Part shown: positions 1-64,000 of the stretch, piece after piece
Layout: each line of letters opens with the position of its first letter
Numbering within the stretch: position 1 is the first letter of the stretch
Notes under the pieces: generated by a model
What the model saw: the letters and a program-made list of their open reading frames with translations, nothing else
Told to the model about the DNA's origin: nothing
Databases searched by the model: none
From: Blasia pusilla
Lineage: Eukaryota
NCBI GenBank assembly: GCA_050084515.1
Contig: CM114271.1
Coordinates: 8,866,001-8,930,000 of the forward strand
Length of the DNA: 64,000 bases
Reading direction: 5' to 3'
Program-made: the position numbers and the translations under genes

Positions 1-770
1 GGCCCTTCATTGTGGCCCTCGACCCGACTCCACTTACAGTCGTTTTCGGGTCGTATCTCGGCCGCTGCTTATGCGTTTGCAGCGATCTTTAATGCGTTTG
101 AACCGGCTCTCCATAAGCTTTCCAACGCCATCTTATTTGCTCCAAACGCATCTTGGCGCTAAAAGTTATGGCCATAAATACAGTCGGAAACTCTCAAACG
201 CAAGTGGCGTTCCAAGTCCGGATCTTTCCTTTGGCAACCCACTTCCTAGACTCGACTTCTTTCAAGTCTCATTCCGAGTTTGGTCCAGGTTTCCAAGTCG
301 CGACCATCACATCTGAAACGCGGCTTCTCGCTCGCGTCTCATCTCTTGTCTCCTCTTTGAGACAACTCCAACGCGCAAACCATCTTAGCGTGAGCCCGCT
401 AATGTTCCGATGTTCCGCTTGGCACTTGCTTGGTCATGAGGGTCGCGACACTAAGGGCCGCGACAGAGCAAATGCCTGGACCGTAGCGAGCGGAGGGCTT
501 GAGAGTAGACAGTGTCTCCTAGCGAGTGAAGGTCGGGAGAGTGGAGAAAAGCCTGGCCGCGAGAGAGCCGCAGTTGCGCCGTGAGAGCATGGACAGGAGA
601 GCAAAGTCTAAGGGCCGAGATACAGCGAACAAAGTCTGGAACGGAGCAAAGCGTGGTTGCAAGTGACGAAAGCCCTGAGAGTCGAGAGCAAAAATCAGAG
701 GGATCTGGGTGCCCCGACCATCTCATTCTCCGCTCTAAGCGGTGACAAAAAGGTCGTTAGGGCCGGGGCG

Positions 771-1185
771 AGATCGGACCATCCGATCTTGCTGCCCTAG
801 ATCCAACGATGGCAGGCAACAATTCATTGGGCGAGATCGGACCGTCTGATCTCGCCGCCGAAAATCAAACGGTTTAGATCTCACTCCCGTCAATCCAACG
901 GTGGCAGCGGGCGTCACTTTTGACGAGATCGGACCGCTAGATCTTGTAGATCTAACGGCTGTGTCTGCGGGATGGTTTAGGCAAGATCAGACGGTCCAAT
1001 CTTGCTGCGGAAGATTGAACGATCGGAGGGCGGGTAGGTTAGGGCGAGATCGAACCGTCCGATGTCGCGATCTTAGATCTAACGGCTGGAGGGCGGGTTT
1101 TCTAGGGCGAGATCGGACCGTTCGATCTCTCTGCTTGAAATCTAACGGTGGGATGTCCTGGCCGCGATCGGACCGTTCGATCTGA
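771..1185. repeat. Array of ~7 imperfect 19-bp palindromes AGATCGGAC(C/G)GTCCGATCT, mostly 55-63 bp apart
   Basis: Copies start at about 771, 834, 926, 984, 1047, 1110 and 1165. Most are followed by a (T/C)AACGG motif. Confidence 0.8.
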
Positions 1186-3281
1186 CTGCCCTAGATGTAA
1201 CGGTCCAATCAACAGGATAAGCTCAGCGATAATAGACCGTCAGATCATAATAATTTTGATCGGCCTGTTTGGATCTTCATCATCCGACAGCTATCAGCTC
1301 CTTCCCTCAATTTTTTTTTTTAAATTAAAATATTTTCTTCATTTTTCACTCCCTTCTTCTCCTTTTTTTTTCTGATATCCTAATCTAAATTAAAAGATTT
1401 TATTCCCAAATTTTTCCCTTCTTTCTCCATCAAGGTACTCTTCCTTCAAAAGTATTTCCCCTCCACTTTCTTTTTCCCTTATTTTCTATATAAAATTTAC
1501 ATAATCAATTAAATTATTTTCCTAATATAATTTTATTAAAAAATTTCTTACTCTATCACATAGATTTTTATTTTAGTAAAAGAAAATTTACCTCTTTTCT
1601 CCTTTTTATAATTTCTTTATTTACTTTTCTCCTTTTTTTTCCCCTTTTTTCTCCTCTTTTTTTCCCTTCTTGTCACACCAATGTTTTTTTTCTATCAGCA
1701 AGCCCAAGTAGGATGGTGCATGCATAGAGGAAAGAAAACATAAATTTACCTCTTTTTCTCTTTTTTCTGTTTTTATTTACTTTTCTCTATTGTTTTCCCC
1801 TTTTTTCCCTGCTTTTCCCCCTTCTTTTCCCATCAATGTATTTTTCTATCGAAAAATTTTCCCCCTTTTTTCCCTCGAGTTTATTTTCCCTGATTTTCCC
1901 TTTAAAAATGTTATAAGCTTTTCTTTTCTTTTCGTATTCCAAATTTATTTCACAAAATCAGACTTTACCACATAGAAATTTCTTTGACTATTAAATGAAA
2001 AATGGATGGTGTTTGAGGACCCCTTCCCTAGGCATACATTTTGGCCTCCTCCGGCCAAGATTTCTTCTTTGCAATTCCCTTCCTTTCCGTAATTACAAAT
2101 TCTACTCTTACACTATTATACAATAATTTATTTTATTTGTATGCATTATTTCTGATGGTAATTTGATAATTTTCTTATGTAAGGTGCCCGTACAATGGCT
2201 AAATCTGTTGTATATATCCAAAAAAATGGTTGGTGGGATGGAGAATTCTGCACTTCTCTTTGCCGTCGGCGAGAGAAAGCACATCTTACTACCTCCATCC
2301 CAATTTCCCCGATGTACGGTATCCAATTTTATTGTTTTGTTATTGTATTTTTGTACCATTGGATATTTTCCATGTATCATCACACTAATTTAAGCGTTGG
2401 TCTTTTTGTACATACTCCCTCTACTAGAAAATCATGTGGATTTACGCAATTATCGTAAAGTGCTTCGCGCAGAGGGCCAAAAAGAAATTGAGCCATTCGC
2501 GCTATAGAGCTAGGAGAGCGGAGACAACGACAACCTCTTGTCCCGATTCAATCATCTCCCACGTATGTTAAGCGTATGGCCAATACATCACACTTTCCAT
2601 TCTAATCCTTTCTAGCTTTTGTAGGTTGCTTGCCGAAATTTGTTTTGTTTTGTGCTAACTTTATACCATGCAAACTGATTGCTCAGACTTCCTATTTCAT
2701 CAAATCCAACTTCTTTTCATGATATTCGTAAAGTCTTACATGGAGAGGCACAAAAACAAAAATGACTTCTTCGTGTCGAGGCTCTGGCTCTAAAGAACCC
2801 AAAAAAAAAAAAGCCAAAGAAGAAAAGTTGGCGGAAGTCGTCACATCCTTTGTGATGATCCACCCACTATGATAGACCAAAATTCTTCCTCCCAGATAGA
2901 TAATATTACAAGGTATGTATTTTCTCACATTTCATGGATTATATATATCAATCATATTCTCATGAAATTTACATGATATAATTCTTACCTTTTGTTTGTA
3001 AGTGTTTGACTCAAGATGGGATTACCGATTTTCTTACTATGGAGAATATATGTGTACCTGAAGTTGATCAACCTATGAATAATGTAGCAATTATTATGGA
3101 AGACTCATCCATTCAACAAGTTGAGGACGTTACCAACAATATCCCCCCAGTCCAAATATTTAAGGTATCCACTCATGTAATACCTATAGTCATCGAGCAA
3201 GTATCTTCTGCTCAACATGATGACCATACTGTGAACAATATCCCAATACTTCATACGTCTCGTTCTTTCTATCAACTTTCT

Positions 3282-4359
3282 TGTGGAGGTCTTTCACATC
3301 CGGGTGACTTGTTGACCAGGTCACCCGCCCCTGGTAACATGGGCGCGCAGGTTACCAAGGGGATGGCTATTTTTAGGGGAAGAGACTTTTGGCTCTTCCC
3401 AACCCTATATGAGGGAGGAAGATGGTTTTCCCAAGCCATCTTTCTCATGTTGGGCGGTTGGAGCACCTCTCTTGCATGTGTGTGAGATACGAATTGGGTG
3501 CTAGCGTCTAGATTCCTTGATAGCGTAGGGTGGACGAGGCTCATATGCTGATGTAGATTGAGGAGTGGAGTTTTAGGCCGGGTGCGCCATTTTTACTACT
3601 CTTTATTTTTACATGAGAAAGATGCTAGGGGGCACGGAATTCGTTGGTTGCAGGTAGGCAAGCGAGTTGCCTCGATGGGGAGCCCTTGGAGACGCGTGTG
3701 TGGCATTTTGTGTGTTATTTTATGTTCAGAAGGCCGTGAGCGGAAGCGTTGTCCGTTTTTCATGATTTTGTTGGTGCTAGTTGACGGGGGACAACCGTAG
3801 AGGGTAGCATATAGTGGGGCAGTGAAATTCGTAAGTGTATCGTCGGCATATGAGCAGCAAGTGTCGGGAAGAGAGAGAAGATTTGCCTTGCAGCCGTCGG
3901 GGGGCTCTTAAGTGAAGGCGGCTAGGCTAGGGTGCGAGCTAGTTTTAGGTCACTTAGGCCATGGATAAGATCCACGTAGAGTTGACATGACTTAAGTAGA
4001 TAACGGCAGTAGAGTAGAGGGAGGAGTGTGCGTCAGTGCACGACGGGGGTAGATTTGTTGGGAGTAGCCAGGATACGCGCGTCAAGAAGCACCGTGCGAG
4101 AAGGCTGGACGACCAGAAGGAGAGAGGACGAGGCGCGCATAGGGACGCCCCCCCTTCTTCGGGAGGAGTTAATGTGGGAGAGAGGAGGGCATGGGTTTGC
4201 CGCATATGGCACCGTGCCCAAGCGGGTAGCACTCACGGGTAGACCGGAAAAACTGGCGGCGGGAGCCGGAGTGGAGGGAGCCGGGCAGACAAACCCGAGA
4301 GGTCCGAGGAAGTAAAAGGAAGGACGGAATTAAGGGTCGGGCTACCAGGTTGAGCGACA
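3282..4359 (+). repeat. Putative 5' LTR of Gypsy copy 1
   Basis: Begins TGTGG at an abrupt AT-to-GC shift and ends ...GCGACA. It is followed by a PBS-like TGGTAAGAGC (cf. tRNA-iMet TGGTATCAGAGC). No second LTR is available to confirm. Confidence 0.45.
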
Positions 4360-5137
4360 TATGTGGTAAGAGCTACGATGTGGTTGAGGAGAGTTACATG
4401 GTTGGGGTCAAGATGTACCCTCTACACCAACGAGTTGACGATGGAGAGTTAGTGTGCTGATGTTGCCAAGTGGTCTGCATCTGGTGATGGGAGGATCGAC
4501 TTGTTGTGAGAGGAGGTGGTTGTGATGCGGAAGTTTCCGAGCCACATGGAGGAGTGAGTGTTGATGGAGCAGATGATTGGCGGGAGTGATCAGGTTACCC
4601 ATCCGAGTCCCTTTTCTTGCACTTATCTTCTGTGATTGAGAGTGTTGGGTATCGGGTAGTAGCTGGTGCCAGGTGGGTGCAGTGATGGTGACGAGTGGAG
4701 ACTCTTTTCATGTGTAGCATGTTGGTGGATATACGACGGTTTTCGAGTAGGGGTCGCATGTATGACCCGAGAGCGTGTCGATAGGTTAGGTGAGTTAGTG
4801 GGAGGCTCATGGTGAGCCTGAGTGTTGAGTGTGCGTGAGGTTGGGTGTGTCATCACAGGATTGACGTTAGCATAGGTGAACTAGTGAGGAGTGTGGGAGA
4901 CTCTCGGTGAGTCTGAGTGCTTGAGTGGGTGAGACAGTGTTGTCATCACGGCGTTCTTCCAGGGTTCGGAAGAATGGGGTAGTGCGAGTAGTAGCAGTGG
5001 TGTGACACGGAGTGGACTGAGATACCGAGGGGTTACGAGTGAAGAGCTACCTCGACATCCATCTGTGGCTAGATCGTCATCACTAGACATTGGGTCTGGT
5101 GACGAGATCGCAGACGGAGGCAATATCACTTGGTAGG

Positions 5138-6090
5138 AGATGGACGACATGGGCCATCAGGGCATGCGTCGTTTCTCGGGTGCACTAGGCACCATTGACT
5201 TAGATGATTTTATCCAGGAGTTTGACACCTAGTGCGAATTCCAGAAGATACGGACCCCAACACGGTTCAACCTTTTCATGGCATGGAAGGGGTTGTTCCA
5301 GCACTTGGAGGGTCCTCCGATGGATGACTACATGGAGTTTTAATCACTATATTCAGTAGAGATTGATGCCTCGAGGATGTATTGGGCTCTAGGGTATGTG
5401 TCCACTAGTGGTCGTGAGGCATATGATGGGATCGTGAGAGGGGAGAGACCCACACCATCAGCCCGGAGACTAGATGGAGAGGAGGGCAGTGAGACACACA
5501 ATGTGGCTCAGACCTCTAGTGGTAGAGGGCCACCCCACTTCAGTCCCATAGTGGAGTTCTTCCCACAGTTGGGGAAGAGCTACTAGGGCGTACGCACCGG
5601 CAAGTTGAAGAGTCTACAGGATTTTTAGGGATGATCGGGTGAGAGTTTGAGAGAGGCATTCACATGCATGAGGAGGTTGATCATTCCTACGTATGGAGTG
5701 ACTAAGGCGCAGTCAGTCCAATATTGGTACGGGGTTCTAGACCGAGAACTACAAAGGAGAGTCTGAGATGCGATGTTGATTCACATAGCAAAGCCCACAT
5801 TGAAGGTGGTCTTTGAGTTTTCTGAGCGTATTGAGCTCAACATGAGTGAGGAGCTCGTAGTGACCGCTGGATTTTCTCGAGAGTCAGCGAGTCCACGAGC
5901 GACGGTGATCCCACAGGTGCCACAGCGAGCACCAATACCATGGGAGCGGGCCAGTGGGCCCAGAGAACACGTCGGATACCGTGAGCCTATGAGGCAACGA
6001 CCCGTACCTACATATGTTGCCCAATAGGGACCGATGTTATCTTGTTGGACGTGTGGAGGGGCCCATAGGCAGAGAGACTGCACACACCAT
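5138..6090 (+). pseudogene. Gypsy gag remnant (copy 1)
   Basis: GMRRFSGALGTIDLDDFIQEF...AWKGLFQHLEGPPMDDY plus a Cys/His knuckle. Homologous to the minus-strand gag at 50860-51879. Confidence 0.75.
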
Positions 6091-7841
6091 GGGAGAGGAC
6101 CACGAGCGCCTCCAATTCCTCAGGAGCCACATAGGATGGCCCGACCATAGTAGCAGTGTGACTACTTCCACAGATATGGTCATACTAGGGATAGATGTTT
6201 TGACCTTCGTCGAGAGGCACGTCCAGAGGTAGGTCGAGGGTCTGGGGGCGGTCGTCTTGGAGGAGGTTGGGGAGTTCTTCATGGATGTAGTGATAGAGGA
6301 CCACCACCAGCCAGAGGAGATGGAGCAGGAGCACCAGAGTCGGCACTTCTCTCTCGCATCGATCAGTTGGAGCAGAGGATTGCCACCATGACAATCATGC
6401 AGCTCAGGGAAGGCACGGAGCCACGAGCAACTAGTGTGGCTCCAACTTCTACCTCTTACCCTGACTCGGGTGAGGATCTCGCTAGTATGGGGTTTATGTG
6501 TAGTGCAGCTCAGGTTGAGGCGCTTGTAGTGGTGACTCAGGGTGTTGCAAGAGGCATCGAGCCATCGAGAGGTGGAGTTAAGATTGACCCACTGGAGGGG
6601 ACCGATGGGCGCCAGGCCACGGTTCCACAGTCATTCACATTGTCGGAGGCACTACACACACCATTGATGGTGCCTCGACGACCAGAAGTTCCTACAGCTA
6701 AGGCAGGTATGTTGACTTCACGAGGAGTTGGAGTGACAACTCCTATGCCGGCTCGAGTGGAATTAGTGTCGACCATAGTGTTGGAGGTGGCCACAAGAGT
6801 GAGTTAGACTCTACTATTCTCTGCCATAGAGTTGGCGACATTGGGAGTTGGACCTGTTGAGGTGTTCCGGTTGGACGCCACGTTGTGTGAGCGTGGAGAG
6901 GTGACTGCTCCTTGTTCAGAGGTAGTTGAGGAGGTGGTGGACTTGCCCTCATAGGCGGTGCTCGAGACGTCCCCCACACAGTCATGGCATGCGGCGGGGA
7001 AAACTTGGTAGATATGCCAGCTCGACCTGCCATAGAGTGAGCAGTGGTGACACCTAGAGTAGTGTTACTGGATAACCAAGCTGGAGTATTTCACTTGGTT
7101 AGTCCGACGGGGATAGTATACCACCTGCAGCGCGTCCTACTTGATTCAGAAAGGGCAGCCCTTGATGTAAGGGAAGGCGGAGTGTTTAGCACTGGGGTTA
7201 CGGAAGGCCGACATTGAGACTTGTCCCTTCGAGATACATACCTCGATTGGGGGCGTGTCATCCACGCAACATGAGATAGTTGTCAGAGTCTAGCCAAAGC
7301 ATACGACGGATAGTGCTATGGTGCGCACACGTGCGATTACGATACCAACTGAGTCGTACGATGTGTTGGTGGGCGTACAGTATTATATCCCCTAGGATTC
7401 ATCCCTCACTTCTGGGAGGAGACCGTTGCTTATCGGCCAGAATGGCGGTCAGGTGACGGGTGGATGAGTCAGTTATCCGTGTAGTTTGCGGGACAAGGTG
7501 GTCGATCACGAGACGAGTCTGTGACCACGTTGGCAGCTTTCACAGGTAGTGTTAGCTGGCCAGAAGAGTTGTTGGAGGGGAACGCACATACGGAGGATGT
7601 CCCAATAGCGCATAGTCCCACAGAGAGACAAGCCATGGTGGGTGTCTCTTCCCATGTTGGCGAGACCTCTTCACCATTGTGGGGTACGACTCGAGAGCTA
7701 CAGAGGAGTGCCAAAGACCTCGTGAGGCAGGCGTAGAGTCATGCCTTCATCACGGAGCAGCGAGAGTCAGGTGACGATCAGGCTTGTGGAGTGGAGACGT
7801 TGACCCCACTGGATACCACACCCGTTTTTGGCTAGTGTCCA

Positions 7842-8808
7842 GAGGAGGGTGTTAGGGTGTTAGATCTCTTCGGAGGAATTAGCACCGGATTGGCTGCAGT
7901 ATGGCACGCGGACATACGGGTGCATCAGTACCTTTATGTGGAGAGAGATGAGATCGCGCGGTGAGTATCATTACGTCACGTATCGAGATTGGTCTAGAGA
8001 TATCCTGAGTTGTTTCCGGTATCTACAGTACGGGGATATCAACATACACCACCCGCCAACATCTCTTTGGTGGAGGCGCAGAATCTGGATAGAGTTGGTA
8101 CCATTCATTTGGTGATTGCTAAATGGCCATGTCATGGTCATTCATCACCTGGCCGAGGATTTGGATTGCAGGATCCGAGGTCATGGATGTTTTGGGAGAT
8201 GCTGCGAGTAGTACGACACTTGCAAGAGAGTCAGACATGTTCTCCAACGTACATTTTGGAGAACGTGTCGTTGTTGGGAGACACTCGTGCACGTGTGATG
8301 ACAAGTGTGCATCAGGTGAGGTCCGAGTTGGGACGTGTTGTGTTGCTACATGTAGTGAGAGTTGGATCACGTGCCCATCGTCCACGACGTGGTGGACGAA
8401 CCTGATACCATCAGAGGTACTTAGTTGAGGATACGATGGAGTCCAGAGAGCACCACATCTCACAGTGGATGCTATTTTGGGCTCAGGGCGTCGATCTCAG
8501 GTGGTGACGCAGGATGATAGACCACTGTTGGCGATGACCAAAAGGGTGGGGGAGTTGAGGGCAGCCTTACCTACATTGGTGAGCTTCCCAGCATCCCATG
8601 CCTTTTGTCAAGGAGGACCATGCATGATTTGGGATGAGGTGACCCGAGCATTGGAGAAGCCTACACCAAATGAGCGCGAGCGCGCCATGGGGTTCGCTAC
8701 GGGTACAACGGCGGTGCCAGGTATGATTGAGGCATCCCGGAGACAGGTGTTGGGGCAGGCAATGGACCTCAACTGTCTCACATGGATAGTCAATCTAGGT
8801 ATGGCTTA
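7842..8808 (+). pseudogene. DNMT3-like C5 cytosine methyltransferase domain within Gypsy pol (copy 1)
   Basis: Motifs in canonical order: I VLDLFGGI, II YVERD, IV VIAKWPCHGHS, VI YILENV, VIII AHRPRR(W)WTN, IX ERERAMGF, X RRQVLGQAMD. Contains in-frame stops and frameshifts. Confidence 0.9.
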
Positions 8809-8915
8809 GCAGAGACGGATGCGAGTGTCGTCCATGTCGTCATGTCCACGAGTTGGACCATTTCCTATAGGGTTTGTAGAGGCATTGGCTCAAGTTGTAG
8901 AGGCATTGGCTCAAG

Positions 8916-10927
8916 TTGATAGGAGGAGAGCGACGTCAAGTTCATAGGTTTCTGAGAGGGCATGTCAGTTGTTTTGTCTTCAGTATCAGAGACTTGGGTA
9001 CGATGAAGGGTCTCGGGATACGGATTGAGTTGGCTAGTGATACGCCGATCTTTTGTCGACCTGATAGGTCTTGTGATATGGAGCGAGCCTTGATTTAGAG
9101 CAGGAGTCATGACTTGTGGAGTTATCACATGGGGAGTATGCATCTGCCACAGTCATGCCGACGAAGAAGGATATGTATGGCAATTGGACCGATAGGCGGA
9201 TGTATGGAGATTACCGTCCTATCAATCGACACACGAGTATCCATGCTTACTCCTGAGGAGATCTTTGATGCGGTAGGGCATGCAAAGATCTTCAGTACTT
9301 AAGATCTCCGTGTTGGCTATCATCAGTTTCCTATCTGGTTGGAGGACAGGGAGAAGACAACATTCTGGGGGATAGACTGGTTCGGGAGAGATTTCTTGTA
9401 TCAGTGGCGATTCTTACCATTTGGGTTGAAGAATGCGCATGCAGAGTTTCAAAGAGTGATGGATAGGATTTTGGTTGGCTTGGATTTTGTACGATGTTAC
9501 ATAGATGATATTCTTATCTTCACTTCCACGGTTGAGGAGCATGAGCGACACCTGGAGGAGGTGTTTCGGCGATTGCACTCACATGGACTAAAGTTACATC
9601 CAGGCAAGTGCAGATTCTTTCAGGAGCAAATTGAGTACTTGGGACACACCATATACCCGAGGAGGAGCGGTAAGAGGAGAGGAAGAGAGGAAGATATTGG
9701 CAACCCCTAGGGCTCTTATTTTTTTAAGAGAGTTTCCGACAGGTTGAAGAGAGTTTCCGACTGGTTGGAGAGAGGAAAGTTTTGACGAGTTGAAAAGGAA
9801 AAAAAAAATCCAAAAAAAATTGGTGGTGACATTTTTTGATTTTTTTTACCTTTTCAACCTGTCAGAATCCGACGGGTTGCAAATTTTTTTGGTTTTTTTT
9901 TTATGGTTAAGGAAAAATTTTCATTTTTGGGGGTTTTCTTAACGTTTGCAACCTTTCGGAGTCCAACGGGTTGCTTTTGAGGCCAAAAAGAAACTCATCG
10001 GAGTCCGACGGGTCGCCATGATGCCTAGAAAGCAACCCGTTAGAGTCCGACGGGTTGCAAATGTTAAAAAAATCCCAAAAAATGAAAATTTTCCTTAACC
10101 CAAAAAAAAAACCAAAAAATTGCAACCCATCGAATTCCAACAGGTTGCACTAAGTTTCCTCTCTTCAAAAAAAATCTCCAAAAAAATTACTCACTTATTA
10201 TCCATAATCTTCATATTTTTTGAAGAGAGTTTCAATTTTTTGTCCCTGTTGTGCCTTTTTTTTTAAGAGAGACTCTCCTCTCTTCCTCTCTTCCTCTCCT
10301 CTCTTCCTCTCTCTTGCCAAAATACCAGCCCCCTATACCCGAGTGGTTTAGGAGTTCAGCGAACGAAGGTGGAGGCTATTGCGCAAATTCCACGCCCTAC
10401 AGATGTGAGTCGAGTCGTAGCGTTTCTTAGACTGGCAAACCTCTATTGACGGTATGTCAAGGGTTTTAGTTCGATCGCAAGGTCTTTGACCTTTTTGATG
10501 AGACTGGATCAGGTTTGGTTGTGGGGAGACAATCAGGAGCGAGCATTTCAAGAGGTGAAGGACAGGTTGACGTCCTCAACCATTTTACAAAGACCGGTTA
10601 GGGGTCGTCCATTCCAGTTACATACGGATTGGAGCATGTTGGGTCTAGGAGCAATGCTTACTCAGAGGGATGACGAGGATAGGGAGTTTGTTATGACTTA
10701 CGTGAGCTGATTGAACAACATTGTAGAGGCAAAGTACAGCTCCTACGAGGGAGAGTGCTTGGCTACAGTGTGGGCGGTGGCACATTTCAGGTGCTATTTA
10801 TTCGGCAACCCTTTCATACTTATCACTCATCATCAGCCGTTTAGGTGGTTGATGGAGTCCAACAAGCTTACGGGAAAGCTTTCTAGGTGGGCTCTATTAC
10901 TACACGAGTATAAGTTTAAGGTGGTGC
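8916..10927 (+). pseudogene. Gypsy reverse transcriptase-RNase H remnant, interrupted by a MITE
   Basis: LPFGLKNA, YIDDILIF, KLHPGKC, IEYLGHTIYP|SGLGV, FQLHTDWS, YSSYEGECLA, KLSRWALLLHEY. Confidence 0.9.
9661..10333. mobile_element. Non-autonomous Mutator-like MITE (673 bp) of the palindrome-bearing family
   Basis: Perfect 9-bp TSD TATACCCGA (9652-9660 and 10334-10342); removing it restores RT GHTIYPSGLGV. Ends match 29323 (GAGGxGCGGTAAGAGG) and 41313 (AATACCAGCCCCC). Holds five 27-bp palindromes. Confidence 0.9.
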
Positions 10928-13443
10928 TATTTGTTATGCACCTTCAGACACGCAGAGTGTAGCCTTTATGCAGCCCAGTACTTCCACTCATTTTCTTGAG
11001 AATATCAATTCCACAATCCGTTTTCAGACCTCTCAATTGTTCAACAATACTACAACATACCATGGCCTGAGGCTACCTGAGTCACCTATCAAAAGGAAAT
11101 GTACCTAGCGTATTGCACATGATGTGTAAGCTCCTGCCCTTTGTCCAGCCGCATTGCTGTGATTGCACCCGTTCACTTGAGCACTTGTTGCTAGACTATT
11201 ATCCTGACTTTAGTACCGGCTTTCATGCGCAGATGATCATCGGCAATTTGAAGGATGATTCTTTTGATCCACTTCTGCGCCCGATTACTTAAGGTTGTTT
11301 AAGTCTACCACTAAGTAGACAGTTTGGTTCTACTCAGATGCTTTCATATTCTTGGTTGTACCAGCTGATAATTTCTGCAAGTCTATGCTATAAGCATTAG
11401 TTTATACAATTTTATCATGACACATATACTCTTATATAACTACTGGGTTTCTTCTGGAATTTTAATTTTTAAACTTATTACATTTTGCGTTGTGTTCTCT
11501 ATGCATTGGTGACTTATGCTATACATGGTTGTCTTCTTGACTCCTATGTTATTGTCAAATTTTCTGGTCACCTAATCGCTGTTTAACAAGCATTGATTGG
11601 CAGCATTTGTAGCTCATTTATCACACTTGGGTTTACCTCATTCTCACCAATACGTTCTTATTATCAAAGTTAGTTCTGTGTTGTTTCTTTTCCACACTTT
11701 TAGTTGCACAACCATTTGTTAGCGGTGATGTTATGTTACGTTTCATTGCAGAGAACATCAATGTCTAACTTTGTGAGTGAGGACACATACCCTGCTCTTG
11801 TTGCAATTGAATGTGACAAAGGTAGCAGAAAACGGAGAAGGCGGCATTCACCCGGCACAGAGGTGAAGCTCCCAAGTGTCAGTGATCCAATATACTTCAA
11901 TGACAATGTGCAGATGGTTGGGTTTGAAGTAGCACTAAAGAATACCAAAATTGCTTAGGATCGACTTGATGACTGTGGACGTGATAACGACATACTACGA
12001 CTGGTCATGCAATGAGTAACTGAGGACCACGACACCGACATGGAAACATTTTCCGATCGCAAACATGACCTACAAAGTATTCTTGCTGACTTGCTTGTTC
12101 TTGAACAGCACTGTGTACACAAATATGCAAATGACCTGGAGCTACACGGCCAGATTGCTAAAGATTCGCTGTGGGAAAAAATGGAAAGGCACTTTGCAAC
12201 AATATAGTTGATAGCGACTCTTAAAAAGTAGGTTCAAAAAATGAGCAATGTGATATGTTTGCTAATCCCAAAGTAGAGACTCCTTGGCTCACTGTTGACA
12301 GCAGTTCATTCTTTTTATTTTTCAGTTTCCTGTCGTTTTGGGTCTGCCATCCCTTGTATCTCTAGAGAACATCAGGGAAAACTTGTTGTTGTATTTGATA
12401 CCAGTGATATGAATTTTTGATACTTGTATTCACACATATTTGTCTAACAGCGTAATGTTTTTTCTTCACTATAAAGACTGCCTTATTGCACACTAAAACA
12501 CATCTGATTATAATCTGCGTTGCAAACTAAGTTAAATTCATATCTTGACACAACAACACTGATGCCAGTTTAATACTTTCAGTGCATCCTGATACTTGAT
12601 AACTAAATTTATTAAAATCACACATGCACTCTTCACATTTGGCCTCTTCACGTTTGGCCTCTTTTGCATATATTTCGAGGGTCATCCTTGTGAGTTCACC
12701 TAGTTTTAGTCTACAGTTGTACACATGTGCTTTACCTATCTAGACTTCTGGTGTTCCTTACTATTGTGTTACCATCGTATGTAGACAGCGTATCGGCCAA
12801 CTCGATAGGCTCAACCATTATGTTTCATGTACTACTAATTCGATGAAGGCCTGACAACAAAAGAATCCATCCCGTTTTTGTTCAATTGATATTGAGATTC
12901 CCCCACTGTATCATCGATTTGGAGCACTTGTGTTGCATATGTCCTGCTTTGCTAAAATCGACCAGATCAGTACCTTGTTTCGAGCATAACATCTATGATT
13001 TTACAATAGTCATTGATACCTACCGTGAAAGTTGTAGTCGTGTTTTAAACCAGGCGTACAACCTATTGAGTGCCCACTCATATCCTATATCCTTATTCTC
13101 CCAAGTGCATCATTTTGTATGATCACAAATTTATTTCTGATTGACCACTTTAATAAAACTTCACAAACACACATATTCATGTACAAGTGACCAACAAATA
13201 CTCCTAAATAGTTACTTGATCTCCACATGCACAACAGAGTCTTGCTATAAGTTTACACAACAGGTGGACCCTCAAACTCATCCACCTTTACAACAAAGAA
13301 ACTATAGACCACAATCATTCGCGCAGTTTTATATTTTTACCTGACCACCTCGTTTACCACTATTTCTATTTACGAGACTACCGTTTCACTACACAAATCT
13401 TCACTACACTGCGAGGGGCGGCAAACTTGTTTTTCAAACATAA

Positions 13444-16400
13444 CTAGTAAGGTGCCCATGCGATACACGGGTACAAAGATGTCAATAAGAATAATTTTAT
13501 TGATTAGAGTATTTCTTTATACATCACGTTACGCGTGAAGTGTCCTTTTTCATTTGAAAGCGCATTACTTCTTATTGTGATATTTATTGCACTTTTTAGT
13601 CCTATTCTTGACAATGCTACATACAATTGACCATGAGAAAAGACAGATGTAGTCAAATAAATTCCTTTTTTCTTCAAGGTTTACCCTTCAGACTTATTGA
13701 TAGTCATGGCAAAAGCAGGACGAATAGGAAATTGAAATCTACGTAATCAAAAGGTAAACCTGAGTCTGATGCAATCAATGGGATGCGTGGAATAAAGACT
13801 CGATCACTAGTGTTTTTTCCTGTGATGATTTCCGTATCAATGACATGTTCCATGAATCCACGAATCACCACACGAGTTCCATTGGCTTGTCCCTTTGAAC
13901 CGTTCAAATTTGGTAAAAGCATGATAGGTGCACCAACTTTCAAGTTTAAAGGATGTGGTGGTAAACTTGACGGTAAGCAAGTATTTAAGAATTCGGTTGG
14001 ATAGATCTATTTCATTCTTTCATCCATAATGGAATCAACACTAAGGTGAGTATATTCATGCAAAGAGCAAAGATATGGTAATTAGGAAAATGAGATTAGT
14101 TTTCATGAATAATATCATTAAAGAATGTTTGAGGAGAATGATATGAATATAACCTCTCCATAGAATCGAGAAATGACTTCTGTATTGATGTCGTCAACAT
14201 CTCGATTTTTTGTTGTAAGAATTGTTGTATCTCTTAAAAAATTGATGTCACGAAACTTTTCATAATCATTTCCGTAGATAATGTCAATAAGGTCATTTAA
14301 TTTTCTTACTCTTGGTCACCATATCATTTGGCAATTGTATAAAATCCCCTCTCCTAAGTGAGATTGCAAAGGCACACGACCCTTTGTAACCTCCAACAAC
14401 CAATCTGCAGAAGCTTGTTGTTGTACACACATGTTCACTTCCAATTTTTGAACCCTCATATTTGTTGTAAGCTTCATTACCTTCACATGAGACCATAAAG
14501 TTGATCTCTTTAATGTAGCTTGAATAATTTTTGGACGATCTCCACGAAGAAAAACTGGCAAGACTTGGCAAAAATCCCCACCAAAGACTATTAATTAGCC
14601 ACAAGACCAAACATTCCTCAAGTTTTTGGAAACCACTTCCATGATATCTTGAAAGGACCGATTTACAGCCTCAAACGCATGGCGATGAGTCATAGGTGCC
14701 TCATCCCATATGATAATCCAAACCCTTTGAATTAAGCGCGCAACTACGCTATTAACAGGTAAACTACAAAAAACGTATTCAAAGATGTAAATACTTTTGG
14801 CAACATATCTCTTTACCACGCTAAAAGAATTACAAATTCATTAAGTGGTAGATCACTTACTTGCAAGTAGAATTTTCATCTATGTTGATGGGAATCTTAC
14901 ACAATGGACCTATCCTCAACCTCATCCGACACCGTGGGACAAAGTTACACTCAAGACAGTCCGTTGGCTCCTACGCCCTATCCATGATAGATCTCGACCT
15001 ATCGGCTACTCAGATGTGACAGAATCCAAGATCCAGAACCTAGGGTGTTTCACACAAATGAAAATCTTGAAGATATGGGCTCCGAGGAAGGAATACAATC
15101 ATTAGTCGAGCTTGTATCTCCTTCTTCCTCCTCATCTTGGGATAAATCAACGTTAATACTTTCATTAATATGTTCTACTATAGGTGTGGATAGAACTCTA
15201 GATACACTCTCATCTAACACTTGCCTAACATCCTCAATCGGTATAATCATGTACTTATTGTCCACCTCCTCATAAAAAATGGGTCTTGGGACATAGCTAT
15301 CACTCGAAACTTGTAAGACTTTAATTATCCCAATTTTTTCCAGCATACGCTCAAGTGCTTCTTCCACGAGAGGCACGTAAGACTCACCATCACTACCTTG
15401 CCTCATCATTTATAAAATAAATGATGAGGCAAGTTAGTGATTCGATCGCTCCAACACTTCTCCGTCACAACCTCTAGTCACTACCTCGTTGCTTGAGCAA
15501 AAGTCACAACACAAAGAGCAACAATCTATGCTGAAATTGATAAGCTAGTACCACTACTTACGATGATAGACCACCAAGAAGACGAGCTATGGACCCATAG
15601 CCTGATACGGATCCAACTCACCATAATTCAGGTGAATTTTGGTGAGCTGAATCTCAATTCCAACTCTGCAGGTTACACTACGAGAATCTCAGATTATCTC
15701 TGGCATTAGTGCAAGCATAGTTCAGAGGAGCTGAAAGTGTACCTCTATTGCTAGATCTCTAGATATGTGTCTTACGATTCCCACCTGGTTAGAATGTCTA
15801 GCCAAAGTTGTGATTCTTTGTAGACGTTTGATGTTCTACCTATTTGTTTTCTGTCTATCATCGAAATGGAACCAGCTTCAGCCTCGTTCCATTCGTTCGG
15901 ACGAGTCAAACAAGCAACACTCTGTTAGTCTAATGTTGACACAAAACTGGCTATAAAAAATACAGAGTTAAAATCTAAGATAGAATGTGTCTTACTCATG
16001 AATTTGAAGCAATCATCCTTTTCGGCACGAATCCATAGCATCAAATACAAAATTTGCTAATGAACTCGTGCGTTCCTATTGCCATGGTTAGGCTCTTGTG
16101 GTATGGGCTTTCCTTTGGACATCGACTGTCCGTGATGCTCATCAATGCGTTCACAAGGTTGAAAATGTAAGGATAAGGATAAGGAGAAGCATCGGCTAAT
16201 TGCGGTTATCGATCATCGGGGTGGAAGCTTTTTCCTGCCACATTATAAAATTTCGAAGCTGCTCCACTACAACTTTTCATTTGCTTCGCTCGATGTGAAC
16301 ATGGCTTTTCGGATCGGAATACAAATCTCACCTTCGGATCGGAACAGGGCTTTCAGATCTCACCTTCGAATCAGAACACAAACCTCACCTTCAAATCGGA

Positions 16401-16864
16401 ACACAAATCTCACCTTTGGATCCGAACAGGGATTTTCGGATCTTCGTCTCTTCGTTCACATAGCCACACCTTCCTTCCACCCATGACTCCAACTTGCCCT
16501 GCTCTCCAACTTTCACCCATATCTCCTATAACTTTCCACAATTATACGAAAATTACTACAATAACTATTGTACCAATTGTGCGGATGAGGGCCTCACAAG
16601 CCTAGAACCACTACCATATGCGCACTTGTGAGAGCCGAAGCCTTGGAAAATTTTGTGTTGATGACCATCTCATAAGCCTCTAACCAATACCATATGCGCC
16701 TTTGTGTAAATAGAAGCAATGGAAAATTTTGTGTGGACCCCTCTTTCATAAGGTGGAATTAAATCGTGCTTCACTTCTTATAGAAAATGAAAAATGTTTT
16801 CAGAAAGTGGAAAATGTATTTCTGTCCGGTTTTAGTAACCCCTATGTTCGCTTCATAGTATAGA
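13444..16864 (-). mobile_element. Internally deleted Helitron with intact termini
   Basis: On the minus strand: 5' A|TCTATACTATG at 16864, and a 3' hairpin GTACCCGTG-TATCG-CATGGGCAC followed by CTTACTAG|T at 13444. The target is A|T and it contains a PIF1 helicase remnant. Confidence 0.85.
13530..14785 (-). pseudogene. Helitron PIF1-like helicase C-terminal remnant
   Basis: IIIWDEAPMTHRHAFEAV, FGGDFCQVLPV, LKVGAPIMLL.NLN...NGTR, AFAMTINKS, VFSHGQLYVALSR; frameshifted. Confidence 0.9.
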
Positions 16865-16944
16865 TAACTGTAACCGGGACAACATTTAATACTTAAAAAA
16901 AAACTTTTAAAATACGGTGACGGCCTTAAATGTCCGGCTCAAAA

Positions 16945-16953
16945 AAACCCTAA
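16945..16953 (+). promoter_or_regulatory. Telo-box (AAACCCTAA) upstream of RTF1
   Basis: Exact motif ~620 bp upstream of the ATG; common in plant housekeeping promoters. Confidence 0.4.
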
Positions 16954-17565
16954 AGGAGTTGCAGTACTAACACCCGAAATCAAGGACGAATTTTATCAAC
17001 CGAAATCGCCGTGTTACGCAAGGAGAGGTGTTTGCGATAGCGAGAAGGCACTCTCCCATAGTAGATTGTCCACGATTGCTTCTAATTGGACTATGATGCG
17101 TGTTGAACTCATTCAAACTTTCCAGAAATGCTCTCAGATTGCATTTATCTCGCGCGCTCGTCCTCGAGGTCACGACTGAGGCGCAACGGCGGGGTAAAAG
17201 CAGTGGTGGAGCGACGGAACGAGAGGGCGACCGCGGGAAATGAGGGACACTATAGGAGAGAGGAGTCTCGTGTAGCAAGAAGGGCCGAGATGGGAGCAGA
17301 TTGGTTGGTGGTGGTGAGAGCTAGAAGTCTGAGCGAGTAGGGAGAAGAGCGGAGAAGATTGGGCCAGGGAGTAGTGTGGATCGACAAGGGGCGTTACCGT
17401 TGTCTGAGTGATCTGAGGAATTTTGGTGGTGTAGCGGTTTGCTACTTTTCGCAAGCCACAGCCATGCATTTCTGAGGAACTGCGGGCTGTGTGATCTATA
17501 TTTCTTCGGGAAAACTATCACATTCAAGCTTGTTCTGCCCCACAGAAAGAGAGAGAGAGAGAACT

Positions 17566-19482
17566 ATGGCGGACGCAGCTTCACTCGATGATATGCTGCT
17601 GGAGGCTGCGGGCAGGTCGAAGGGTGGGCACAGTGATGGGAAGGGAGGTTCTTCGAGTCGACCACCTGCCAAACGTAGGGGTGGTCCTATCAATGATAGC
17701 AGTTCAGAAGATCGGAGTGAGTCTAAATCGGACAACGATTTCTACGACGATGATGATTATGAGAGAGGGGGTTCGAGTCGGAAGGTCGAAGGGTCGAAAA
17801 TGCCTCTCAAGAAGAGGTTTGATTCTGCAGACAAGGATGGTGAAGAAGGGGATAGAGATGGATACGAAAGTGACATTTCGTTTGGCAGTGATTTGTACAA
17901 AGATGACGAAGATAGAGCTCGTCTTGCTTCGATGACGGAACTCGAGCGGGAAATGATTTTGCACGATCGTGGAGAGGCTAGGGATAATTTCAAGATGAGA
18001 AAAGATGCTGGTGCGCGACACAGCCAGGTGCAAAGTAAAACTGCAAAGCCAAGAGAGAGAGATGTTGGCCCCCCCTCCTCTAGAATTCGTTCTTCCCTTA
18101 GAGAATCAAGAGAGATTCCGCGGACTTCCAAGGAGAACGCTTTGCATGAGCTTGTGCAGAGGAGAAATAGGGCGCAAGAACCCGAGAGGAAAAACCGTGA
18201 TTCATCAGCGTCTGCCTCTAGGGAAAGAGACAGACGATCTTCTTTACGGAAGTCGCGCAATAGGAGCTACAGTGATTCGGAGTCTGACAGTGAAGATGAC
18301 GACGAGAGTAGCAGAGAAGGAGACGATCGCAGCGAAGGACCTGGGTCTGATGATGATGATATGCGTAAAGGTGAACCAGACGCTGAAGTGAACGACATCA
18401 AGAGCATCACCATTCGGCGGTCGAAGCTTCACAAGTGGTTCATGGAACCTTTCTTCGAAGAAGTTATAGTAGGATGTTTTGTGCGAATTGGAATTGGTGT
18501 GTCAAGCTCCGGTCAAAGTATCTATCGAGTTTGTCTTGTGAAGAATGTGGATGCCAGAGACCCCGAAAAGCAGTACAAGTTCGAGAATCGAATGACTTAC
18601 AAGTACTTGAATTGTGTATGGGGGGACGAGGGTTCGGCTGCGCGTTGGCAAATGGTAAGAGCGTCTGATCAGGGTCCCACAGAGAAGGAAGTCCTTGACT
18701 TGAACAGGGAAATAGAGAGATGTGGTGGCAGGAAACTTACCAAAGCGGAAGTGCAAGAGAAGAAGGAAGCAATCGCGAAATGCAGCTCTTTCGTTTACTC
18801 CGCAGCAACTGTGAGGCAGATGCTGAAGGAGAAGCAATTGGCAGCTTCACGTCCGTCTAACTATGCGCTGGAGAAAGATCGCATAACGAAAGAGTTAGCT
18901 GGGGCCGAAAATAGAGGGGACCATGGCGAGGTAGAGAGACTCGAAGCCAGGCTCAAAGAATTGGAGGAGTTTTCATTGCAGGTAAAGAGTAAGGATGCTA
19001 AGGCTTTGGCCTTAGCAGAGATGAATCGGCGCAACAAATTTGAGAACTTCAAGAATGCTTCTGACTTGAAGCCTGTAAATGTTGATGCCAAGGCTGGAGA
19101 AGCAGGCTATGATCCATTTTCCCGCCGATGGACCAGGTCCCAAAATTATTACAAGTCGGATGGTCCCAAAGTTGAAGTAGAAGCTGATGAGCCCGAGGCA
19201 GTAGAAGGCGTAAAACCCGTTGTTAATACCTCCAAGCAAGTTGCAAGAGTGGCCCCAGTTGATGGAAAGACGAAACTCTTTGCCCTGCATGACTTCGATG
19301 TAAATATATCGCTGACACCCATTCAGCAAATGGGGAAAAGTCAAGGAGCTCAACTCGCATACATGGCTCGGAAACAAAAACTGGAAGCTAGCTGTGGAGC
19401 CCAGGTGGATAGCAGTGACGGTCGACGACACACATTAACGCTCACAGTTAATGACTACAAGCGGAGGAGAGGCCTGCTTTGA
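17566..19482 (+). CDS. RTF1: PAF1 complex subunit RTF1 homolog (VIP5), Plus3 domain, 638 aa, intronless CDS
   Basis: N-terminal LDDMLLEAAGR, DLYKDDEDRARLASMTELEREMIL, Plus3 domain (ITIRRSKLHKWFMEPFFEEVIVGCFVRIGIG), DPFSRRWTRSQNYY and C-terminal LTVNDYKRRRGLL. First ATG is at 17566. Confidence 0.95.
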   Translation: MADAASLDDMLLEAAGRSKGGHSDGKGGSSSRPPAKRRGGPINDSSSEDRSESKSDNDFYDDDDYERGGSSRKVEGSKMPLKKRFDSADKDGEEGDRDGYESDISFGSDLYKDDEDRARLASMTELEREMILHDRGEARDNFKMRKDAGARHSQVQSKTAKPRERDVGPPSSRIRSSLRESREIPRTSKENALHELVQRRNRAQEPERKNRDSSASASRERDRRSSLRKSRNRSYSDSESDSEDDDESSREGDDRSEGPGSDDDDMRKGEPDAEVNDIKSITIRRSKLHKWFMEPFFEEVIVGCFVRIGIGVSSSGQSIYRVCLVKNVDARDPEKQYKFENRMTYKYLNCVWGDEGSAARWQMVRASDQGPTEKEVLDLNREIERCGGRKLTKAEVQEKKEAIAKCSSFVYSAATVRQMLKEKQLAASRPSNYALEKDRITKELAGAENRGDHGEVERLEARLKELEEFSLQVKSKDAKALALAEMNRRNKFENFKNASDLKPVNVDAKAGEAGYDPFSRRWTRSQNYYKSDGPKVEVEADEPEAVEGVKPVVNTSKQVARVAPVDGKTKLFALHDFDVNISLTPIQQMGKSQGAQLAYMARKQKLEASCGAQVDSSDGRRHTLTLTVNDYKRRRGLL

Positions 19483-22400
19483 GACCTGCAGTTTGACTTA
19501 TCGAGACCTACATCACTTGGAGTGGATCCACGACTTGTGCCAGTGGAATAGGAAGATAAAAGTATTTTCTGATCCGAATGTAGGCTTTAATAGCTCGTTG
19601 GCGTGGACGTCCAAGCAGGCTTACAGAGTGGTGGGGATTTCTGACAGCAACGTTGGGGATTACAATCTAGGCAATGACACCACCTTTTTTCTGATTGGCT
19701 TCACGAGAGTTGTCTCGGCAGCGATTACAGGTTTTTCACAAGTGGATGAAAGTTTTATTATGTCAGCGAGGGAAATTGCCTGCAGCTTGTTTTCCCAAAA
19801 CATGTGTTCTTGAGATTTTTAAGCATTTGCGGATGGAAACCTTCAGGCGGCCTGTTGCTGCCAAAGGAACTCTGAGGATTATAACATAGACCCCTGTGGT
19901 TGTGGGATATTTAGAATATTGAAAAATTGCATATAAGCGACTCCACCGATGGGCTTCTCCAAGCTTGGGAGAGCCCATCCTTCCAGTGCAGCTGGTCTGG
20001 CAAAGAAATCAATCTGCCTCCAGCCAACCATCAAAGGCTTCCTAAATTCTTGGCTTGATTGCCTGCAGGTCTGCACCAGATTTAGAAACGGTAGTGTTAT
20101 GTTGGATTTGACCTTGTATCGACCAATGTCATGGTGATACTCAGCAACTTATGTGGCACTGCTTAGACTGGAATTGCACTTGCAAGGTCTGTGTGGAAAT
20201 TCTTCTAAATGACGTGGAAAATGATGGTGAGAATTATACTGAGGTAAGCACAAATTTCTGATCTCGTTGGGAGACTGCTACTGTAAAATTGTCAGACATG
20301 TTCCCTGCAGTTTCAATACACCTGGAGAATTATCTGAAGGAAATCAGAGGCTTTTGTGTAAGTAGTCCCTCCAAACAGAGATTGACATTTCCAAGTTTGT
20401 GTTGTATCAATGGAGAACAGGTTTGAGTATCAGCAAAGTCAGGGAGATCAGTGCGGCTAATCAATATAATCTCCCACACTGGCTTACTGGCTTGTTTGCT
20501 AAGCCCAAAGTGGTTGCCATATTACAAATGACGGCAATGTCCTGCACTTTTCTGAATGGGAACATAAGTGCTCTGGAAAGGTCTGTTGTCTAGAGTGCAG
20601 AAACATAGGGTCCCACATGTTGACCTCTTTTCATTGGTAAATTGTGAGGTCATCAGGTTGGGCCAGTTACTAGTATGAGAAGTTAAAACTATTCCGTGAC
20701 CAGGCTAGTTTTGAGAAGTCAAGCCCCCCACCGCAGACACTTAATTTGGTGTCTGTTTTGTTCATTGCTGTCTGTGGCCTGAAATCTGTTGCCTTTATTG
20801 CGGTGTAACTAGACTGGGTTGTCTTCTGTGCAAGGGAAACTCAAAACAGACCATAGTGCATTGCAAGGAATTTGGGTAGTGTTACAATGTGCTGTAATCT
20901 GGTAACCCTCCAGTTCTAGGTAAACTCAAACAAGGACTGACTATAGGGTAATGCAAGGAATGTGAGGAGTATGACATCCTGTCTTGAAACCAAGTAATTA
21001 ATGGCATGCCACGAGGGTACCTTACAATAGAGTCTGCTATGTCTAGCAATTCGAGGGAAGAAACTTTTCCATTGGTGGAGTGGAATCCTACTCTCGTATT
21101 GGCAGGAAGTGTGTTTAGATTTGTGGTAAGTGCCGTTTGGCAACTGGAGGGGAGAATACTTTCCACTGTTGGAGTGAACCTTTACTCTCGAATCGGCAGG
21201 AAGTGTGCTCAAATTTGTGTTGAGCGTCTATGTGATGTACAATCCTACATCGTTTAGTTTGGCTCATTGTCTTCAGGATTCTTTCAGCTCTAAAATGGAT
21301 GTGCTTTCCACCTACTGCTTGTCTGCTTGTAGGTCTTTTTAGCTGCTCTGTGAATTTGGCCTTGTCTTTACTTGCGTCAAGATTAAGGTAGCTCTTGCCA
21401 AGCAACTTCCCACAGCTATGCTGGAGCCCGTTGAGTAGCATTGGTCACAATTTTGGGCAGTTACTCTCTTTCTTGTTTACAGGGATAATTTAAAGATTTT
21501 AATTTGACATGGAAAATTGCAGTTATTCTCTTGTACTATTCTGCTCAAGACTTCGAGCTTGATATAAGGTGCTTGAAATTAAGAGCAAAAGGAGGCCGTC
21601 AAGACTTGATGCAGACCCAACCAAATCCCAATTGGAGTCCTAATGGGAATATCCAGCTCAGACTTTCGGTGCTTAGAAGGACGTAAGACTTTCAAGTCAG
21701 GATCCCAATATAGATTTACCCTACAAATTTTCCTACATACATCATTATTTGTATTAAAGCAGATTTAGTGATCTGACTGAGCCACATCACTGGAGTTCGA
21801 ACTTTTGTGTGCCCACTGGTTAGAATTATTCAGTGCCCTAGGCATCGTAGCAGAAAACCTGAGGGTGAATCGGAGTAACGTTGAACTGGTCCCTCGGGGA
21901 GTTTAGGTATCTTATGCCATGTTGCGGAGACCACTTATATCATTTCATTCTTACTTTTCCAGAAACACGGGAAAGTAACAATTCGGAATTCGTGCACCTC
22001 ATGTTCCATTGTAACATCATAAGTATACCACTGTCAGGACGAGCTGGTTGTCATCCGTAATAAAATATGTGGCATCCATATTTACTTTCATTTTGGCATG
22101 TGAAAATCCTGGTAGCAAATGATATGGCATCCATATTTACTTTCATCATGGGAACTGAATATCCCTGTAGCAAATGATGTGGCAAGGTTCAACGGAGGGT
22201 GCAAATATTTTATGGCATCCCATGTGATTGTACCACAACATAAACACTAGTGCCGTGAGATGCATGGAGACAAAATTTGTATGAAGAGTGTATTTTAGTG
22301 AGGGTATTAATGATGCTGCAAGTTCAAGTGCAATTTTTTTCTTGTCCAATTATCACTAGTTAATAGGGTTTTAAAAAAACAGGTGTCAATAAGATTTTTT

Positions 22401-23837
22401 TAATTGTGTTAAAATTTTCAAATTTTATTTAATTTTAAACATTAAATAAAATTTCCACTTTTTTAAATCTTAAAAGAGTAAAAAAATTTCAGCTTTAAAT
22501 AACACCCATCTCCCCTAAATAATTTCAATCCTCGGTAAACTAATTTCAAAATTTAGGTATAATTTCCATTCTTACAAATCTCAGAAGAATAAAAAAATCA
22601 CTTTTAGATAATATCCATCTCCCCTAAATAATTACATTCTTCCCTAAGAGTTCCAACAAAAATTATTCTTCCTTTTCCATTCTTCCCACCAAAATCCCAT
22701 TCACTAAAAAATTTCTTAATTAATTTTAATTTATAAATTTTTTTCCTTTCCCAAAATATCACACGTGAATTAATGAAATTAATTTTAAAAATAATAAAAT
22801 AATTACTTTCAAATTTTAAATATAATGATTATTTTTCTAAAATCTTAGAAGAGTAATAACATTTCACTCTTTTAAGTAATTACAATAATCTATTCAAATT
22901 TAAATGATATCCCTATCCCCTAAATAATTTTAACCTTCCATAAAATATGATCTACTCCTTCTCCATTAAAATTTATTTTCCCTTTCCATCACATGTGAAT
23001 CAAGACACAAGTTCTAAATTTTTTTCTTTATCATAATTATCTAAATTTATTAATATTTATAATCACCCATTATAATATTAAATAAATTATTTTTATTTAA
23101 TAAAATAATTTTTTCTATTTCATTCAAATCCTTATGGGTTTTTTCTACTTGGACTATTTCTACCCAAGTAATGTGGTTCAAATAAAAAAATTCAAACATG
23201 TTGATTATTATTATTTGAATGCCTCCTCCCGTACCTCTAAAGCCTCGTTATTTGAATACCCCTCCCCTTAACCGTCCCCGTACCCCCTCCTCTGCCATGT
23301 GCTAAAATCTCCCTGTATCGCCACTGAAAAATCCCTTAGACACGTGTCATAAGGGGAAGGTTTCAAAACGCCTACGTGTCCTTAAGGGAGGACGGGGTTC
23401 TCAAACCCCGTCCATTATTTCATTGGTCCATGACAAAGGTTTAGGATGGGTTATTTGAAATAGATTATGCATCACTATCCTCGCATTTTTTAATTGACGC
23501 CAACTACAACTAAACTCCTTCAGTCGCCAATCAATGATACTCCTAATATTGATAGGATTCAATTCCCTTCATTAATATGGTGGTCACGCGCGGAACGAAG
23601 CATTTACATCGGTGACAATATGTTGTTGAGTGATGTGGTATGGCTTCATGATCAAGATGATGTGGTGCAGCCTCAAGAAACACAATGTGGCAATCAACGG
23701 CCCGTTGCGGATACAGCCTGCATAGCACGATAATCGTTGAACGACAAGGGGGTATTAGTCTCTAAGCATCGTAGAGTAAGAATAAGAACCAAAACCCATA
23801 GAAAATCATTTGGTATTGCTAGATGGCCAATGCCCAA

Positions 23838-26600
23838 GGGGGCTGGTATCTTGGCAGGAGAGGAAGAAAGGAACGTCGCTCTTAAAAAAAAGGACAAAAT
23901 TCTTAACCTCTCTTCAAAACTATCTTCTATTTTTTAATATTCTCCTCTACTTGAAATGCAAGAAATGTTTACAAGAGAGTTATTAGGGGACCATGTTGGG
24001 GCTAAAACTAACTTTGTTTTTTCAGACGAGGATGTGAAGGTGAAAATGTGAAGACCACTTCAGACATGCTTAAATCACTCACTCTATAAGCCAGTGTTTC
24101 TCGGGCAGGATGGTATGTCATCCTTGCATAACCGTTAGGAAGGGATTTTATCACTACAAAAAAATTGTCACAAAAATCACAAGTGCTCAAAATACACTTA
24201 GAATATGGGGTCAATAGAAGGTATTTAATCCTCTTGTTTGAAAATACAAGTGAATAAAGTGCACTTAAGGAGTGGAGGGTATCAGACTTCTCAATAGATG
24301 AGAAGATTATAGACTCTTAATCCAAGACTCCCATCCTCATTCCCAACACTTTGTCAGAACTCAACAACCAGTGTTAATAGTCTTGGAGATAAAGGAATTG
24401 AAAAAGAGGAGAGGTGATTTGATGATAGGCGCTTACTCACACACTCCATTATTCCTGCATGTTGCAAGAAATCCTGAATGGATACTAAAGATGGACTTGG
24501 ACTTGGAAGAGAGGGTACATAATGTCGACTTGGAAAATACATAAGGAGTAAAGAACCTTGTTGGGTTTGTGGAGTCTCATGAGGGTAGATGAGGCATCGT
24601 AGTGGTCAGTTTATCACAGATCTCAGAAGACAGTCCTCCAACATTTTGAATTCAAACAAGTTCCAAGAAATGAGTAGTAAAGAGATAGTGTGGATGTGAA
24701 GTTGGTACCAAATGGAGGATTGCAATTTTACTAACAATAACTTAGAAGACTTGGAGGTCACGAATCACTTATAAGACTTGGCTAACTAATGACTACATGG
24801 AGTCTTTAGAAGGATGATGGGCGTTTGGCAACCGTGGTTAAACACAAATGTTAGAAGTGAAGGAAGTCAACAAGAATGCCTAAAGGAAGGAATGAGAGGA
24901 AACGAGAAGCATTCAACCAACCAATTTGTCGGAATCCGATAGGTTGCAAGATTTCACAAGTGAAGAATTTTTTGCATTAAATAAAAAATCAGAGATTGGA
25001 GAAAAGAAACAAAGAATTAAATGAATAGAAAGAGCATCATCCAGACATGCGACCTGTCATAATCCGACAGGTCGCAAGGCATTCCCAGTGCAGAAAAAAT
25101 TGGAAGACATGAAAAATCAAAGGCAAGAATACTAAATGAAGGAATGAGAAGAAAGAAGAGGAGCATTCAAACAGGTTGCAATATGTCATAAGTGAAGAAA
25201 TTCTTGCAACACATGAGAAATCATATATTAGAATAAAGAAAGAGAGAATGACATGAATAGAAGGAAATAATCCAGACATGCAAGCAGTCGAAATCCAATA
25301 GGTTGCCTGATAGGATGTAAGAAAAAATAAGTAAGAGAAAATAAGGAAAAGAAAGAAAGAATGAGGTCACCAGAGACACCGCTCGCAACTTTTTGGAATT
25401 CGACATGTTGCAAGACATCACCACTATAAAATTCTAGGAAAAAACTTGACATACATATGAAGAAATGATAGGAAGCACACAAGTTCCATTCAGACATGCA
25501 CCCCGCAGGAATCTGATCAGTTGCAAGACATAACAAGTAGAGAAAGAGTTGTGAGACATGATTCCTTAGGGGTAAGGAAAAGGAAAGAACGAGGTTACAA
25601 GAGACACTTCTCGCAATCTATCAAACTTTGATAGGTTGCAAGACTTGACTAGTAGAAAATTTCATGAAACTACTTGGCACACATATTAAGAAATAATAGG
25701 AAAGAGAAAGGTTCCATTCAGACATGAAACTTGTCAGAAACCAACAAGTTGCGAGACATTAGAATTGTCCACAAGAAGTTACCATGGACACTATGTGCAA
25801 CTTGTCGGAATCTGACAAGTTGGAGGCAATGTCAAAAACCATACATGGAAAAGCAAAAAATGAGTTTTAATCTCTCAAAATTTGATAGGTTGCAGGCACT
25901 TTCAAATTTTGAGAGATTGAGCAATTGGTGGTGACACCATCATCACTAGCTATAACTATAAAAATTGGGCGGCAAAGCGGGCGGTGATTTTGGAAGAGCT
26001 CTCTAATGACAAGTAAGTGCGTTGGTTTAAGAAGCATTTTGGAGTTGGACTCCAGTGGTTTCAAGCAGAGGAACACATATTTATTCTATATAGGTGTCAC
26101 TTTGTAGAGCATGCAAAATTACTTGCGAGGTCATGCGTTGGGACAAATCTCGGATGACATGGAATCAATATGATGCATGTGTATTGTTGTGGAGACGACT
26201 TGTAAACTCCTATGTGCTTGTCGTAATCCGCCTTGGCCTCTTGGCACAAGGCAAGTAGTTTCCTCCTTGACTCAAGGCAGAGAATATTTCGTCCGCTCTG
26301 CCAAATGGCTCTAACACTTGCCCTCGACAAGCCCACCAAATCAATAACCAAGTCTCCAGGTGGCGAGTAGAGCTCCATTAGGATATGCATTAACGCTAGG
26401 ATTTTTCCCTTCCTCCTAGTAGAGCCACATTCTGGTCGAGATAAATTCTCAGGGGCGATTTGTACAAACTTCTCGATGTGTATCCATCAGGGGAAGGATC
26501 AATACGATCCTCGATCTCAAAAACCTTGAATCTATGCTCCGGCCTCACAAAACAATACACATAGGAATACTCGATCTACACATAGAAAATGGGCACAAAG
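23838..26600 (-). mobile_element. Older degenerate relative of the ParB-MTase Mutator-like element (one arm only)
   Basis: Terminus GGGGGCTGGTATCTTGGCAGGAGAGG at 23838 is the inverse of 41313 and 10333. 24313-24372 matches ~41077-41137 inverted. Decayed 27-bp palindromes at ~24920-25925 and an MTase-like exon. Right limit uncertain. Confidence 0.7.
26190..26575 (-). pseudogene. Paralogous last exon of the N6/N4 methyltransferase-like gene
   Basis: IEYSYVYCFVRPEH...ALMHILMELYSPPGDLVIDLVGLSRASVRAIWQSGRNILCLE, closely matching 31212-30830 and preceded by an AG acceptor at the same position. Confidence 0.75.
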
Positions 26601-28249
26601 GAAAGTTAGCATGTTTTCTATCACATATTTTAGGAAAGATCGACAAGATTGGTAGATCTTCTTCAAGCATAGTGGAGGACAGCCTCTAGAGGTCGAGGAT
26701 GACCTATTGAGGCCATGGGTAGCCTGAGAGAGCATGTTTCCTATTTATTTCGGCTCATTTGGATCCATATAGAGAAATTTACTATTTTAGGTAAGTTAAT
26801 CTTATGAGTATAGTTGACTTTCCACTTTGGTAAGTGGCCTTGACCTCCTACAGCAAGTCAAGAGCCAAGGAGGTGACCGTGAGAGAGAGAGAGAGATCCT
26901 TGATTTATTGGAGATATTTTGACACTTGATCGTCTCAATGTTTGGATGCCATGAGTTTGCATGGGATCATGTATGTATTTGGTGACAACAATGCATGTTG
27001 TGTAGTGACGTGTATATGCACAATATCCTCCATAGGCATATCCATCATCCTCATGGACAAACCCAACTCCTCGTCTCCCTACAGACCACCTCACGCACGA
27101 TTCTTAGGCCCAGTGAGACTTCCAACTCGCTTTGGTGCCTCTTTGGCCCGTGGTTTGGACATAGCTCATAGTATAGGCTAAAGCATCTAGTAAACGTATG
27201 ATTTTTGACAATGGTCAGACTAGAACATTCCATTTATGGGCCCATCTACTCCTCCAAGATACGGCATGCGTCCATTATCTTGACGGGTGCAATCCTATTG
27301 TTGATCCTCTAGGTGTTGAATTTATATCTTATAGCCAACCACACCAACTGGAGATTCCAATAGCCTAGGTGATCTCTCAACAACGAAGTAGGAAAGCTTG
27401 ATCTTGGATAGTTTTTTAAGCACAATTATCTTAACTAGGTTTAGTTAACCACAATTAATATAACTCGAGACTATGGTTAGGATTAGGATTAGGTTCGCTT
27501 GTACATACCTTATAGAATTGAGAAGGAGACCAACCTCCACTCATTATCTCATTGCAAAATTTCATTCTCCATGATGATGGTGGTGGTGGTATGTGTGTGT
27601 GTTTTTGTGAGAACCAAATCCCATCAATTGTGCTTGTTTAGCAGTTTTCTACATTGTATTAGAGCATCAATAGGAGAACATCAATTGAAATTCTTAATGT
27701 TTGAAGAGAAAAGAGAGATGAGAAAAGGCAAAATTTGAGTTTGGTAAAATTTCAGTCAAAGCTCAATGGTAGAGTTGTGATAGTGAGAAAAATTTTGAGG
27801 CATTTTTTACAACTTTCACGATCGATTCAACAATCTAGATCTGCATCAGTCAGAATGACGGCAAAAGCAGGTTTTAAACTTCCTATGGAGCGCGTCAAGG
27901 TCTTTCTAACACATCAAAAATCATTCGATTGTGATATTCTTAGCTCTTGCAATAATAGTTTCAAGATAGGAAAGTGTATTTAGTGAAGGAAATTTTTATA
28001 GTTTACTCTCTACAGGCCAATTTTGATTAGTTCTTCCATAAAGTTCGACAATTCTGAAAAATTTCATATCAATTTCTGTATAGGAGTCGTCTATGCTTCA
28101 ATTGGAGCAATGGAGAGTTTAAAATTATGATTAGTGAGTAAAATGGTTATTGATGGAGTATTCCTCAACAACAATCATAAGCGAGAAGATAAGAAGATTT
28201 GTAATTTTGAAAGTTTTGCATGCTATAATTTCTCATGGGTTGAAAACTA

Positions 28250-29322
28250 TGGGAGCTTGTTACAAGTGAGATTGTATGAGGATGAGTGCTTGGCTGTAGT
28301 GTGGATTATTGCATATTTCAAGAGTTGATTATTCCAAAATCCTTTTACCATCAGCACTGATCATCAACCACTTAAATGATTGATGGAAATGGATAACTTA
28401 CAAGGAAGCTTGTGAGGTGGTGAGTATGATTTCCAAGTGGTACATTGACCTAGGACCCTCAACCCAGATGCAGATGAGTTGAGTCGTAACCCATGTCCGA
28501 GTTAGCTAGATGCAACTTGAGCTCGTTGGCGTTGAGATAGTGATGAGGAGTTGGAGCCTGGATGGCACATGTCAACCTATTTGGGCTTGTTGGCTATGGA
28601 GAGCCAGAGTGTTGACGGGCCTTTGATGGTGAGGTCTAAAGGAGAGTCCTTAGATCGAAAGGTTGGTGAGGAGGTGACAAATAGCTAAGATATTCACGAG
28701 CATGGAGTAATCTTGAAGTACCTGTGTATTGGCAGCGTCATAGATCTTTGAGCCACATGGTTTTTGTGGAAGAGAACGTATGTATTGTGAGTTTGCGAGG
28801 ATGGTAGAGTATGTGTACTGCCTCATCCTTCACATAGAGCACGTTTGGTGTAGCACGCCCATGAGAAGTTGGTTCACTTTGGAGTGAAGCGGATGTCCAA
28901 CTTGCTCTAGATACAGTTTTGGTGGCAAGGCATGCAGACTGATGTGTAAGAGTTTGTTGCTAGGTGCATGGTGTGTAATGTGGGCATCTTTCAATGCTCC
29001 GACTCCACAGTTGTATCCATTTCCGATCATGGGTTTAGGTTATAGGTGGAGTTTGGATTTTCCATGACCTTTATCTTTGACGGAGTGCCACGATTGCTCT
29101 ATTTTGGTGATGGTCAAGAAGTTCTCGAAGTGGATAGAGTTGGTTGCATTGCCTCACAAAGCAAGTGAGGGAGTAGTATATGTCTTCCTAGATCGATTGT
29201 TGAGTCATTATGGTGCACCAGCTGAGGTGCTAATAGACCAGGGTACAGAGTTTCACGATGAGTTTCATGCCTTTTGTGATAAAGCGTTGATTCATCACCA
29301 CACAACGTCGCAAGATCATCTT
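28250..29322 (+). pseudogene. Gypsy RNase H-integrase remnant, probably from the DNMT-Gypsy family
   Basis: YEDECLAVVW, HHCC finger (HEKLVHFG...CMVC), WSLDF, FSKWIELVAL, VLIDQGTEF. Cut off by the TIR at 29323. Confidence 0.85.
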
Positions 29323-29565
29323 GAGGTGCGGTAAGAGGAGAGGAAGAGAGGAAGAGAGGAAGAGAGGAGAGAGGAGAGAGGAAAATACCTTCAACCAAAA
29401 TAGATACTTTTTTTTAAGAGAGTTTCCGTTGGGTTGAAGAGAAGAAACTTTTTGTGTGAATTTTTTTGCACTTTTTTGTTCATTTATTAAGTAGTCCCAC
29501 AATTTTTTTTTCCTCTTCCATATTTTGGCAACCCCTCTAAGTCCGACGAGTTGCAAATTGCACAA
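29323..29565 (+). repeat. Left TIR
   Basis: Near-exact reverse complement of ~40362-40596. Confidence 0.9.
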
Positions 29566-30694
29566 ACAAGAAAAGAAGCCTACAACTGGTTTGACGAATG
29601 TAGAGGAACGAGCCAAAAGTTAAGAAGCCCGCCACAATACGTCAGAAGTTGGTCTCACAAGGAAAGAGTCCTATCACTCAAGCAACCAACCTGTCAGAAT
29701 CCGACAGCTTGCCTGGAAATGGTTAAAAAGTTGCAGTGGGCAAGAAGCTTATAGTTGCAACCCGTCGGAATCATACGTGTTGCAAAATTGTAATTCTGAG
29801 AAGCTAAAAGAACACAATCCACAAGTCCAAAAAACATTTCCAGCAAACTTTTACAAACACCATTATCGGTTGAAAAAATCTCATCTTTTATTACCTCCGA
29901 AGGAACCTCGGAAATGTACTTTTGACCTAGTCTATGATTTCTTCAGCCTCGTCATCTACAAATTTACTCCTAACTCTCCTAGGTTCCTGTACAAAAGGAA
30001 TGTCCTGGGATACAAGTGGCTCCTCTGGCCGATTGTAGATGGGGATCAAAAATGTTGGCAAAATTGGAGAGCCTTGGCCCCCCCCTAGGTACACCATAAC
30101 GGTCCCATGTAACCTGATTTGAGTCCCACGGCCTTCCTCGACAGTATATCTTGTACGCTCTGCAATGTGACACCCATCCAGTATCAATATGTGCTCCGTC
30201 CTTGGTAATACCATGATGGAAATCCCACAGGTAGTAGGAATCCAACACGTCTGAGAGAAGAAAAGAAGCCTACGCCTTCTTTTACGAGTTGAGGGGAAGG
30301 TGCCAAAGTGAAGAAGCCTGCTAGAGTGCCTCTTAAGTTGGACCAATAGGGAAAGAGTCCGATCAGGAAACCTGTCAGAATCTGACAGGTTGCGTGGAAG
30401 TGGTTAAAAAGGTGCAGTGGTCAAAAAGTGAAAAGTTGCAAGCCGTGGAAATTCGACGGGTTGCAAAATAGAAGTCCGCGGAGTACATAGACGATCACAT
30501 TCGAAAAGACATAAAAGATATTCAACTAACTTTTAGAAACACCACCATCGTTTGAAAAAATCTTCTCCTTTATTACATCCGAAAGAAGCTCGGAACTGTA
30601 CATTTGATCTATTCTATGAAATCTTTTGCCTCATCATCAAATAATTCCCTACTCCAAACGCTGCAGTCAAGCTGAATCCTTGAGTTCTTTGAAC

Positions 30695-33600
30695 TCACTC
30701 GTCATCGTCCGAGAGCTCTTGCAAAATTACTTTCGGCCTTGCCCTCCCGATTTTCGGAATCGTTGGAAGTGACGATGGTGTCACTACCAATGGTGGGTCT
30801 GGAAACAGAGCTCTCGGCTTCGGTGGAGACTTGTATGCCCCAACGAGCCTGTCGTAATCTGCCTTTGCCTCCTTGCAAAGGTCAAACAGTTCCCGCCTTC
30901 CCTCGAGGCAGAGAATGTTCATGCCACTCTGCCAAGCGCCTTTGATACTTGCCCCTGAAAGGCCCACTAAGTCGAACACCAAGTCACCCGGCCTTGAGCA
31001 GAGCTTCGATGAGCGTTTGCATCAGGGCTGGCAACTTTTCCCTTCCTCCAAGAAGTGGGGTACCGTCTTGCATGTAAATTCCCGGGGGAGGGGGAATTGT
31101 ATAAACTATCTAAGCTGTACCCATCTAAGCATGGATCCACAGGATCCTGGATCTTGAACACCTGGAAGTTGTGCTCGGGCCGAGCGAAGCAGTAAACATA
31201 GGAGTGGTCCATCTGTAAAGAAGCACGTTGGAAACAATGTCAGCAACTTGGCATAATATGCAACACATCACCAAAGAACTTCGCTTGACCCTAGAGAACT
31301 TCTTTTAAATACTAACATTGGAGCAACCTGTCGGAGTCCGACGGGTTGTTTTTGTCCATGACCAACCCGTCGGAAGGCGACGGGTTGCTAGCTTAGAGCA
31401 GCCCATGCTTGGCTGAGAGCAACCCGTCGCTTTCCGACGGGTTGCAACTTTCCGGAAACACAAGGAAAAACCATAAGCAAGTGCAACCCATTGGGTTCCG
31501 AAGGGTTGCAGGTGGTAATGCGTTTTCCCTGTTTGCTCTCAGCCAAGCATAGGCTGCTCTAAGCCAGCAACTTGTCGCCTTCCGACGGGTTGCTCACAAA
31601 CAAAAACAACATCGGAGCTATACACTCTGGAGACAGGAATAGAGCCTTACCCGAATTTGACTCGTCGCGGATCGGAGTGGGTACTCGTTCTTGATGATCC
31701 ACGATTGCGCCGTCCTCCACTTCAGCGACCTCTTGACGCACTGGAGGTTGAAAAGCTCCTCCTCGCTCCCTCCAGTCAAAACTAAGAAGCAGCCCCTATA
31801 ACTCAGATAAGCGTGTGCAAAGGAAAACAGGAGCGCGATCTGGTCATAAGAAAGGGTAACATTCCAGTCTGGGACCTCGTCCGACGGATTCTCGTCCCAC
31901 AATCGCAATCAATAGATCCACTGCCAACGGATTCTCGTCAACTATCAATAGATCCACCGCCACCTCTTCGACCACTCCATTGACCGTCCAGGGAGCGTGT
32001 CCGTTTCGTTGAAGCTTCCGTCCCAACGTTGTCAATTTATCAATGGCGGGTGTCGACGCTTGAGAACTGAAACTTTTCAGCTCATCCAGTAAATTCGTGA
32101 ATTGAAGGAGGACGCTTGTCCGGGTCGTTCTTTCTCTATGTCTTCCCAAGGATGATGGACTGTATTCTCCCTGGGACAACCCTCGCGCCTCTCGCTTCCG
32201 CTTCTCCCGAGTCTGCGGTCGGCTTGTCGGGGTCTCTATGACCTCAGACTTTGGTGGGGTTTTTTTTCGCGGAGGATCTGGTCCGACCCTCTCTCCCTGC
32301 TCGCCTGGACGATTCCGGCTCTGGCCTTGAATCTTCAGCCTCTCTTTGGGAAGACTCGGCCTCGGAATTCTTCGCTCCCCTCGCCTTGCCTTTGAGACCC
32401 GCTGTGGATTTGTCTTTGGCTGTGTGGACCTTGGAAGCCAACTCCGCTGTCTCGAGGGCTTGCTCTTCCGCATCTCCTTCGAAAAAGTCTTCAGGCTGCA
32501 CAAAATTGGGGATGTCGTCCCGTCCTGCGGCCACTACATCATGAAGCACGCATAAATCTTTCTCGGTAATGTCCTCAGGGTCGTCGAAGTCCAGCCAAAT
32601 CGGGCAATTCTCCACCTCCCAATCGGACATGCACTGAGCCATCTCCGTGTCGTACATGGAGAATGTCTCTCCATCAAGCAGAGAAGCCCACAATTTGCAC
32701 GCTGCCGATATTTTTCCCTAGGTACCTGCATTCTTACAATGGACGAGGTACTTGAACACCATCCGTTGTGCAGCTCTAAGTTGAACTGAATCGGCCGCCT
32801 GCTCCTGAAGATCTCGCTTCTTCTTTGCGAGATCCCTTTTGTTCCCCTTGATTTCTTCGTCAAGGTTTGCCTGAGGGAGGACGCAATCCTTCAACATCGT
32901 CTTGAAACTTGGGTTTTTGATGGGCTTGTCCCGGATGTCATCGAGCCAAAGTTCAAAATCTACATCACTTTCCAGGTTTGCTTCATCCGGAATGGGCTCT
33001 ATTCTTATGAGCTCTGCTTGGAGACCGTCCAGCATGGACTTCCCGATAAGCCGCAACGCGTCCCAGAACGACCATTCGCGGAGCCAGTGGGAGATCACTG
33101 GATCACAGACACCCGGAGGATGGTGTGCCACCCTCTTCTGGGCCTCTGTGCCCTCGAGACTGATTTTCATCCGTCGGATTCTCCTTAATTCGCTTATTCC
33201 AGACAAAGCAAATCGATGCACGCGATCGAGAGACACTTTCTCCCCAATCCGACCTTGCGGATCTTCATCCCTTTTCTGCTGGCGCTTGATAATCGCCTTG
33301 AGCTCCTTGTAAAACTCCGGACCAAGTTCGGGGTTGAGAATGGCGATGCGGCGCATCTTGCTTGCCGTGTACCGTGAGCTACGACATCTGCGGCTTGGAT
33401 GAATTTTGCGCGCTCAGACACAAATACTTTCTCCCTCCGCTCCAGCTCCAATGCAGCGCTCTTCTTCGCGGCCTGTATCTTCGACCAGTAAAGGATTGTG
33501 ACGGCTGCATCTTGGGAAATAAACTTATTTGCCCAAGTCTTCTTTTTTATTTGTGCACCCTTTGCCAAAGATCATCGATTTACGGGCGTCGCCAAGAACC

Positions 33601-35707
33601 CTTGTACTGCTTCGGGTGCGCCCTAAGCACCTTCTTCACCCAATCGCAATCCTGGATCCAGTGGTGGGTGACATTCCCCTCCGATACAATCCTGCACATC
33701 CAAACTCAATATAAGAAAATTTGTAAGGTACATGGGTTCCTGCAACCCGTCGGACTCCGACAGGTCGTCATAGCTCAAGGTTGGATTCTAGCAACGAGCA
33801 AAATTATGCAACCCATCGGAGTCCAACGGATTGCATTCAGATTTGTGATTGCCTGGTTTCAACCCGTCGGACTCTGACGGGTTGTCAGATAGTCCGTATC
33901 AAAAGTGAACATAGCAACCCGTCGGAGTCCGAAAGGTTGCGCAATTGCAATGAAAGCTGCAATTTGACGCAAAAAATGTAGCTTCCAACTTCCGAATGCA
34001 ACCTGTCAGACTCCGACGAGTTGCTTTCAGCCAAAAACATCAAAAAACCTTCAAAAACAACTTCGAGTCGAGCAACCCGTCGGACTCCGACGAGTTGCTT
34101 TGGGCCAAAAACATACTAAACGTGTGGTAAGTCGAACAACTCGTCGGAGTCCGACGAGTTGCTTTCTTCAAAAAACATCCAAAAAATACGGCGAGTCGAG
34201 CAATTCGTTGGACTCCAACGAGTTGCTTTCTTCAAAATACATCCAAAGAATGCGGCCTGTCGAGGAACTTTTCGGACCTTGACGAGTTGCTTTTGACCAA
34301 AAACATACTAAACCTATGGTCAGTCGAACAACTCGTCGGACTCCGACGAGTTGCTTTCGGCCAAAGACATCCTAACCCATTCATCAATCGAGCAACTCGT
34401 CGGAGTCCGATGAGTTGCGTTTGGCCAAAAACATCCCAAAAATAGTGGCGACTCAAACAACTTGTCGGAGTCCGACGGTTTGCAGCAAGAAGAAACTTAC
34501 GTGTTCATGGCATGCATGGCCATCTCCACCGTCGCCATGTGATGAGGGTATGAATGAAGGACCACTGCCTTCACGCAAAAATGTGGCTCCAAGGAGTTGG
34601 GGCGCTCCTCTGCAAACTTTGTCCACGCCATGAACCTGTGATTTCCATCCCACATGAAGAAATGCAGATTCCTCATCCAGCTGAATTCCGTCCCCTCTAC
34701 TTACCTTCTGAATTCCTGATCTCTCATCCTCCAGAATGTGTCGAGCTTTTCCAAGTCCTCCTCCGTAACCAGCGCTTGGGTTCCATGCTCATCGTAAGGT
34801 TGAACATAGAACGGAGGGAAGCTGTTGACGTAGGATGCTGTCACCGCCGATTGTTTGAGCTCCGCAATATCCTCATCAGACTGAATTTCACGGACGTACT
34901 CCATTGTCCGCAATCAGCAGAGTGGAATTCTCGGGGCGTTGTGGCCCTCCATTAGTGCCATCTGCTTTACCACCTGTCACAACCGGGACAAGATCAGTAA
35001 GCTACACTGAATTGCCAATGAATTGCAAGATGGGCCTTCATATAATTCAAAGAACCCAGATCCTCTCTTACCCGCTCAAAGATTGGGTCGGTTTCTTGAC
35101 CGGCCAAGTGCTCTGAGACAGCAGCTGGCAAGTCCACTGGAAACTCGTCGATCTGATAGAGGTCGATTTCTTCCGCCAGGCTTGGAGACGAGGATGACCG
35201 CTCTCCTGCTTCTTCCACAATGTCCACCATCTCCACGCTGGCGGTCCTCATGACCTCATCGTCCGTGATTTGAACTTCAGCCATTTCCGCTATATTGATT
35301 GTGTCCCCGAACTTCATCGGGGACATTTCCCGCATCTCAACACTTTCGGTTGGACGGGAAGGGCTGTCGTCAATGGCTATTGCTTTTTCCCTCCTCGCTT
35401 TAGCCAATTCTGCTCTCCTCACCGACGCGTCCAGACGCTTCTTTTCTCGCTTTTTGTCGGCGACCCTTTTCTTCAAGGCCTGCGACATCTCAGCCTCTGC
35501 GTTCTGTTTATCGAGCGCCTCTTGCACACGTTTGCAAGAAGCTCCCGCTTCCCTTTCTCGCTCCTCGATTTCTTGCTGCCTTATCTCATTTGCCGAACGA
35601 GGCCCTAGAGATGGTGACGCAGGAGTCCTAATGGACTTGGGAGTGAAGCTCCCAGACTTGTTTTCTTGAGCTTTTTTCCTCGTCGTTTTTCCCAAAAATG
35701 CCTCCAC
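30695..35707 (-). pseudogene. Spliced MULE accessory gene: charged N-terminus, ParB/Srx-like domain, helical region, beta-class N6A/N4C methyltransferase-like domain
   Basis: Exons ~35707-35072, 34973-34501, 33691-31651 and 31212-30695 with GT-AG introns. ParB-like IPLC*LRTMEYVREI..DIAELKQS...PFYV...FFMWDGNHRFMAW. MTase-like VDLLIVD...PDWN...AHAYLSYRGCFLV...WIIKN...HSYVYCF...PALMQTLIEA..RPGDLVFDLVGLSGAS..AWQSGMNILCLE. Several stops and frameshifts; start uncertain. Confidence 0.7.
33998..34483. repeat. Intronic tandem array, 64-bp period, each unit containing the 27-bp palindrome
   Basis: Palindromes start at 33998, 34072, 34136, 34200, 34264, 34328, 34392 and 34457. Confidence 0.9.
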
Positions 35708-36038
35708 CTATATCCACGATGAATTGCTTGATCAGTCGCCTTGCTGATGTCGAGATGAGTCGCCTTGATGGGTAGCTCGAATCGTCTTGCGATCGTTCCG
35801 TCGAACCGTCTCGCTCTCGTTCGCTCGTATCGTCTCGCGATGACTCGCCGTATGAAGCGCCCCTTGGTATCTGATTAGGTGCTGCGCAGGAGAGCAATGG
35901 AGATCGCAAAATGAGAAACCAGAATTGAGTGATTTCTCCCCTATTTATACTTTTCTAGCCGTTGGGCTGACTATTGGGTTGCGTCATCCTTCCGACGGCG
36001 ACGTGCCGGCCGTTACGGAAGTCTGGACGTGAAAAATG

Positions 36039-36725
36039 GCAACCCGTCGGAGTCCGACAGGTTGCGCGCCTCCGCCGTCCTGGGATGATAACGCGAGGTG
36101 CGCGAGCAACCCGTCGGAGACCGACACGTTGAGCGCCTCCGCCGTCTTCGGACAAGAACGCGAGGTATCCGCGCAACCCTTCGAAGACCAATAGGTTGCG
36201 CGCCTCCGCCGTCTTCGAACAAGAACAGGAAGTACCGGCGCAACCCGTTGGAGACCGTTGGGTTGCACGCTTCCCTCGTCAAGGGTTAACAACGCCGGCT
36301 TCCCGCGCAACTCGTCGGAGGCCGACGAATTGCACGCTTCTTTTATGTAAGCGAAACAAGGCGAGGCCCTTGCGCAACCCGTCGGAGGGCGACGGGTTAC
36401 ACACCTCGCCGTCTTTGGGCAAGAAGGTGCGGCACCCGCGGAACTCGTCGGGAACAGACAGTTTGCACGCTTCCTTCATGTAAGTGTTACACCGTGAGAT
36501 AATTGGGCAACCCGTCTCATGCCGACGGGTTGCAAGCCTCCGCCATCTTCGGGCAAGAAGGAGCGGTATCCGAGCAACTCGTCGGAGAGCGACGGGTTGC
36601 CAGCTTCGATCATGTTTGCGTTTCAAGGTAAGGCAGAAGCGTGCAACCCGTCCAAAGCCGACGGGTTGCAGGCCTTGCTTAGCTTGGGTTAATAGTTGAG
36701 TTACCAGGACTCCGACGGGTTCCAA
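36039..36725. repeat. Intergenic tandem array, 67-bp period, each unit containing the 27-bp palindrome
   Basis: Palindromes start at 36039, 36106, 36173, 36240, 36307, 36374, ~36440, 36507, 36574 and 36643. Confidence 0.9.
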
Positions 36726-37139
36726 CAAAATGAAGTGTGCTTCGCAACCCACGTCTCTGCTTCCCACATCTTGTAACAGATTGCAACAGATTGAATAGGT
36801 TGCAACATAATTGAATCCATTGTGTCAGAAAATTTCACCTACTGAACTTCATCTTGTCAGTAAAATTCTGTCAGGAGTATCTGATTTCTTATTCACTATA
36901 AATTAAAAATTCTCATTCTGATTCTGATTCTCATTCTGATTCTCATTCTCACTCTCCTTCCGTACGAAATTTCCGGGAATGGATAATTATGTGAAGCTCA
37001 CTTGTGGCAGTCATCTGGTGGCCCTTCCTCAATCAAAAATCGTTCGACCGCAAGCTCTTGAGTCTTTGATAGCAGTGGATGAAAAATTTCTCTCTCTTCG
37101 ATTTCTTCTCCAAATTGGAACCATCTTTGTATCCAAGGA

Positions 37140-40100
37140 TGTTAGGATGGACGGTACGGAGGACATAATAGGTGAGACAGTCCAGCCAGTGATTGCAGAT
37201 CGTAAAGTATGGAATCTCCTACCTCTAGCAAATGGTCAATACAGAGTTTATGGCCTGCCCCCTGAATTCGTCTGTTTCCCAAGTAGACGGTCGAGAATTT
37301 CCTAGTGCTCCGAGCTCTACGTTTGCAACTCCTAGCTCAGTAGATCCGGCTTCGACTCCAACTTCACACGCTCATAACAATGTTGTTCTTCCGGAAGAGA
37401 TTCCGGATGTTATCAACCTCAGTGGATCTGTCGGACACCAACCGGGCCCTCTGTCCGCCTACTCGTTCCTCTTGCGAGTATCAGGCAATAGTTTGCTTTT
37501 GTCTCTGGCCTTGAAAATGTTCAAGCACATTCTTGTCGACAAGCTACCACCCACGTATGATGGTAATTGCATTTTTGAGTTGCCTCCACTTGCTGCTCCT
37601 GCTCAAAAGAAAGATGGAGGACGCCTCAAGGGTATGGACAGAAAGTCTGATTGTCATCGATGGTGCAGGCTTCAACGGACTAATGCTTCAATTCCAAATG
37701 GTCCTTGGATTGTCTCCCGCCGCCAATGTGTTGGAGCCTTGGAGTGTAGAAGTCCAGCATGCCTGTATCTAGAGCGCAACGTGCGAGTCAATACGTCGCA
37801 ATTCCCCCCCCAAGAATGCAGAAACTCCATACGAGGTCGATGTCACCATACCGCCAGGAGGCCATCGATGTCCTCATTGTGAGGCATCGCCCTTCAGCGT
37901 TGGAGCGTGTCCTTCATACATATTTTTCATTTCCACGACTTGGGCTCCACGTCGGAGTACACAAGGCTGGCAGTTCATGTTGGCTCCCACACCCATCCTG
38001 TGACCGATGCAATTCAGAGACACATCAAGGAGGATGTGGCGAAGAAAGTTGTCGAGGTCTACAGAAACTCTCCGGGTTCAAAGCCCAGAGTGATCAAGCT
38101 CACAACGGCATCACAAATTTGTGAAAAATTTCTTGGAATCCCTGGACAGGGCCAGATCACGACGGCCGAGGAGAAAAAACTCTAGGAAAATCTCGCCTTT
38201 CTCGCTGATCCTGAATGCTTCCGGAATTTGCTGCGTCAAATACGGGTTCTGGATGGAAAGATGGCCGAAATGGATGCCATCGCCAGAATCAAGGCCAACT
38301 CCAGATTTCCATTCATTCAGAGATGGCAGTTCATGGGCCAAGGAGGCGAGGGATCCAGGGCCTATGTCTTCAAAATTTCAACCACAGGTCCGTCGAGTGG
38401 CCTCGATCTTATAGATCGGATGAGGGAAGGGGAAGATCTTTACAGCAATTGGGTAAGCTTTGATATTTGCTATAGAGTGCTGATCGGATGGTTCACAATG
38501 GGTGCTCACGTTTATGACTATGTGGAGAAGGGACTCAAAACTATATTTGTCTGTGAAGTGAAGGCAGAAGACGTTGGCAATTTGAAGATGTGTTGGTTGC
38601 TCTTATTGGAGGTGGTGAAGGAAAACAAAAGGCCACCTCCGGAAATTTATGGGTTCATGGCGGAAAATGCACAACTTGGGTGGATTGCTATCCGGGAAGT
38701 GTTCTGGGGTGGAGAGGTTCAACCGGAGAGGGAAAGGTCGGATGCTTTCCATTGGCAAGAGTCTGTGACCCGGTACACCAAATCTTGCATCAAGGAGAAT
38801 AAGAGGACAGAGCATGTCACTCTACTCCAACGCTGCAAGGACAACAAAACTTTGAAGCAGGCCATGGAATGCCAGGAAGAACTTCATGGGTGGTGGAGGA
38901 AGCATGCAATTGAGGGGAAGTACAAAGACTTGTACTCTTGGTTGAGTTGGTGGACTGTACATATGAGACAATGGGGAAACTTCATGCGGCAGGTGAGTTC
39001 ACTATTTTGTCTTGTCAAGCTCACCTTGAGAATTTTTTGTAAAATTGCAGCTCAAGTTGAGAAGCATGGGAACTATAGGGATTTCAAACCAAAGAAACCA
39101 AGGAAGTTGTCGGATGCGAAGGGTTGCCCGAGTGTGCAACCCGCCGGAAACCGACGGGTTGCATCCAGAATTTTGGTGCAACCCGTAGACAAGTATGCAA
39201 GTCGCATGTATACAAGACCTGCAAATAGTTCGACCCGGATGGGTTTTGGATGACTTGCACTTGGATCTTCCAGAGTGACCACAAGTTCTTGCAACCCGTC
39301 TGAATCCGACGGGTTGCAGTAGGTGGGTTTAGGGTTGCAACACGTCGGTACCCGACGGGTCGCAGAGTCATTCTTGGGATTTCTCGGCCTTGCAACCCGT
39401 CTGGTTCCGACGCGTTGCAGTAGGTGGTTTTAGGTTGCAACACGTCGGGACCCAAAGGGTCGTAGGGTCGTTCATGGGATGCCTCGGCCTTGCAACCCGT
39501 CTAGTTCGGACAGGTAGCTTATTTCTTTGACTCCTGAGTTATTTTCGTTCCCTTCTAACATTACCGTCGTTGCACGGATTGAACATTCATGAAAATGCCC
39601 TCTGCCCCAACACAAGTGGAGCCGAAAGTGTTCATCCCTCCTGGAGGTTGTCACAAGCATGCCAACGAATTTCACTTGTGGAGGCATGCCAACAAGACCA
39701 GGCAAGAGCAATGCTCTGATCAAAGATCCCATATCTTCCTCAAAAAAGGCATAACAAAAGGAAGGGGGCCATCGATCTACGAGCTCTATGTCAGGGCGGA
39801 TGTGAGATCTAGAAATGGGGTGAAGAGAAACAGAATGTGTAGGCCAACGGTGGAGAGAGCAAAGCGAATTGCATCAGCTCAGGAGGCAAAAATAGAGATC
39901 ATCGCCACGAAAGATGTCATGAGTGGCAATGGAATAGGAAGGATGTATTGGGTCAGGAACAACACTGTAAATTCAAGTGTCACAGGGGTGTATGTGGTGC
40001 ACATCTGTTGCTTTCCCACATGTTCATGTGATGACTTTGTCCAAAGAGAGACAAGTGGCAAAAGGTATTTCCCTTGTAAGCACATGTACTATATGTTGCT

Positions 40101-40194
40101 GGTAGTTTTAAGAGAGTCGGAGGTAGGAGTAGGAATCCACCAACCAATTCTGTCCCTCAAAGAAGTGCGAAGTATTTTATACAAACCACTTTGA
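37140..40194 (+). pseudogene. MULE transposase: GCM/WRKY-like zinc finger, DDE core and SWIM finger; frameshifted
   Basis: CVGALEC...CPHC...GSHTHP; WVSFD (38462), GFMAE (38663, E in place of the second D), DAFHW. After an intron starting at ~38993 come PNTSGAESVH (E at 39624) and SWIM CSCDDF...CKH. Confidence 0.85.
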
Positions 40195-40361
40195 GGATGC
40201 AAAATGAGGTTTTAGATTGTACTTTCATTTTTCAAGAACCTTCACTTTTAGCTTGAACTCTATTCAGCCCAGGGCAAATGGTAGATTGTTTCCAGACCTT
40301 GGATGGAAAAAGTGATTTGTTCCACACTTATGATTCCACTGATTTTTCATTTTTGTATATT

Positions 40362-40596
40362 TTGCGCAATTTGCAACCAGTCGGACTCAGATGGGTTGCC
40401 AAAATATGGAAGAGAAAAAAATTTTGTGGGACTGCTTAATAACTGAGCAAAAAAGTGCAAAAAAATTCACACAAAAAGTTTCCTCTCTTCAACCCAACGG
40501 AAACTCTCTTCAAAAAAAATTATCTATTTCGGTTGAAGGTAGTTTCCTCTCTCCTCTCTCCTCTCTTCCTCTCTTCCTCTCCTCTTACCGCACCTC
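40362..40596 (-). repeat. Right TIR
   Basis: Near-exact reverse complement of 29323-~29565. Confidence 0.9.
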
Positions 40597-40597
40597 C

Positions 40598-41313
40598 TCT
40601 TTTCCTGTAAGGCCAACTTTTCAGGCATTCTGGCAAGCTTCTTCACTTTTGCCTCGTTCCCCCATTATCGTCACACCATTCTTCTCTAACACGTTATTTC
40701 ATAGACGTGTTGGATTCCTACTACCTGTCGGATTCCCAACATGTTGGATTCTCATGGATTGTAGGGTGGAATGGAATCACTTGTCAAGATCCTTCTTCAA
40801 ATGGATGTGAAGTTTCCAAAACTTTGCAAGATGGCATGCAAGCTGGGAAGAATGCTATGATCGTTTGCTCGTGCTCCCCTACTTTCTTCAAAGCATACTT
40901 TTGGAATATCTGATTTTCTGAGAGGTTGCAAGCTTAGTAGTGTAATTCCTTTGCAAAAATGAAATCTTAACTCTGTCATTTTTCACAATTTATTACCATA
41001 ATTTTCAATTCATTCTTTGCAACTCCCAGCCTCGTTTCCTTCATTGTAGTCCCGTCGGAATCACAAGTCTGTCATGACTGGTTGTTAGATTTTCACAAAG
41101 TGTTGGGGATGAGGGTGGGAGTCTTGGATAAAGAGCCCACTATGGTGCACTTCTTACTCTCTTTGAAAACTTTCTTTCATTTGAAGTAGGGAAGAAACCT
41201 CAAAAATTGAAGAAAGTTTTGAAGAGAGTTTAAGGATTTGGCCCTTTTTTTGGAGGGAGACTCTCCTCTCTTCCTCTCCTCTCTTACTCTCTTCTGTCAA
41301 AATACCAGCCCCC
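40598..41313. mobile_element. Terminal remnant of another member of the same MULE family, inverted
   Basis: 40598-40735 is an inverted homolog of 30221-30357. It ends ...AAAATACCAGCCCCC like the MITE right end and the inverse of 23838. Confidence 0.75.
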
Positions 41314-41599
41314 GGGAGGGGTAAAGAAGAAAGCGGGGTACGAGGCGTGCGCTACAAACTTCAGGACCGTGGAAGTTCTGACCCCCAAGACTCATGAAGA
41401 CTCATAAGAGACCAAGGATAGGATTCTTGGGTCTTTTTCGTTGGGTCTTTGCAGCCTTGGTCTTTGGGGTTCTTGGTCTTGGCACTGCATCAACAGGAGC
41501 ATCCAAAAAGCCGTTATGAGGAGCGCGCCCGTTACGTAAAACTGGCGGTTATTAGGCATTTCAAGATCTGAATAGAGGGCGCGGTGTTGCTCATTTTAC

Positions 41600-43533
41600 A
41601 TGGCAAGAAGCCCGAGGAACCTCAAGAGCCGACCAAACAAAACTTTGCACCGGTATCACAAGAATCGAAGGAAGCGGGCCAGTTCATGTAGAGAGGAAGA
41701 CATAGCGCTCATGAAGTGCGGAGTGTATCCGGCACTAGGGATTTTGAGGGAATTGCACGAGGCCCTGAAGGAGCAGTCGTCATGGCAGTTCTTTGGGGCA
41801 GATTGGTCTCCATCGTCAGAGGCGTTACTCACGGAGCTCCATTCGAGTTCCAAGGTGGTGGATTTGGGGAAGAAGCGATACAAGTATCGAGCGCATCCGC
41901 CTTTTTGGTCTGCTAATTTGTGGCGCATCACGTATGAGCTTCCTGCGGCTCCAGAGTATGAACTAGACTACGATCCTCTTGTCCATCAAGAAGAATTAGA
42001 AGAGCTCGATTGCATTACAAAGGATTGATTAGGAAGGAGCGGCTACAAGCCACAAATGTTGAGTCCTCCCTTGTTCGCACAATTTTGTAGGGTCTACCAG
42101 ATCTTGTTCAATCTTGGTAGAACATATTATATTCGTAATAAGCTCATCAAACAGTGTTATACTCTTTCGAACATGCATCTGCATCTCGAAGAGCTAGGAG
42201 TGGATTTTTCAGCACTTGTCCATGCCCATGTACTTAGTTTGATAACCACTTTGACACCCGAGGAGAAATCATATCTCTCTCCTTTCTTAATTCGGTTGTA
42301 TTCACAGGTCGGTGAGGTTACCCTCGACGAGTCGGTCGGAGTGGGTCACAGCTACTCCAATTCAAAGACCGCGACCAACCGAAGCGTCTACTTCAAGTAC
42401 TAGAGAGGTAGCAATAGTAACTACCGCAAAGTGTGCACAGAACGAGACATAGGCCGACGGAGGGATCTTCGTCTTGTCCACGTTCACAAACGCCTGAGAT
42501 ACCTAGACCTAAGAGGGTCCCGATTGAAATCCGTCAAGAATTGGAAGAGGCAGCGGAGGTGCCCGTGGCTGAAGAAGTAGAACCAGCGGTTATTCCTTCT
42601 AGTTTGCAAGACAATTTGATTGTGCAGCCTGTGCACACCAACTTACGACATTTGACGTCATTTTTGGAAGTTGCAGAACCAATTCTTGAAGAACTAAAGA
42701 AGATGGAGAATTCTTCCGACCATGTGGCGGCACAAGAATAGATAGGAGTTCTCAGGAACCTACGTCTTTTCCTAAACTTGCAGCAAACGGTCAACGAGTC
42801 AATGGAGCGCCAAAATCGGGCGCAAGAAATTGAAATTGGAGAACTTAAAAAGTTCTTTTAGTTGAGCAGAAGCAGAGCTGGAAGAAGCAAGTTACGAAGC
42901 TTGTAATGCCCAACAATGGGAAAGCTTGGTGGTGGATATCAAACATGGGGTAGATCAACTCTTCGTATAATTACAACAATCTTTGTTGCACGCCAAGAAA
43001 TTGCAAGAGCGAATTGATCTCCTCCACGCTAGTCATTGGAGTATGATGATGGAGAGCGTGAAGAAGGGGGAAATGATCATGGAACATCATCAGACCAACA
43101 GTGATTGATATCGCAGTGGAGCCAAGTCACAACGAAGATTGCGGTGTTGGAAGCAGAGCAGAAACTTAGGGCGGAAGTACAACAAGAACCAGAAGAAGCC
43201 CAAGACATAATTACGGAGGCGATTCAGAATTTTGAAACGCAGGTCATAGAAGAGCTAGCCTATGTCAACCAGTATTGGAAAAGACAGATGCATATTGTTG
43301 CACTACTTGAGGTGGCAGAACCACTGTGTTTGCAAGAACCGGCCATAGTGCCTTTTGTACCTTCAGAGGTAAGAGTGCAGAACAAAATTTTAGGTTCTTC
43401 AAAGGTAGTAGAAAATTGGAGGGAGAGAATGAAGAACAACATGCCCAATCTTGTTAACAGACCATCGACCATACATGGTCGACCCCCTCTTGACATTGAA
43501 ATTGTAGAGTTAACAGATGACATGAGTCCTTAG
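41600..43533 (+). pseudogene. Degenerate long ORF with coiled-coil-like C-terminus, possibly a retroelement accessory ORF
   Basis: Series of co-oriented ORF pieces split by stops, followed by a PPT-like GAGTGAGGGGGTA (~43587-43599). No recognisable domain. Confidence 0.35.
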
Positions 43534-44726
43534 ATGTACCAAAGAGGTAGACAAAGATAGAATGTTTGTCGGGACAGATCACATTTGAGTGAGGGGGTAT
43601 GCGGCTCACATTTGAGCGATGCCCGAAAATGTCGTCTTTTGCCTGTCCTCCAATTTGATAGGCAATTGATGGTATCTAGCTCAAAGATCTTACAAACTGA
43701 AGACCTTTGCATGCCCAATAGCATCAAAGATCTCCTAAGGGGTGGGCATGGTATACCTATGGGGCTTCGCCTTCCGATTGATAGGTCGATAATCTCCACA
43801 CATCCGCCTATCTGTCTAGTTGCCATGCACATCCTTCTTGGCGGGCATGATAATCACAGATGCATACTCTCCATGGAACATCTCCACTAGTCCTGCTCCA
43901 ACCAATTCTTGGCTCCTACTCTAAATCACATCCCACTCCATGTCACTGTACTTATAGGATCGTCGGAAGATTGGCGTGTTGCTAGACAACTCAATGCGGA
44001 TCCCTAGACCTTTCAACATACCCAAATCATGCATACTAAATGCAAAACAGTATCCGATGCCGCTCTCCTCCTATCAACTTAGGGCCCATATCTGGCTCCC
44101 AAGTCTCCATTGTGACTACGGTAGGGCTCTCCGGCGCGGGTATCGATGATTGCTATGGTGTAACCCCGTCTCGGACAACATGACTCGACTTCTCTGTGCG
44201 CCCCTTCATAAGTGGCTCCCATGTGTGTTAGATACTTTTGGGACTCTAGTTAGGTGAGTAGAAGGAGCTAGAACAACAATCTGCAATTTAAATGGGATCA
44301 TTGGTGCTATTTGGACCAAGATGGTGGCAGCTCACAAATCAGATTGGGATAGGAAATTAGCTTCAGTTGTCCATGCTTACAATACATCTGAGAAGAGTAC
44401 CACAGGGAAAAGTCCCTACTTCTTGGTGTATGGGCAGAACCCTCTCTCGGTAGTAGAGTTGGAGTTGAAGACTGATCATACTCTAGAAGGGCACTTCCAA
44501 CCTGAAGGTGGCATAGATAGCAGGCTGGATATGATTGATGCCCTAGAGGAGGAGAGAAAGGCAGCATTAGAGAAGACCAAGGCCGTTCAGCAACAAAGGA
44601 AGATGAGGTTTGATAACCAAATACAGCATGATCCAGTGAAGGAGGGGGACATGGTGCTGATGTATGATAGTCGACCCCAAAAGTTTCCAGGAAAGCTGCA
44701 CATTCGACTGCTTGGGCCTTATCAGG

Positions 44727-44998
44727 TGAAGCGCATCCAAGGGAGTGATGAGAGCAGGTGGAGTTGAAGAGCATCCAGGGGAGTGATGAGATCAGGTGAA
44801 GAGCATCCAGGGGAGTGATGAGAGCAGGTGGAGCTGAAGAGCATCCAAGGGAGTGATGAGATCAGGTGAAGAGCATCCAAGGAAGTGATGAGAGCAGGTG
44901 GAGCTGAAGAGCATCCAAGGGAGTGATGAGAGCAGGTGGAGCTGAAGAGCATCCAGGGGAGTAATGAGAGCAGGTGGAGCTGAAGAGCATCCAAGGGA
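44727..44998. repeat. Minisatellite, ~7.5 copies of a 32/38-bp unit GAAGAGCATCCAAGGGAGTGATGAGAGCAGGTGGAGCT
   Basis: Directly visible tandem copies, starting right after the integrase GPY motif. Confidence 0.9.
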
Positions 44999-45771
44999 AG
45001 CTCGAACCAGATTGAGAAGAAGCAAGCATGGGAAGAATGTAAAGGTAGGTCTTACCTTCAAGCATGTCCAAGAGACAAGTCGACCCTATGCCATCAATAC
45101 TGCTCAAGAGACTTTAGTTAGGACACGTTCAGAAGTAGATGAGGTAGAAATTTCAGGCAGTAGATGCCTTGGAGTAGATGCTTAGGGGGAGGTAGATTTG
45201 TAGGAAGGTAGGAACCCAGAATGCCAGAGAAGCCCAAGTGGGAAGAGGGCTCTCAGCTTCACTTATAAATACTCTATTGGGTTTGCTTGAAGGCGGGCAT
45301 ATACATGTTGTTGGCTAGTAGACACTTGATCTCTTGAGCCAAGCTAACTAGCAGAGTTATGTGCTCCCAGATCTAGGTAGTGTGTAGTGTGCTTGAAGGG
45401 GGCTGAGACTAAGAAGGTCTCCCATGTACTCGATGATTTTGTGATACACTGAAGGTAGTCCTGTGAAATGAGTTCACTCCATTGCCTCATGATCTGAGTA
45501 TGTGCATGATTGAGTAATGAGTTGGGGGGCTTGATGAAGGGAGATTCTTGGAGCTGATTCAATTGATCATTCAAAAGTGTAGTGAGTGGACAAGAGGTTG
45601 TACCAATAGAGGGGAGGCAAGCTTGGGTTCCAAGATTGTGCTCCACCAAGGTGTGCTTGGAAAGCTTGTTGTTCTGCCCACCTAAGCTTGGCCTCTGACA
45701 TCAATCACTGATTACTTCCAAGGTGTGACAACCTGGACTTCCAGGTCTGGTAAGTGATAAGAGTTAGTGAG

Positions 45772-45773
<2 letters not shown>

Positions 45774-45866
<93 letters not shown>
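45774..45866. repeat. (GA)n microsatellite, ~46 units
   Basis: Directly visible. Confidence 0.95.
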
Positions 45867-45869
<3 letters not shown>

Positions 45870-46654
45870 CATGCTTGAGCTCCCCTATAGGTAGAAGACC
45901 ATGGCTCAGCCTGTTAAGTCTCCTACTACCTGAACAAGAAGGGAGAACAAAGGATCAACAACGTAAGAGGAGAAGAAGAAGGTGATTGTACTACCTGATC
46001 GGTTAGGAGTTGGGTGTACTTTAGAGGATGTCCTTGGTACATTCAACTAGTCCAAGGCAGCACATTGGAGGACCTTATGTTGCCCTGGTCATTCTTGACA
46101 GTGATTTCTAAGTAGAGTGTGCTTGTTGGGTTCCATTGGCCACTCCACTCAAAGCACTCAAGAGAAAGGAAGGAGTTTTGGTTAGTAGGGTGAGGATAGG
46201 ATTGTGATACTGAAGTGGAGAGAGTTTCTCCAACCTCTTAAGGTAGAGAGGTGGGGTTTACAGTTGTTAAGGAGTACATCTTGCAGATCTGATCTTCTGA
46301 TCTGGCCCTAAGCTCTTACATGGGACCGAACTGGTGGAACTAGCAACATTTTCACCTGGGTTGTGTGTTGGCCATGTATTACCTCGTGAGACATGCTCCC
46401 TTGCAGCCAACTGAACACTCTCATATCCTCCATGTGTAGTACATGGAACCACGCTCGATGTTGTTGCTATCATCTCATGACGTACTTGCAAAACATCCCA
46501 AGAAGTCCAAGGGTGTCTCTCTTGATCATTCCTGGTGTGTCGATCTCCTCGGGTCTAGCCCCCAACCATTGCCTCAACCATCTCGGTAGATATGGGGCTC
46601 TTCAACCCAACAGTTGTGATCTTTCACAACCTCAAATGACGTTGCTCAACTACT

Positions 46655-47612
46655 CCTAAGCTGATAATCCATATCAAGCAGTTCAGGTCCATGGCCTGAC
46701 CCAAGACATGTCGTCGTGATGCCTCTGATAGTGATGGTATTGCCGTCACTCCTGTGGGGAATCCCATCACTCACTCATGCTCATCAGCGTTGGGCTCCAC
46801 CAACCACTGTACCTGATCATCCTAAACCAAGCCTGGCCCGGACTCCTTGAATGCATAGGAAGCGGGAAAATTCACAAACGTGGGAAAGGTTGTCCGTGGC
46901 ATGCCAATCCTGTTGACCACCGTCAACGATTGTCAATCATCGTGCCTCACTGCCTATGATCAACGACTTGGATCCATAATAGAATCCACCAACAAATGGG
47001 AGGGGTGCTCCACTCTCGCATACACCCTTCTCAAAACCTCATGTGTCACCAAGTTGGTCCAACAAAGATGAGGGCGATGTGCTCGTAAACCTATACTCGC
47101 CGCATCCAAAAACACTTTCGTGCCAATCCATGCGCGCACCTGATGTGCACTCGTCACAACGCAGGACCTCGAATCGCCCAAAATTGGCACATTCTCCATA
47201 ATGTATGCTGGAGAACAGGAGTGATGCCTCTACAGGAGTTGCAAGATCCGCATCATCTCCCAAAAAAACCTGGATCAAATGTCAACCAATCCACTACAAG
47301 TCTAGCACTCAACTGGCCTTGACATGGCCAACCAGTAAGGACCAAATCTATGGTCACTACCCGCTCCAAGTCTTATGTCCCCAGCAATGAAATATCCCTC
47401 GGTAGGGAACTCTGGTAAGTGTGGATGACCGACGCAGACAACAAGTCAGGAAATCAAAGGCAGAAGTGCGCTACATGGTGAAGTGAAGCGTGCCTTGCAA
47501 CATCATCAATCTCAATGTATAGGTACTAGTGTACGTGCACTCCCGCGTGCAAAATAGCAGCTAGTCCAGTGTTGATCCCTCCAAAGAGATCCAACACGTG
47601 AATACCCTCCTC
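46655..47612 (-). pseudogene. DNMT3-like C5 cytosine methyltransferase domain within Gypsy pol (copy 2)
   Basis: I VLDLFGGINTG, II YIEID, IV DLVLTGWPCQG, VI YIMENV, VIII AHRPHLCWTN, IX EHE*VMGFPTG, X RRHVLGQAMD. Confidence 0.9.
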
Positions 47613-49363
47613 TAGGATGCGCCACACAATCGGTATGATGTCCAAGGGGGTCATAGTAGCACTCACGGCTACCTTGGGTTCCTCTAACCCGACACGCTCT
47701 GGTGCAAACGCCTCACTCCATGCCCTCCACACCGTCTACACATGCTCATCATCCAAGCGTCAAAGCTCCTCACTCGAGCCCAACAACGGAATGATGCGGC
47801 TACTATAACACTCCTCTCCCTAGAAGTGTTAAGCGTGGGTGTGTCCTCCGCATGGACATGCCCCTCAAACAAGTCACAAGGCCACGTGATGGCGCTCTGA
47901 ATGTTGCTAATGCCACCATCTCTCCTAGCCGTCGCTCGATCACTCCACCCATGAATCGAATGGGTAATGAACTAAGTCGCCCATCATCGGACTACCATCT
48001 TGGTCTGTAGGACGCTAACTCCTCACTTTAATCCAGAGAAAACCCCATCGGGTACCACACTACTCCACCAACCAAGAGGTGTAGGACTCGGCATCGGTCA
48101 CTATCGCCTTGGCTCGCACCATTGACTCATCAATAGGATATCCTGGGGGAATCCTCACCACAACCTCTAGTCTAGTGATAAACTATGTGGTATTCACTCC
48201 ACCCAAGGATGTCTCTATCTTGAATGGACAACGCTCCACATCAGCCCTCGTCAGGCCCAAACCCGTGAATGCTGCCTTCCCCAACATCAAGGGTTACGCT
48301 CCTAAATCTAACAAGACATGATGCGGAAAAAACACTCTACCTCTTGGACAAACCAAATGGAATACCTCTCCCTAGTTCTCCAGCAACACAACACTTGGAG
48401 CAACCATGGCACGCTCTACCGCAGGTCTAGTGGGCATGTCTGCCATCCTAGGAGTCGCAACCTGCCGTGAATCTGAGGTGGACGGCCCAAGCATCGGCTC
48501 CAAGGTTAGGTCCATCACCTCCTCTGCAATCACCTCTGAAGGTGACGAAGGAACACCATCTCCACGCTCATATAACGTAGCGGCCAACCGAAAAACCTCG
48601 GCGGGAGTACCTCCCAACGTCATAACATCGAAAGCAAAAAAAAAAACAAGCACGGTACACCATTGTGGTCTCCCCTAACCTTGTACTTGACACATGCTCC
48701 TCCCGAGCATCAGCAATAGGAGTCGTCGTACTGGCTTCTCCCATCGACCTTCGTGCCTGCACACCAACAACATCAACTCTCCGAGAACTCTGATGAGGAC
48801 CCATCGATGGGGTCCTCATCGCCTCGAACAACGTGAAAGACTGAGGAAGCCTGGTTTGTTTCCTGGCTTCCCCTCTCTGTGCTAGTCTCTGTCAATCCAA
48901 CTCTGCAACTGCTCCACATGTAACAACATCGACTGCTTCCAAAAAGACAATTGCGCACATCCAACCACGATCCTCCATTTCTATGGCTGCTCCATAAGAC
49001 GTCGATGCCACTAATCTGGCATCGGGTAACCGCAATGTCATAACGGAAATTTTTTGCTGCAAGTACTGTATCTGAGCACCCATCCCAGTCTCACGCCTGA
49101 CGTCTCCCTCGAGGCGTCTAGGTGGTGGAACTCTACCTCCTCCACGCGAAACTCCACCACCCCCTCGGGCAAATCCAACTCCTCATCCCCCAACGGGACC
49201 ACCTAGTGCACGACCTCTAGGCCCACTTGGACTGGCAACTCGATTTGGTGCCCTCTCTGGCCCTCGGTCCGGACGTAACTCAGGGTGTAAGCTGAAAAAG
49301 CGCGCACGTGTATCACCATACCTCTGAAAATAATCACACTAATAAACTCTTGGTGTAGCCCCA

Positions 49364-50835
49364 TGTGATAAACCACTCTTATGAGAATTTTGAAATTTTG
49401 ATGTTTTTATACTGAATTATAGTAAAGTCTTTATGAAGTGAAGACTAAAGACTCACTATTGGAAGTAAAGGGTCTTACTTTACTGAAATTGTGTGGAAGG
49501 AGTAATTGACAAAACTCTAATGAGAAGACAAGAAAGGTTAGAATATTAAGGACTGTCTTGGAAGAGTGAGAGGTGTATAAAAATAGGAATAGAAGTTAGA
49601 AGAAGAAGCGTGGGTGCTTGGTTAGAAAAGACCGCATAAGAACAATGTAAAAGACTATCAACGAAGATTGGAAAAGAAGGACGAAGACTCTAGAGCAAAG
49701 ACTAAGAACTCAAAGAAGGAAGAGGAAGGAGCGGAAGAGGTCAAAGATTCTTCACAAAAATAGACAGGTATATTAAGAAGAGGAATAGAAAGATAGAGAA
49801 TGCTTGGAAGAAAGCTGAAGGAAAGAACGTAAAGACTCTTCGGGAGGGCACAAGGATAAGAGTCTTCGCGCGAAGATAGGATAGGAAAGAGAAAGACTAC
49901 AAAGACTAGGAAGAGTCTTTGCGAAGAACTACAAAGAGCGCAAAGACTGTGAAGACTGAACCGTCGCGGCGGTTTCGAAAGCCAGAAAGGGAGAGTCGCG
50001 GCGGCTACAACAATTTAGAAGGGAGCGGAAAGGAAACGCCAAGACAATGAACAGTCTTAGGAAGATGGAAGGTTGGGGAATTGGAATAAAAGAGTTAAGA
50101 TTAGCAATTAGAAATCTAGATTAGAGTAGGAAGACCAATCGGAATTGTAAATACTATTTAAAGAGCAACCAGTTGAAGAAGGGATCATCGTTTTCCCTTG
50201 TATCTTGGACTCCTTGCTACTGTTCTGTGTATCTTGAATTTACCAAAAGTCTTGGTGAGTGTGTAAGGAGTTTCGTTGGGGGGGATGATCCAAGCTGAAG
50301 AGTCTTTTACTTTTTGAAGCTTGTACTACGTCCGAGTTCTTTCCACTTTTTGATGTAAAGAAGAGTCTTCTCTCATTCTTTCTGATGTGCGGAATCGAAT
50401 GTGGATCTTATTGGGGTGCAGTAGAGATGAGAGTTCAGTCTTGTAGTTTCGGAATTCCCTAAGATAATCAAGAACATCGTAGGAAAGTTGTTAGACAGTG
50501 AGTAACCTACCATGACAGATTTAGTTTTGAAAGTAGGATGAGTCGCCATTCTTGAGGTCTCTTTGAGGTCTTCATGGAGCTTTGTTATTGCAAATTCGCA
50601 AGAGTCTTCGTATGCACTTGAGAAGAGTCTTTTCCAAGAGGAAAGAAAAGCATTTTATTCTTTTGTTCTTGTAAGAAAATGTCATTGTAGTTAGTGACGC
50701 ATTTTAGTGAAGAAGAATTTTATTCTTGATATTCTTTATAAAACCTCTCTTTACTCAAGAAATAGTGGCCTCTTGGGAATGAACTTAGTACTTTGCGATA
50801 GAAAGAGTATCTTTTTCCTTGAGTTGAACATTACA
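49364..50835. mobile_element. Solo LTR (1472 bp)
   Basis: TGTGAT...ATTACA termini flanked by a perfect 5-bp TSD CCCCA (49359-49363 and 50836-50840). Inserted in the gag region of copy 2. Confidence 0.9.
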
Positions 50836-50859
50836 CCCCATCTCCTCCTCTATGTTGAG

Positions 50860-51879
50860 GCGCACGTCCACTACCATGACAAGTGCAATCGCGCTAGTGA
50901 TGGGCTCCACCACATGCCCAACAAATAATCATAGGCGATTGCTACTGAGCGGCATATGAAGGCGTAAGTCTCAATGGCATGGCCTTCCAATATCCTCCCT
51001 GAGCTCGTGGTGCCACAGACCTCTCTCAAAATCCACGTTGATGCACTGTTGGTACAATCAATCGTGACTGCTCTCGCACGGAAGCCATGGTGGCTACGCT
51101 TTCCTCAGCCATGTTGCACTCAATGTTCTTGGCATTTGTGAAAATATCTCTCAACGTAGGTGAGGTGTGCAGAAGAAGTACCCCATCCCTCATCCGTTTC
51201 CACAAGTCTCATTCCAGCATCGCGTACAATGCCTAGATAGCTTGGGACTTTGTCACCCCCTAAGTGACGCTAATCAACTGGGGCAAGCGAGTGTAGACCT
51301 CACACAAACTCTCACCCAAGCGCCTCTGGAAGTTGTGGATGCTCTGCAACTTCTCAGTTCGTACCCTTTGGTAGCTCGTCCGCAACTCCGCAAAGAACTC
51401 AACCACGGGGTTGAACCTAGGACGAACCCGATTGGACAATGCAAATGCTACAGTACGAGTTATCCCTCCTAACACATCATTGGTGGAAGAGGAAGTAGCC
51501 TCTCTTGACTCCTCCTCCTCATCTAGAAACGGCTCAGTCCATAACATATAGTGTGGGTCATAGTAGAGTCTCCATGGCTCAATCTCTGGGAGAACTCATG
51601 GTAATGATCCATGGGTGCCCCCTCTAAGTGCTTGAATATGCCGTTCCATGTTGTGAAGGGGTTGAACTCTCTTGAGTTCCTAGCCCGTTGTGAGTCGTAC
51701 CAACTCCTAAACTCCATAATGAAGTCGTGTAACTCTATCATGCCAAGAACACCTGAAAACCTACGCAGTCCTGTATCTCGGTCGTCCAACTCGTACTCCC
51801 TAGCGGTAGGACCACTCAATATGTGCGGTGATGCATTAAAAAACTTCTCTACACTCTCCCCCTTGTCTAAAGACGACAC
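50860..51879 (-). pseudogene. Gypsy gag remnant (copy 2)
   Basis: GLRRFSGVLGMIELHDFIMEF...WNGIFKHLEGAPMD and knuckle CWACGGAHH*RDC. Confidence 0.75.
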
Positions 51880-54420
51880 AAAAGTAGGTCAAGGCGGTCC
51901 CTCACATGGAGACCCTCGAAACCTCGCGCCACTCCGCGTAAACTCTAGAGATACTCTAAGGTCCTCCACCTCACCTCTCAAAATCCTGAAAGGACGTTGT
52001 GATGACCTTCGGGCCCCTCTCACGCAATCATTCTCAATCTCACGAGTAAATCCTCAATCACTTAACACAAACATGCGGCACTCAATCTACACTCCCTCTC
52101 ACTGAGACGTATGCTATGGAGCAACAAGCGGCGTGGTGCCGAAAATCGGCTACTGACCTATCATCTCATCGACAGGACATACCCTCAACTCTAGACATAC
52201 CATACAAGTCTATGTCCTCTAAACCCATACATCAATGATGCTCTCAACATCCGTACAAAACCCAATATCCCAAATAATTGCCCAATACCCGGAATTCCCT
52301 CACACGTGCAAGGCAAAAGAGCAGAATGGGTAACTTGAATAAATATCGATCGCTCTTCAGCAACTGCAAACCTCGACCCCAACTCGGTCATGAAGACAAA
52401 CTCCTCAAGCAACAAGTCGTACTCTTCTGGTACTGACGATGCTCCCAAACCTCCTCGACGTGTGGTACGGGTCCAACGGTACAGAACAGCTAGAAATAGC
52501 ACGACACTCGATGATGGGATGCGGCACTCAACGACATACCCTCCTCAATAGCAAAACATGCTCTGCTCCCCAATGATGGTGCGGCTCTGTGAATGAGATG
52601 GTGCAGTGCAGCCACGAGCAGCACGACGCGGCAATCGACGGCGCGTTGCGACTACGGGCGTCATGGCACGGTTCTCGATCGTCGTCGAGCGGCTACCAAT
52701 CCCTATGCATAGCAGAGCAGACAAGAAAAATCCAACCCCATCAATCCAACATGTCACCGTCCAATCAACAACGATGAAGAAAGTCGACAACGGCGGTCAA
52801 GGGATGGAGCAAGGGCCGCCCGAATGGACAGTGAAAGTCAGTAGTAATTACAATATCTTTTATATGGGTAAATATGGTTCTATTTTAACCTTATTCAAAA
52901 AGTCATTGATTTTTGTTTCTTCCCATTTCACTAATCCCTTAAAGTAAGGGTCAACTTTCTAAAGTTATCTCACATTTGGCTTATATTCCACTAAGCCCAT
53001 CTTGGGTCAACACCCACTAAATAAAGTTTCCACTCACTTTTACCTCAAGATACTAAATTTTTTATTTGTCTTGTCCATAAGAAGAAAATATTTTTTTATT
53101 TTTCTACCTCAACTAAGAAGTTACCAAGAATTTCAAAATTTGTTCCTTCCTCATGCGGTGGTTATGGCAGCCCCGCAAAAAATTTCATAACTTTGTGCTC
53201 AAATGTTCAAATCACGCACCATTTCTTTCACAACGTGCACAGCTTCTCGATCTACAACACCATTCAATTGGTTTCTTTATTTGACCTTCCAATAAAAACT
53301 GGAGGGGACTGTCATGTAGCCCTTCCATCTGAACTCCTACGAAAAATTCCGCAATGCTTCCACGCTGATTTCTCCCAATGGAAATTGCAAAATCAAAGCA
53401 CGGAAACATGACTACGGACTCCCATACCCTGGCCTGCAGAAACCATTGCCAGATGGGGACTCTCCCCTCCCATATTGCTCTAAATGTCATCATGCCCCAT
53501 CGTAATAATAAAGGTTTCCAACCATATTATTTACTAGGATATCAACGAAAATTCTCTGGGGTCCCTTCTTAGTTTTATTTCTCAAAATTTGGTGTCGAGT
53601 TTCCCGACTTGGAAAACCGTTTTGTATTTTTTGTTTTTTAAAAGAATTAAGAACCATGTGAGAGTTCAGATGGCGCATTAAATCAAAGGTGAGAGCTAGG
53701 CTCCTTAACTACCAAGTTGGATTGCAAAAAGACCATAGTTCCACCGCCTTGTGACAAGAGGTTCAACAAAGAGAGAATGAGCTCTCAAGCTCTTTCTTGA
53801 AAGAGTTTCTCTCTCCCAAACCCTTTCCACATTAACATATGCTTGCAGATTACTTCCTTGGCTCTTGATCAATTGTAACGGGTCAAGAGCCACTTCCCAA
53901 AAAGGAAAATGAATTATATTCCAAATGGAAACTTGCTCAAAATAATAAGTTTTTTTATATGATTTCAAATGAATCGAATCGAAAAGAAAACCTGCTCTCT
54001 CGAATTACCCCTTGCCGTAGTAAGTCATCCTCGACCTCCTAAGATGGTCCTCCAATATCTCCAAAAGCGCTCTAATAGATCTGATCGATCTGTTCTAACA
54101 CATGTGACATTAGACACTTGTGATGAAAGTCCAAGTACTTTTGCCAAGCTCAATTTTCTACCCTTGGGGGTCGAGCGATGCAAGGAGATTTGTACCTTTC
54201 AATCTTTGAATGAATCAAAAATTGTGGATCTTTCTTTCCTCACCCTTAGGCTTTGGAACCTTCTACAATTAGACAATAAATCATACCAAAATCCTTTTAA
54301 ACCATGAAAATTTGGTGTTCCAAGTTCTCTCCATGACAAATTTTTCTTGGCCTTCCTAAACCAGGAATTGAACATCACTTGTAACGCCTTCTAAACACCA
54401 TTTTTGTCGGCTTTACTCCA

Positions 54421-54454
<34 letters not shown>

Positions 54455-55466
54455 AGAAATTGTGAAATATATGCTTCGACATGAAATTGTGACATGTATT
54501 CTTCTCACAACACTTCCTCATTACCAATCCATTTGGAAGTATTTCCAACCTGATCTTTACTTGAGCATCCTTAAGTTGTCCACCATTTACAATATGTTTG
54601 GCATTAGTTTCCACCTTCTTTGCATCCAGAGACGCAAGAGATTGATGCAAATGAGCAACTTTCATATGTGAGAAACAAACTCACTTTGAATCACTTTCAA
54701 GGGCAAATTGAATATCATGAGCAAAATCAGCTTGAGTACACTGCATAGAGCATGAAAACAAGCTATCAGCTTCAATGCAACCACCACAGATCATGGTAAG
54801 AGTTCGAATGACCAACATAGGAAAGCGAAGCATATATTTTACATTAACAATGAGTCAATTTCTGTAACCTACATCCTTGATTGTAATGGACTACCTGTCA
54901 ACATTCGATCCTATTTAGAATCTGGACCAAGACCAAAGCCGTCCCTAACCTCAGATGACAAGTAACCCAAAGCTCCTAAGAAGCTTCGATTACTGCATCC
55001 TCAATGCTACCACTCACTGCTGAATATAGGCATCCATTGAGAAGAAACCAGGCTGATCTCCCTGCACATACAGCGTAGCAGTTAAATAGGACTCTGGGTA
55101 TCATGAGCCTTTATCTTTAAGAATACAATTGCTCATCCCAAGACAACCATCTGATGGGTGTATGATCACTGTCAAGCTCCTAAGATTTAGAAGGCCGACA
55201 ATCGAAGACTTTGACACTCAGGGAGTGTGAAGTTTACGGCCACCTGTCTCAACTACCAATATTCACAACAATACAAGGGCCTTCAAGATTGTGAATCTGC
55301 ATAAAGACGTTCTAGCACTAAAACTGAGCTAACCGAGAAGTCCACATAGCAACTGATATAATTACCACTCCATTCATAGCAGCCATCTACATGACTTCTG
55401 CCATCGCATCTACACTCTTTATCAACCATCAACAAAAATTAGCTGATGTATATGCTGATAAAGAGC

Positions 55467-58400
55467 TCAGGAGAGATCAAAAGATCCCTGTCCCTCCAAG
55501 ATTGCAAATACCAGCCTCTCCCGCATGACCTCCTGCAAAACCAACCCAAAAAGAAATGTATATGTATATATTATTTCTCATATAAGAAAAAACAAGGCGT
55601 TCCCGATTCCCAATTTTGTGATCCAAGATATGATACAAACTTTGAGACCTGCACAACTGACCTTGCAAGAATATGGTGGTAACTTAAGGTAATTGGCGCA
55701 GGTCATGACGCTTGGTAAATCTCCATCAGCCAGGGTAGTGCCCAAACCAGATACAGCACCTGGAGGTGTTGAACCCAAAACTGCTGTTGCTGTACCTGTA
55801 ACACCTGTGGGATGCTGCAGAACCAGTCATAGTCACCCGTAAGTCATTTTCCCATCATAATTGGAAGATCATCTCACCCTCTAAGTTGCAGCTCTTGTTA
55901 TGACTTCCTGAAATGGCTCAACATCCAGGAATGGTCAAACTTTCTCATAAATTGGAATGAAGAGAGATTTGAAAACTACATAAAAAATAGAGATTCAAAT
56001 TGACACCCTCTCCTACTTGAACAGTCAGAAGAGCAGTTTCCCATTTCCAGAAGAAATCCCATATTTAGAATCTTCTCTGGCGTTTTGTTCCATATTATAA
56101 AAATTAGTCACAAACATCTGCTAACCATCACCGCCCATTTTTTAAATTCTGACCAAAAACTTTCCCCAGCAAACTTTCACTCTTCCTCCTGAGCCTCCTC
56201 CATGTTCCAGCACAACTGACAATATATAACAGTAATGTTTCACAGTTTACCTTCCGCACTATTGTCAGTTTTGGACTCAAAGACGATAATCCACCGGGTG
56301 GTAGCCGAGGCGCTCCAGTGACAAAGCGCAAGAATGCTCGCTGTTCATCTGGTGTAAACTCTCCCATAATCTCAAGCAGCTGTTTAAGAATTGTAAAAAC
56401 TTTCACTCAAACGCCATGATATCCTATGGATTAAATAATAATACTAACTATCCAAATCCAAATAAGAACCTACTCAATTGAATCACCAAGAAAAGCTATA
56501 TCCACCACCTAAGGATAATAATTATTATAATACCAATAAAGCCTTAAATTTCTCCATAAATCAAGGTAACTTGCAGGAGCAACTTACTTTTAAAACTTCA
56601 CATCCAAGGAAACTAGGAGTTTTTCACCCTTAAAAAATGACTTTTCTAAGCTTATACTATTGCTCAAAACTCTTTTCTCCCTCAACAAGAAACCAAGTAG
56701 GGCATAGCTCTATACATACATTTCGAATAGGTGGGCTGCTTGCAGTATAACCATGATCAAACTTCATCAAATCTGCTAGCGACTCAGACTGTCACAACCA
56801 CAAGGAGGGAAGGTATAGAGTCAGATTTGACTATATAATATTCAAGATGGCAGCTCAAACAGGAGTATGACTAAATATAAAGCATACTCAGCGGACAGAT
56901 TTCCCAGAAAAATGTGAATGTTAGCTCACCACCCAAAGTTCTCGGCGACCACACAACAATGAGTCCAGCTCATCCTCATTGAATATTTTCAAGGTCGAAA
57001 GTTGAAACACCTGAAACAGGCGAGATACAATGCAGCCTTCAGAAACCTTTGACATTGCAAAATTTCTTTAGTAAGTCGGTAAGTTCTTAGCACACCCCTA
57101 CCCTACTCCCCTGTCACCTTCAACCATTAGAGGCATCTTAACAAATAGAAAAGGCCACCAAGAAAGACATCTTAAGCAGGAGCATACTTGATTGAATCCA
57201 GCTCGGAAAGCCTCCATCTGCTGAGATATTCCACTTTTCACAGTCGCATCCACCACCAGCGATACATACTCTTCCAGATTTTCTAGGACCACCTAGTCAT
57301 GAAAAAGCACAGCATTAAAGGTGTTGCCCACATTCATCTCTGGAGAGAAAGCAACTTCTATTTTTTCCCTCATTACAAATGTGCTCGTAGTAAATAGATC
57401 CATACCATTTGTTCACTTCCTCCTGGTTTTAGGGCATAATCAGATTGGCCAGGAAGAGTGAAGTCAAGGCAAAGATCCTGAATCTTTGAACCCCGTAGAG
57501 TCAGAGACTCTATTGCATTCCTGCTTTTGGAATCTCCTTTCTCCAAAAACTGCTTCCTGCGAACCAGCAGTTGCATTTCTTGCAATGTTCTACCAAGTTC
57601 GGGGTCGATACATTGAATGTCATAGCAGTCAAGCTCCTGAGTGAGCCGAACACAATAATTACTGCAAATTAATTGCACAAACTGATTGCCAGAGAGTCAC
57701 TTTTCTAATACAGCAAATAGCTGAGTGCAATGTGCCAGAATGTAACTAACAGGGAAAGGGGCTTTTGAAATTGCCAAACAACCTACCTGTCCTAGGACAA
57801 GCTTGTAGAAGCCCTTAGAAAGAGGTAAATCCAGTAACCGGCCATCCTGAAGAGCTTTGGCCATGACACGACCAAGTAACCGGAAGTGCTCTATCACTTT
57901 AGAGTATCTGCTATTCCCCGACATATCAGAACCAACAGGCCAAGGGCGAGGAAACAATCCATATGGTGCATGAACATACTCCTCATTCCTAATGGCAAAA
58001 TCTGTACTGGGATTATGCAATCCCACTGCTGAATAGCTATTGTCCACACTGCCTTCTTCAGCATCCGGCATATCTACATCTTTGGGTATGTCTCTTCTGC
58101 TAGAGTCTGACCGCCACATTTCTAATGAACTTTTCTGCAGTTCATGACTAAGTAATGTGTAAAACTCAAGAGTTGGTCCCAAGCCTGTTCCAACTTCACC
58201 GAAGTACTCAACCTCCAAAACAGCCTTGTGACCTGAATATAACTCCATCACTTTGGCTGCCGAATCTAGGATTCTATTTCTAGAAACCCTGACTTTTTGC
58301 CTCTGTAATCTTCCAACTCGCAGTTCGCGATCATTTGAGTGGACAGCCCCATCGGCACTTTGCTGCTGTTGTAAACGTTGAAGAGCTCGAGAGAGCCCAA

Positions 58401-61400
58401 ACGCAGTAGAATGAAAATATTGCCTCCTTGTCTCAAATGGAAATAGAAAGGGACAGGCTCTAGTCAACTGATGACACCAAGCTGGCAAACCCCCACTGCA
58501 CAATGCTAGAGCATCTTGCATTTGGCGTGCTAATTTTGGGGTCAGTTTGCTGCTTAGAAATTCATCCATTGGCACAAGTGGACCTGCGACTTGCAAAACA
58601 TCAATATTTTCAATTTTCCCTGCTGCAAACAAATCAGCAGCTCCTTGTGTGCGTAACCTAGGGGTTAATCGATTGAGTCCTTCCAAAATGCGAAGCAGCA
58701 ACAGAATATCATAGGTAGAGTTAGACTTGTCCAAATCACATGGAAGTTCTCCCTGCAAGATGCTATCCAAGAGAGAGGCTTGTTGCCATGAATCCTCAGA
58801 TGCAGGATTATTGGCAACCACTCTTGAACCTCTAGACACTGTAGCTGGAGAGGCACCACTTGTACTGGATGGAGCACCTGGACTTTGATCTGCAAGAGAA
58901 TCAGCCCTTCGATATGTAATTGTGTACACTTCATCCCAAAGCCTTCTACCACCCCCTAAGGGATAGTCAGGGCCACCATACCTCTCCTCATCATCATCAT
59001 CTGCCACTGCTTGCCTCTGTATGGCTTGGAAAATGGTCAATGATCTATTTAACTGCTTACCCCCCAGAGAAAATATAAGCTTAGGGGGGGAATTGGCAGA
59101 GCTCCCACGAGAACCTGTCCGTGAACCATTCCCACTTGCTGATGCCATCCCTGCCATAGCTGCAGCAGCAAAAGAGAGTGGACCCTTGGTTCCCACTGAA
59201 ACCCCGGTTCTAAACGTAGTAATTTCAGCTCCTGTTGTTGAAAGCCCACCTTTTCCACTTACACTTACTCCAGCAACTCCTGTACTAAAACCAGGAGAGT
59301 GCAATAGCATCTCAGTTGAGGGTGCACTTGTTGATGCCATGGTTCCACCATCAACCCCATCTCCCAACTGCACATCATGCACACGCTCCCCAATACACAG
59401 AGGTGCTGGCTCCTCTCCAAAGACCTTCAACCCCAAGCCCATGATCAACAATGATAGTAGCATCAGTTTACATGACATGGTTGTGGTCCAAAAGTCAAAT
59501 TTGAATAAATTTTAAAACCGCCATGAAGCTTACTTGGACAGTAAAGGGAAAACAATACCTCATGCAACTGCAAGTACACCACAATAGTATTGAATATATC
59601 ATCAGTCCATAAAAACTAAAACCTTACACGTGCTCCTACTATGTCGCCTTTACTTTTCAAGAAAAGAAAAAGTGAATACACCCTGAAGCTATATCCTGCG
59701 CTAGCATCACCTTTTCCTCTGCTTGCCCATCCTCAAGATCATCATCCTGTCAAAATGCCGGAGTCAAGTTGTTCATCAAGCCTTTAATGAACAAGACCCT
59801 TCACTAAAGTGACTAATAACCCCAAGAGTTGTACTCCACAATTTTGAAAGTACACATTGACACCCTACCTCTTCATGGTCTTCTTCGTCTTCCTCCTCCT
59901 CTTCAGATATGTCATCTTCCTCCATGGCCAATGCCTCCTCAATTTCTACTGGTGATGCATCCACTTCCTCATCCTGCTCATAGAGAGGCCAATCATGAGC
60001 TCATCAACTCTATCACAGACCTAAATCTCCTTTACCAGGCAGAGAGTTTCAAACAAAAATATCCATCCTCAAGGTTGCAATAAAAAATCTAGTTTGAATT
60101 TCTGTGAGGGCCGTGCAACAATATCAAACTTTGGATCTACTTTGATGCAGGAATAACCTCTTCATGGGATACTTAGCCAAGATAATCCAAAAGATGCCAG
60201 GATAGAGTGGCTGCAAAAAGGTTGAACACAATAATAGCAGCTCATCACCATCTGAGATGTTTTTTCACCAATGCCTTCAGGCTCATTTGGCTCAGAGGAT
60301 CTAGTTTCTAAAAATAGGAACACTCCTAAATTCGATCATCAAAACCCTAGAAAAGTGAATAAATAAGAAAGGACATATATCCAATTCCTATTCTTGGAAT
60401 CCCTCCACTGTGTAGACGGCTAGCTCGCCTTTCTGAACTAACATTTATGGGATCCCCTGTTTGCAAATCAAAATCACTTTTAGATGCAGTTTAAAGGGCA
60501 ACCCATTATCTGTCTATTGGATAGTAGTCTATCAAAATAGTGTTCACAGTTACTCGGGATACATTTCAAATCTTCTTGGGGTGATCATTGTTATAGTCCT
60601 GCCAGATACCTTCATCCCACTTCCCAAATCAGCCGTCCAGATTGGGACTTTGAGAAGAGTGCTCACCCACAAATACTGTATTGGGTGCCAGAAAAGCGAA
60701 GGAATAAGAATTGCACTTGATCTGAGCAAATGCTGGTGAGTGCTGTGCCAGCTTCTTAGATGTTACTAAATCCGTCCAAAATTAGAAGTGGAATATATTC
60801 TTATGATCTCAGGATGTGAAGAACTCAGTTTGAATTCAGTTTCACCCTGATTCCTGCTTCAGTTTTAGGGCCAGAAAACCAAGAGCAAGTTTACAGACGC
60901 AGAAGGGGAACAGCTAAAATACCCTCATGAAAACCATAGCATTGACATTTGCTCAGACTGTACACTTGAACATTGTTTCTAAAACAGCAAAAGCATGGAC
61001 AATCCATGTACAGGACCCAACACCCACCTCACTTTCAGAAGGAGGTCCAAAGCCACCACCAGCATGTTTCACAGTAGAACCACCAACAGCTGCAGCTCTC
61101 CTCCTTGCAGCAGCATTTCGAGTTTCTGGACCCCGATGTTCCTCTGCAAGATCTACTGTGGCCCTGGATATGGCTTTGCCTTTACCTTTTATTGAACTAA
61201 TGTTGGCTGCATCTACTTCCTTATTTCCCAAGGCAGTAACTACAGCCGCAGTGGATCTGGATCTTGTTGATGGCCTTCGTTCAATGCTTACTGGGGCAGA
61301 TGTTGATGGTGTAGGGGCTGCTATAGCAGTAGAATTGTTAGTAGCATCAGACGTGCTGAGTGCTGTGGAAGCAAAGGCTGATTCATGTCGTTTCACCCTT

Positions 61401-63896
61401 GGCCAAAGGAAATCTTCAACAGCAATCAAGGTTGCCAGAGGCTCTATAAGAACAATATTTGAGGAATAATCTCTAAGGGTCTTTTCACTGGAAGCCCTTG
61501 AGAGTCTCAACTTAAAAGGTTGTGTTAGGGCACTGAGCCCAGCAGCAATACTTGCACTACCACTGCTTGAACGTGGGGTGTGGCTAAGAACAACCGGAAA
61601 TCGCTCCAATGATGAGAGAGCATTTTGTAGCTTTCTAACTAACATGGTCAGTGGAGCCTCTTTACCATGAGCAACAGCTGTGGGAAGTGACAGGTCTATA
61701 AACTCCTTGAACCTTCTGAGTGCATCTTGCCTAAGCTGTGCTGGATATGCATCATGTACAGTATCTTTCAGCGAAGTCCCACAGGCAAAGTAGTTCAGAA
61801 GTGACCCTACCACTCCACTACCTACAAACTCAAAAGTTGATACTCCATCTTCCCCACCAAGTTCTGCAAGAATCTCCAACATAAGCCCTGACAATTGTTC
61901 CTCAGTTAAACCAGTTGCTCCCACAGCCTTAGCTTTGCCTTTCCCTTTGCCTTTCACTTCTCCAACCACGTCCCCATTTATTTTGGCACAAAGGTTTTTC
62001 AGTTTGTACAAACTCTCTGTCACCCCTGCATCAGCAAGACCAGAGTCCCCGGAGAAGTATGATTCCTTAAATCGTTTAGCAGCTGCAATTGCTCCAGCTC
62101 TGAGTCCAGACCGTATTGTCCGGAACCCTGGCTCACCACTACTGCCTGGTGGTGAGCCGACAGGGGTGGCACTAGAACCTCCAAGCTCTTCCAATGCTGC
62201 AACCTCGTTATTGTTTCCACTTGGCCGTCTTCGCCCTGATCCCCCTCGGCGGGGCCTTGTTGGGGGGGCTGGGGCAGCACTAGTTGAGGCGTCTCCAGAC
62301 TTTCCAGCTGCTGCAGATGCCTGAGGTGGTGGAGATGCTAGCACGCTTTCTGAGACTATAAGAACATCAATTGCATGCACCACTCCTTCCTTTACAAACA
62401 CTTTCGAAAAGACATCCCAAAGTTTCTGCATTAACATTTCAGCTATCTGCAATGCTGTAATGAGAATTGAGGCGTCCTTGGAAGCCAGGACACCAGCCAG
62501 AAAGCTGCACAAGACACATTTCATCAGATGGACACCACCAAAACCAGAGAGAAATCAACTCTGAACAAGAAAGGATCTCTGAGCTATGTGAACCAGAAGA
62601 AAAGCACACCTTGATATGTTCGATTCTTTTAAAAGTGAACGCAACATCTCAGGTGTACTGAAGTGCAATAACTTGTGTGTGGCAGCAAGACACTTCTGTC
62701 GAACAGGTGGATTAACACTCGATCCATATACCTGTGGGAAAATGCAGTTGTCCAAGTGATCAAAACAGAAGAAAATACAATCCACTAATCTTCTCGAACA
62801 AAAATAGACCTCTTCAAATTTAGATATTGCTCACCTGTACAAGAACTGGACAAAGATCCACCCCAAACTGTACAAGAAGTTCAGGCTTCTCACGAAGGAG
62901 TTTTTCCCGTACTCCTACATCAGGCAAGGACCCTTGAACGGCATCCTCTGATTTACTTGGATTTGTCACCGTGGAGTACTTCCTTAAGGCTCTAGAGACA
63001 TTGCCACCATTCGATGTTGACACTCCAGAAGTTCCAACTGAATCTGGCATTGGTGGAAGTAGCTCGTTCACTAAGTTCACAATCTCGTAAAGCTGCAGAC
63101 CAGAGGAGTTTTAAGAGTCAAGCATGAGCTTACACATCCATTCACACAAAAACACAGATACCTGGGCCCTCACATCGACAATGAGATTTTCCAGACCTTG
63201 TCATGGCCATCTAAACCATAGTAGACTCTTGCACCTGCTTGTGAAACTTAGAAAACACTCGAAGTTTTAACCTTTTCACATGACAATTGAACACAGCGGT
63301 AACAACTAGATTATCTTGTCATTTATTCTCTTTACCTAGCAGCATTGCACCATGGTCAGAAGGTTCCATCAAGACTTTTCCAGAAATGTAAGCACTAGGT
63401 TTAACCAAATAATCGCATCTCTATGACTTCCCCACCATAGTTAACTCTCACTAACCTGCTCTGGAGGTCGGTTGACCGAAGGGGGAGACACAGATGTGCA
63501 AGATACAAGACCTGCCCCCGCAAGAATGTCCTTCAATATGCTACTAATCCGCAAGAGAAGAAGACTTTCAGCAGCAGCTGCGGATCCGCTTGCGCAAGTT
63601 GATAAGAGTCGTATTAGACCCTGTAGGAACACAAGGAAGTCAATCACCCATCTGAGAAATGGTGCCAAAAACCCAGCACACCTGTATGGGCAAAATAGGA
63701 TAGCTGATGGACATACCGTGAACGTTGATGTGCTTAGTGATGTCTGGGGAACCAAGCTTCCAGAAGAATTGCCAACAGATATGAGACGAGCTGTTTGAGG
63801 AATTAAACCATGAGAGCAAAGCGTGTCCAGTTTTTCAGGAGAGGCTGCAAATGATTCTGCGATCCGTGTAAGACAGACTGAGGCATGCTCAACCAC
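55467..63896 (-). CDS. UPL3: HECT E3 ubiquitin ligase, UPL3/KAKTUS (TRIP12/Ufd4) type; 5' end outside the window
   Basis: GT-AG exons 63896-63717, 63620-63456, 63092-62835, 62731-62610, 62504-61028, 59973-59869, (59746-59711?), 59424-57787, 57636-57406, 57292-57188, 57010-56930, 56788-56720, 56379-56251, 55814-55662 and 55532-55467. Motifs EYFGEVGTGLGPTLEFY, LPSVMTCANYLKLPPYS and GQGSFDLS*. Confidence 0.95.
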
Positions 63897-64000
63897 CTGT
63901 TGATGAAAAGTAGAACCGTGTGAGAATCCAGAAGATGGGTAGTTCACTGTAACTCGTTATAATACATTGGTTTGTTTGTCATCTATCAAGAGTACCTTGG

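Follow-up and report, generated by a model that had tools for sequence, protein, structure and literature searches.

A decayed liverwort locus very probably derived from a Gypsy-DNMT3 retrotransposon

Results

A broken C5 cytosine methyltransferase domain

We examined a 64,000-nucleotide stretch of Blasia pusilla DNA (hereafter the window), in which positions 7842–8808 of the plus strand encode a C5 cytosine methyltransferase domain, as read from a match to Pfam PF00145, from translation and from alignments to relatives. Frame 1 of the domain (7842–8405, stops shown as X) reads EEGVRVLDLFGGISTGL...WPCHGHS...YILENV...GSRAHRPR, with VLDLFGGISTGL also visible ahead of WPCHGHS, YILENV and GSRAHRPR, and is interrupted by in-frame stops at 7962–7964 (TGA) and 7995–7997 (TAG). 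A frameshift near 8387–8390 separates it from frame 2 (8390–8806), which carries a stop at 8426–8428 and then reads ...PNERERAMGF...RRQVLGQAMDLNCLTW. The catalytic motifs DLFGGISTGL, WPCHG, ILENV, RAHRPR, ERERAMGF and LGQAMD follow one another in canonical order; we take these, by name and number, to be motifs I, IV, VI, VIII, IX and X. The DNMT3A counterparts that align to the family are LFDGIATG, GGSPCNDLS, LFENV, AHRARYFWGNL, EMERVFGF and LLGRSWSV.

When Pfam was run on the 136 stop-free ORF pieces of the window, PF00145 matched positions 7998–8402 with 27.0 bits (E 3.9e-6; cut-off 22). A read-through of the domain (P0001) scored 26 bits and its relatives 35–58 bits. The C-terminal piece (8429–8806) had no Pfam match by itself and aligned to the family at 61% identity. 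With a Marchantia polyprotein as query, tblastn returned E 1e-142 across 7014–8890, and homology of the domain to this family is far beyond chance. The original prediction had announced a DNA_methylase domain at 7842..8808 with its motifs in order, and the analysis bears this out: the Pfam score and the tblastn match identify the domain, FxGxG, PC, ENV, RxR, IX and X all occur in sequence, and translation of both frames recovers the coordinates. Copy 1, as we call the element to which this domain belongs, retains PC and ENV, while the family-invariant Q after PC is replaced by H. With 3 internal in-frame stops and 1 frameshift, the domain lacks an ORF from which an enzyme could be made, and survives as a relic of a C5 methyltransferase family member, not as a working one.

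Two decayed element copies in the window

The domain lies within an element remnant that spans about 4978–10959 on the plus strand (Table 1). Alignment of the family proteins P0379 and P0021 by tblastn placed the gag region of copy 1 at 4978/5140–7374 with 40% identity and 19 in-frame stops in the HSP. The first CCHC knuckle, CWTCGGAHRQRDC, is intact, and the second, CDYFHRYGHTRDRC, has lost one Cys. The protease active site reads LLDSE, against LLDSGAQP in the family. Neither gag (at E<0.01) nor protease of copy 1 had a Pfam match, and both were placed through homology to family proteins only. From gag through the DNMT tail, copy 1 contains at least 31 in-frame stops.

Table 1. Positions of the features of both element copies in the window
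Feature	Position	Strand	Evidence
gag remnant, copy 1	4978..6990	+	tblastn of P0379/P0021; two CCHC knuckles
Aspartic protease remnant, copy 1	7017..7481	+	tblastn of P0379 protease region: 34% identity, with stops
DNMT3-like C5 cytosine methyltransferase, copy 1	7842..8808	+	PF00145, translation, alignments A1/A2, tree
Shortened DNMT-RT junction, copy 1	8809..8906	+	sequence; tandem duplication of ~20 nt
Reverse transcriptase (RT), N-terminal and central part, copy 1	8907..9661	+	RVT_1; tblastn of P0013 over 8907-9701
MITE-like non-coding insertion, 672 nt, splitting RT	9662..10333	.	read from sequence
RT end and RNase H, copy 1	10334..10959	+	RT_RNaseH_2 59.3 bits, RT_RNaseH 67.3 bits
gag remnant, copy 2	48787..51942	-	tblastn of P0379, several frames, 36-42% identity, with stops
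Protease remnant, copy 2	47959..48644	-	tblastn; active site LLDLGA*P
DNMT domain and tail, copy 2	46465..47609	-	tblastn, 43-57% identity to family proteins
RT fragment, copy 2	43621..44169	-	tblastn of P0013/P0031/P0168

Downstream of the methyltransferase, the tblastn match to the family tail ends at query residue 151 of 200 and the RT match starts at 8904; the in-frame stop site of the relatives is missing here, the junction having been lost. RVT_1 matched 9303–9707 (plus strand) with 90.9 bits. The insertion that splits RT is flanked by a 10-nt duplication, TATACCCGAG, and contains a self-inverted stretch at 9855–10147. RNase H was matched by Pfam at 10450–10959 and covered by tblastn over 10333–10926. 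Past 10959 the element breaks off, and copy 1 has no integrase. A repeat search in the window found no direct-repeat pair that could serve as LTRs around either copy.

Marchantia and Sphagnum polyproteins were collinear with copy 1, aligning with the protease and first DNMT part over 7014–8387 and with the rest of DNMT over 8390–8890. The domain order is therefore protease (PR), DNMT, RT and RNase H; DNMT apart, this agrees with the Ty3/Gypsy pol order (protease, RT, RNase H, integrase) as far as copy 1 extends, its integrase being missing. That the domain sits between protease and RT on the pol strand, as had been proposed, thus holds, given the collinear tblastn matches and the RVT_1 and RNase H matches downstream.

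A second, more broken copy, divergent from the first, lies on the minus strand at about 51942–43621. Its methyltransferase domain retains GWPCQG and IMENV, has many stops (15 in a one-frame reading) and at least one frameshift. None of the single ORF pieces of copy 2 had a Pfam match, and the copy was placed through homology only. Its RT shows 72% DNA similarity to the RT of copy 1 and is separated from DNMT by ~2.3 kb of other sequence, inside which an integrase-like ORF lies on the opposite strand (44258–44767). CpG depletion does not single out the copies (observed/expected 0.69 and 0.51, against 0.65 for the window). Since they carry dozens of in-frame stops, frameshifts and insertions, and have neither an integrase nor an LTR pair, both copies are decayed, truncated relics that methylate nothing today.

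The surrounding DNA is that of a liverwort. An intact neighbouring ORF (17566–19479) with a Plus-3 domain encodes RTF1, with 78% identity to the Marchantia polymorpha protein and 75% and 74% to those of two Riccia species (75% for Riccia fluitans); identity is 71% for both Calypogeia fissa and M. paleacea, falling to 61% for Sphagnum. The land-plant origin that had been claimed for the sequence is confirmed by this gene.

Relatives share the arrangement

With the 188-residue read-through P0001 as query, 31 of the 1762 candidates scored matched at E≤1e-3, the best of them at 67–69% identity. These relatives include proteins of Calypogeia fissa, Marchantia polymorpha (more than 12 models of 900–1333 aa) and Sphagnum; most are Marchantia models that carry PF00145. 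P0021, from Marchantia, covers gag, protease and DNMT and continues into RT; P0013, also from Marchantia, covers protease, DNMT, RT and RNase H, with matches to PF00145, RVT_1 and RNase H. Sphagnum P0031 has an integrase core (rve) at its end, after RT. The more distant relatives P0168 and P0352 are each one continuous ORF with CCHC, protease, DNMT, RT and RNase H, and with integrase last. For the window element, the best reading of the coding layout is gag with CCHC, then aspartic protease, the DNMT3-like C5 methyltransferase, RT and RNase H, and finally integrase.

A HMMER scan with the relative P0005 returned 4268 clusters at E≤1e-3, of which 965 lay at ≤1e-10 and 269 at ≤1e-30. The best 150 of the 4268 were all element-borne, mostly long polyproteins. 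Named members included Klebsormidium nitens KFL_013780020, a 'pol' of Scenedesmus sp. PABB004, Haematococcus lacustris and, weakly, Tetraselmis; no vascular-plant member was among the named matches of these searches, which were limited by word sharing and length. Among 237 family proteins, RT preceded DNMT in 83, DNMT preceded RT in 21, and 133 had no RT. In the DNMT tree a single branch separates the two layouts (SH-aLRT 99.6; quick maximum likelihood on 68 domains, with RT-before-DNMT proteins subsampled one in three). Both window copies group with Marchantia and Calypogeia in a clade of 13 rows (SH-aLRT 100). The Klebsormidium clade stands apart from this bryophyte clade, in an unrooted tree with weak deeper nodes that contains no outgroup and no host DNMT3 or DRM. 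Across the family, at 33–45% identity, the catalytic motifs are kept, and PC, ENV and RxR are invariant or nearly so.

The family domain resembles DNMT3

The methyltransferase class given below is that of a family profile and of the relative P0005 rather than of the broken domain in the window. The profile was built from alignment A2 (14 sequences, 33–45% identity to the first). Against the PDB it matched DNMT3A at 1.2e-20, DNMT3C at 1e-19 and DNMT3B at 7e-19, ahead of tobacco DRM (5e-11), HhaI (2.6e-10) and DNMT2 (6.5e-8); DNMT1 was not among its 57 PDB matches. A Calypogeia relative likewise had DNMT3A as a better match (E 8e-11) than DRM or bacterial enzymes. In alignment A1, P0005 and the N-terminal part of the copy 1 domain (P0001) share 66% identity; the AlphaFold model of P0005 (mean pLDDT 86.4) was searched against the PDB with Foldseek, where the best matches were all DNMT3A/B/C (E 1.8e-19; target TM 0.82–0.84). 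From the profile ranking and the predicted fold, the family domain is best described as DNMT3-like with unrearranged motifs, and the DNMT3-like wording of the original prediction is supported by DNMT3A ranking first in the profile search and by the DNMT3A/B/C fold matches. A bacterial-type methylase or contamination was rejected, with DNMT3 scoring ten orders of magnitude above HhaI.

Reading frame and flanking repeats in metagenome relatives

Scanning metagenome contigs, we obtained 160 matches and kept 80 loci. These relatives are decayed: loci of 7 kb or more had no ORF longer than 449 aa on their coding strand, and a stop-free DNMT domain occurred in only 2 of the 80. The DNMT tail and the start of RT could be placed in 47 loci, in the same frame in 38 and in different frames in 9. 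In 37 of the 38 same-frame loci, a single stop lies at one shared codon (...PKVFA*QPMASS...WEPLIG). Over all motif matches this codon was TAG in 36, TAA in 11 and GAG once, and it is followed by CAA CCC ATG. Long open database models end at the same place (Marchantia, 1278 and 1248 aa; other contigs, 1329 and 1331 aa). In the nearest relatives, gag-PR-DNMT is the first ORF, and RT, RNase H and integrase (RT-RH-IN) follow after one in-frame stop. As these loci are close kin, they may all have inherited the stop from a single master copy. Retroviruses use the same arrangement for leaky-stop expression of pol, and the context TAG CAA CCC is only a partial fit to the plant-virus leaky-stop rule. 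The idea that the domain belongs to the pol reading frame therefore stands in part: it shares the frame of RT and forms one ORF with it in P0168 and P0352, but a conserved stop separates the two in 37 of 38 loci.

Direct repeats of 307–344 nt, spaced 8.5–8.75 kb apart, bracket the coding part in four of the metagenome loci (L006, L040, L056 and L073). These repeats bear on the question of whether the window merely holds a host DNMT3 gene or pseudogene adjoining unrelated retrotransposon debris. Host DNMT3 genes do exist in bryophytes, according to the portions of PMC6453930 and PMC8566409 that treat them, and the pieces in the window lie in different frames and are ridden with stops, where adjacency alone proves little. 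Against this, each of the two divergent copies in the window has the order gag-PR-DNMT-RT, which recurs in single ORFs or gene models of Marchantia, Sphagnum, Klebsormidium and other contigs; the LTR-like repeats enclose the whole in the four loci, and the methyltransferase domain has no intron-like interruption. We therefore rejected a host DNMT3 pseudogene, given the recurrence of the order in two copies and in relatives and the bracketing repeats, and regard such an origin as extremely improbable.

Signs of selection on the domain

Over the DNMT codons, copies 1 and 2 differ with pS 0.669 and pN 0.284, giving dN/dS of about 0.21 with dS above 1 and near saturation. Comparison of the window copies with two moss-like loci gave dN/dS of about 0.10–0.12 with dS saturated. 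The two stop-free metagenome domains are near-identical, and their dN/dS of 0.86 reflects neutral decay and is no test of selection. These ratios, rough as they are, show that the domain was under selective constraint while two lineages diverged in one liverwort genome; the protein was therefore of use during most of this divergence, in two lineages or more.

Discussion

Our analysis indicates that the stretch at 7842–8808 is very probably the DNMT3-like domain of a decayed liverwort Ty3/Gypsy-type LTR retrotransposon of the Gypsy-DNMT3 kind. We assign it to this kind because both copies are collinear with the family polyproteins and because KFL_013780020 of K. nitens is homologous and has the same order. 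The element kind is already known: KnitGypsy-Dnmt3, a Gypsy-DNMT3 element, was first described from the charophyte Klebsormidium nitens, by authors who placed the capture in the lineage of that alga (de Mendoza et al. 2018, Nat Commun 9:1341; PMC5890265). The earlier statement that DNMT-bearing retrotransposons had been reported in dinoflagellates and Klebsormidium agrees with what the main text of PMC5890265 presents. That main text mentions neither Marchantia nor liverworts, and later texts that cite it speak, in the relevant passages, of 'streptophytes' (PMC12344493; preprint 10.64898/2026.05.21.726589). A full-text literature search, covering main texts, found no description of DNMT-bearing retrotransposons in bryophytes, although the supplement trees of PMC5890265 and PMC12344493 may show some, and six Marchantia gene ids of the family were named in no paper in that search. 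The proposed extension to land plants thus holds for the liverwort host and is new relative to the papers searched, with the reservation that protein databases already contain more than 20 DNMT-bearing models from Marchantia, Calypogeia and Sphagnum, entered as 'hypothetical protein'. The bryophyte sequences are therefore public, and undescribed in the papers searched.

What the enzyme would do in live elements can be sketched from its place ahead of the stop. It would be made as the C-terminal part of a Gag-PR-DNMT precursor, with a leaky stop after DNMT giving access to RT-RH-IN; from that position it would be expected to be as abundant as Gag and to travel with the particle. There it could de novo methylate the element's own cDNA or its freshly integrated copy, with the outcome that the new copy would pass as ordinary methylated host DNA or that the element's own activity would be damped. 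The scheme takes in the self-methylation of new cDNA that the original prediction had offered as a possibility. We consider it plausible, though a shade short of probable. Some precedent comes from a dinoflagellate DIRS retrotransposon, whose DNMT3 methylates CG de novo and for which cDNA methylation was proposed as a role; in the published account, the activity demonstrated is that of this DIRS enzyme and not of the Klebsormidium one (PMC5890265, main text).

The enzyme might instead leave the element's own DNA alone and target host DNA in general, or RNA, or it might serve only as a DNA-binding or structural part of Gag-PR. The same main text calls the role of retrotransposon DNMTs unclear, raises RNA methylation for another element class, and reports one tested retrotransposon DNMT that did not methylate DNA in yeast (PMC5890265); the place of the domain ahead of the stop also groups it with Gag-PR rather than with RT-IN. 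However, all the catalytic motifs of a DNA C5 methyltransferase are kept across a family that is only 33–45% identical, and the nearest folds are those of DNA-bound DNMT3A/B. We regard a role of this other sort as rather unlikely, while a serious contender.

The wider family invites a broader, and quite tentative, proposal. Gypsy-DNMT3 may be an ancient and extensive lineage that spans the green line as a whole and comprises hundreds of sequence clusters, in which the streptophyte layout (gag-PR-DNMT, leaky stop, RT-RH-IN) would extend into liverworts and mosses and the chlorophyte layout would be RNase H-DNMT-integrase-PHD. The streptophyte DNMT would then be Gag-like in amount and carried in the particle, and self-methylation of cDNA might have been built into replication in early land plants. 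For the liverwort and moss elements, inheritance from a streptophyte ancestor that already had them has to be weighed against horizontal transfer from algae. Klebsormidium does not form the sister group of the bryophyte clade (in an unrooted tree with weak deep nodes), the nearest neighbours of that clade are environmental sequences, and the vascular plants are missing from the named matches, within the limits of the searches given above; each of these would suit transfer. On the other side, Marchantia and Calypogeia (two liverwort classes), the window liverwort and Sphagnum fall into one clade with SH-aLRT 100, and the two lineages in one genome differ at dS above 1, which fits long residence, as does the single clade. 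Transfer from algae seems improbable to us.

Plants silence transposons mainly by cytosine methylation, so a transposon with its own de novo methyltransferase runs counter to expectation. In the papers searched, the sole case in the plant line was the alga K. nitens; the window and the database proteins add liverworts and mosses. The locus itself is only a fossil, which points to the land-plant branch of the Gypsy-DNMT3 family. Marchantia polymorpha, however, is a tractable genetic model with long open gag-PR-DNMT models (1248–1333 aa), and the purpose of a transposon-borne DNMT is therefore testable in a land plant.

Comparison with known systems

Among characterized methyltransferases, animal DNMT3A/3B/3C are the nearest in solved sequence and fold, and their motif order is shared, unrearranged, by the element domain. 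Identity to these host enzymes and to plant DNMT3/DRM is only 20–24%, and against the family profile DRM falls ten orders of magnitude short of DNMT3A. The element domain also lacks the PWWP/ADD or other reader domains of host DNMT3 and is embedded in a retrotransposon polyprotein.

The closest described element is KnitGypsy-Dnmt3, which, from its published description, is likewise a Gypsy-type polyprotein with an unrearranged DNMT3-like domain. KFL_013780020 of K. nitens gives E 1e-98 with the family profile and shares with the window element the order CCHC, protease, DNMT. Signs of purifying selection between lineages are also common to both, with Ka/Ks < 0.2 reported in PMC5890265. The two differ in host, which is a liverwort here, in sequence (about 37% identity between the Klebsormidium and bryophyte-clade domains) and in their place in separate tree clades. 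The Klebsormidium-clade ORF ends 4–6 residues past the domain, whereas the bryophyte relatives have a tail of ~75–90 residues before the stop. Repeats of the K. nitens element are called DIRS-like in PMC5890265, as described in its main text, whereas the bryophyte-clade relatives have plain direct repeats.

The dinoflagellate elements SymbioDIRS-Dnmt3 and SymbioLINE-DNMT are also retrotransposons that bear a C5 methyltransferase, one of which methylates CG de novo. They belong to other element classes (DIRS and LINE) and are presented as separate acquisitions in the main text of PMC5890265; we set them apart from the window element on the basis of that description. Finally, members of the same DNMT family (profile E down to 1e-129) occur inside Gypsy-type polyproteins of chlorophytes, such as the 'pol' proteins of Scenedesmus sp. 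PABB004 (KAF8056149.1) and Haematococcus lacustris. In the chlorophyte arrangement (Scenedesmus and many other proteins) DNMT follows RNase H and precedes integrase, behind which comes a PHD finger, whereas in the window element DNMT lies ahead of RT.

DNMT/RT junction and domain order in related elements

Among the metagenome-contig relatives of the window element (L002-L077), a single conserved in-frame stop was found between the gag-PR-DNMT ORF and the RT ORF in 37 of the 38 same-frame loci (for example, L006 9320-9387). As its stop codon this junction has TAG (36 matches) or TAA (11 matches), and CAA CCC ATG comes next. The conserved stop looks like a leaky-stop gag/pol junction.

Outside the window, a DNMT domain of the same family is found in the chlorophyte-type Gypsy polyproteins P0206, P0319, P0161, P0320 and P0328. 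There it is preceded by RNase H and followed by integrase, and a PHD finger comes after the latter. This layout and the streptophyte layout (CCHC-protease-DNMT-RT-RNase H-integrase) split in the DNMT tree (SH-aLRT 99.6).

Interruptions and other features of the window

Features noted in the window
Feature	Position	Strand	Remark
Pif1-type helicase, broken pieces	13707-14837	-	PF05970, PF21530
Non-coding insertion, 672 nt	9662-10333		interrupts copy 1 reverse transcriptase
Third Gypsy fragment	28137-29325	+	RNase H + integrase core, many stops
Two long ORFs, 355 + 203 aa	38186-40194	+	
Integrase-C-terminal-like ORF	44258-44767	+	opposite strand to copy 2
Tandem repeat array, 32-38-nt	44721-45017		after integrase-C-terminal-like ORF
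HECT/UPL3-like gene, large exons	57700-59511 + 60956-62554	-	

In copy 1, the decayed DNMT-carrying element, a direct duplication of 10 nt, TATACCCGAG, stands on either side of the insertion (at 9652-9661 and 10334-10343). The insertion contains a self-inverted stretch (9855-10147) and looks like a MITE. Similar words of the GTTGCAACCCGTCGGA type occur again near 33700, 36000-36800 and 39300-39500.

In copy 2, the more broken of the two, the integrase-C-terminal-like ORF sits in the gap separating DNMT from RT; it gave no Pfam match.

CpG observed/expected was 0.27-0.29 in the HECT/UPL3-like large exons, lower than in both the intact RTF1 ORF (0.88) and the whole window (0.65).

Since the third Gypsy fragment shares protein coordinates with the copy 1 RNase H, it is a separate remnant, and no DNMT part adjoins it. 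The two long ORFs gave no Pfam matches at E<0.001; the second (203 aa) contains a CxC...CxH SWIM-like pattern, and the pair suggests a Mutator-like transposase remnant. The helicase pieces are of the kind found in Helitron-like elements.

Follow-up and report, generated by a model that had tools for sequence, protein, structure and literature searches.

An 11.3-kb element at positions 29323–40596 of the window (by which we mean the whole stretch of 64,000 nucleotides analyzed) appears to be a decayed Mutator-like transposon, and there is about an even chance, in our judgment, that its accessory protein was a self-recognition protein of the KorB/ParB kind that bound the element's own palindromes. 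As we picture it, the element was once an autonomous DNA transposon, and its accessory protein, some 1200 aa long, would have comprised four parts: a ParB N-domain fold in which WDGNHR is near-invariant, a helical domain in the position that the DNA-binding domain takes in ParB, a basic linker that is disordered, and a circularly permuted (beta-class) amino-methyltransferase fold. A putative dimer of this protein, perhaps using NTP, would recognize the 9-bp inverted repeat CAACCCGTC-N7-GACGGGTTG, candidate copies of which fill the DNA near the terminal inverted repeats (TIRs), both introns of the accessory gene, the intron of the transposase gene, and the promoter region that the two genes share. 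Binding would allow the element to recognize its own copies, and so to control its two divergent genes, or to shield itself from host silencing, or both. The methyltransferase-like (MTase-like) domain probably still bound SAM but has no canonical catalytic tetrapeptide.

Anatomy and decay of the element

The element is bounded by inverted repeats, as the original prediction had it; they are ~245 nt long. The left TIR (29323–29566) and the right (40361–40596) are 90.2% identical across 245 nt—227 matches in 256 columns when the pair is aligned globally—and their outermost 38 nt are 100% complementary. The left TIR has the terminus GAGGTGCGGTAAGAGG, followed by a run of GA-rich 8-mers, and each TIR contains one palindrome (29529–29553 and 40374–40398). 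Inward of the left TIR, the subterminal region (29568–30662) contains two direct units of ~410 nt (29568–29977 and 30258–30662; 74.7% identity) and three palindromes (29687, 29758 and 30368). Mutator-like elements are judged by target-site duplications of 9–11 bp; none was found around the main element at offsets of up to ±4 nt. A non-autonomous derivative of 672 bp at 9662–10333, with related termini and five palindromes, does have one: it lies in a reverse-transcriptase ORF, flanked by an exact 10-bp duplication, TATACCCGAG, at 9652–9661 and 10334–10343. The window also holds a diverged relic on the minus strand (24920–26575) with two palindromes (24922 and 25798) and a C-terminal MTase-like half, which at 26097–26575 is 55–61% identical in protein sequence to that of the main copy.

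Two genes stand head-to-head within the main element, as claimed for it: the accessory gene on the minus strand, from 35707 to 30697, and the transposase gene on the plus strand, from 37232 to 40194. The intergenic region (35708–37228) includes a 67-bp tandem array (36039–36600; 8.4 copies) and seven palindrome matches, at 36040–36668.

The first transposase exon (37232–38992) is interrupted by two in-frame stops, TGA at 37880–37882 and TAG at 38183–38185, and ends at a CAG/GTGAGT donor at 38993. The intron that follows extends to an approximate 3′ boundary at 39600; it contains pattern-level palindromes at 39137, 39292 and 39393, further degenerate ones, and a 100-bp repeat of 2.2 copies (39288–39511). 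The last exon (39601–40194) encodes a SWIM-like CxCxnCxH motif (40021–40083). The enzyme had been called a MULE transposase outright, a label for which Pfam offers no support: no family, neither MULE (PF10551) nor Transposase_mut, was matched at E ≤ 1 by the read-through protein (P0137) or by a 39%-identical homologue (P0138). The SWIM zinc finger PF04434 scores E 0.053 (13.5 bits versus 19.6), and the nearest protein-atlas clusters are MULE and ZSWIM1–3, with scores of 0.90–0.93 that serve as a lead only.

The accessory gene is collinear with proteins of 1191–1207 aa from Riccia sorocarpa, and this homology, together with boundaries of the forms GTAAGT…CAG and GTAAGG…ACAG, suggests that it was spliced. 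Its presumed N-terminal part (34994–35707) is open for 237 codons, charged and of low complexity; the first ATG is at 35488, and its start is provisional, as is the way it joins the next exon. That exon, the ParB-like one (34497–34946), reads IPLC..VREIQ..PFYV..WDGNHRFMAW..AMHAMN, with WDGNHR at 34652–34635. DGNHR lies at 34649–34635, where it had been placed, and the two stops predicted to hide the exon are present and in frame (TGA, 34916–34914; TAA, 34703–34701). The GTAAGT…CAG intron (33693–34496) holds 11 palindromes, including those of a 64-bp tandem array (34066–34477; 6.4 copies). Next comes a large exon (31649–33692) encoding the helical domain, a conserved middle, a linker that is basic and of low complexity, and the N-terminal MTase-like half, in which VDLLIVD (31957–31937) comes before a local ~40-bp tandem duplication and ENPS (31893–31882); it is damaged by an in-frame TAG (32717–32715) and four frame changes. 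The GTAAGG…ACAG intron (31214–31648) falls inside the MTase-like domain and contains four palindromes (31324, 31363, 31420 and 31568) and a 78-nt inverted repeat. The last exon (30697–31213), with two frame changes, supplies the C-terminal MTase-like half: HSYVYCF (ORF 30967–31239), a helix preceding motif I, GDLVFDLVGLSGAS (30988–30947), NILCLE and an acidic tail. The predicted motif order is borne out, with VDLLIVD first, HSYVYCF second, and P.LM..LIE, GDLVFDLVGLSGAS and NILCLE last (~31049–30881). With three in-frame stops and at least six frameshifts the window copy of the accessory gene is a pseudogene, and with two more stops in the transposase the main copy is dead.

The palindromic sites

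A search of the window for the pattern CAACCCGTC-N7-GACGGGTTG, in which 9-bp inverted repeats are separated by a constant 7 nt, gives 37 matches; 100 shuffles put the expectation at 0.00. Thirty of these sites lie inside the element and none of the 30 touches an exon; the prediction that the element has palindromic arrays of its own is upheld, and they are confined to its non-coding DNA. The half-sites are conserved and the 7-nt center is variable.

Inverted repeats may be kept for their pairing, and the arrays might be nucleic-acid hairpins—sources of small RNA from the introns, or cruciforms—or simply a satellite that expands and has no protein to bind it. We think this quite improbable. The arms do pair in 85% of cells, changes on both sides are found in 12 cells versus 7.3 ± 2.3 after shuffling (12 or more in 18 of 500 shuffles), and the arrays have been amplified in tandem. 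The covariation score, however, barely exceeds that of shuffles (0.127 versus 0.109; 37/500), in a set of copies that are related to one another by duplication, and since covariation is this weak, it is the sequence rather than mere pairing that has been kept. The changes of C to T and of G to A could reflect mutation bias. The same site, moreover, has been retained in both the diverged relic and the non-autonomous derivative, which speaks against this reading.

A second possibility, to which we give some weight while considering it doubtful, is that the palindromes are subterminal and internal binding sites of the transposase itself, as in Ac, in MuDR, or in transposase-driven activation of cognate copies; the accessory protein would then act otherwise, for example by modifying chromatin or DNA in a general way or by interfering with host silencing. 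The distribution of sites fits in part: there is one palindrome in each TIR, several are subterminal, and five persist in the 672-bp derivative, retention that is also expected of transposase-binding sites. Yet 23 of the element's 30 copies lie deep inside it, in introns and the promoter region, away from the ends. The form of the site, too, a 9-bp repeat with an unvarying 7-nt spacer, suits a symmetric dimer of the helix-turn-helix type, such as ParB or KorB. The DNA-binding domains of MULE transposases are zinc fingers, and are less well suited to such a site. On the other side, the AtMu1 transposase on its own is reported to give sequence-specific activation of cognate copies (10.64898/2026.08.24.746577), a precedent that favors the transposase.

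Structure of the accessory protein

The case for a ParB N-domain in this family comes from structural models. The comparisons were run on a relative, P0014, rather than on the window copy, and its model has pLDDT >90 across most of residues 100–260. An unbiased VIA scan of 48,161 chains was headed by KorB (Z 7.8), PadC (6.9), the pNOB8 ParB N-domain (6.2) and Arabidopsis sulfiredoxin (5.9). In a second comparison the top 14 rows were all of the ParB family, at Z 8.9–7.0—the Z 7–9 range is one that VIA labels 'middling'—versus 5.4 or less for unrelated rows; Caulobacter ParB aligned at 180/180 residues (Z 8.9), and Myxococcus ParB at 94 residues with an rmsd of 2.3 Å (Z 8.8). In canonical ParB, Noc and KorB a helix-turn-helix DNA-binding domain comes after the N-domain; here, full-length ParB and Noc chains can be aligned with model residues 112–465 for 180–198 residues, at rmsd 5.4–6.0 Å. 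Foldseek gives the ParB model E-values of 0.06 or weaker. The phosphate-binding motif of ParB N-domains is the arginine-containing Box II, of GxxR type. An arginine-containing motif is found here also: D213, G214, N215 and H216 are near-invariant in sets of 100 and 69 sequences, the Arg of WDGNHR is present in at least 90% of a 17-sequence subgroup, and the window has WDGNHR.

The predicted ParB/Srx fold is thus supported by structure comparison but not by Pfam: PF02195 (ParB_N) matches 0/100 family members at E ≤ 1, and neither a ParB nor an MTase model matched the window pieces. Searches of PDB sequences with the ParB-like profile A3 and with the single sequence P0001 found no ParB. The best-populated weak profile matches are TIGR03187 DGQHR (5/100 members, best E 0.001), DUF1015 (6/100) and DndB (4/100), the last two of which we take to be families of the ParB clan.

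For the second fold, structure comparison and profile scores below threshold both point to the beta class of DNA amino-MTases. Three relatives match PF01555 at E 9.4e-6 to 5.2e-5, their 23.7–26.2 bits falling short of the 26.7-bit cut-off; a precomputed match exists for 4/26. The top five PDB matches of the family profile are beta-class DNA MTases, among them M1.HpyAVI/DpnA, M.RsrI and CcrM (E 0.002–0.013). With a model of the relative P0099, whose mean pLDDT is 49.3, Foldseek finds CcrM at 3.2e-10 and 93 matches at E ≤ 1e-3, and VIA gives Z 12–12.8 to M.BceJIV, M1.HpyAVI, CcrM, MboIIA and RsrI over 154–194 residues. Matches to phage DNA MTase families are as good as 4e-9 for relatives; pieces from the window itself give 7e-4 and 0.029. 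The motif order is permuted: the catalytic strand-4 region precedes the SAM-binding motif I (alignment A1 and the window frames), and the order of strands and helices in the model agrees.

Amino-MTases are defined by a catalytic tetrapeptide, (D/N/S)PP(Y/F/W), after strand 4. No canonical version of it was found in Riccia or in the window: Riccia has D[LM][PS][ST] (DLPT, DLPS, DMPS, DMPT, DLSS or DMSS), the window D-ENPS, and the aromatic residue is missing from every one of the 11 Riccia sequences aligned across the motif as well as from the window. The amino-MTase claim holds for fold and motif order, but not for the tetrapeptide. Motif I (DFAGGWG) and the acidic end of strand 2 are kept in Riccia (GDIVIDFAGGWG…IVAE); in the window, motif I is degenerate (GDLVFDLVGLSG…LCLE). 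The two diverged MTase-like halves in the window have a dN/dS of 0.10 over 104 codons: this half has been under purifying selection.

Could the protein nonetheless have been an active N6-adenine or N4-cytosine MTase, tethered by its ParB part and writing a non-5mC mark on the element? The fold, the conserved Riccia motif I and strand-2 end, and the low dN/dS would all suit such an enzyme, as would a fern relative, P0080, with DVPF at the equivalent position, where the alignment is weak (hhalign probability 8%). Liverworts, moreover, are reported to use prokaryote-like N4C MTases (10.1101/2021.02.12.428880). Against this stand the missing aromatic residue and the sites themselves, since GANTC, a CcrM-like target, is central in just 24 of the 37 and in one of the seven in the promoter array, and we judge an active enzyme unlikely. 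The original suggestion of self-marking, or of ParB-like loading onto the palindromes, is weakened for three reasons: the motif IV equivalent is non-canonical in Riccia and the window alike, the window copy is a pseudogene, and the transposase could equally bind the palindromes.

Relatives and known systems

When 1.84e9 proteins were searched with the ParB-like piece, 94 had E ≤ 1e-3, the best of them 3.6e-18. Organisms were looked up for 29 of the 94: 14 are from Riccia sorocarpa, two from the fern Adiantum nelumboides, and 13 are nameless. Four metagenome loci of 1.2–1.8 kb showed no arrays. The Riccia proteins KAL3677308.1 (P0098, 1207 aa) and KAL3686416.1 (P0015, 1191 aa) are full-length homologues of the window gene, with the same order of ParB-like WDGNHR domain, helical middle, linker and MTase-like domain, at 25–36% identity; the Riccia copies, known from proteins alone, are open, whereas the window copy is broken. 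Some Riccia proteins carry the UniRef name 'Trimethylguanosine synthase', which is supported by no profile here.

Mutator-like elements can capture fragments of host genes, and the accessory gene might be a mere passenger of this sort, host or foreign in origin and with no role for the element. We regard this as very improbable: two diverged copies occur within one 64-kb window and have evolved under constraint, the family is multicopy in Riccia, with dozens of paralogous fragments (26 relatives in one set, and the 14 identified above), and the architecture is collinear between the liverwort Riccia and the window.

Prokaryotes offer two comparisons. KorB, a regulator of the ParB family, binds palindromic operators that are dispersed over its own mobile element. 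KorB of plasmid RK2 (PDB 8qa8 and 8qa9) was the best match of the unbiased scan, over 187 residues, and scored Z 8.2 in the second comparison; the two-domain alignment has an rmsd of 6.6 Å, and no match was found at the level of sequence. Fusions of a ParB-CTPase fold to a PF01555 methyltransferase are reported to be enriched in prophages (PMC12704722). These likewise sit on a mobile element and have the ParB fold N-terminal to the methyltransferase fold, and the MTase half of the window family matches phage DNA MTase PHROGs. The window family differs in being eukaryotic and apparently spliced, in having a helical domain and linker, together ~450 aa, between the folds, and in its non-canonical tetrapeptide.

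Among eukaryotic transposons, VANDAL21 of Arabidopsis, a Mutator-superfamily element, encodes the accessory protein VANC (PMC5735166, PMC10398659). By analogy, VANDAL21 resembles the window element in having short motifs tandemly amplified in its own non-coding DNA. VANC is not known to have a ParB or an MTase fold. KorB on its RK2 operators, or VANC on VANDAL21, would be the nearest working models for the protein we envisage.

Red-algal Plavaka, Mutator and Zisupton transposons come close in another way. A 2025 preprint describes accessory genes in them, PAG2 (PF01555 plus SET) and PAG3 (ParB-like plus 2OG oxygenase), along with tandem inverted-repeat arrays, and its authors, too, suggest binding of the ParB-like protein to the element that encodes it (bioRxiv 10.1101/2025.02.11.637652). 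The original prediction had held this combination to be undescribed in a MULE. For the fused form and for land plants this may still be so—our full-text searches found no report of a fused ParB-MTase in a transposon, or of such accessory genes in land-plant transposons—but PF01555 and ParB-like accessory genes as such were already known from the red algae. Compared by description only, PAG2 and PAG3 keep the two folds in separate proteins with SET or oxygenase partners, whereas the window gene joins them, has neither partner, and belongs to the land-plant lineage. Given this precedent, the ParB-MTase combination found here extends a known accessory-gene theme, in fused form, to the land-plant lineage.

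The element and its two genes

The element occupies positions 29323–40596 and contains two divergent genes, 1.5 kb apart. It is bounded, as predicted, by terminal inverted repeats (TIRs) of ~245 nt that are 90.2% identical by blastn, with the outermost 38 nt identical; aligned globally, they match in 227 of 256 columns. No target-site duplication (TSD) was found when we looked for one, whether the right end was set at 40596 or at 41313. An integrase-core ORF (rve, E 3.4e-10) flanks the left end (29068–29331), and the right flank is not a continuation of it. Sequence just beyond the right end (40597–40743) is ~69% identical to the reverse complement of subterminal positions 30212–30357, and farther out, 41261–41313 resembles the right terminus of a 672-bp derivative of the same family. 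The missing TSD, together with these subterminal- and terminus-like sequences, suggests rearrangement, or an adjoining relative. Observed/expected CpG is 0.85 within the element versus 0.59 elsewhere in the window, and CpG-rich palindromes contribute to it.

The plus-strand gene encodes the transposase. The first exon (37232–38992), broken by two in-frame stops (TGA at 37880, TAG at 38183), closes with the donor CAG/GTGAGT; the last exon, ending at 40194, carries a CxCxnCxH motif at 40021–40083. Like the accessory gene, it is a pseudogene. A homologue search returned a single protein, P0138 (39% identity, unnamed), and none from Riccia; neither the transposase nor P0138 contains a Pfam MULE domain. 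The name 'MULE transposase' has no Pfam support; 'Mutator-like' is supported by the long TIRs, by an exact 10-bp TSD on the derivative, by a SWIM-like motif (E 0.053) and, as a lead only, by protein-atlas neighbors in MULE and ZSWIM1-3 clusters (scores 0.90–0.93).

The derivative itself (9662–10333) is non-autonomous, with related termini and five palindromes, and the TSD, TATACCCGAG, flanks it at 9652–9661 and 10334–10343. It sits within a reverse-transcriptase ORF (9303–9707; RVT_1, E 1.2e-25), into which it has inserted. An ORF at 7998–8402 matches C-5 cytosine DNA methylase (PF00145, E 3.9e-6, 27 bits versus a cut-off of 22) and lies 0.9 kb upstream of, and on the same strand as, the reverse-transcriptase and RNase H ORFs (9303–9707, 10450–10959). 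These three may be parts of a retrotransposon encoding a cytosine methyltransferase; methyltransferase-bearing retrotransposons have been reported (10.64898/2026.05.21.726589). Elsewhere, amid transposon fragments, a 668-codon open frame at 17476–19482 with a Plus-3 domain (PF03126, E 2.7e-27) is probably a host gene or exon.

The accessory gene, on the minus strand, appears from its sequence to be spliced, and to reach 30697 from a start no farther upstream than 35707. DGNHR (34649–34635) and the in-frame stops TGA (34916–34914) and TAA (34703–34701) lie where the original prediction had placed them, and the C-terminal motifs follow in the order it gave: VDLLIVD (31957–31937), then HSYVYCF, then GDLVFDLVGLSGAS...NILCLE. 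Searched against 1.84 billion representatives with its internal stop read as X, the ParB-like exon (34497–34946) matches 94 proteins at E ≤ 1e-3, 24 of them at E ≤ 1e-10 (best 3.6e-18, 34–37% identity). Of the 29 we looked up, 14 belong to the liverwort Riccia sorocarpa, all annotated as hypothetical proteins; the fern Adiantum nelumboides accounts for two, and 13 are nameless. A pair of Riccia proteins (1,191 and 1,207 aa) can be aligned collinearly to the minus strand of the window over 34946–30794, and good splice signals are present where the alignments skip (GTAAGT...CAG at 34496..33693; GTAAGG...ACAG at 31648..31214). Within the exons, homology to Riccia shifts frame six times—once after a ~40-bp tandem duplication immediately following VDLLIVD—and crosses three in-frame stops, and so this copy of the gene is a pseudogene. 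A Pfam scan of 13 ORF pieces from the window found no ParB, methyltransferase (MTase) or MULE match, and a word-index search using the middle ORF (231 aa) found no matches. A metagenome scan yielded four loci of 1.2–1.8 kb, with neither palindrome arrays nor useful context.

A relic of a diverged relative lies at 24920–26575. It retains the C-terminal, MTase-like half of an accessory gene (26097–26575), 55–61% identical in protein sequence to the main copy, along with two palindromes; next to it we found neither a TIR nor a ParB part. Comparing copies by dN/dS had been proposed with the original prediction, and between these two halves within the window the ratio is 0.10 over 104 codons, with dS saturated at 2.2. 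The MTase-like domain was therefore under purifying selection as the lineages diverged.

Folds of the accessory protein

The N-terminal domain had been predicted to be ParB-like, with ParBc (PF02195) proposed as a check. That profile gave nothing—none of 100 family members matches it in Pfam—and the fold was found by comparing structures. Among weak profile matches the best populated were DUF1015 (6/100), DndB (4/100) and NCBIfam TIGR03187 'DGQHR' (5/100, best E 0.001), all of which we take to be ParB-superfamily families. Searched against PDB sequences, the ParB piece gave chance rows only by phmmer (E ≥ 1), and the family profile gave four rows, none of them ParB.

An AlphaFold model of P0014, a 570-aa relative, from a 100-row alignment has a mean pLDDT of 71, and most ten-residue blocks between residues 100 and 260 exceed 90. 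Foldseek returned no rows for it at E ≤ 1e-3; the top rows were mostly Noc, ParB, KorB and sulfiredoxin. A second aligner, independent of Foldseek, ranked KorB first among 48,161 representative chains (Z 7.8), then PadC (6.9), the N-domain of pNOB8 ParB (6.2) and Arabidopsis sulfiredoxin (5.9, 89 of 89 residues aligned). When the Foldseek list was re-scored with this aligner, the top 14 entries were all ParB-family, and unrelated rows began at Z 5.4. Caulobacter ParB aligned over its entire 180 residues (Z 8.9), and Myxococcus ParB scored Z 8.8 with an rmsd of 2.3 Å over 94 residues; these Z values are moderate by the aligner's own notes. Because the ranking is clean, and WDGNHR is near-invariant in the family, we judge the N-terminal domain, on the model of P0014, to be a ParB fold. 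Whole ParB and Noc chains, DNA-binding domain included, align over 180–198 residues with rmsds of 5.4–6.0 Å, which suggests, without proving, that a DNA-binding domain like that of ParB lies behind the N-domain.

The counterpart of the ParB-like exon in the 1,207-aa Riccia protein (P0098, residues 160–345) has its nearest atlas clusters in Ascomycota, where 31–47% of members carry DUF3723 (scores 0.95–0.96); a cnidarian cluster is also among the nearest (0.96). DUF3723 is a conserved accessory gene in fungal Starship elements (PMC9156397). None of the 100 family members matches its Pfam model (PF12520), and so the link is an atlas lead only.

For the C-terminal domain, the predicted amino-MTase fold was recovered in the relatives, by structure and by sub-threshold profiles. 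Three relatives fall just below the PF01555 threshold (23.7–26.2 bits versus 26.7), the window's ORF pieces do not match it, and four of 26 Riccia relatives have a precomputed match. M1.HpyAVI/DpnA, M.RsrI and CcrM make up the five best PDB sequences for the family profile (E 0.002–0.013). The model of this domain is poor (pLDDT 49), yet Foldseek still returns 93 matches at E ≤ 1e-3, CcrM at 3.2e-10 among them, and the second aligner gives Z 12–12.8 to M.BceJIV, M1.HpyAVI, CcrM, MboIIA and RsrI, with Type III Mod subunits (Z ~10) and MT-A70 enzymes (Z ~8–9) lower in the ranking. Phage DNA-methylase PHROGs match relatives at up to 4e-9, and window pieces at 7e-4 and 0.029. As modeled on a relative, the domain has a beta-class amino-methyltransferase fold. 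'Trimethylguanosine synthase', the UniRef label on several relatives, has no profile support and we reject it.

The SAM-binding loop is retained in Riccia (DFAGGWG) and degenerate in the window (DLVGLSG). At the position of the catalytic tetrapeptide, Riccia has D[LM][PS][ST] and the window ENPS; the aromatic residue, which is essential in amino-MTases, is absent. In the fern protein P0080 (Adiantum nelumboides), residues 478–582, behind the ParB-like domain, align weakly to the start of the MTase-like region (hhalign probability 8%, E 0.0042), and in this same weak alignment the fern has DVPF where Riccia has D[LM]P[ST]. These are hints that ferns may share the fusion, and that the catalytic motif may once have been more canonical.

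Palindromes and their possible reader

The predicted arrays of palindromic sites are real. With up to three mismatches allowed, CAACYYGTCGGANTCCGACRRGTTG occurs 37 times in the window versus 0.00 expected: 30 times in the main element, five in the derivative and two next to the MTase fragment of the relic. The 30 in the main element all lie clear of exons. Five lie in the TIRs and left subterminal DNA, four in the MTase-domain intron, 11 in the ParB-exon intron, seven in the intergenic region and three in the transposase intron.

What is conserved is CAACCCGTC-N7-GACGGGTTG; the center varies. Covariation between the paired arms hardly exceeds that of shuffled controls, and we therefore reject selection for hairpin structure. 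Conserved half-sites with near-shuffle covariation mean that what is kept is sequence, as would be expected if a symmetric dimeric protein bound the site. The center as a CcrM-type GANTC target is unsupported: 24 of the 37 sites contain it overall, and one of the seven in the promoter array.

Which protein reads these sites? We favor the accessory protein, as a putative ParB/KorB-like binder of the element's own palindromes that would dimerize and might use NTP. Binding would confer family-specific self-recognition, controlling or protecting the element; the MTase-like domain would have bound SAM, and may have methylated DNA. In the chief rival explanation, it is the transposase that binds them. 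The five retained in the non-autonomous derivative agree with this, and agree equally with reading by the accessory protein. As for the original prediction, its observation is confirmed and its interpretation partly supported.

A bolder extension of the accessory-protein reading, which we consider unlikely, is that a plasmid- or phage-type ParB-MTase module was co-opted, for sequence-specific self-recognition, by a land-plant Mutator-like lineage with liverwort and fern relatives. An NTP-dependent dimer would clamp parS-like palindromes in introns, promoter and ends, and the SAM domain would write a DNA mark or prevent one, so that each family would have its own protection against host silencing. 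If so, the DUF3723 lead would indicate a ParB-like self-recognition domain common to unrelated eukaryotic mobile elements.

Comparison with known systems

Few eukaryotic transposons are known to encode a protein that recognizes the element's DNA and acts on it, the worked examples being VANC of VANDAL and TnpA of Spm. Early-diverging land plants have an unusual DNA-modification repertoire, including 4mC in Marchantia sperm. A bacterial partition/regulator fold fused to a DNA-methylase fold, beside dense arrays of dimer-type sites, makes a testable self-recognition candidate in these plants. The window copy is a fossil, and intact relatives in Riccia can be used for experiments.

Fusions of a ParB-CTPase fold to an N6_N4 methylase are reported to be enriched in prophages (PMC12704722). 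Iyer and co-authors (PMC4738411) list eukaryotic MTase clades derived from phage ParB-terminase loci, as well as a Dam fused to ParB-HTH that occurs in chlorophytes and chytrids. The original prediction knew of no description of the combination in a MULE. This stands for the fused form in a transposon, and for land plants, neither of which we found in full-text searches, although supplements might list relevant elements; it does not stand for the kind, because kindred accessory genes have recently been reported in red algae. Red-algal transposons of the Plavaka, Mutator and Zisupton types, described in the Bostrychia genome preprint (10.1101/2025.02.11.637652), have as accessory genes PAG2 (PF01555 plus SET) and PAG3, a ParB-like domain (HHpred E 0.29) with a 2OG oxygenase; tandem inverted-repeat arrays adjoin PAG3, and the authors of the preprint propose self-binding. 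What appears new here is the fused form and the land-plant host. From the published descriptions, these red-algal transposons are the closest precedent for the Blasia element, and VANC of VANDAL21 (PMC5735166) is the functional analogue of its accessory protein in Arabidopsis. Taken together, the Blasia element, the red-algal PAG genes, and perhaps Starship DUF3723, point to ParB-like modules as a toolkit to which mobile DNA in eukaryotes has turned repeatedly.
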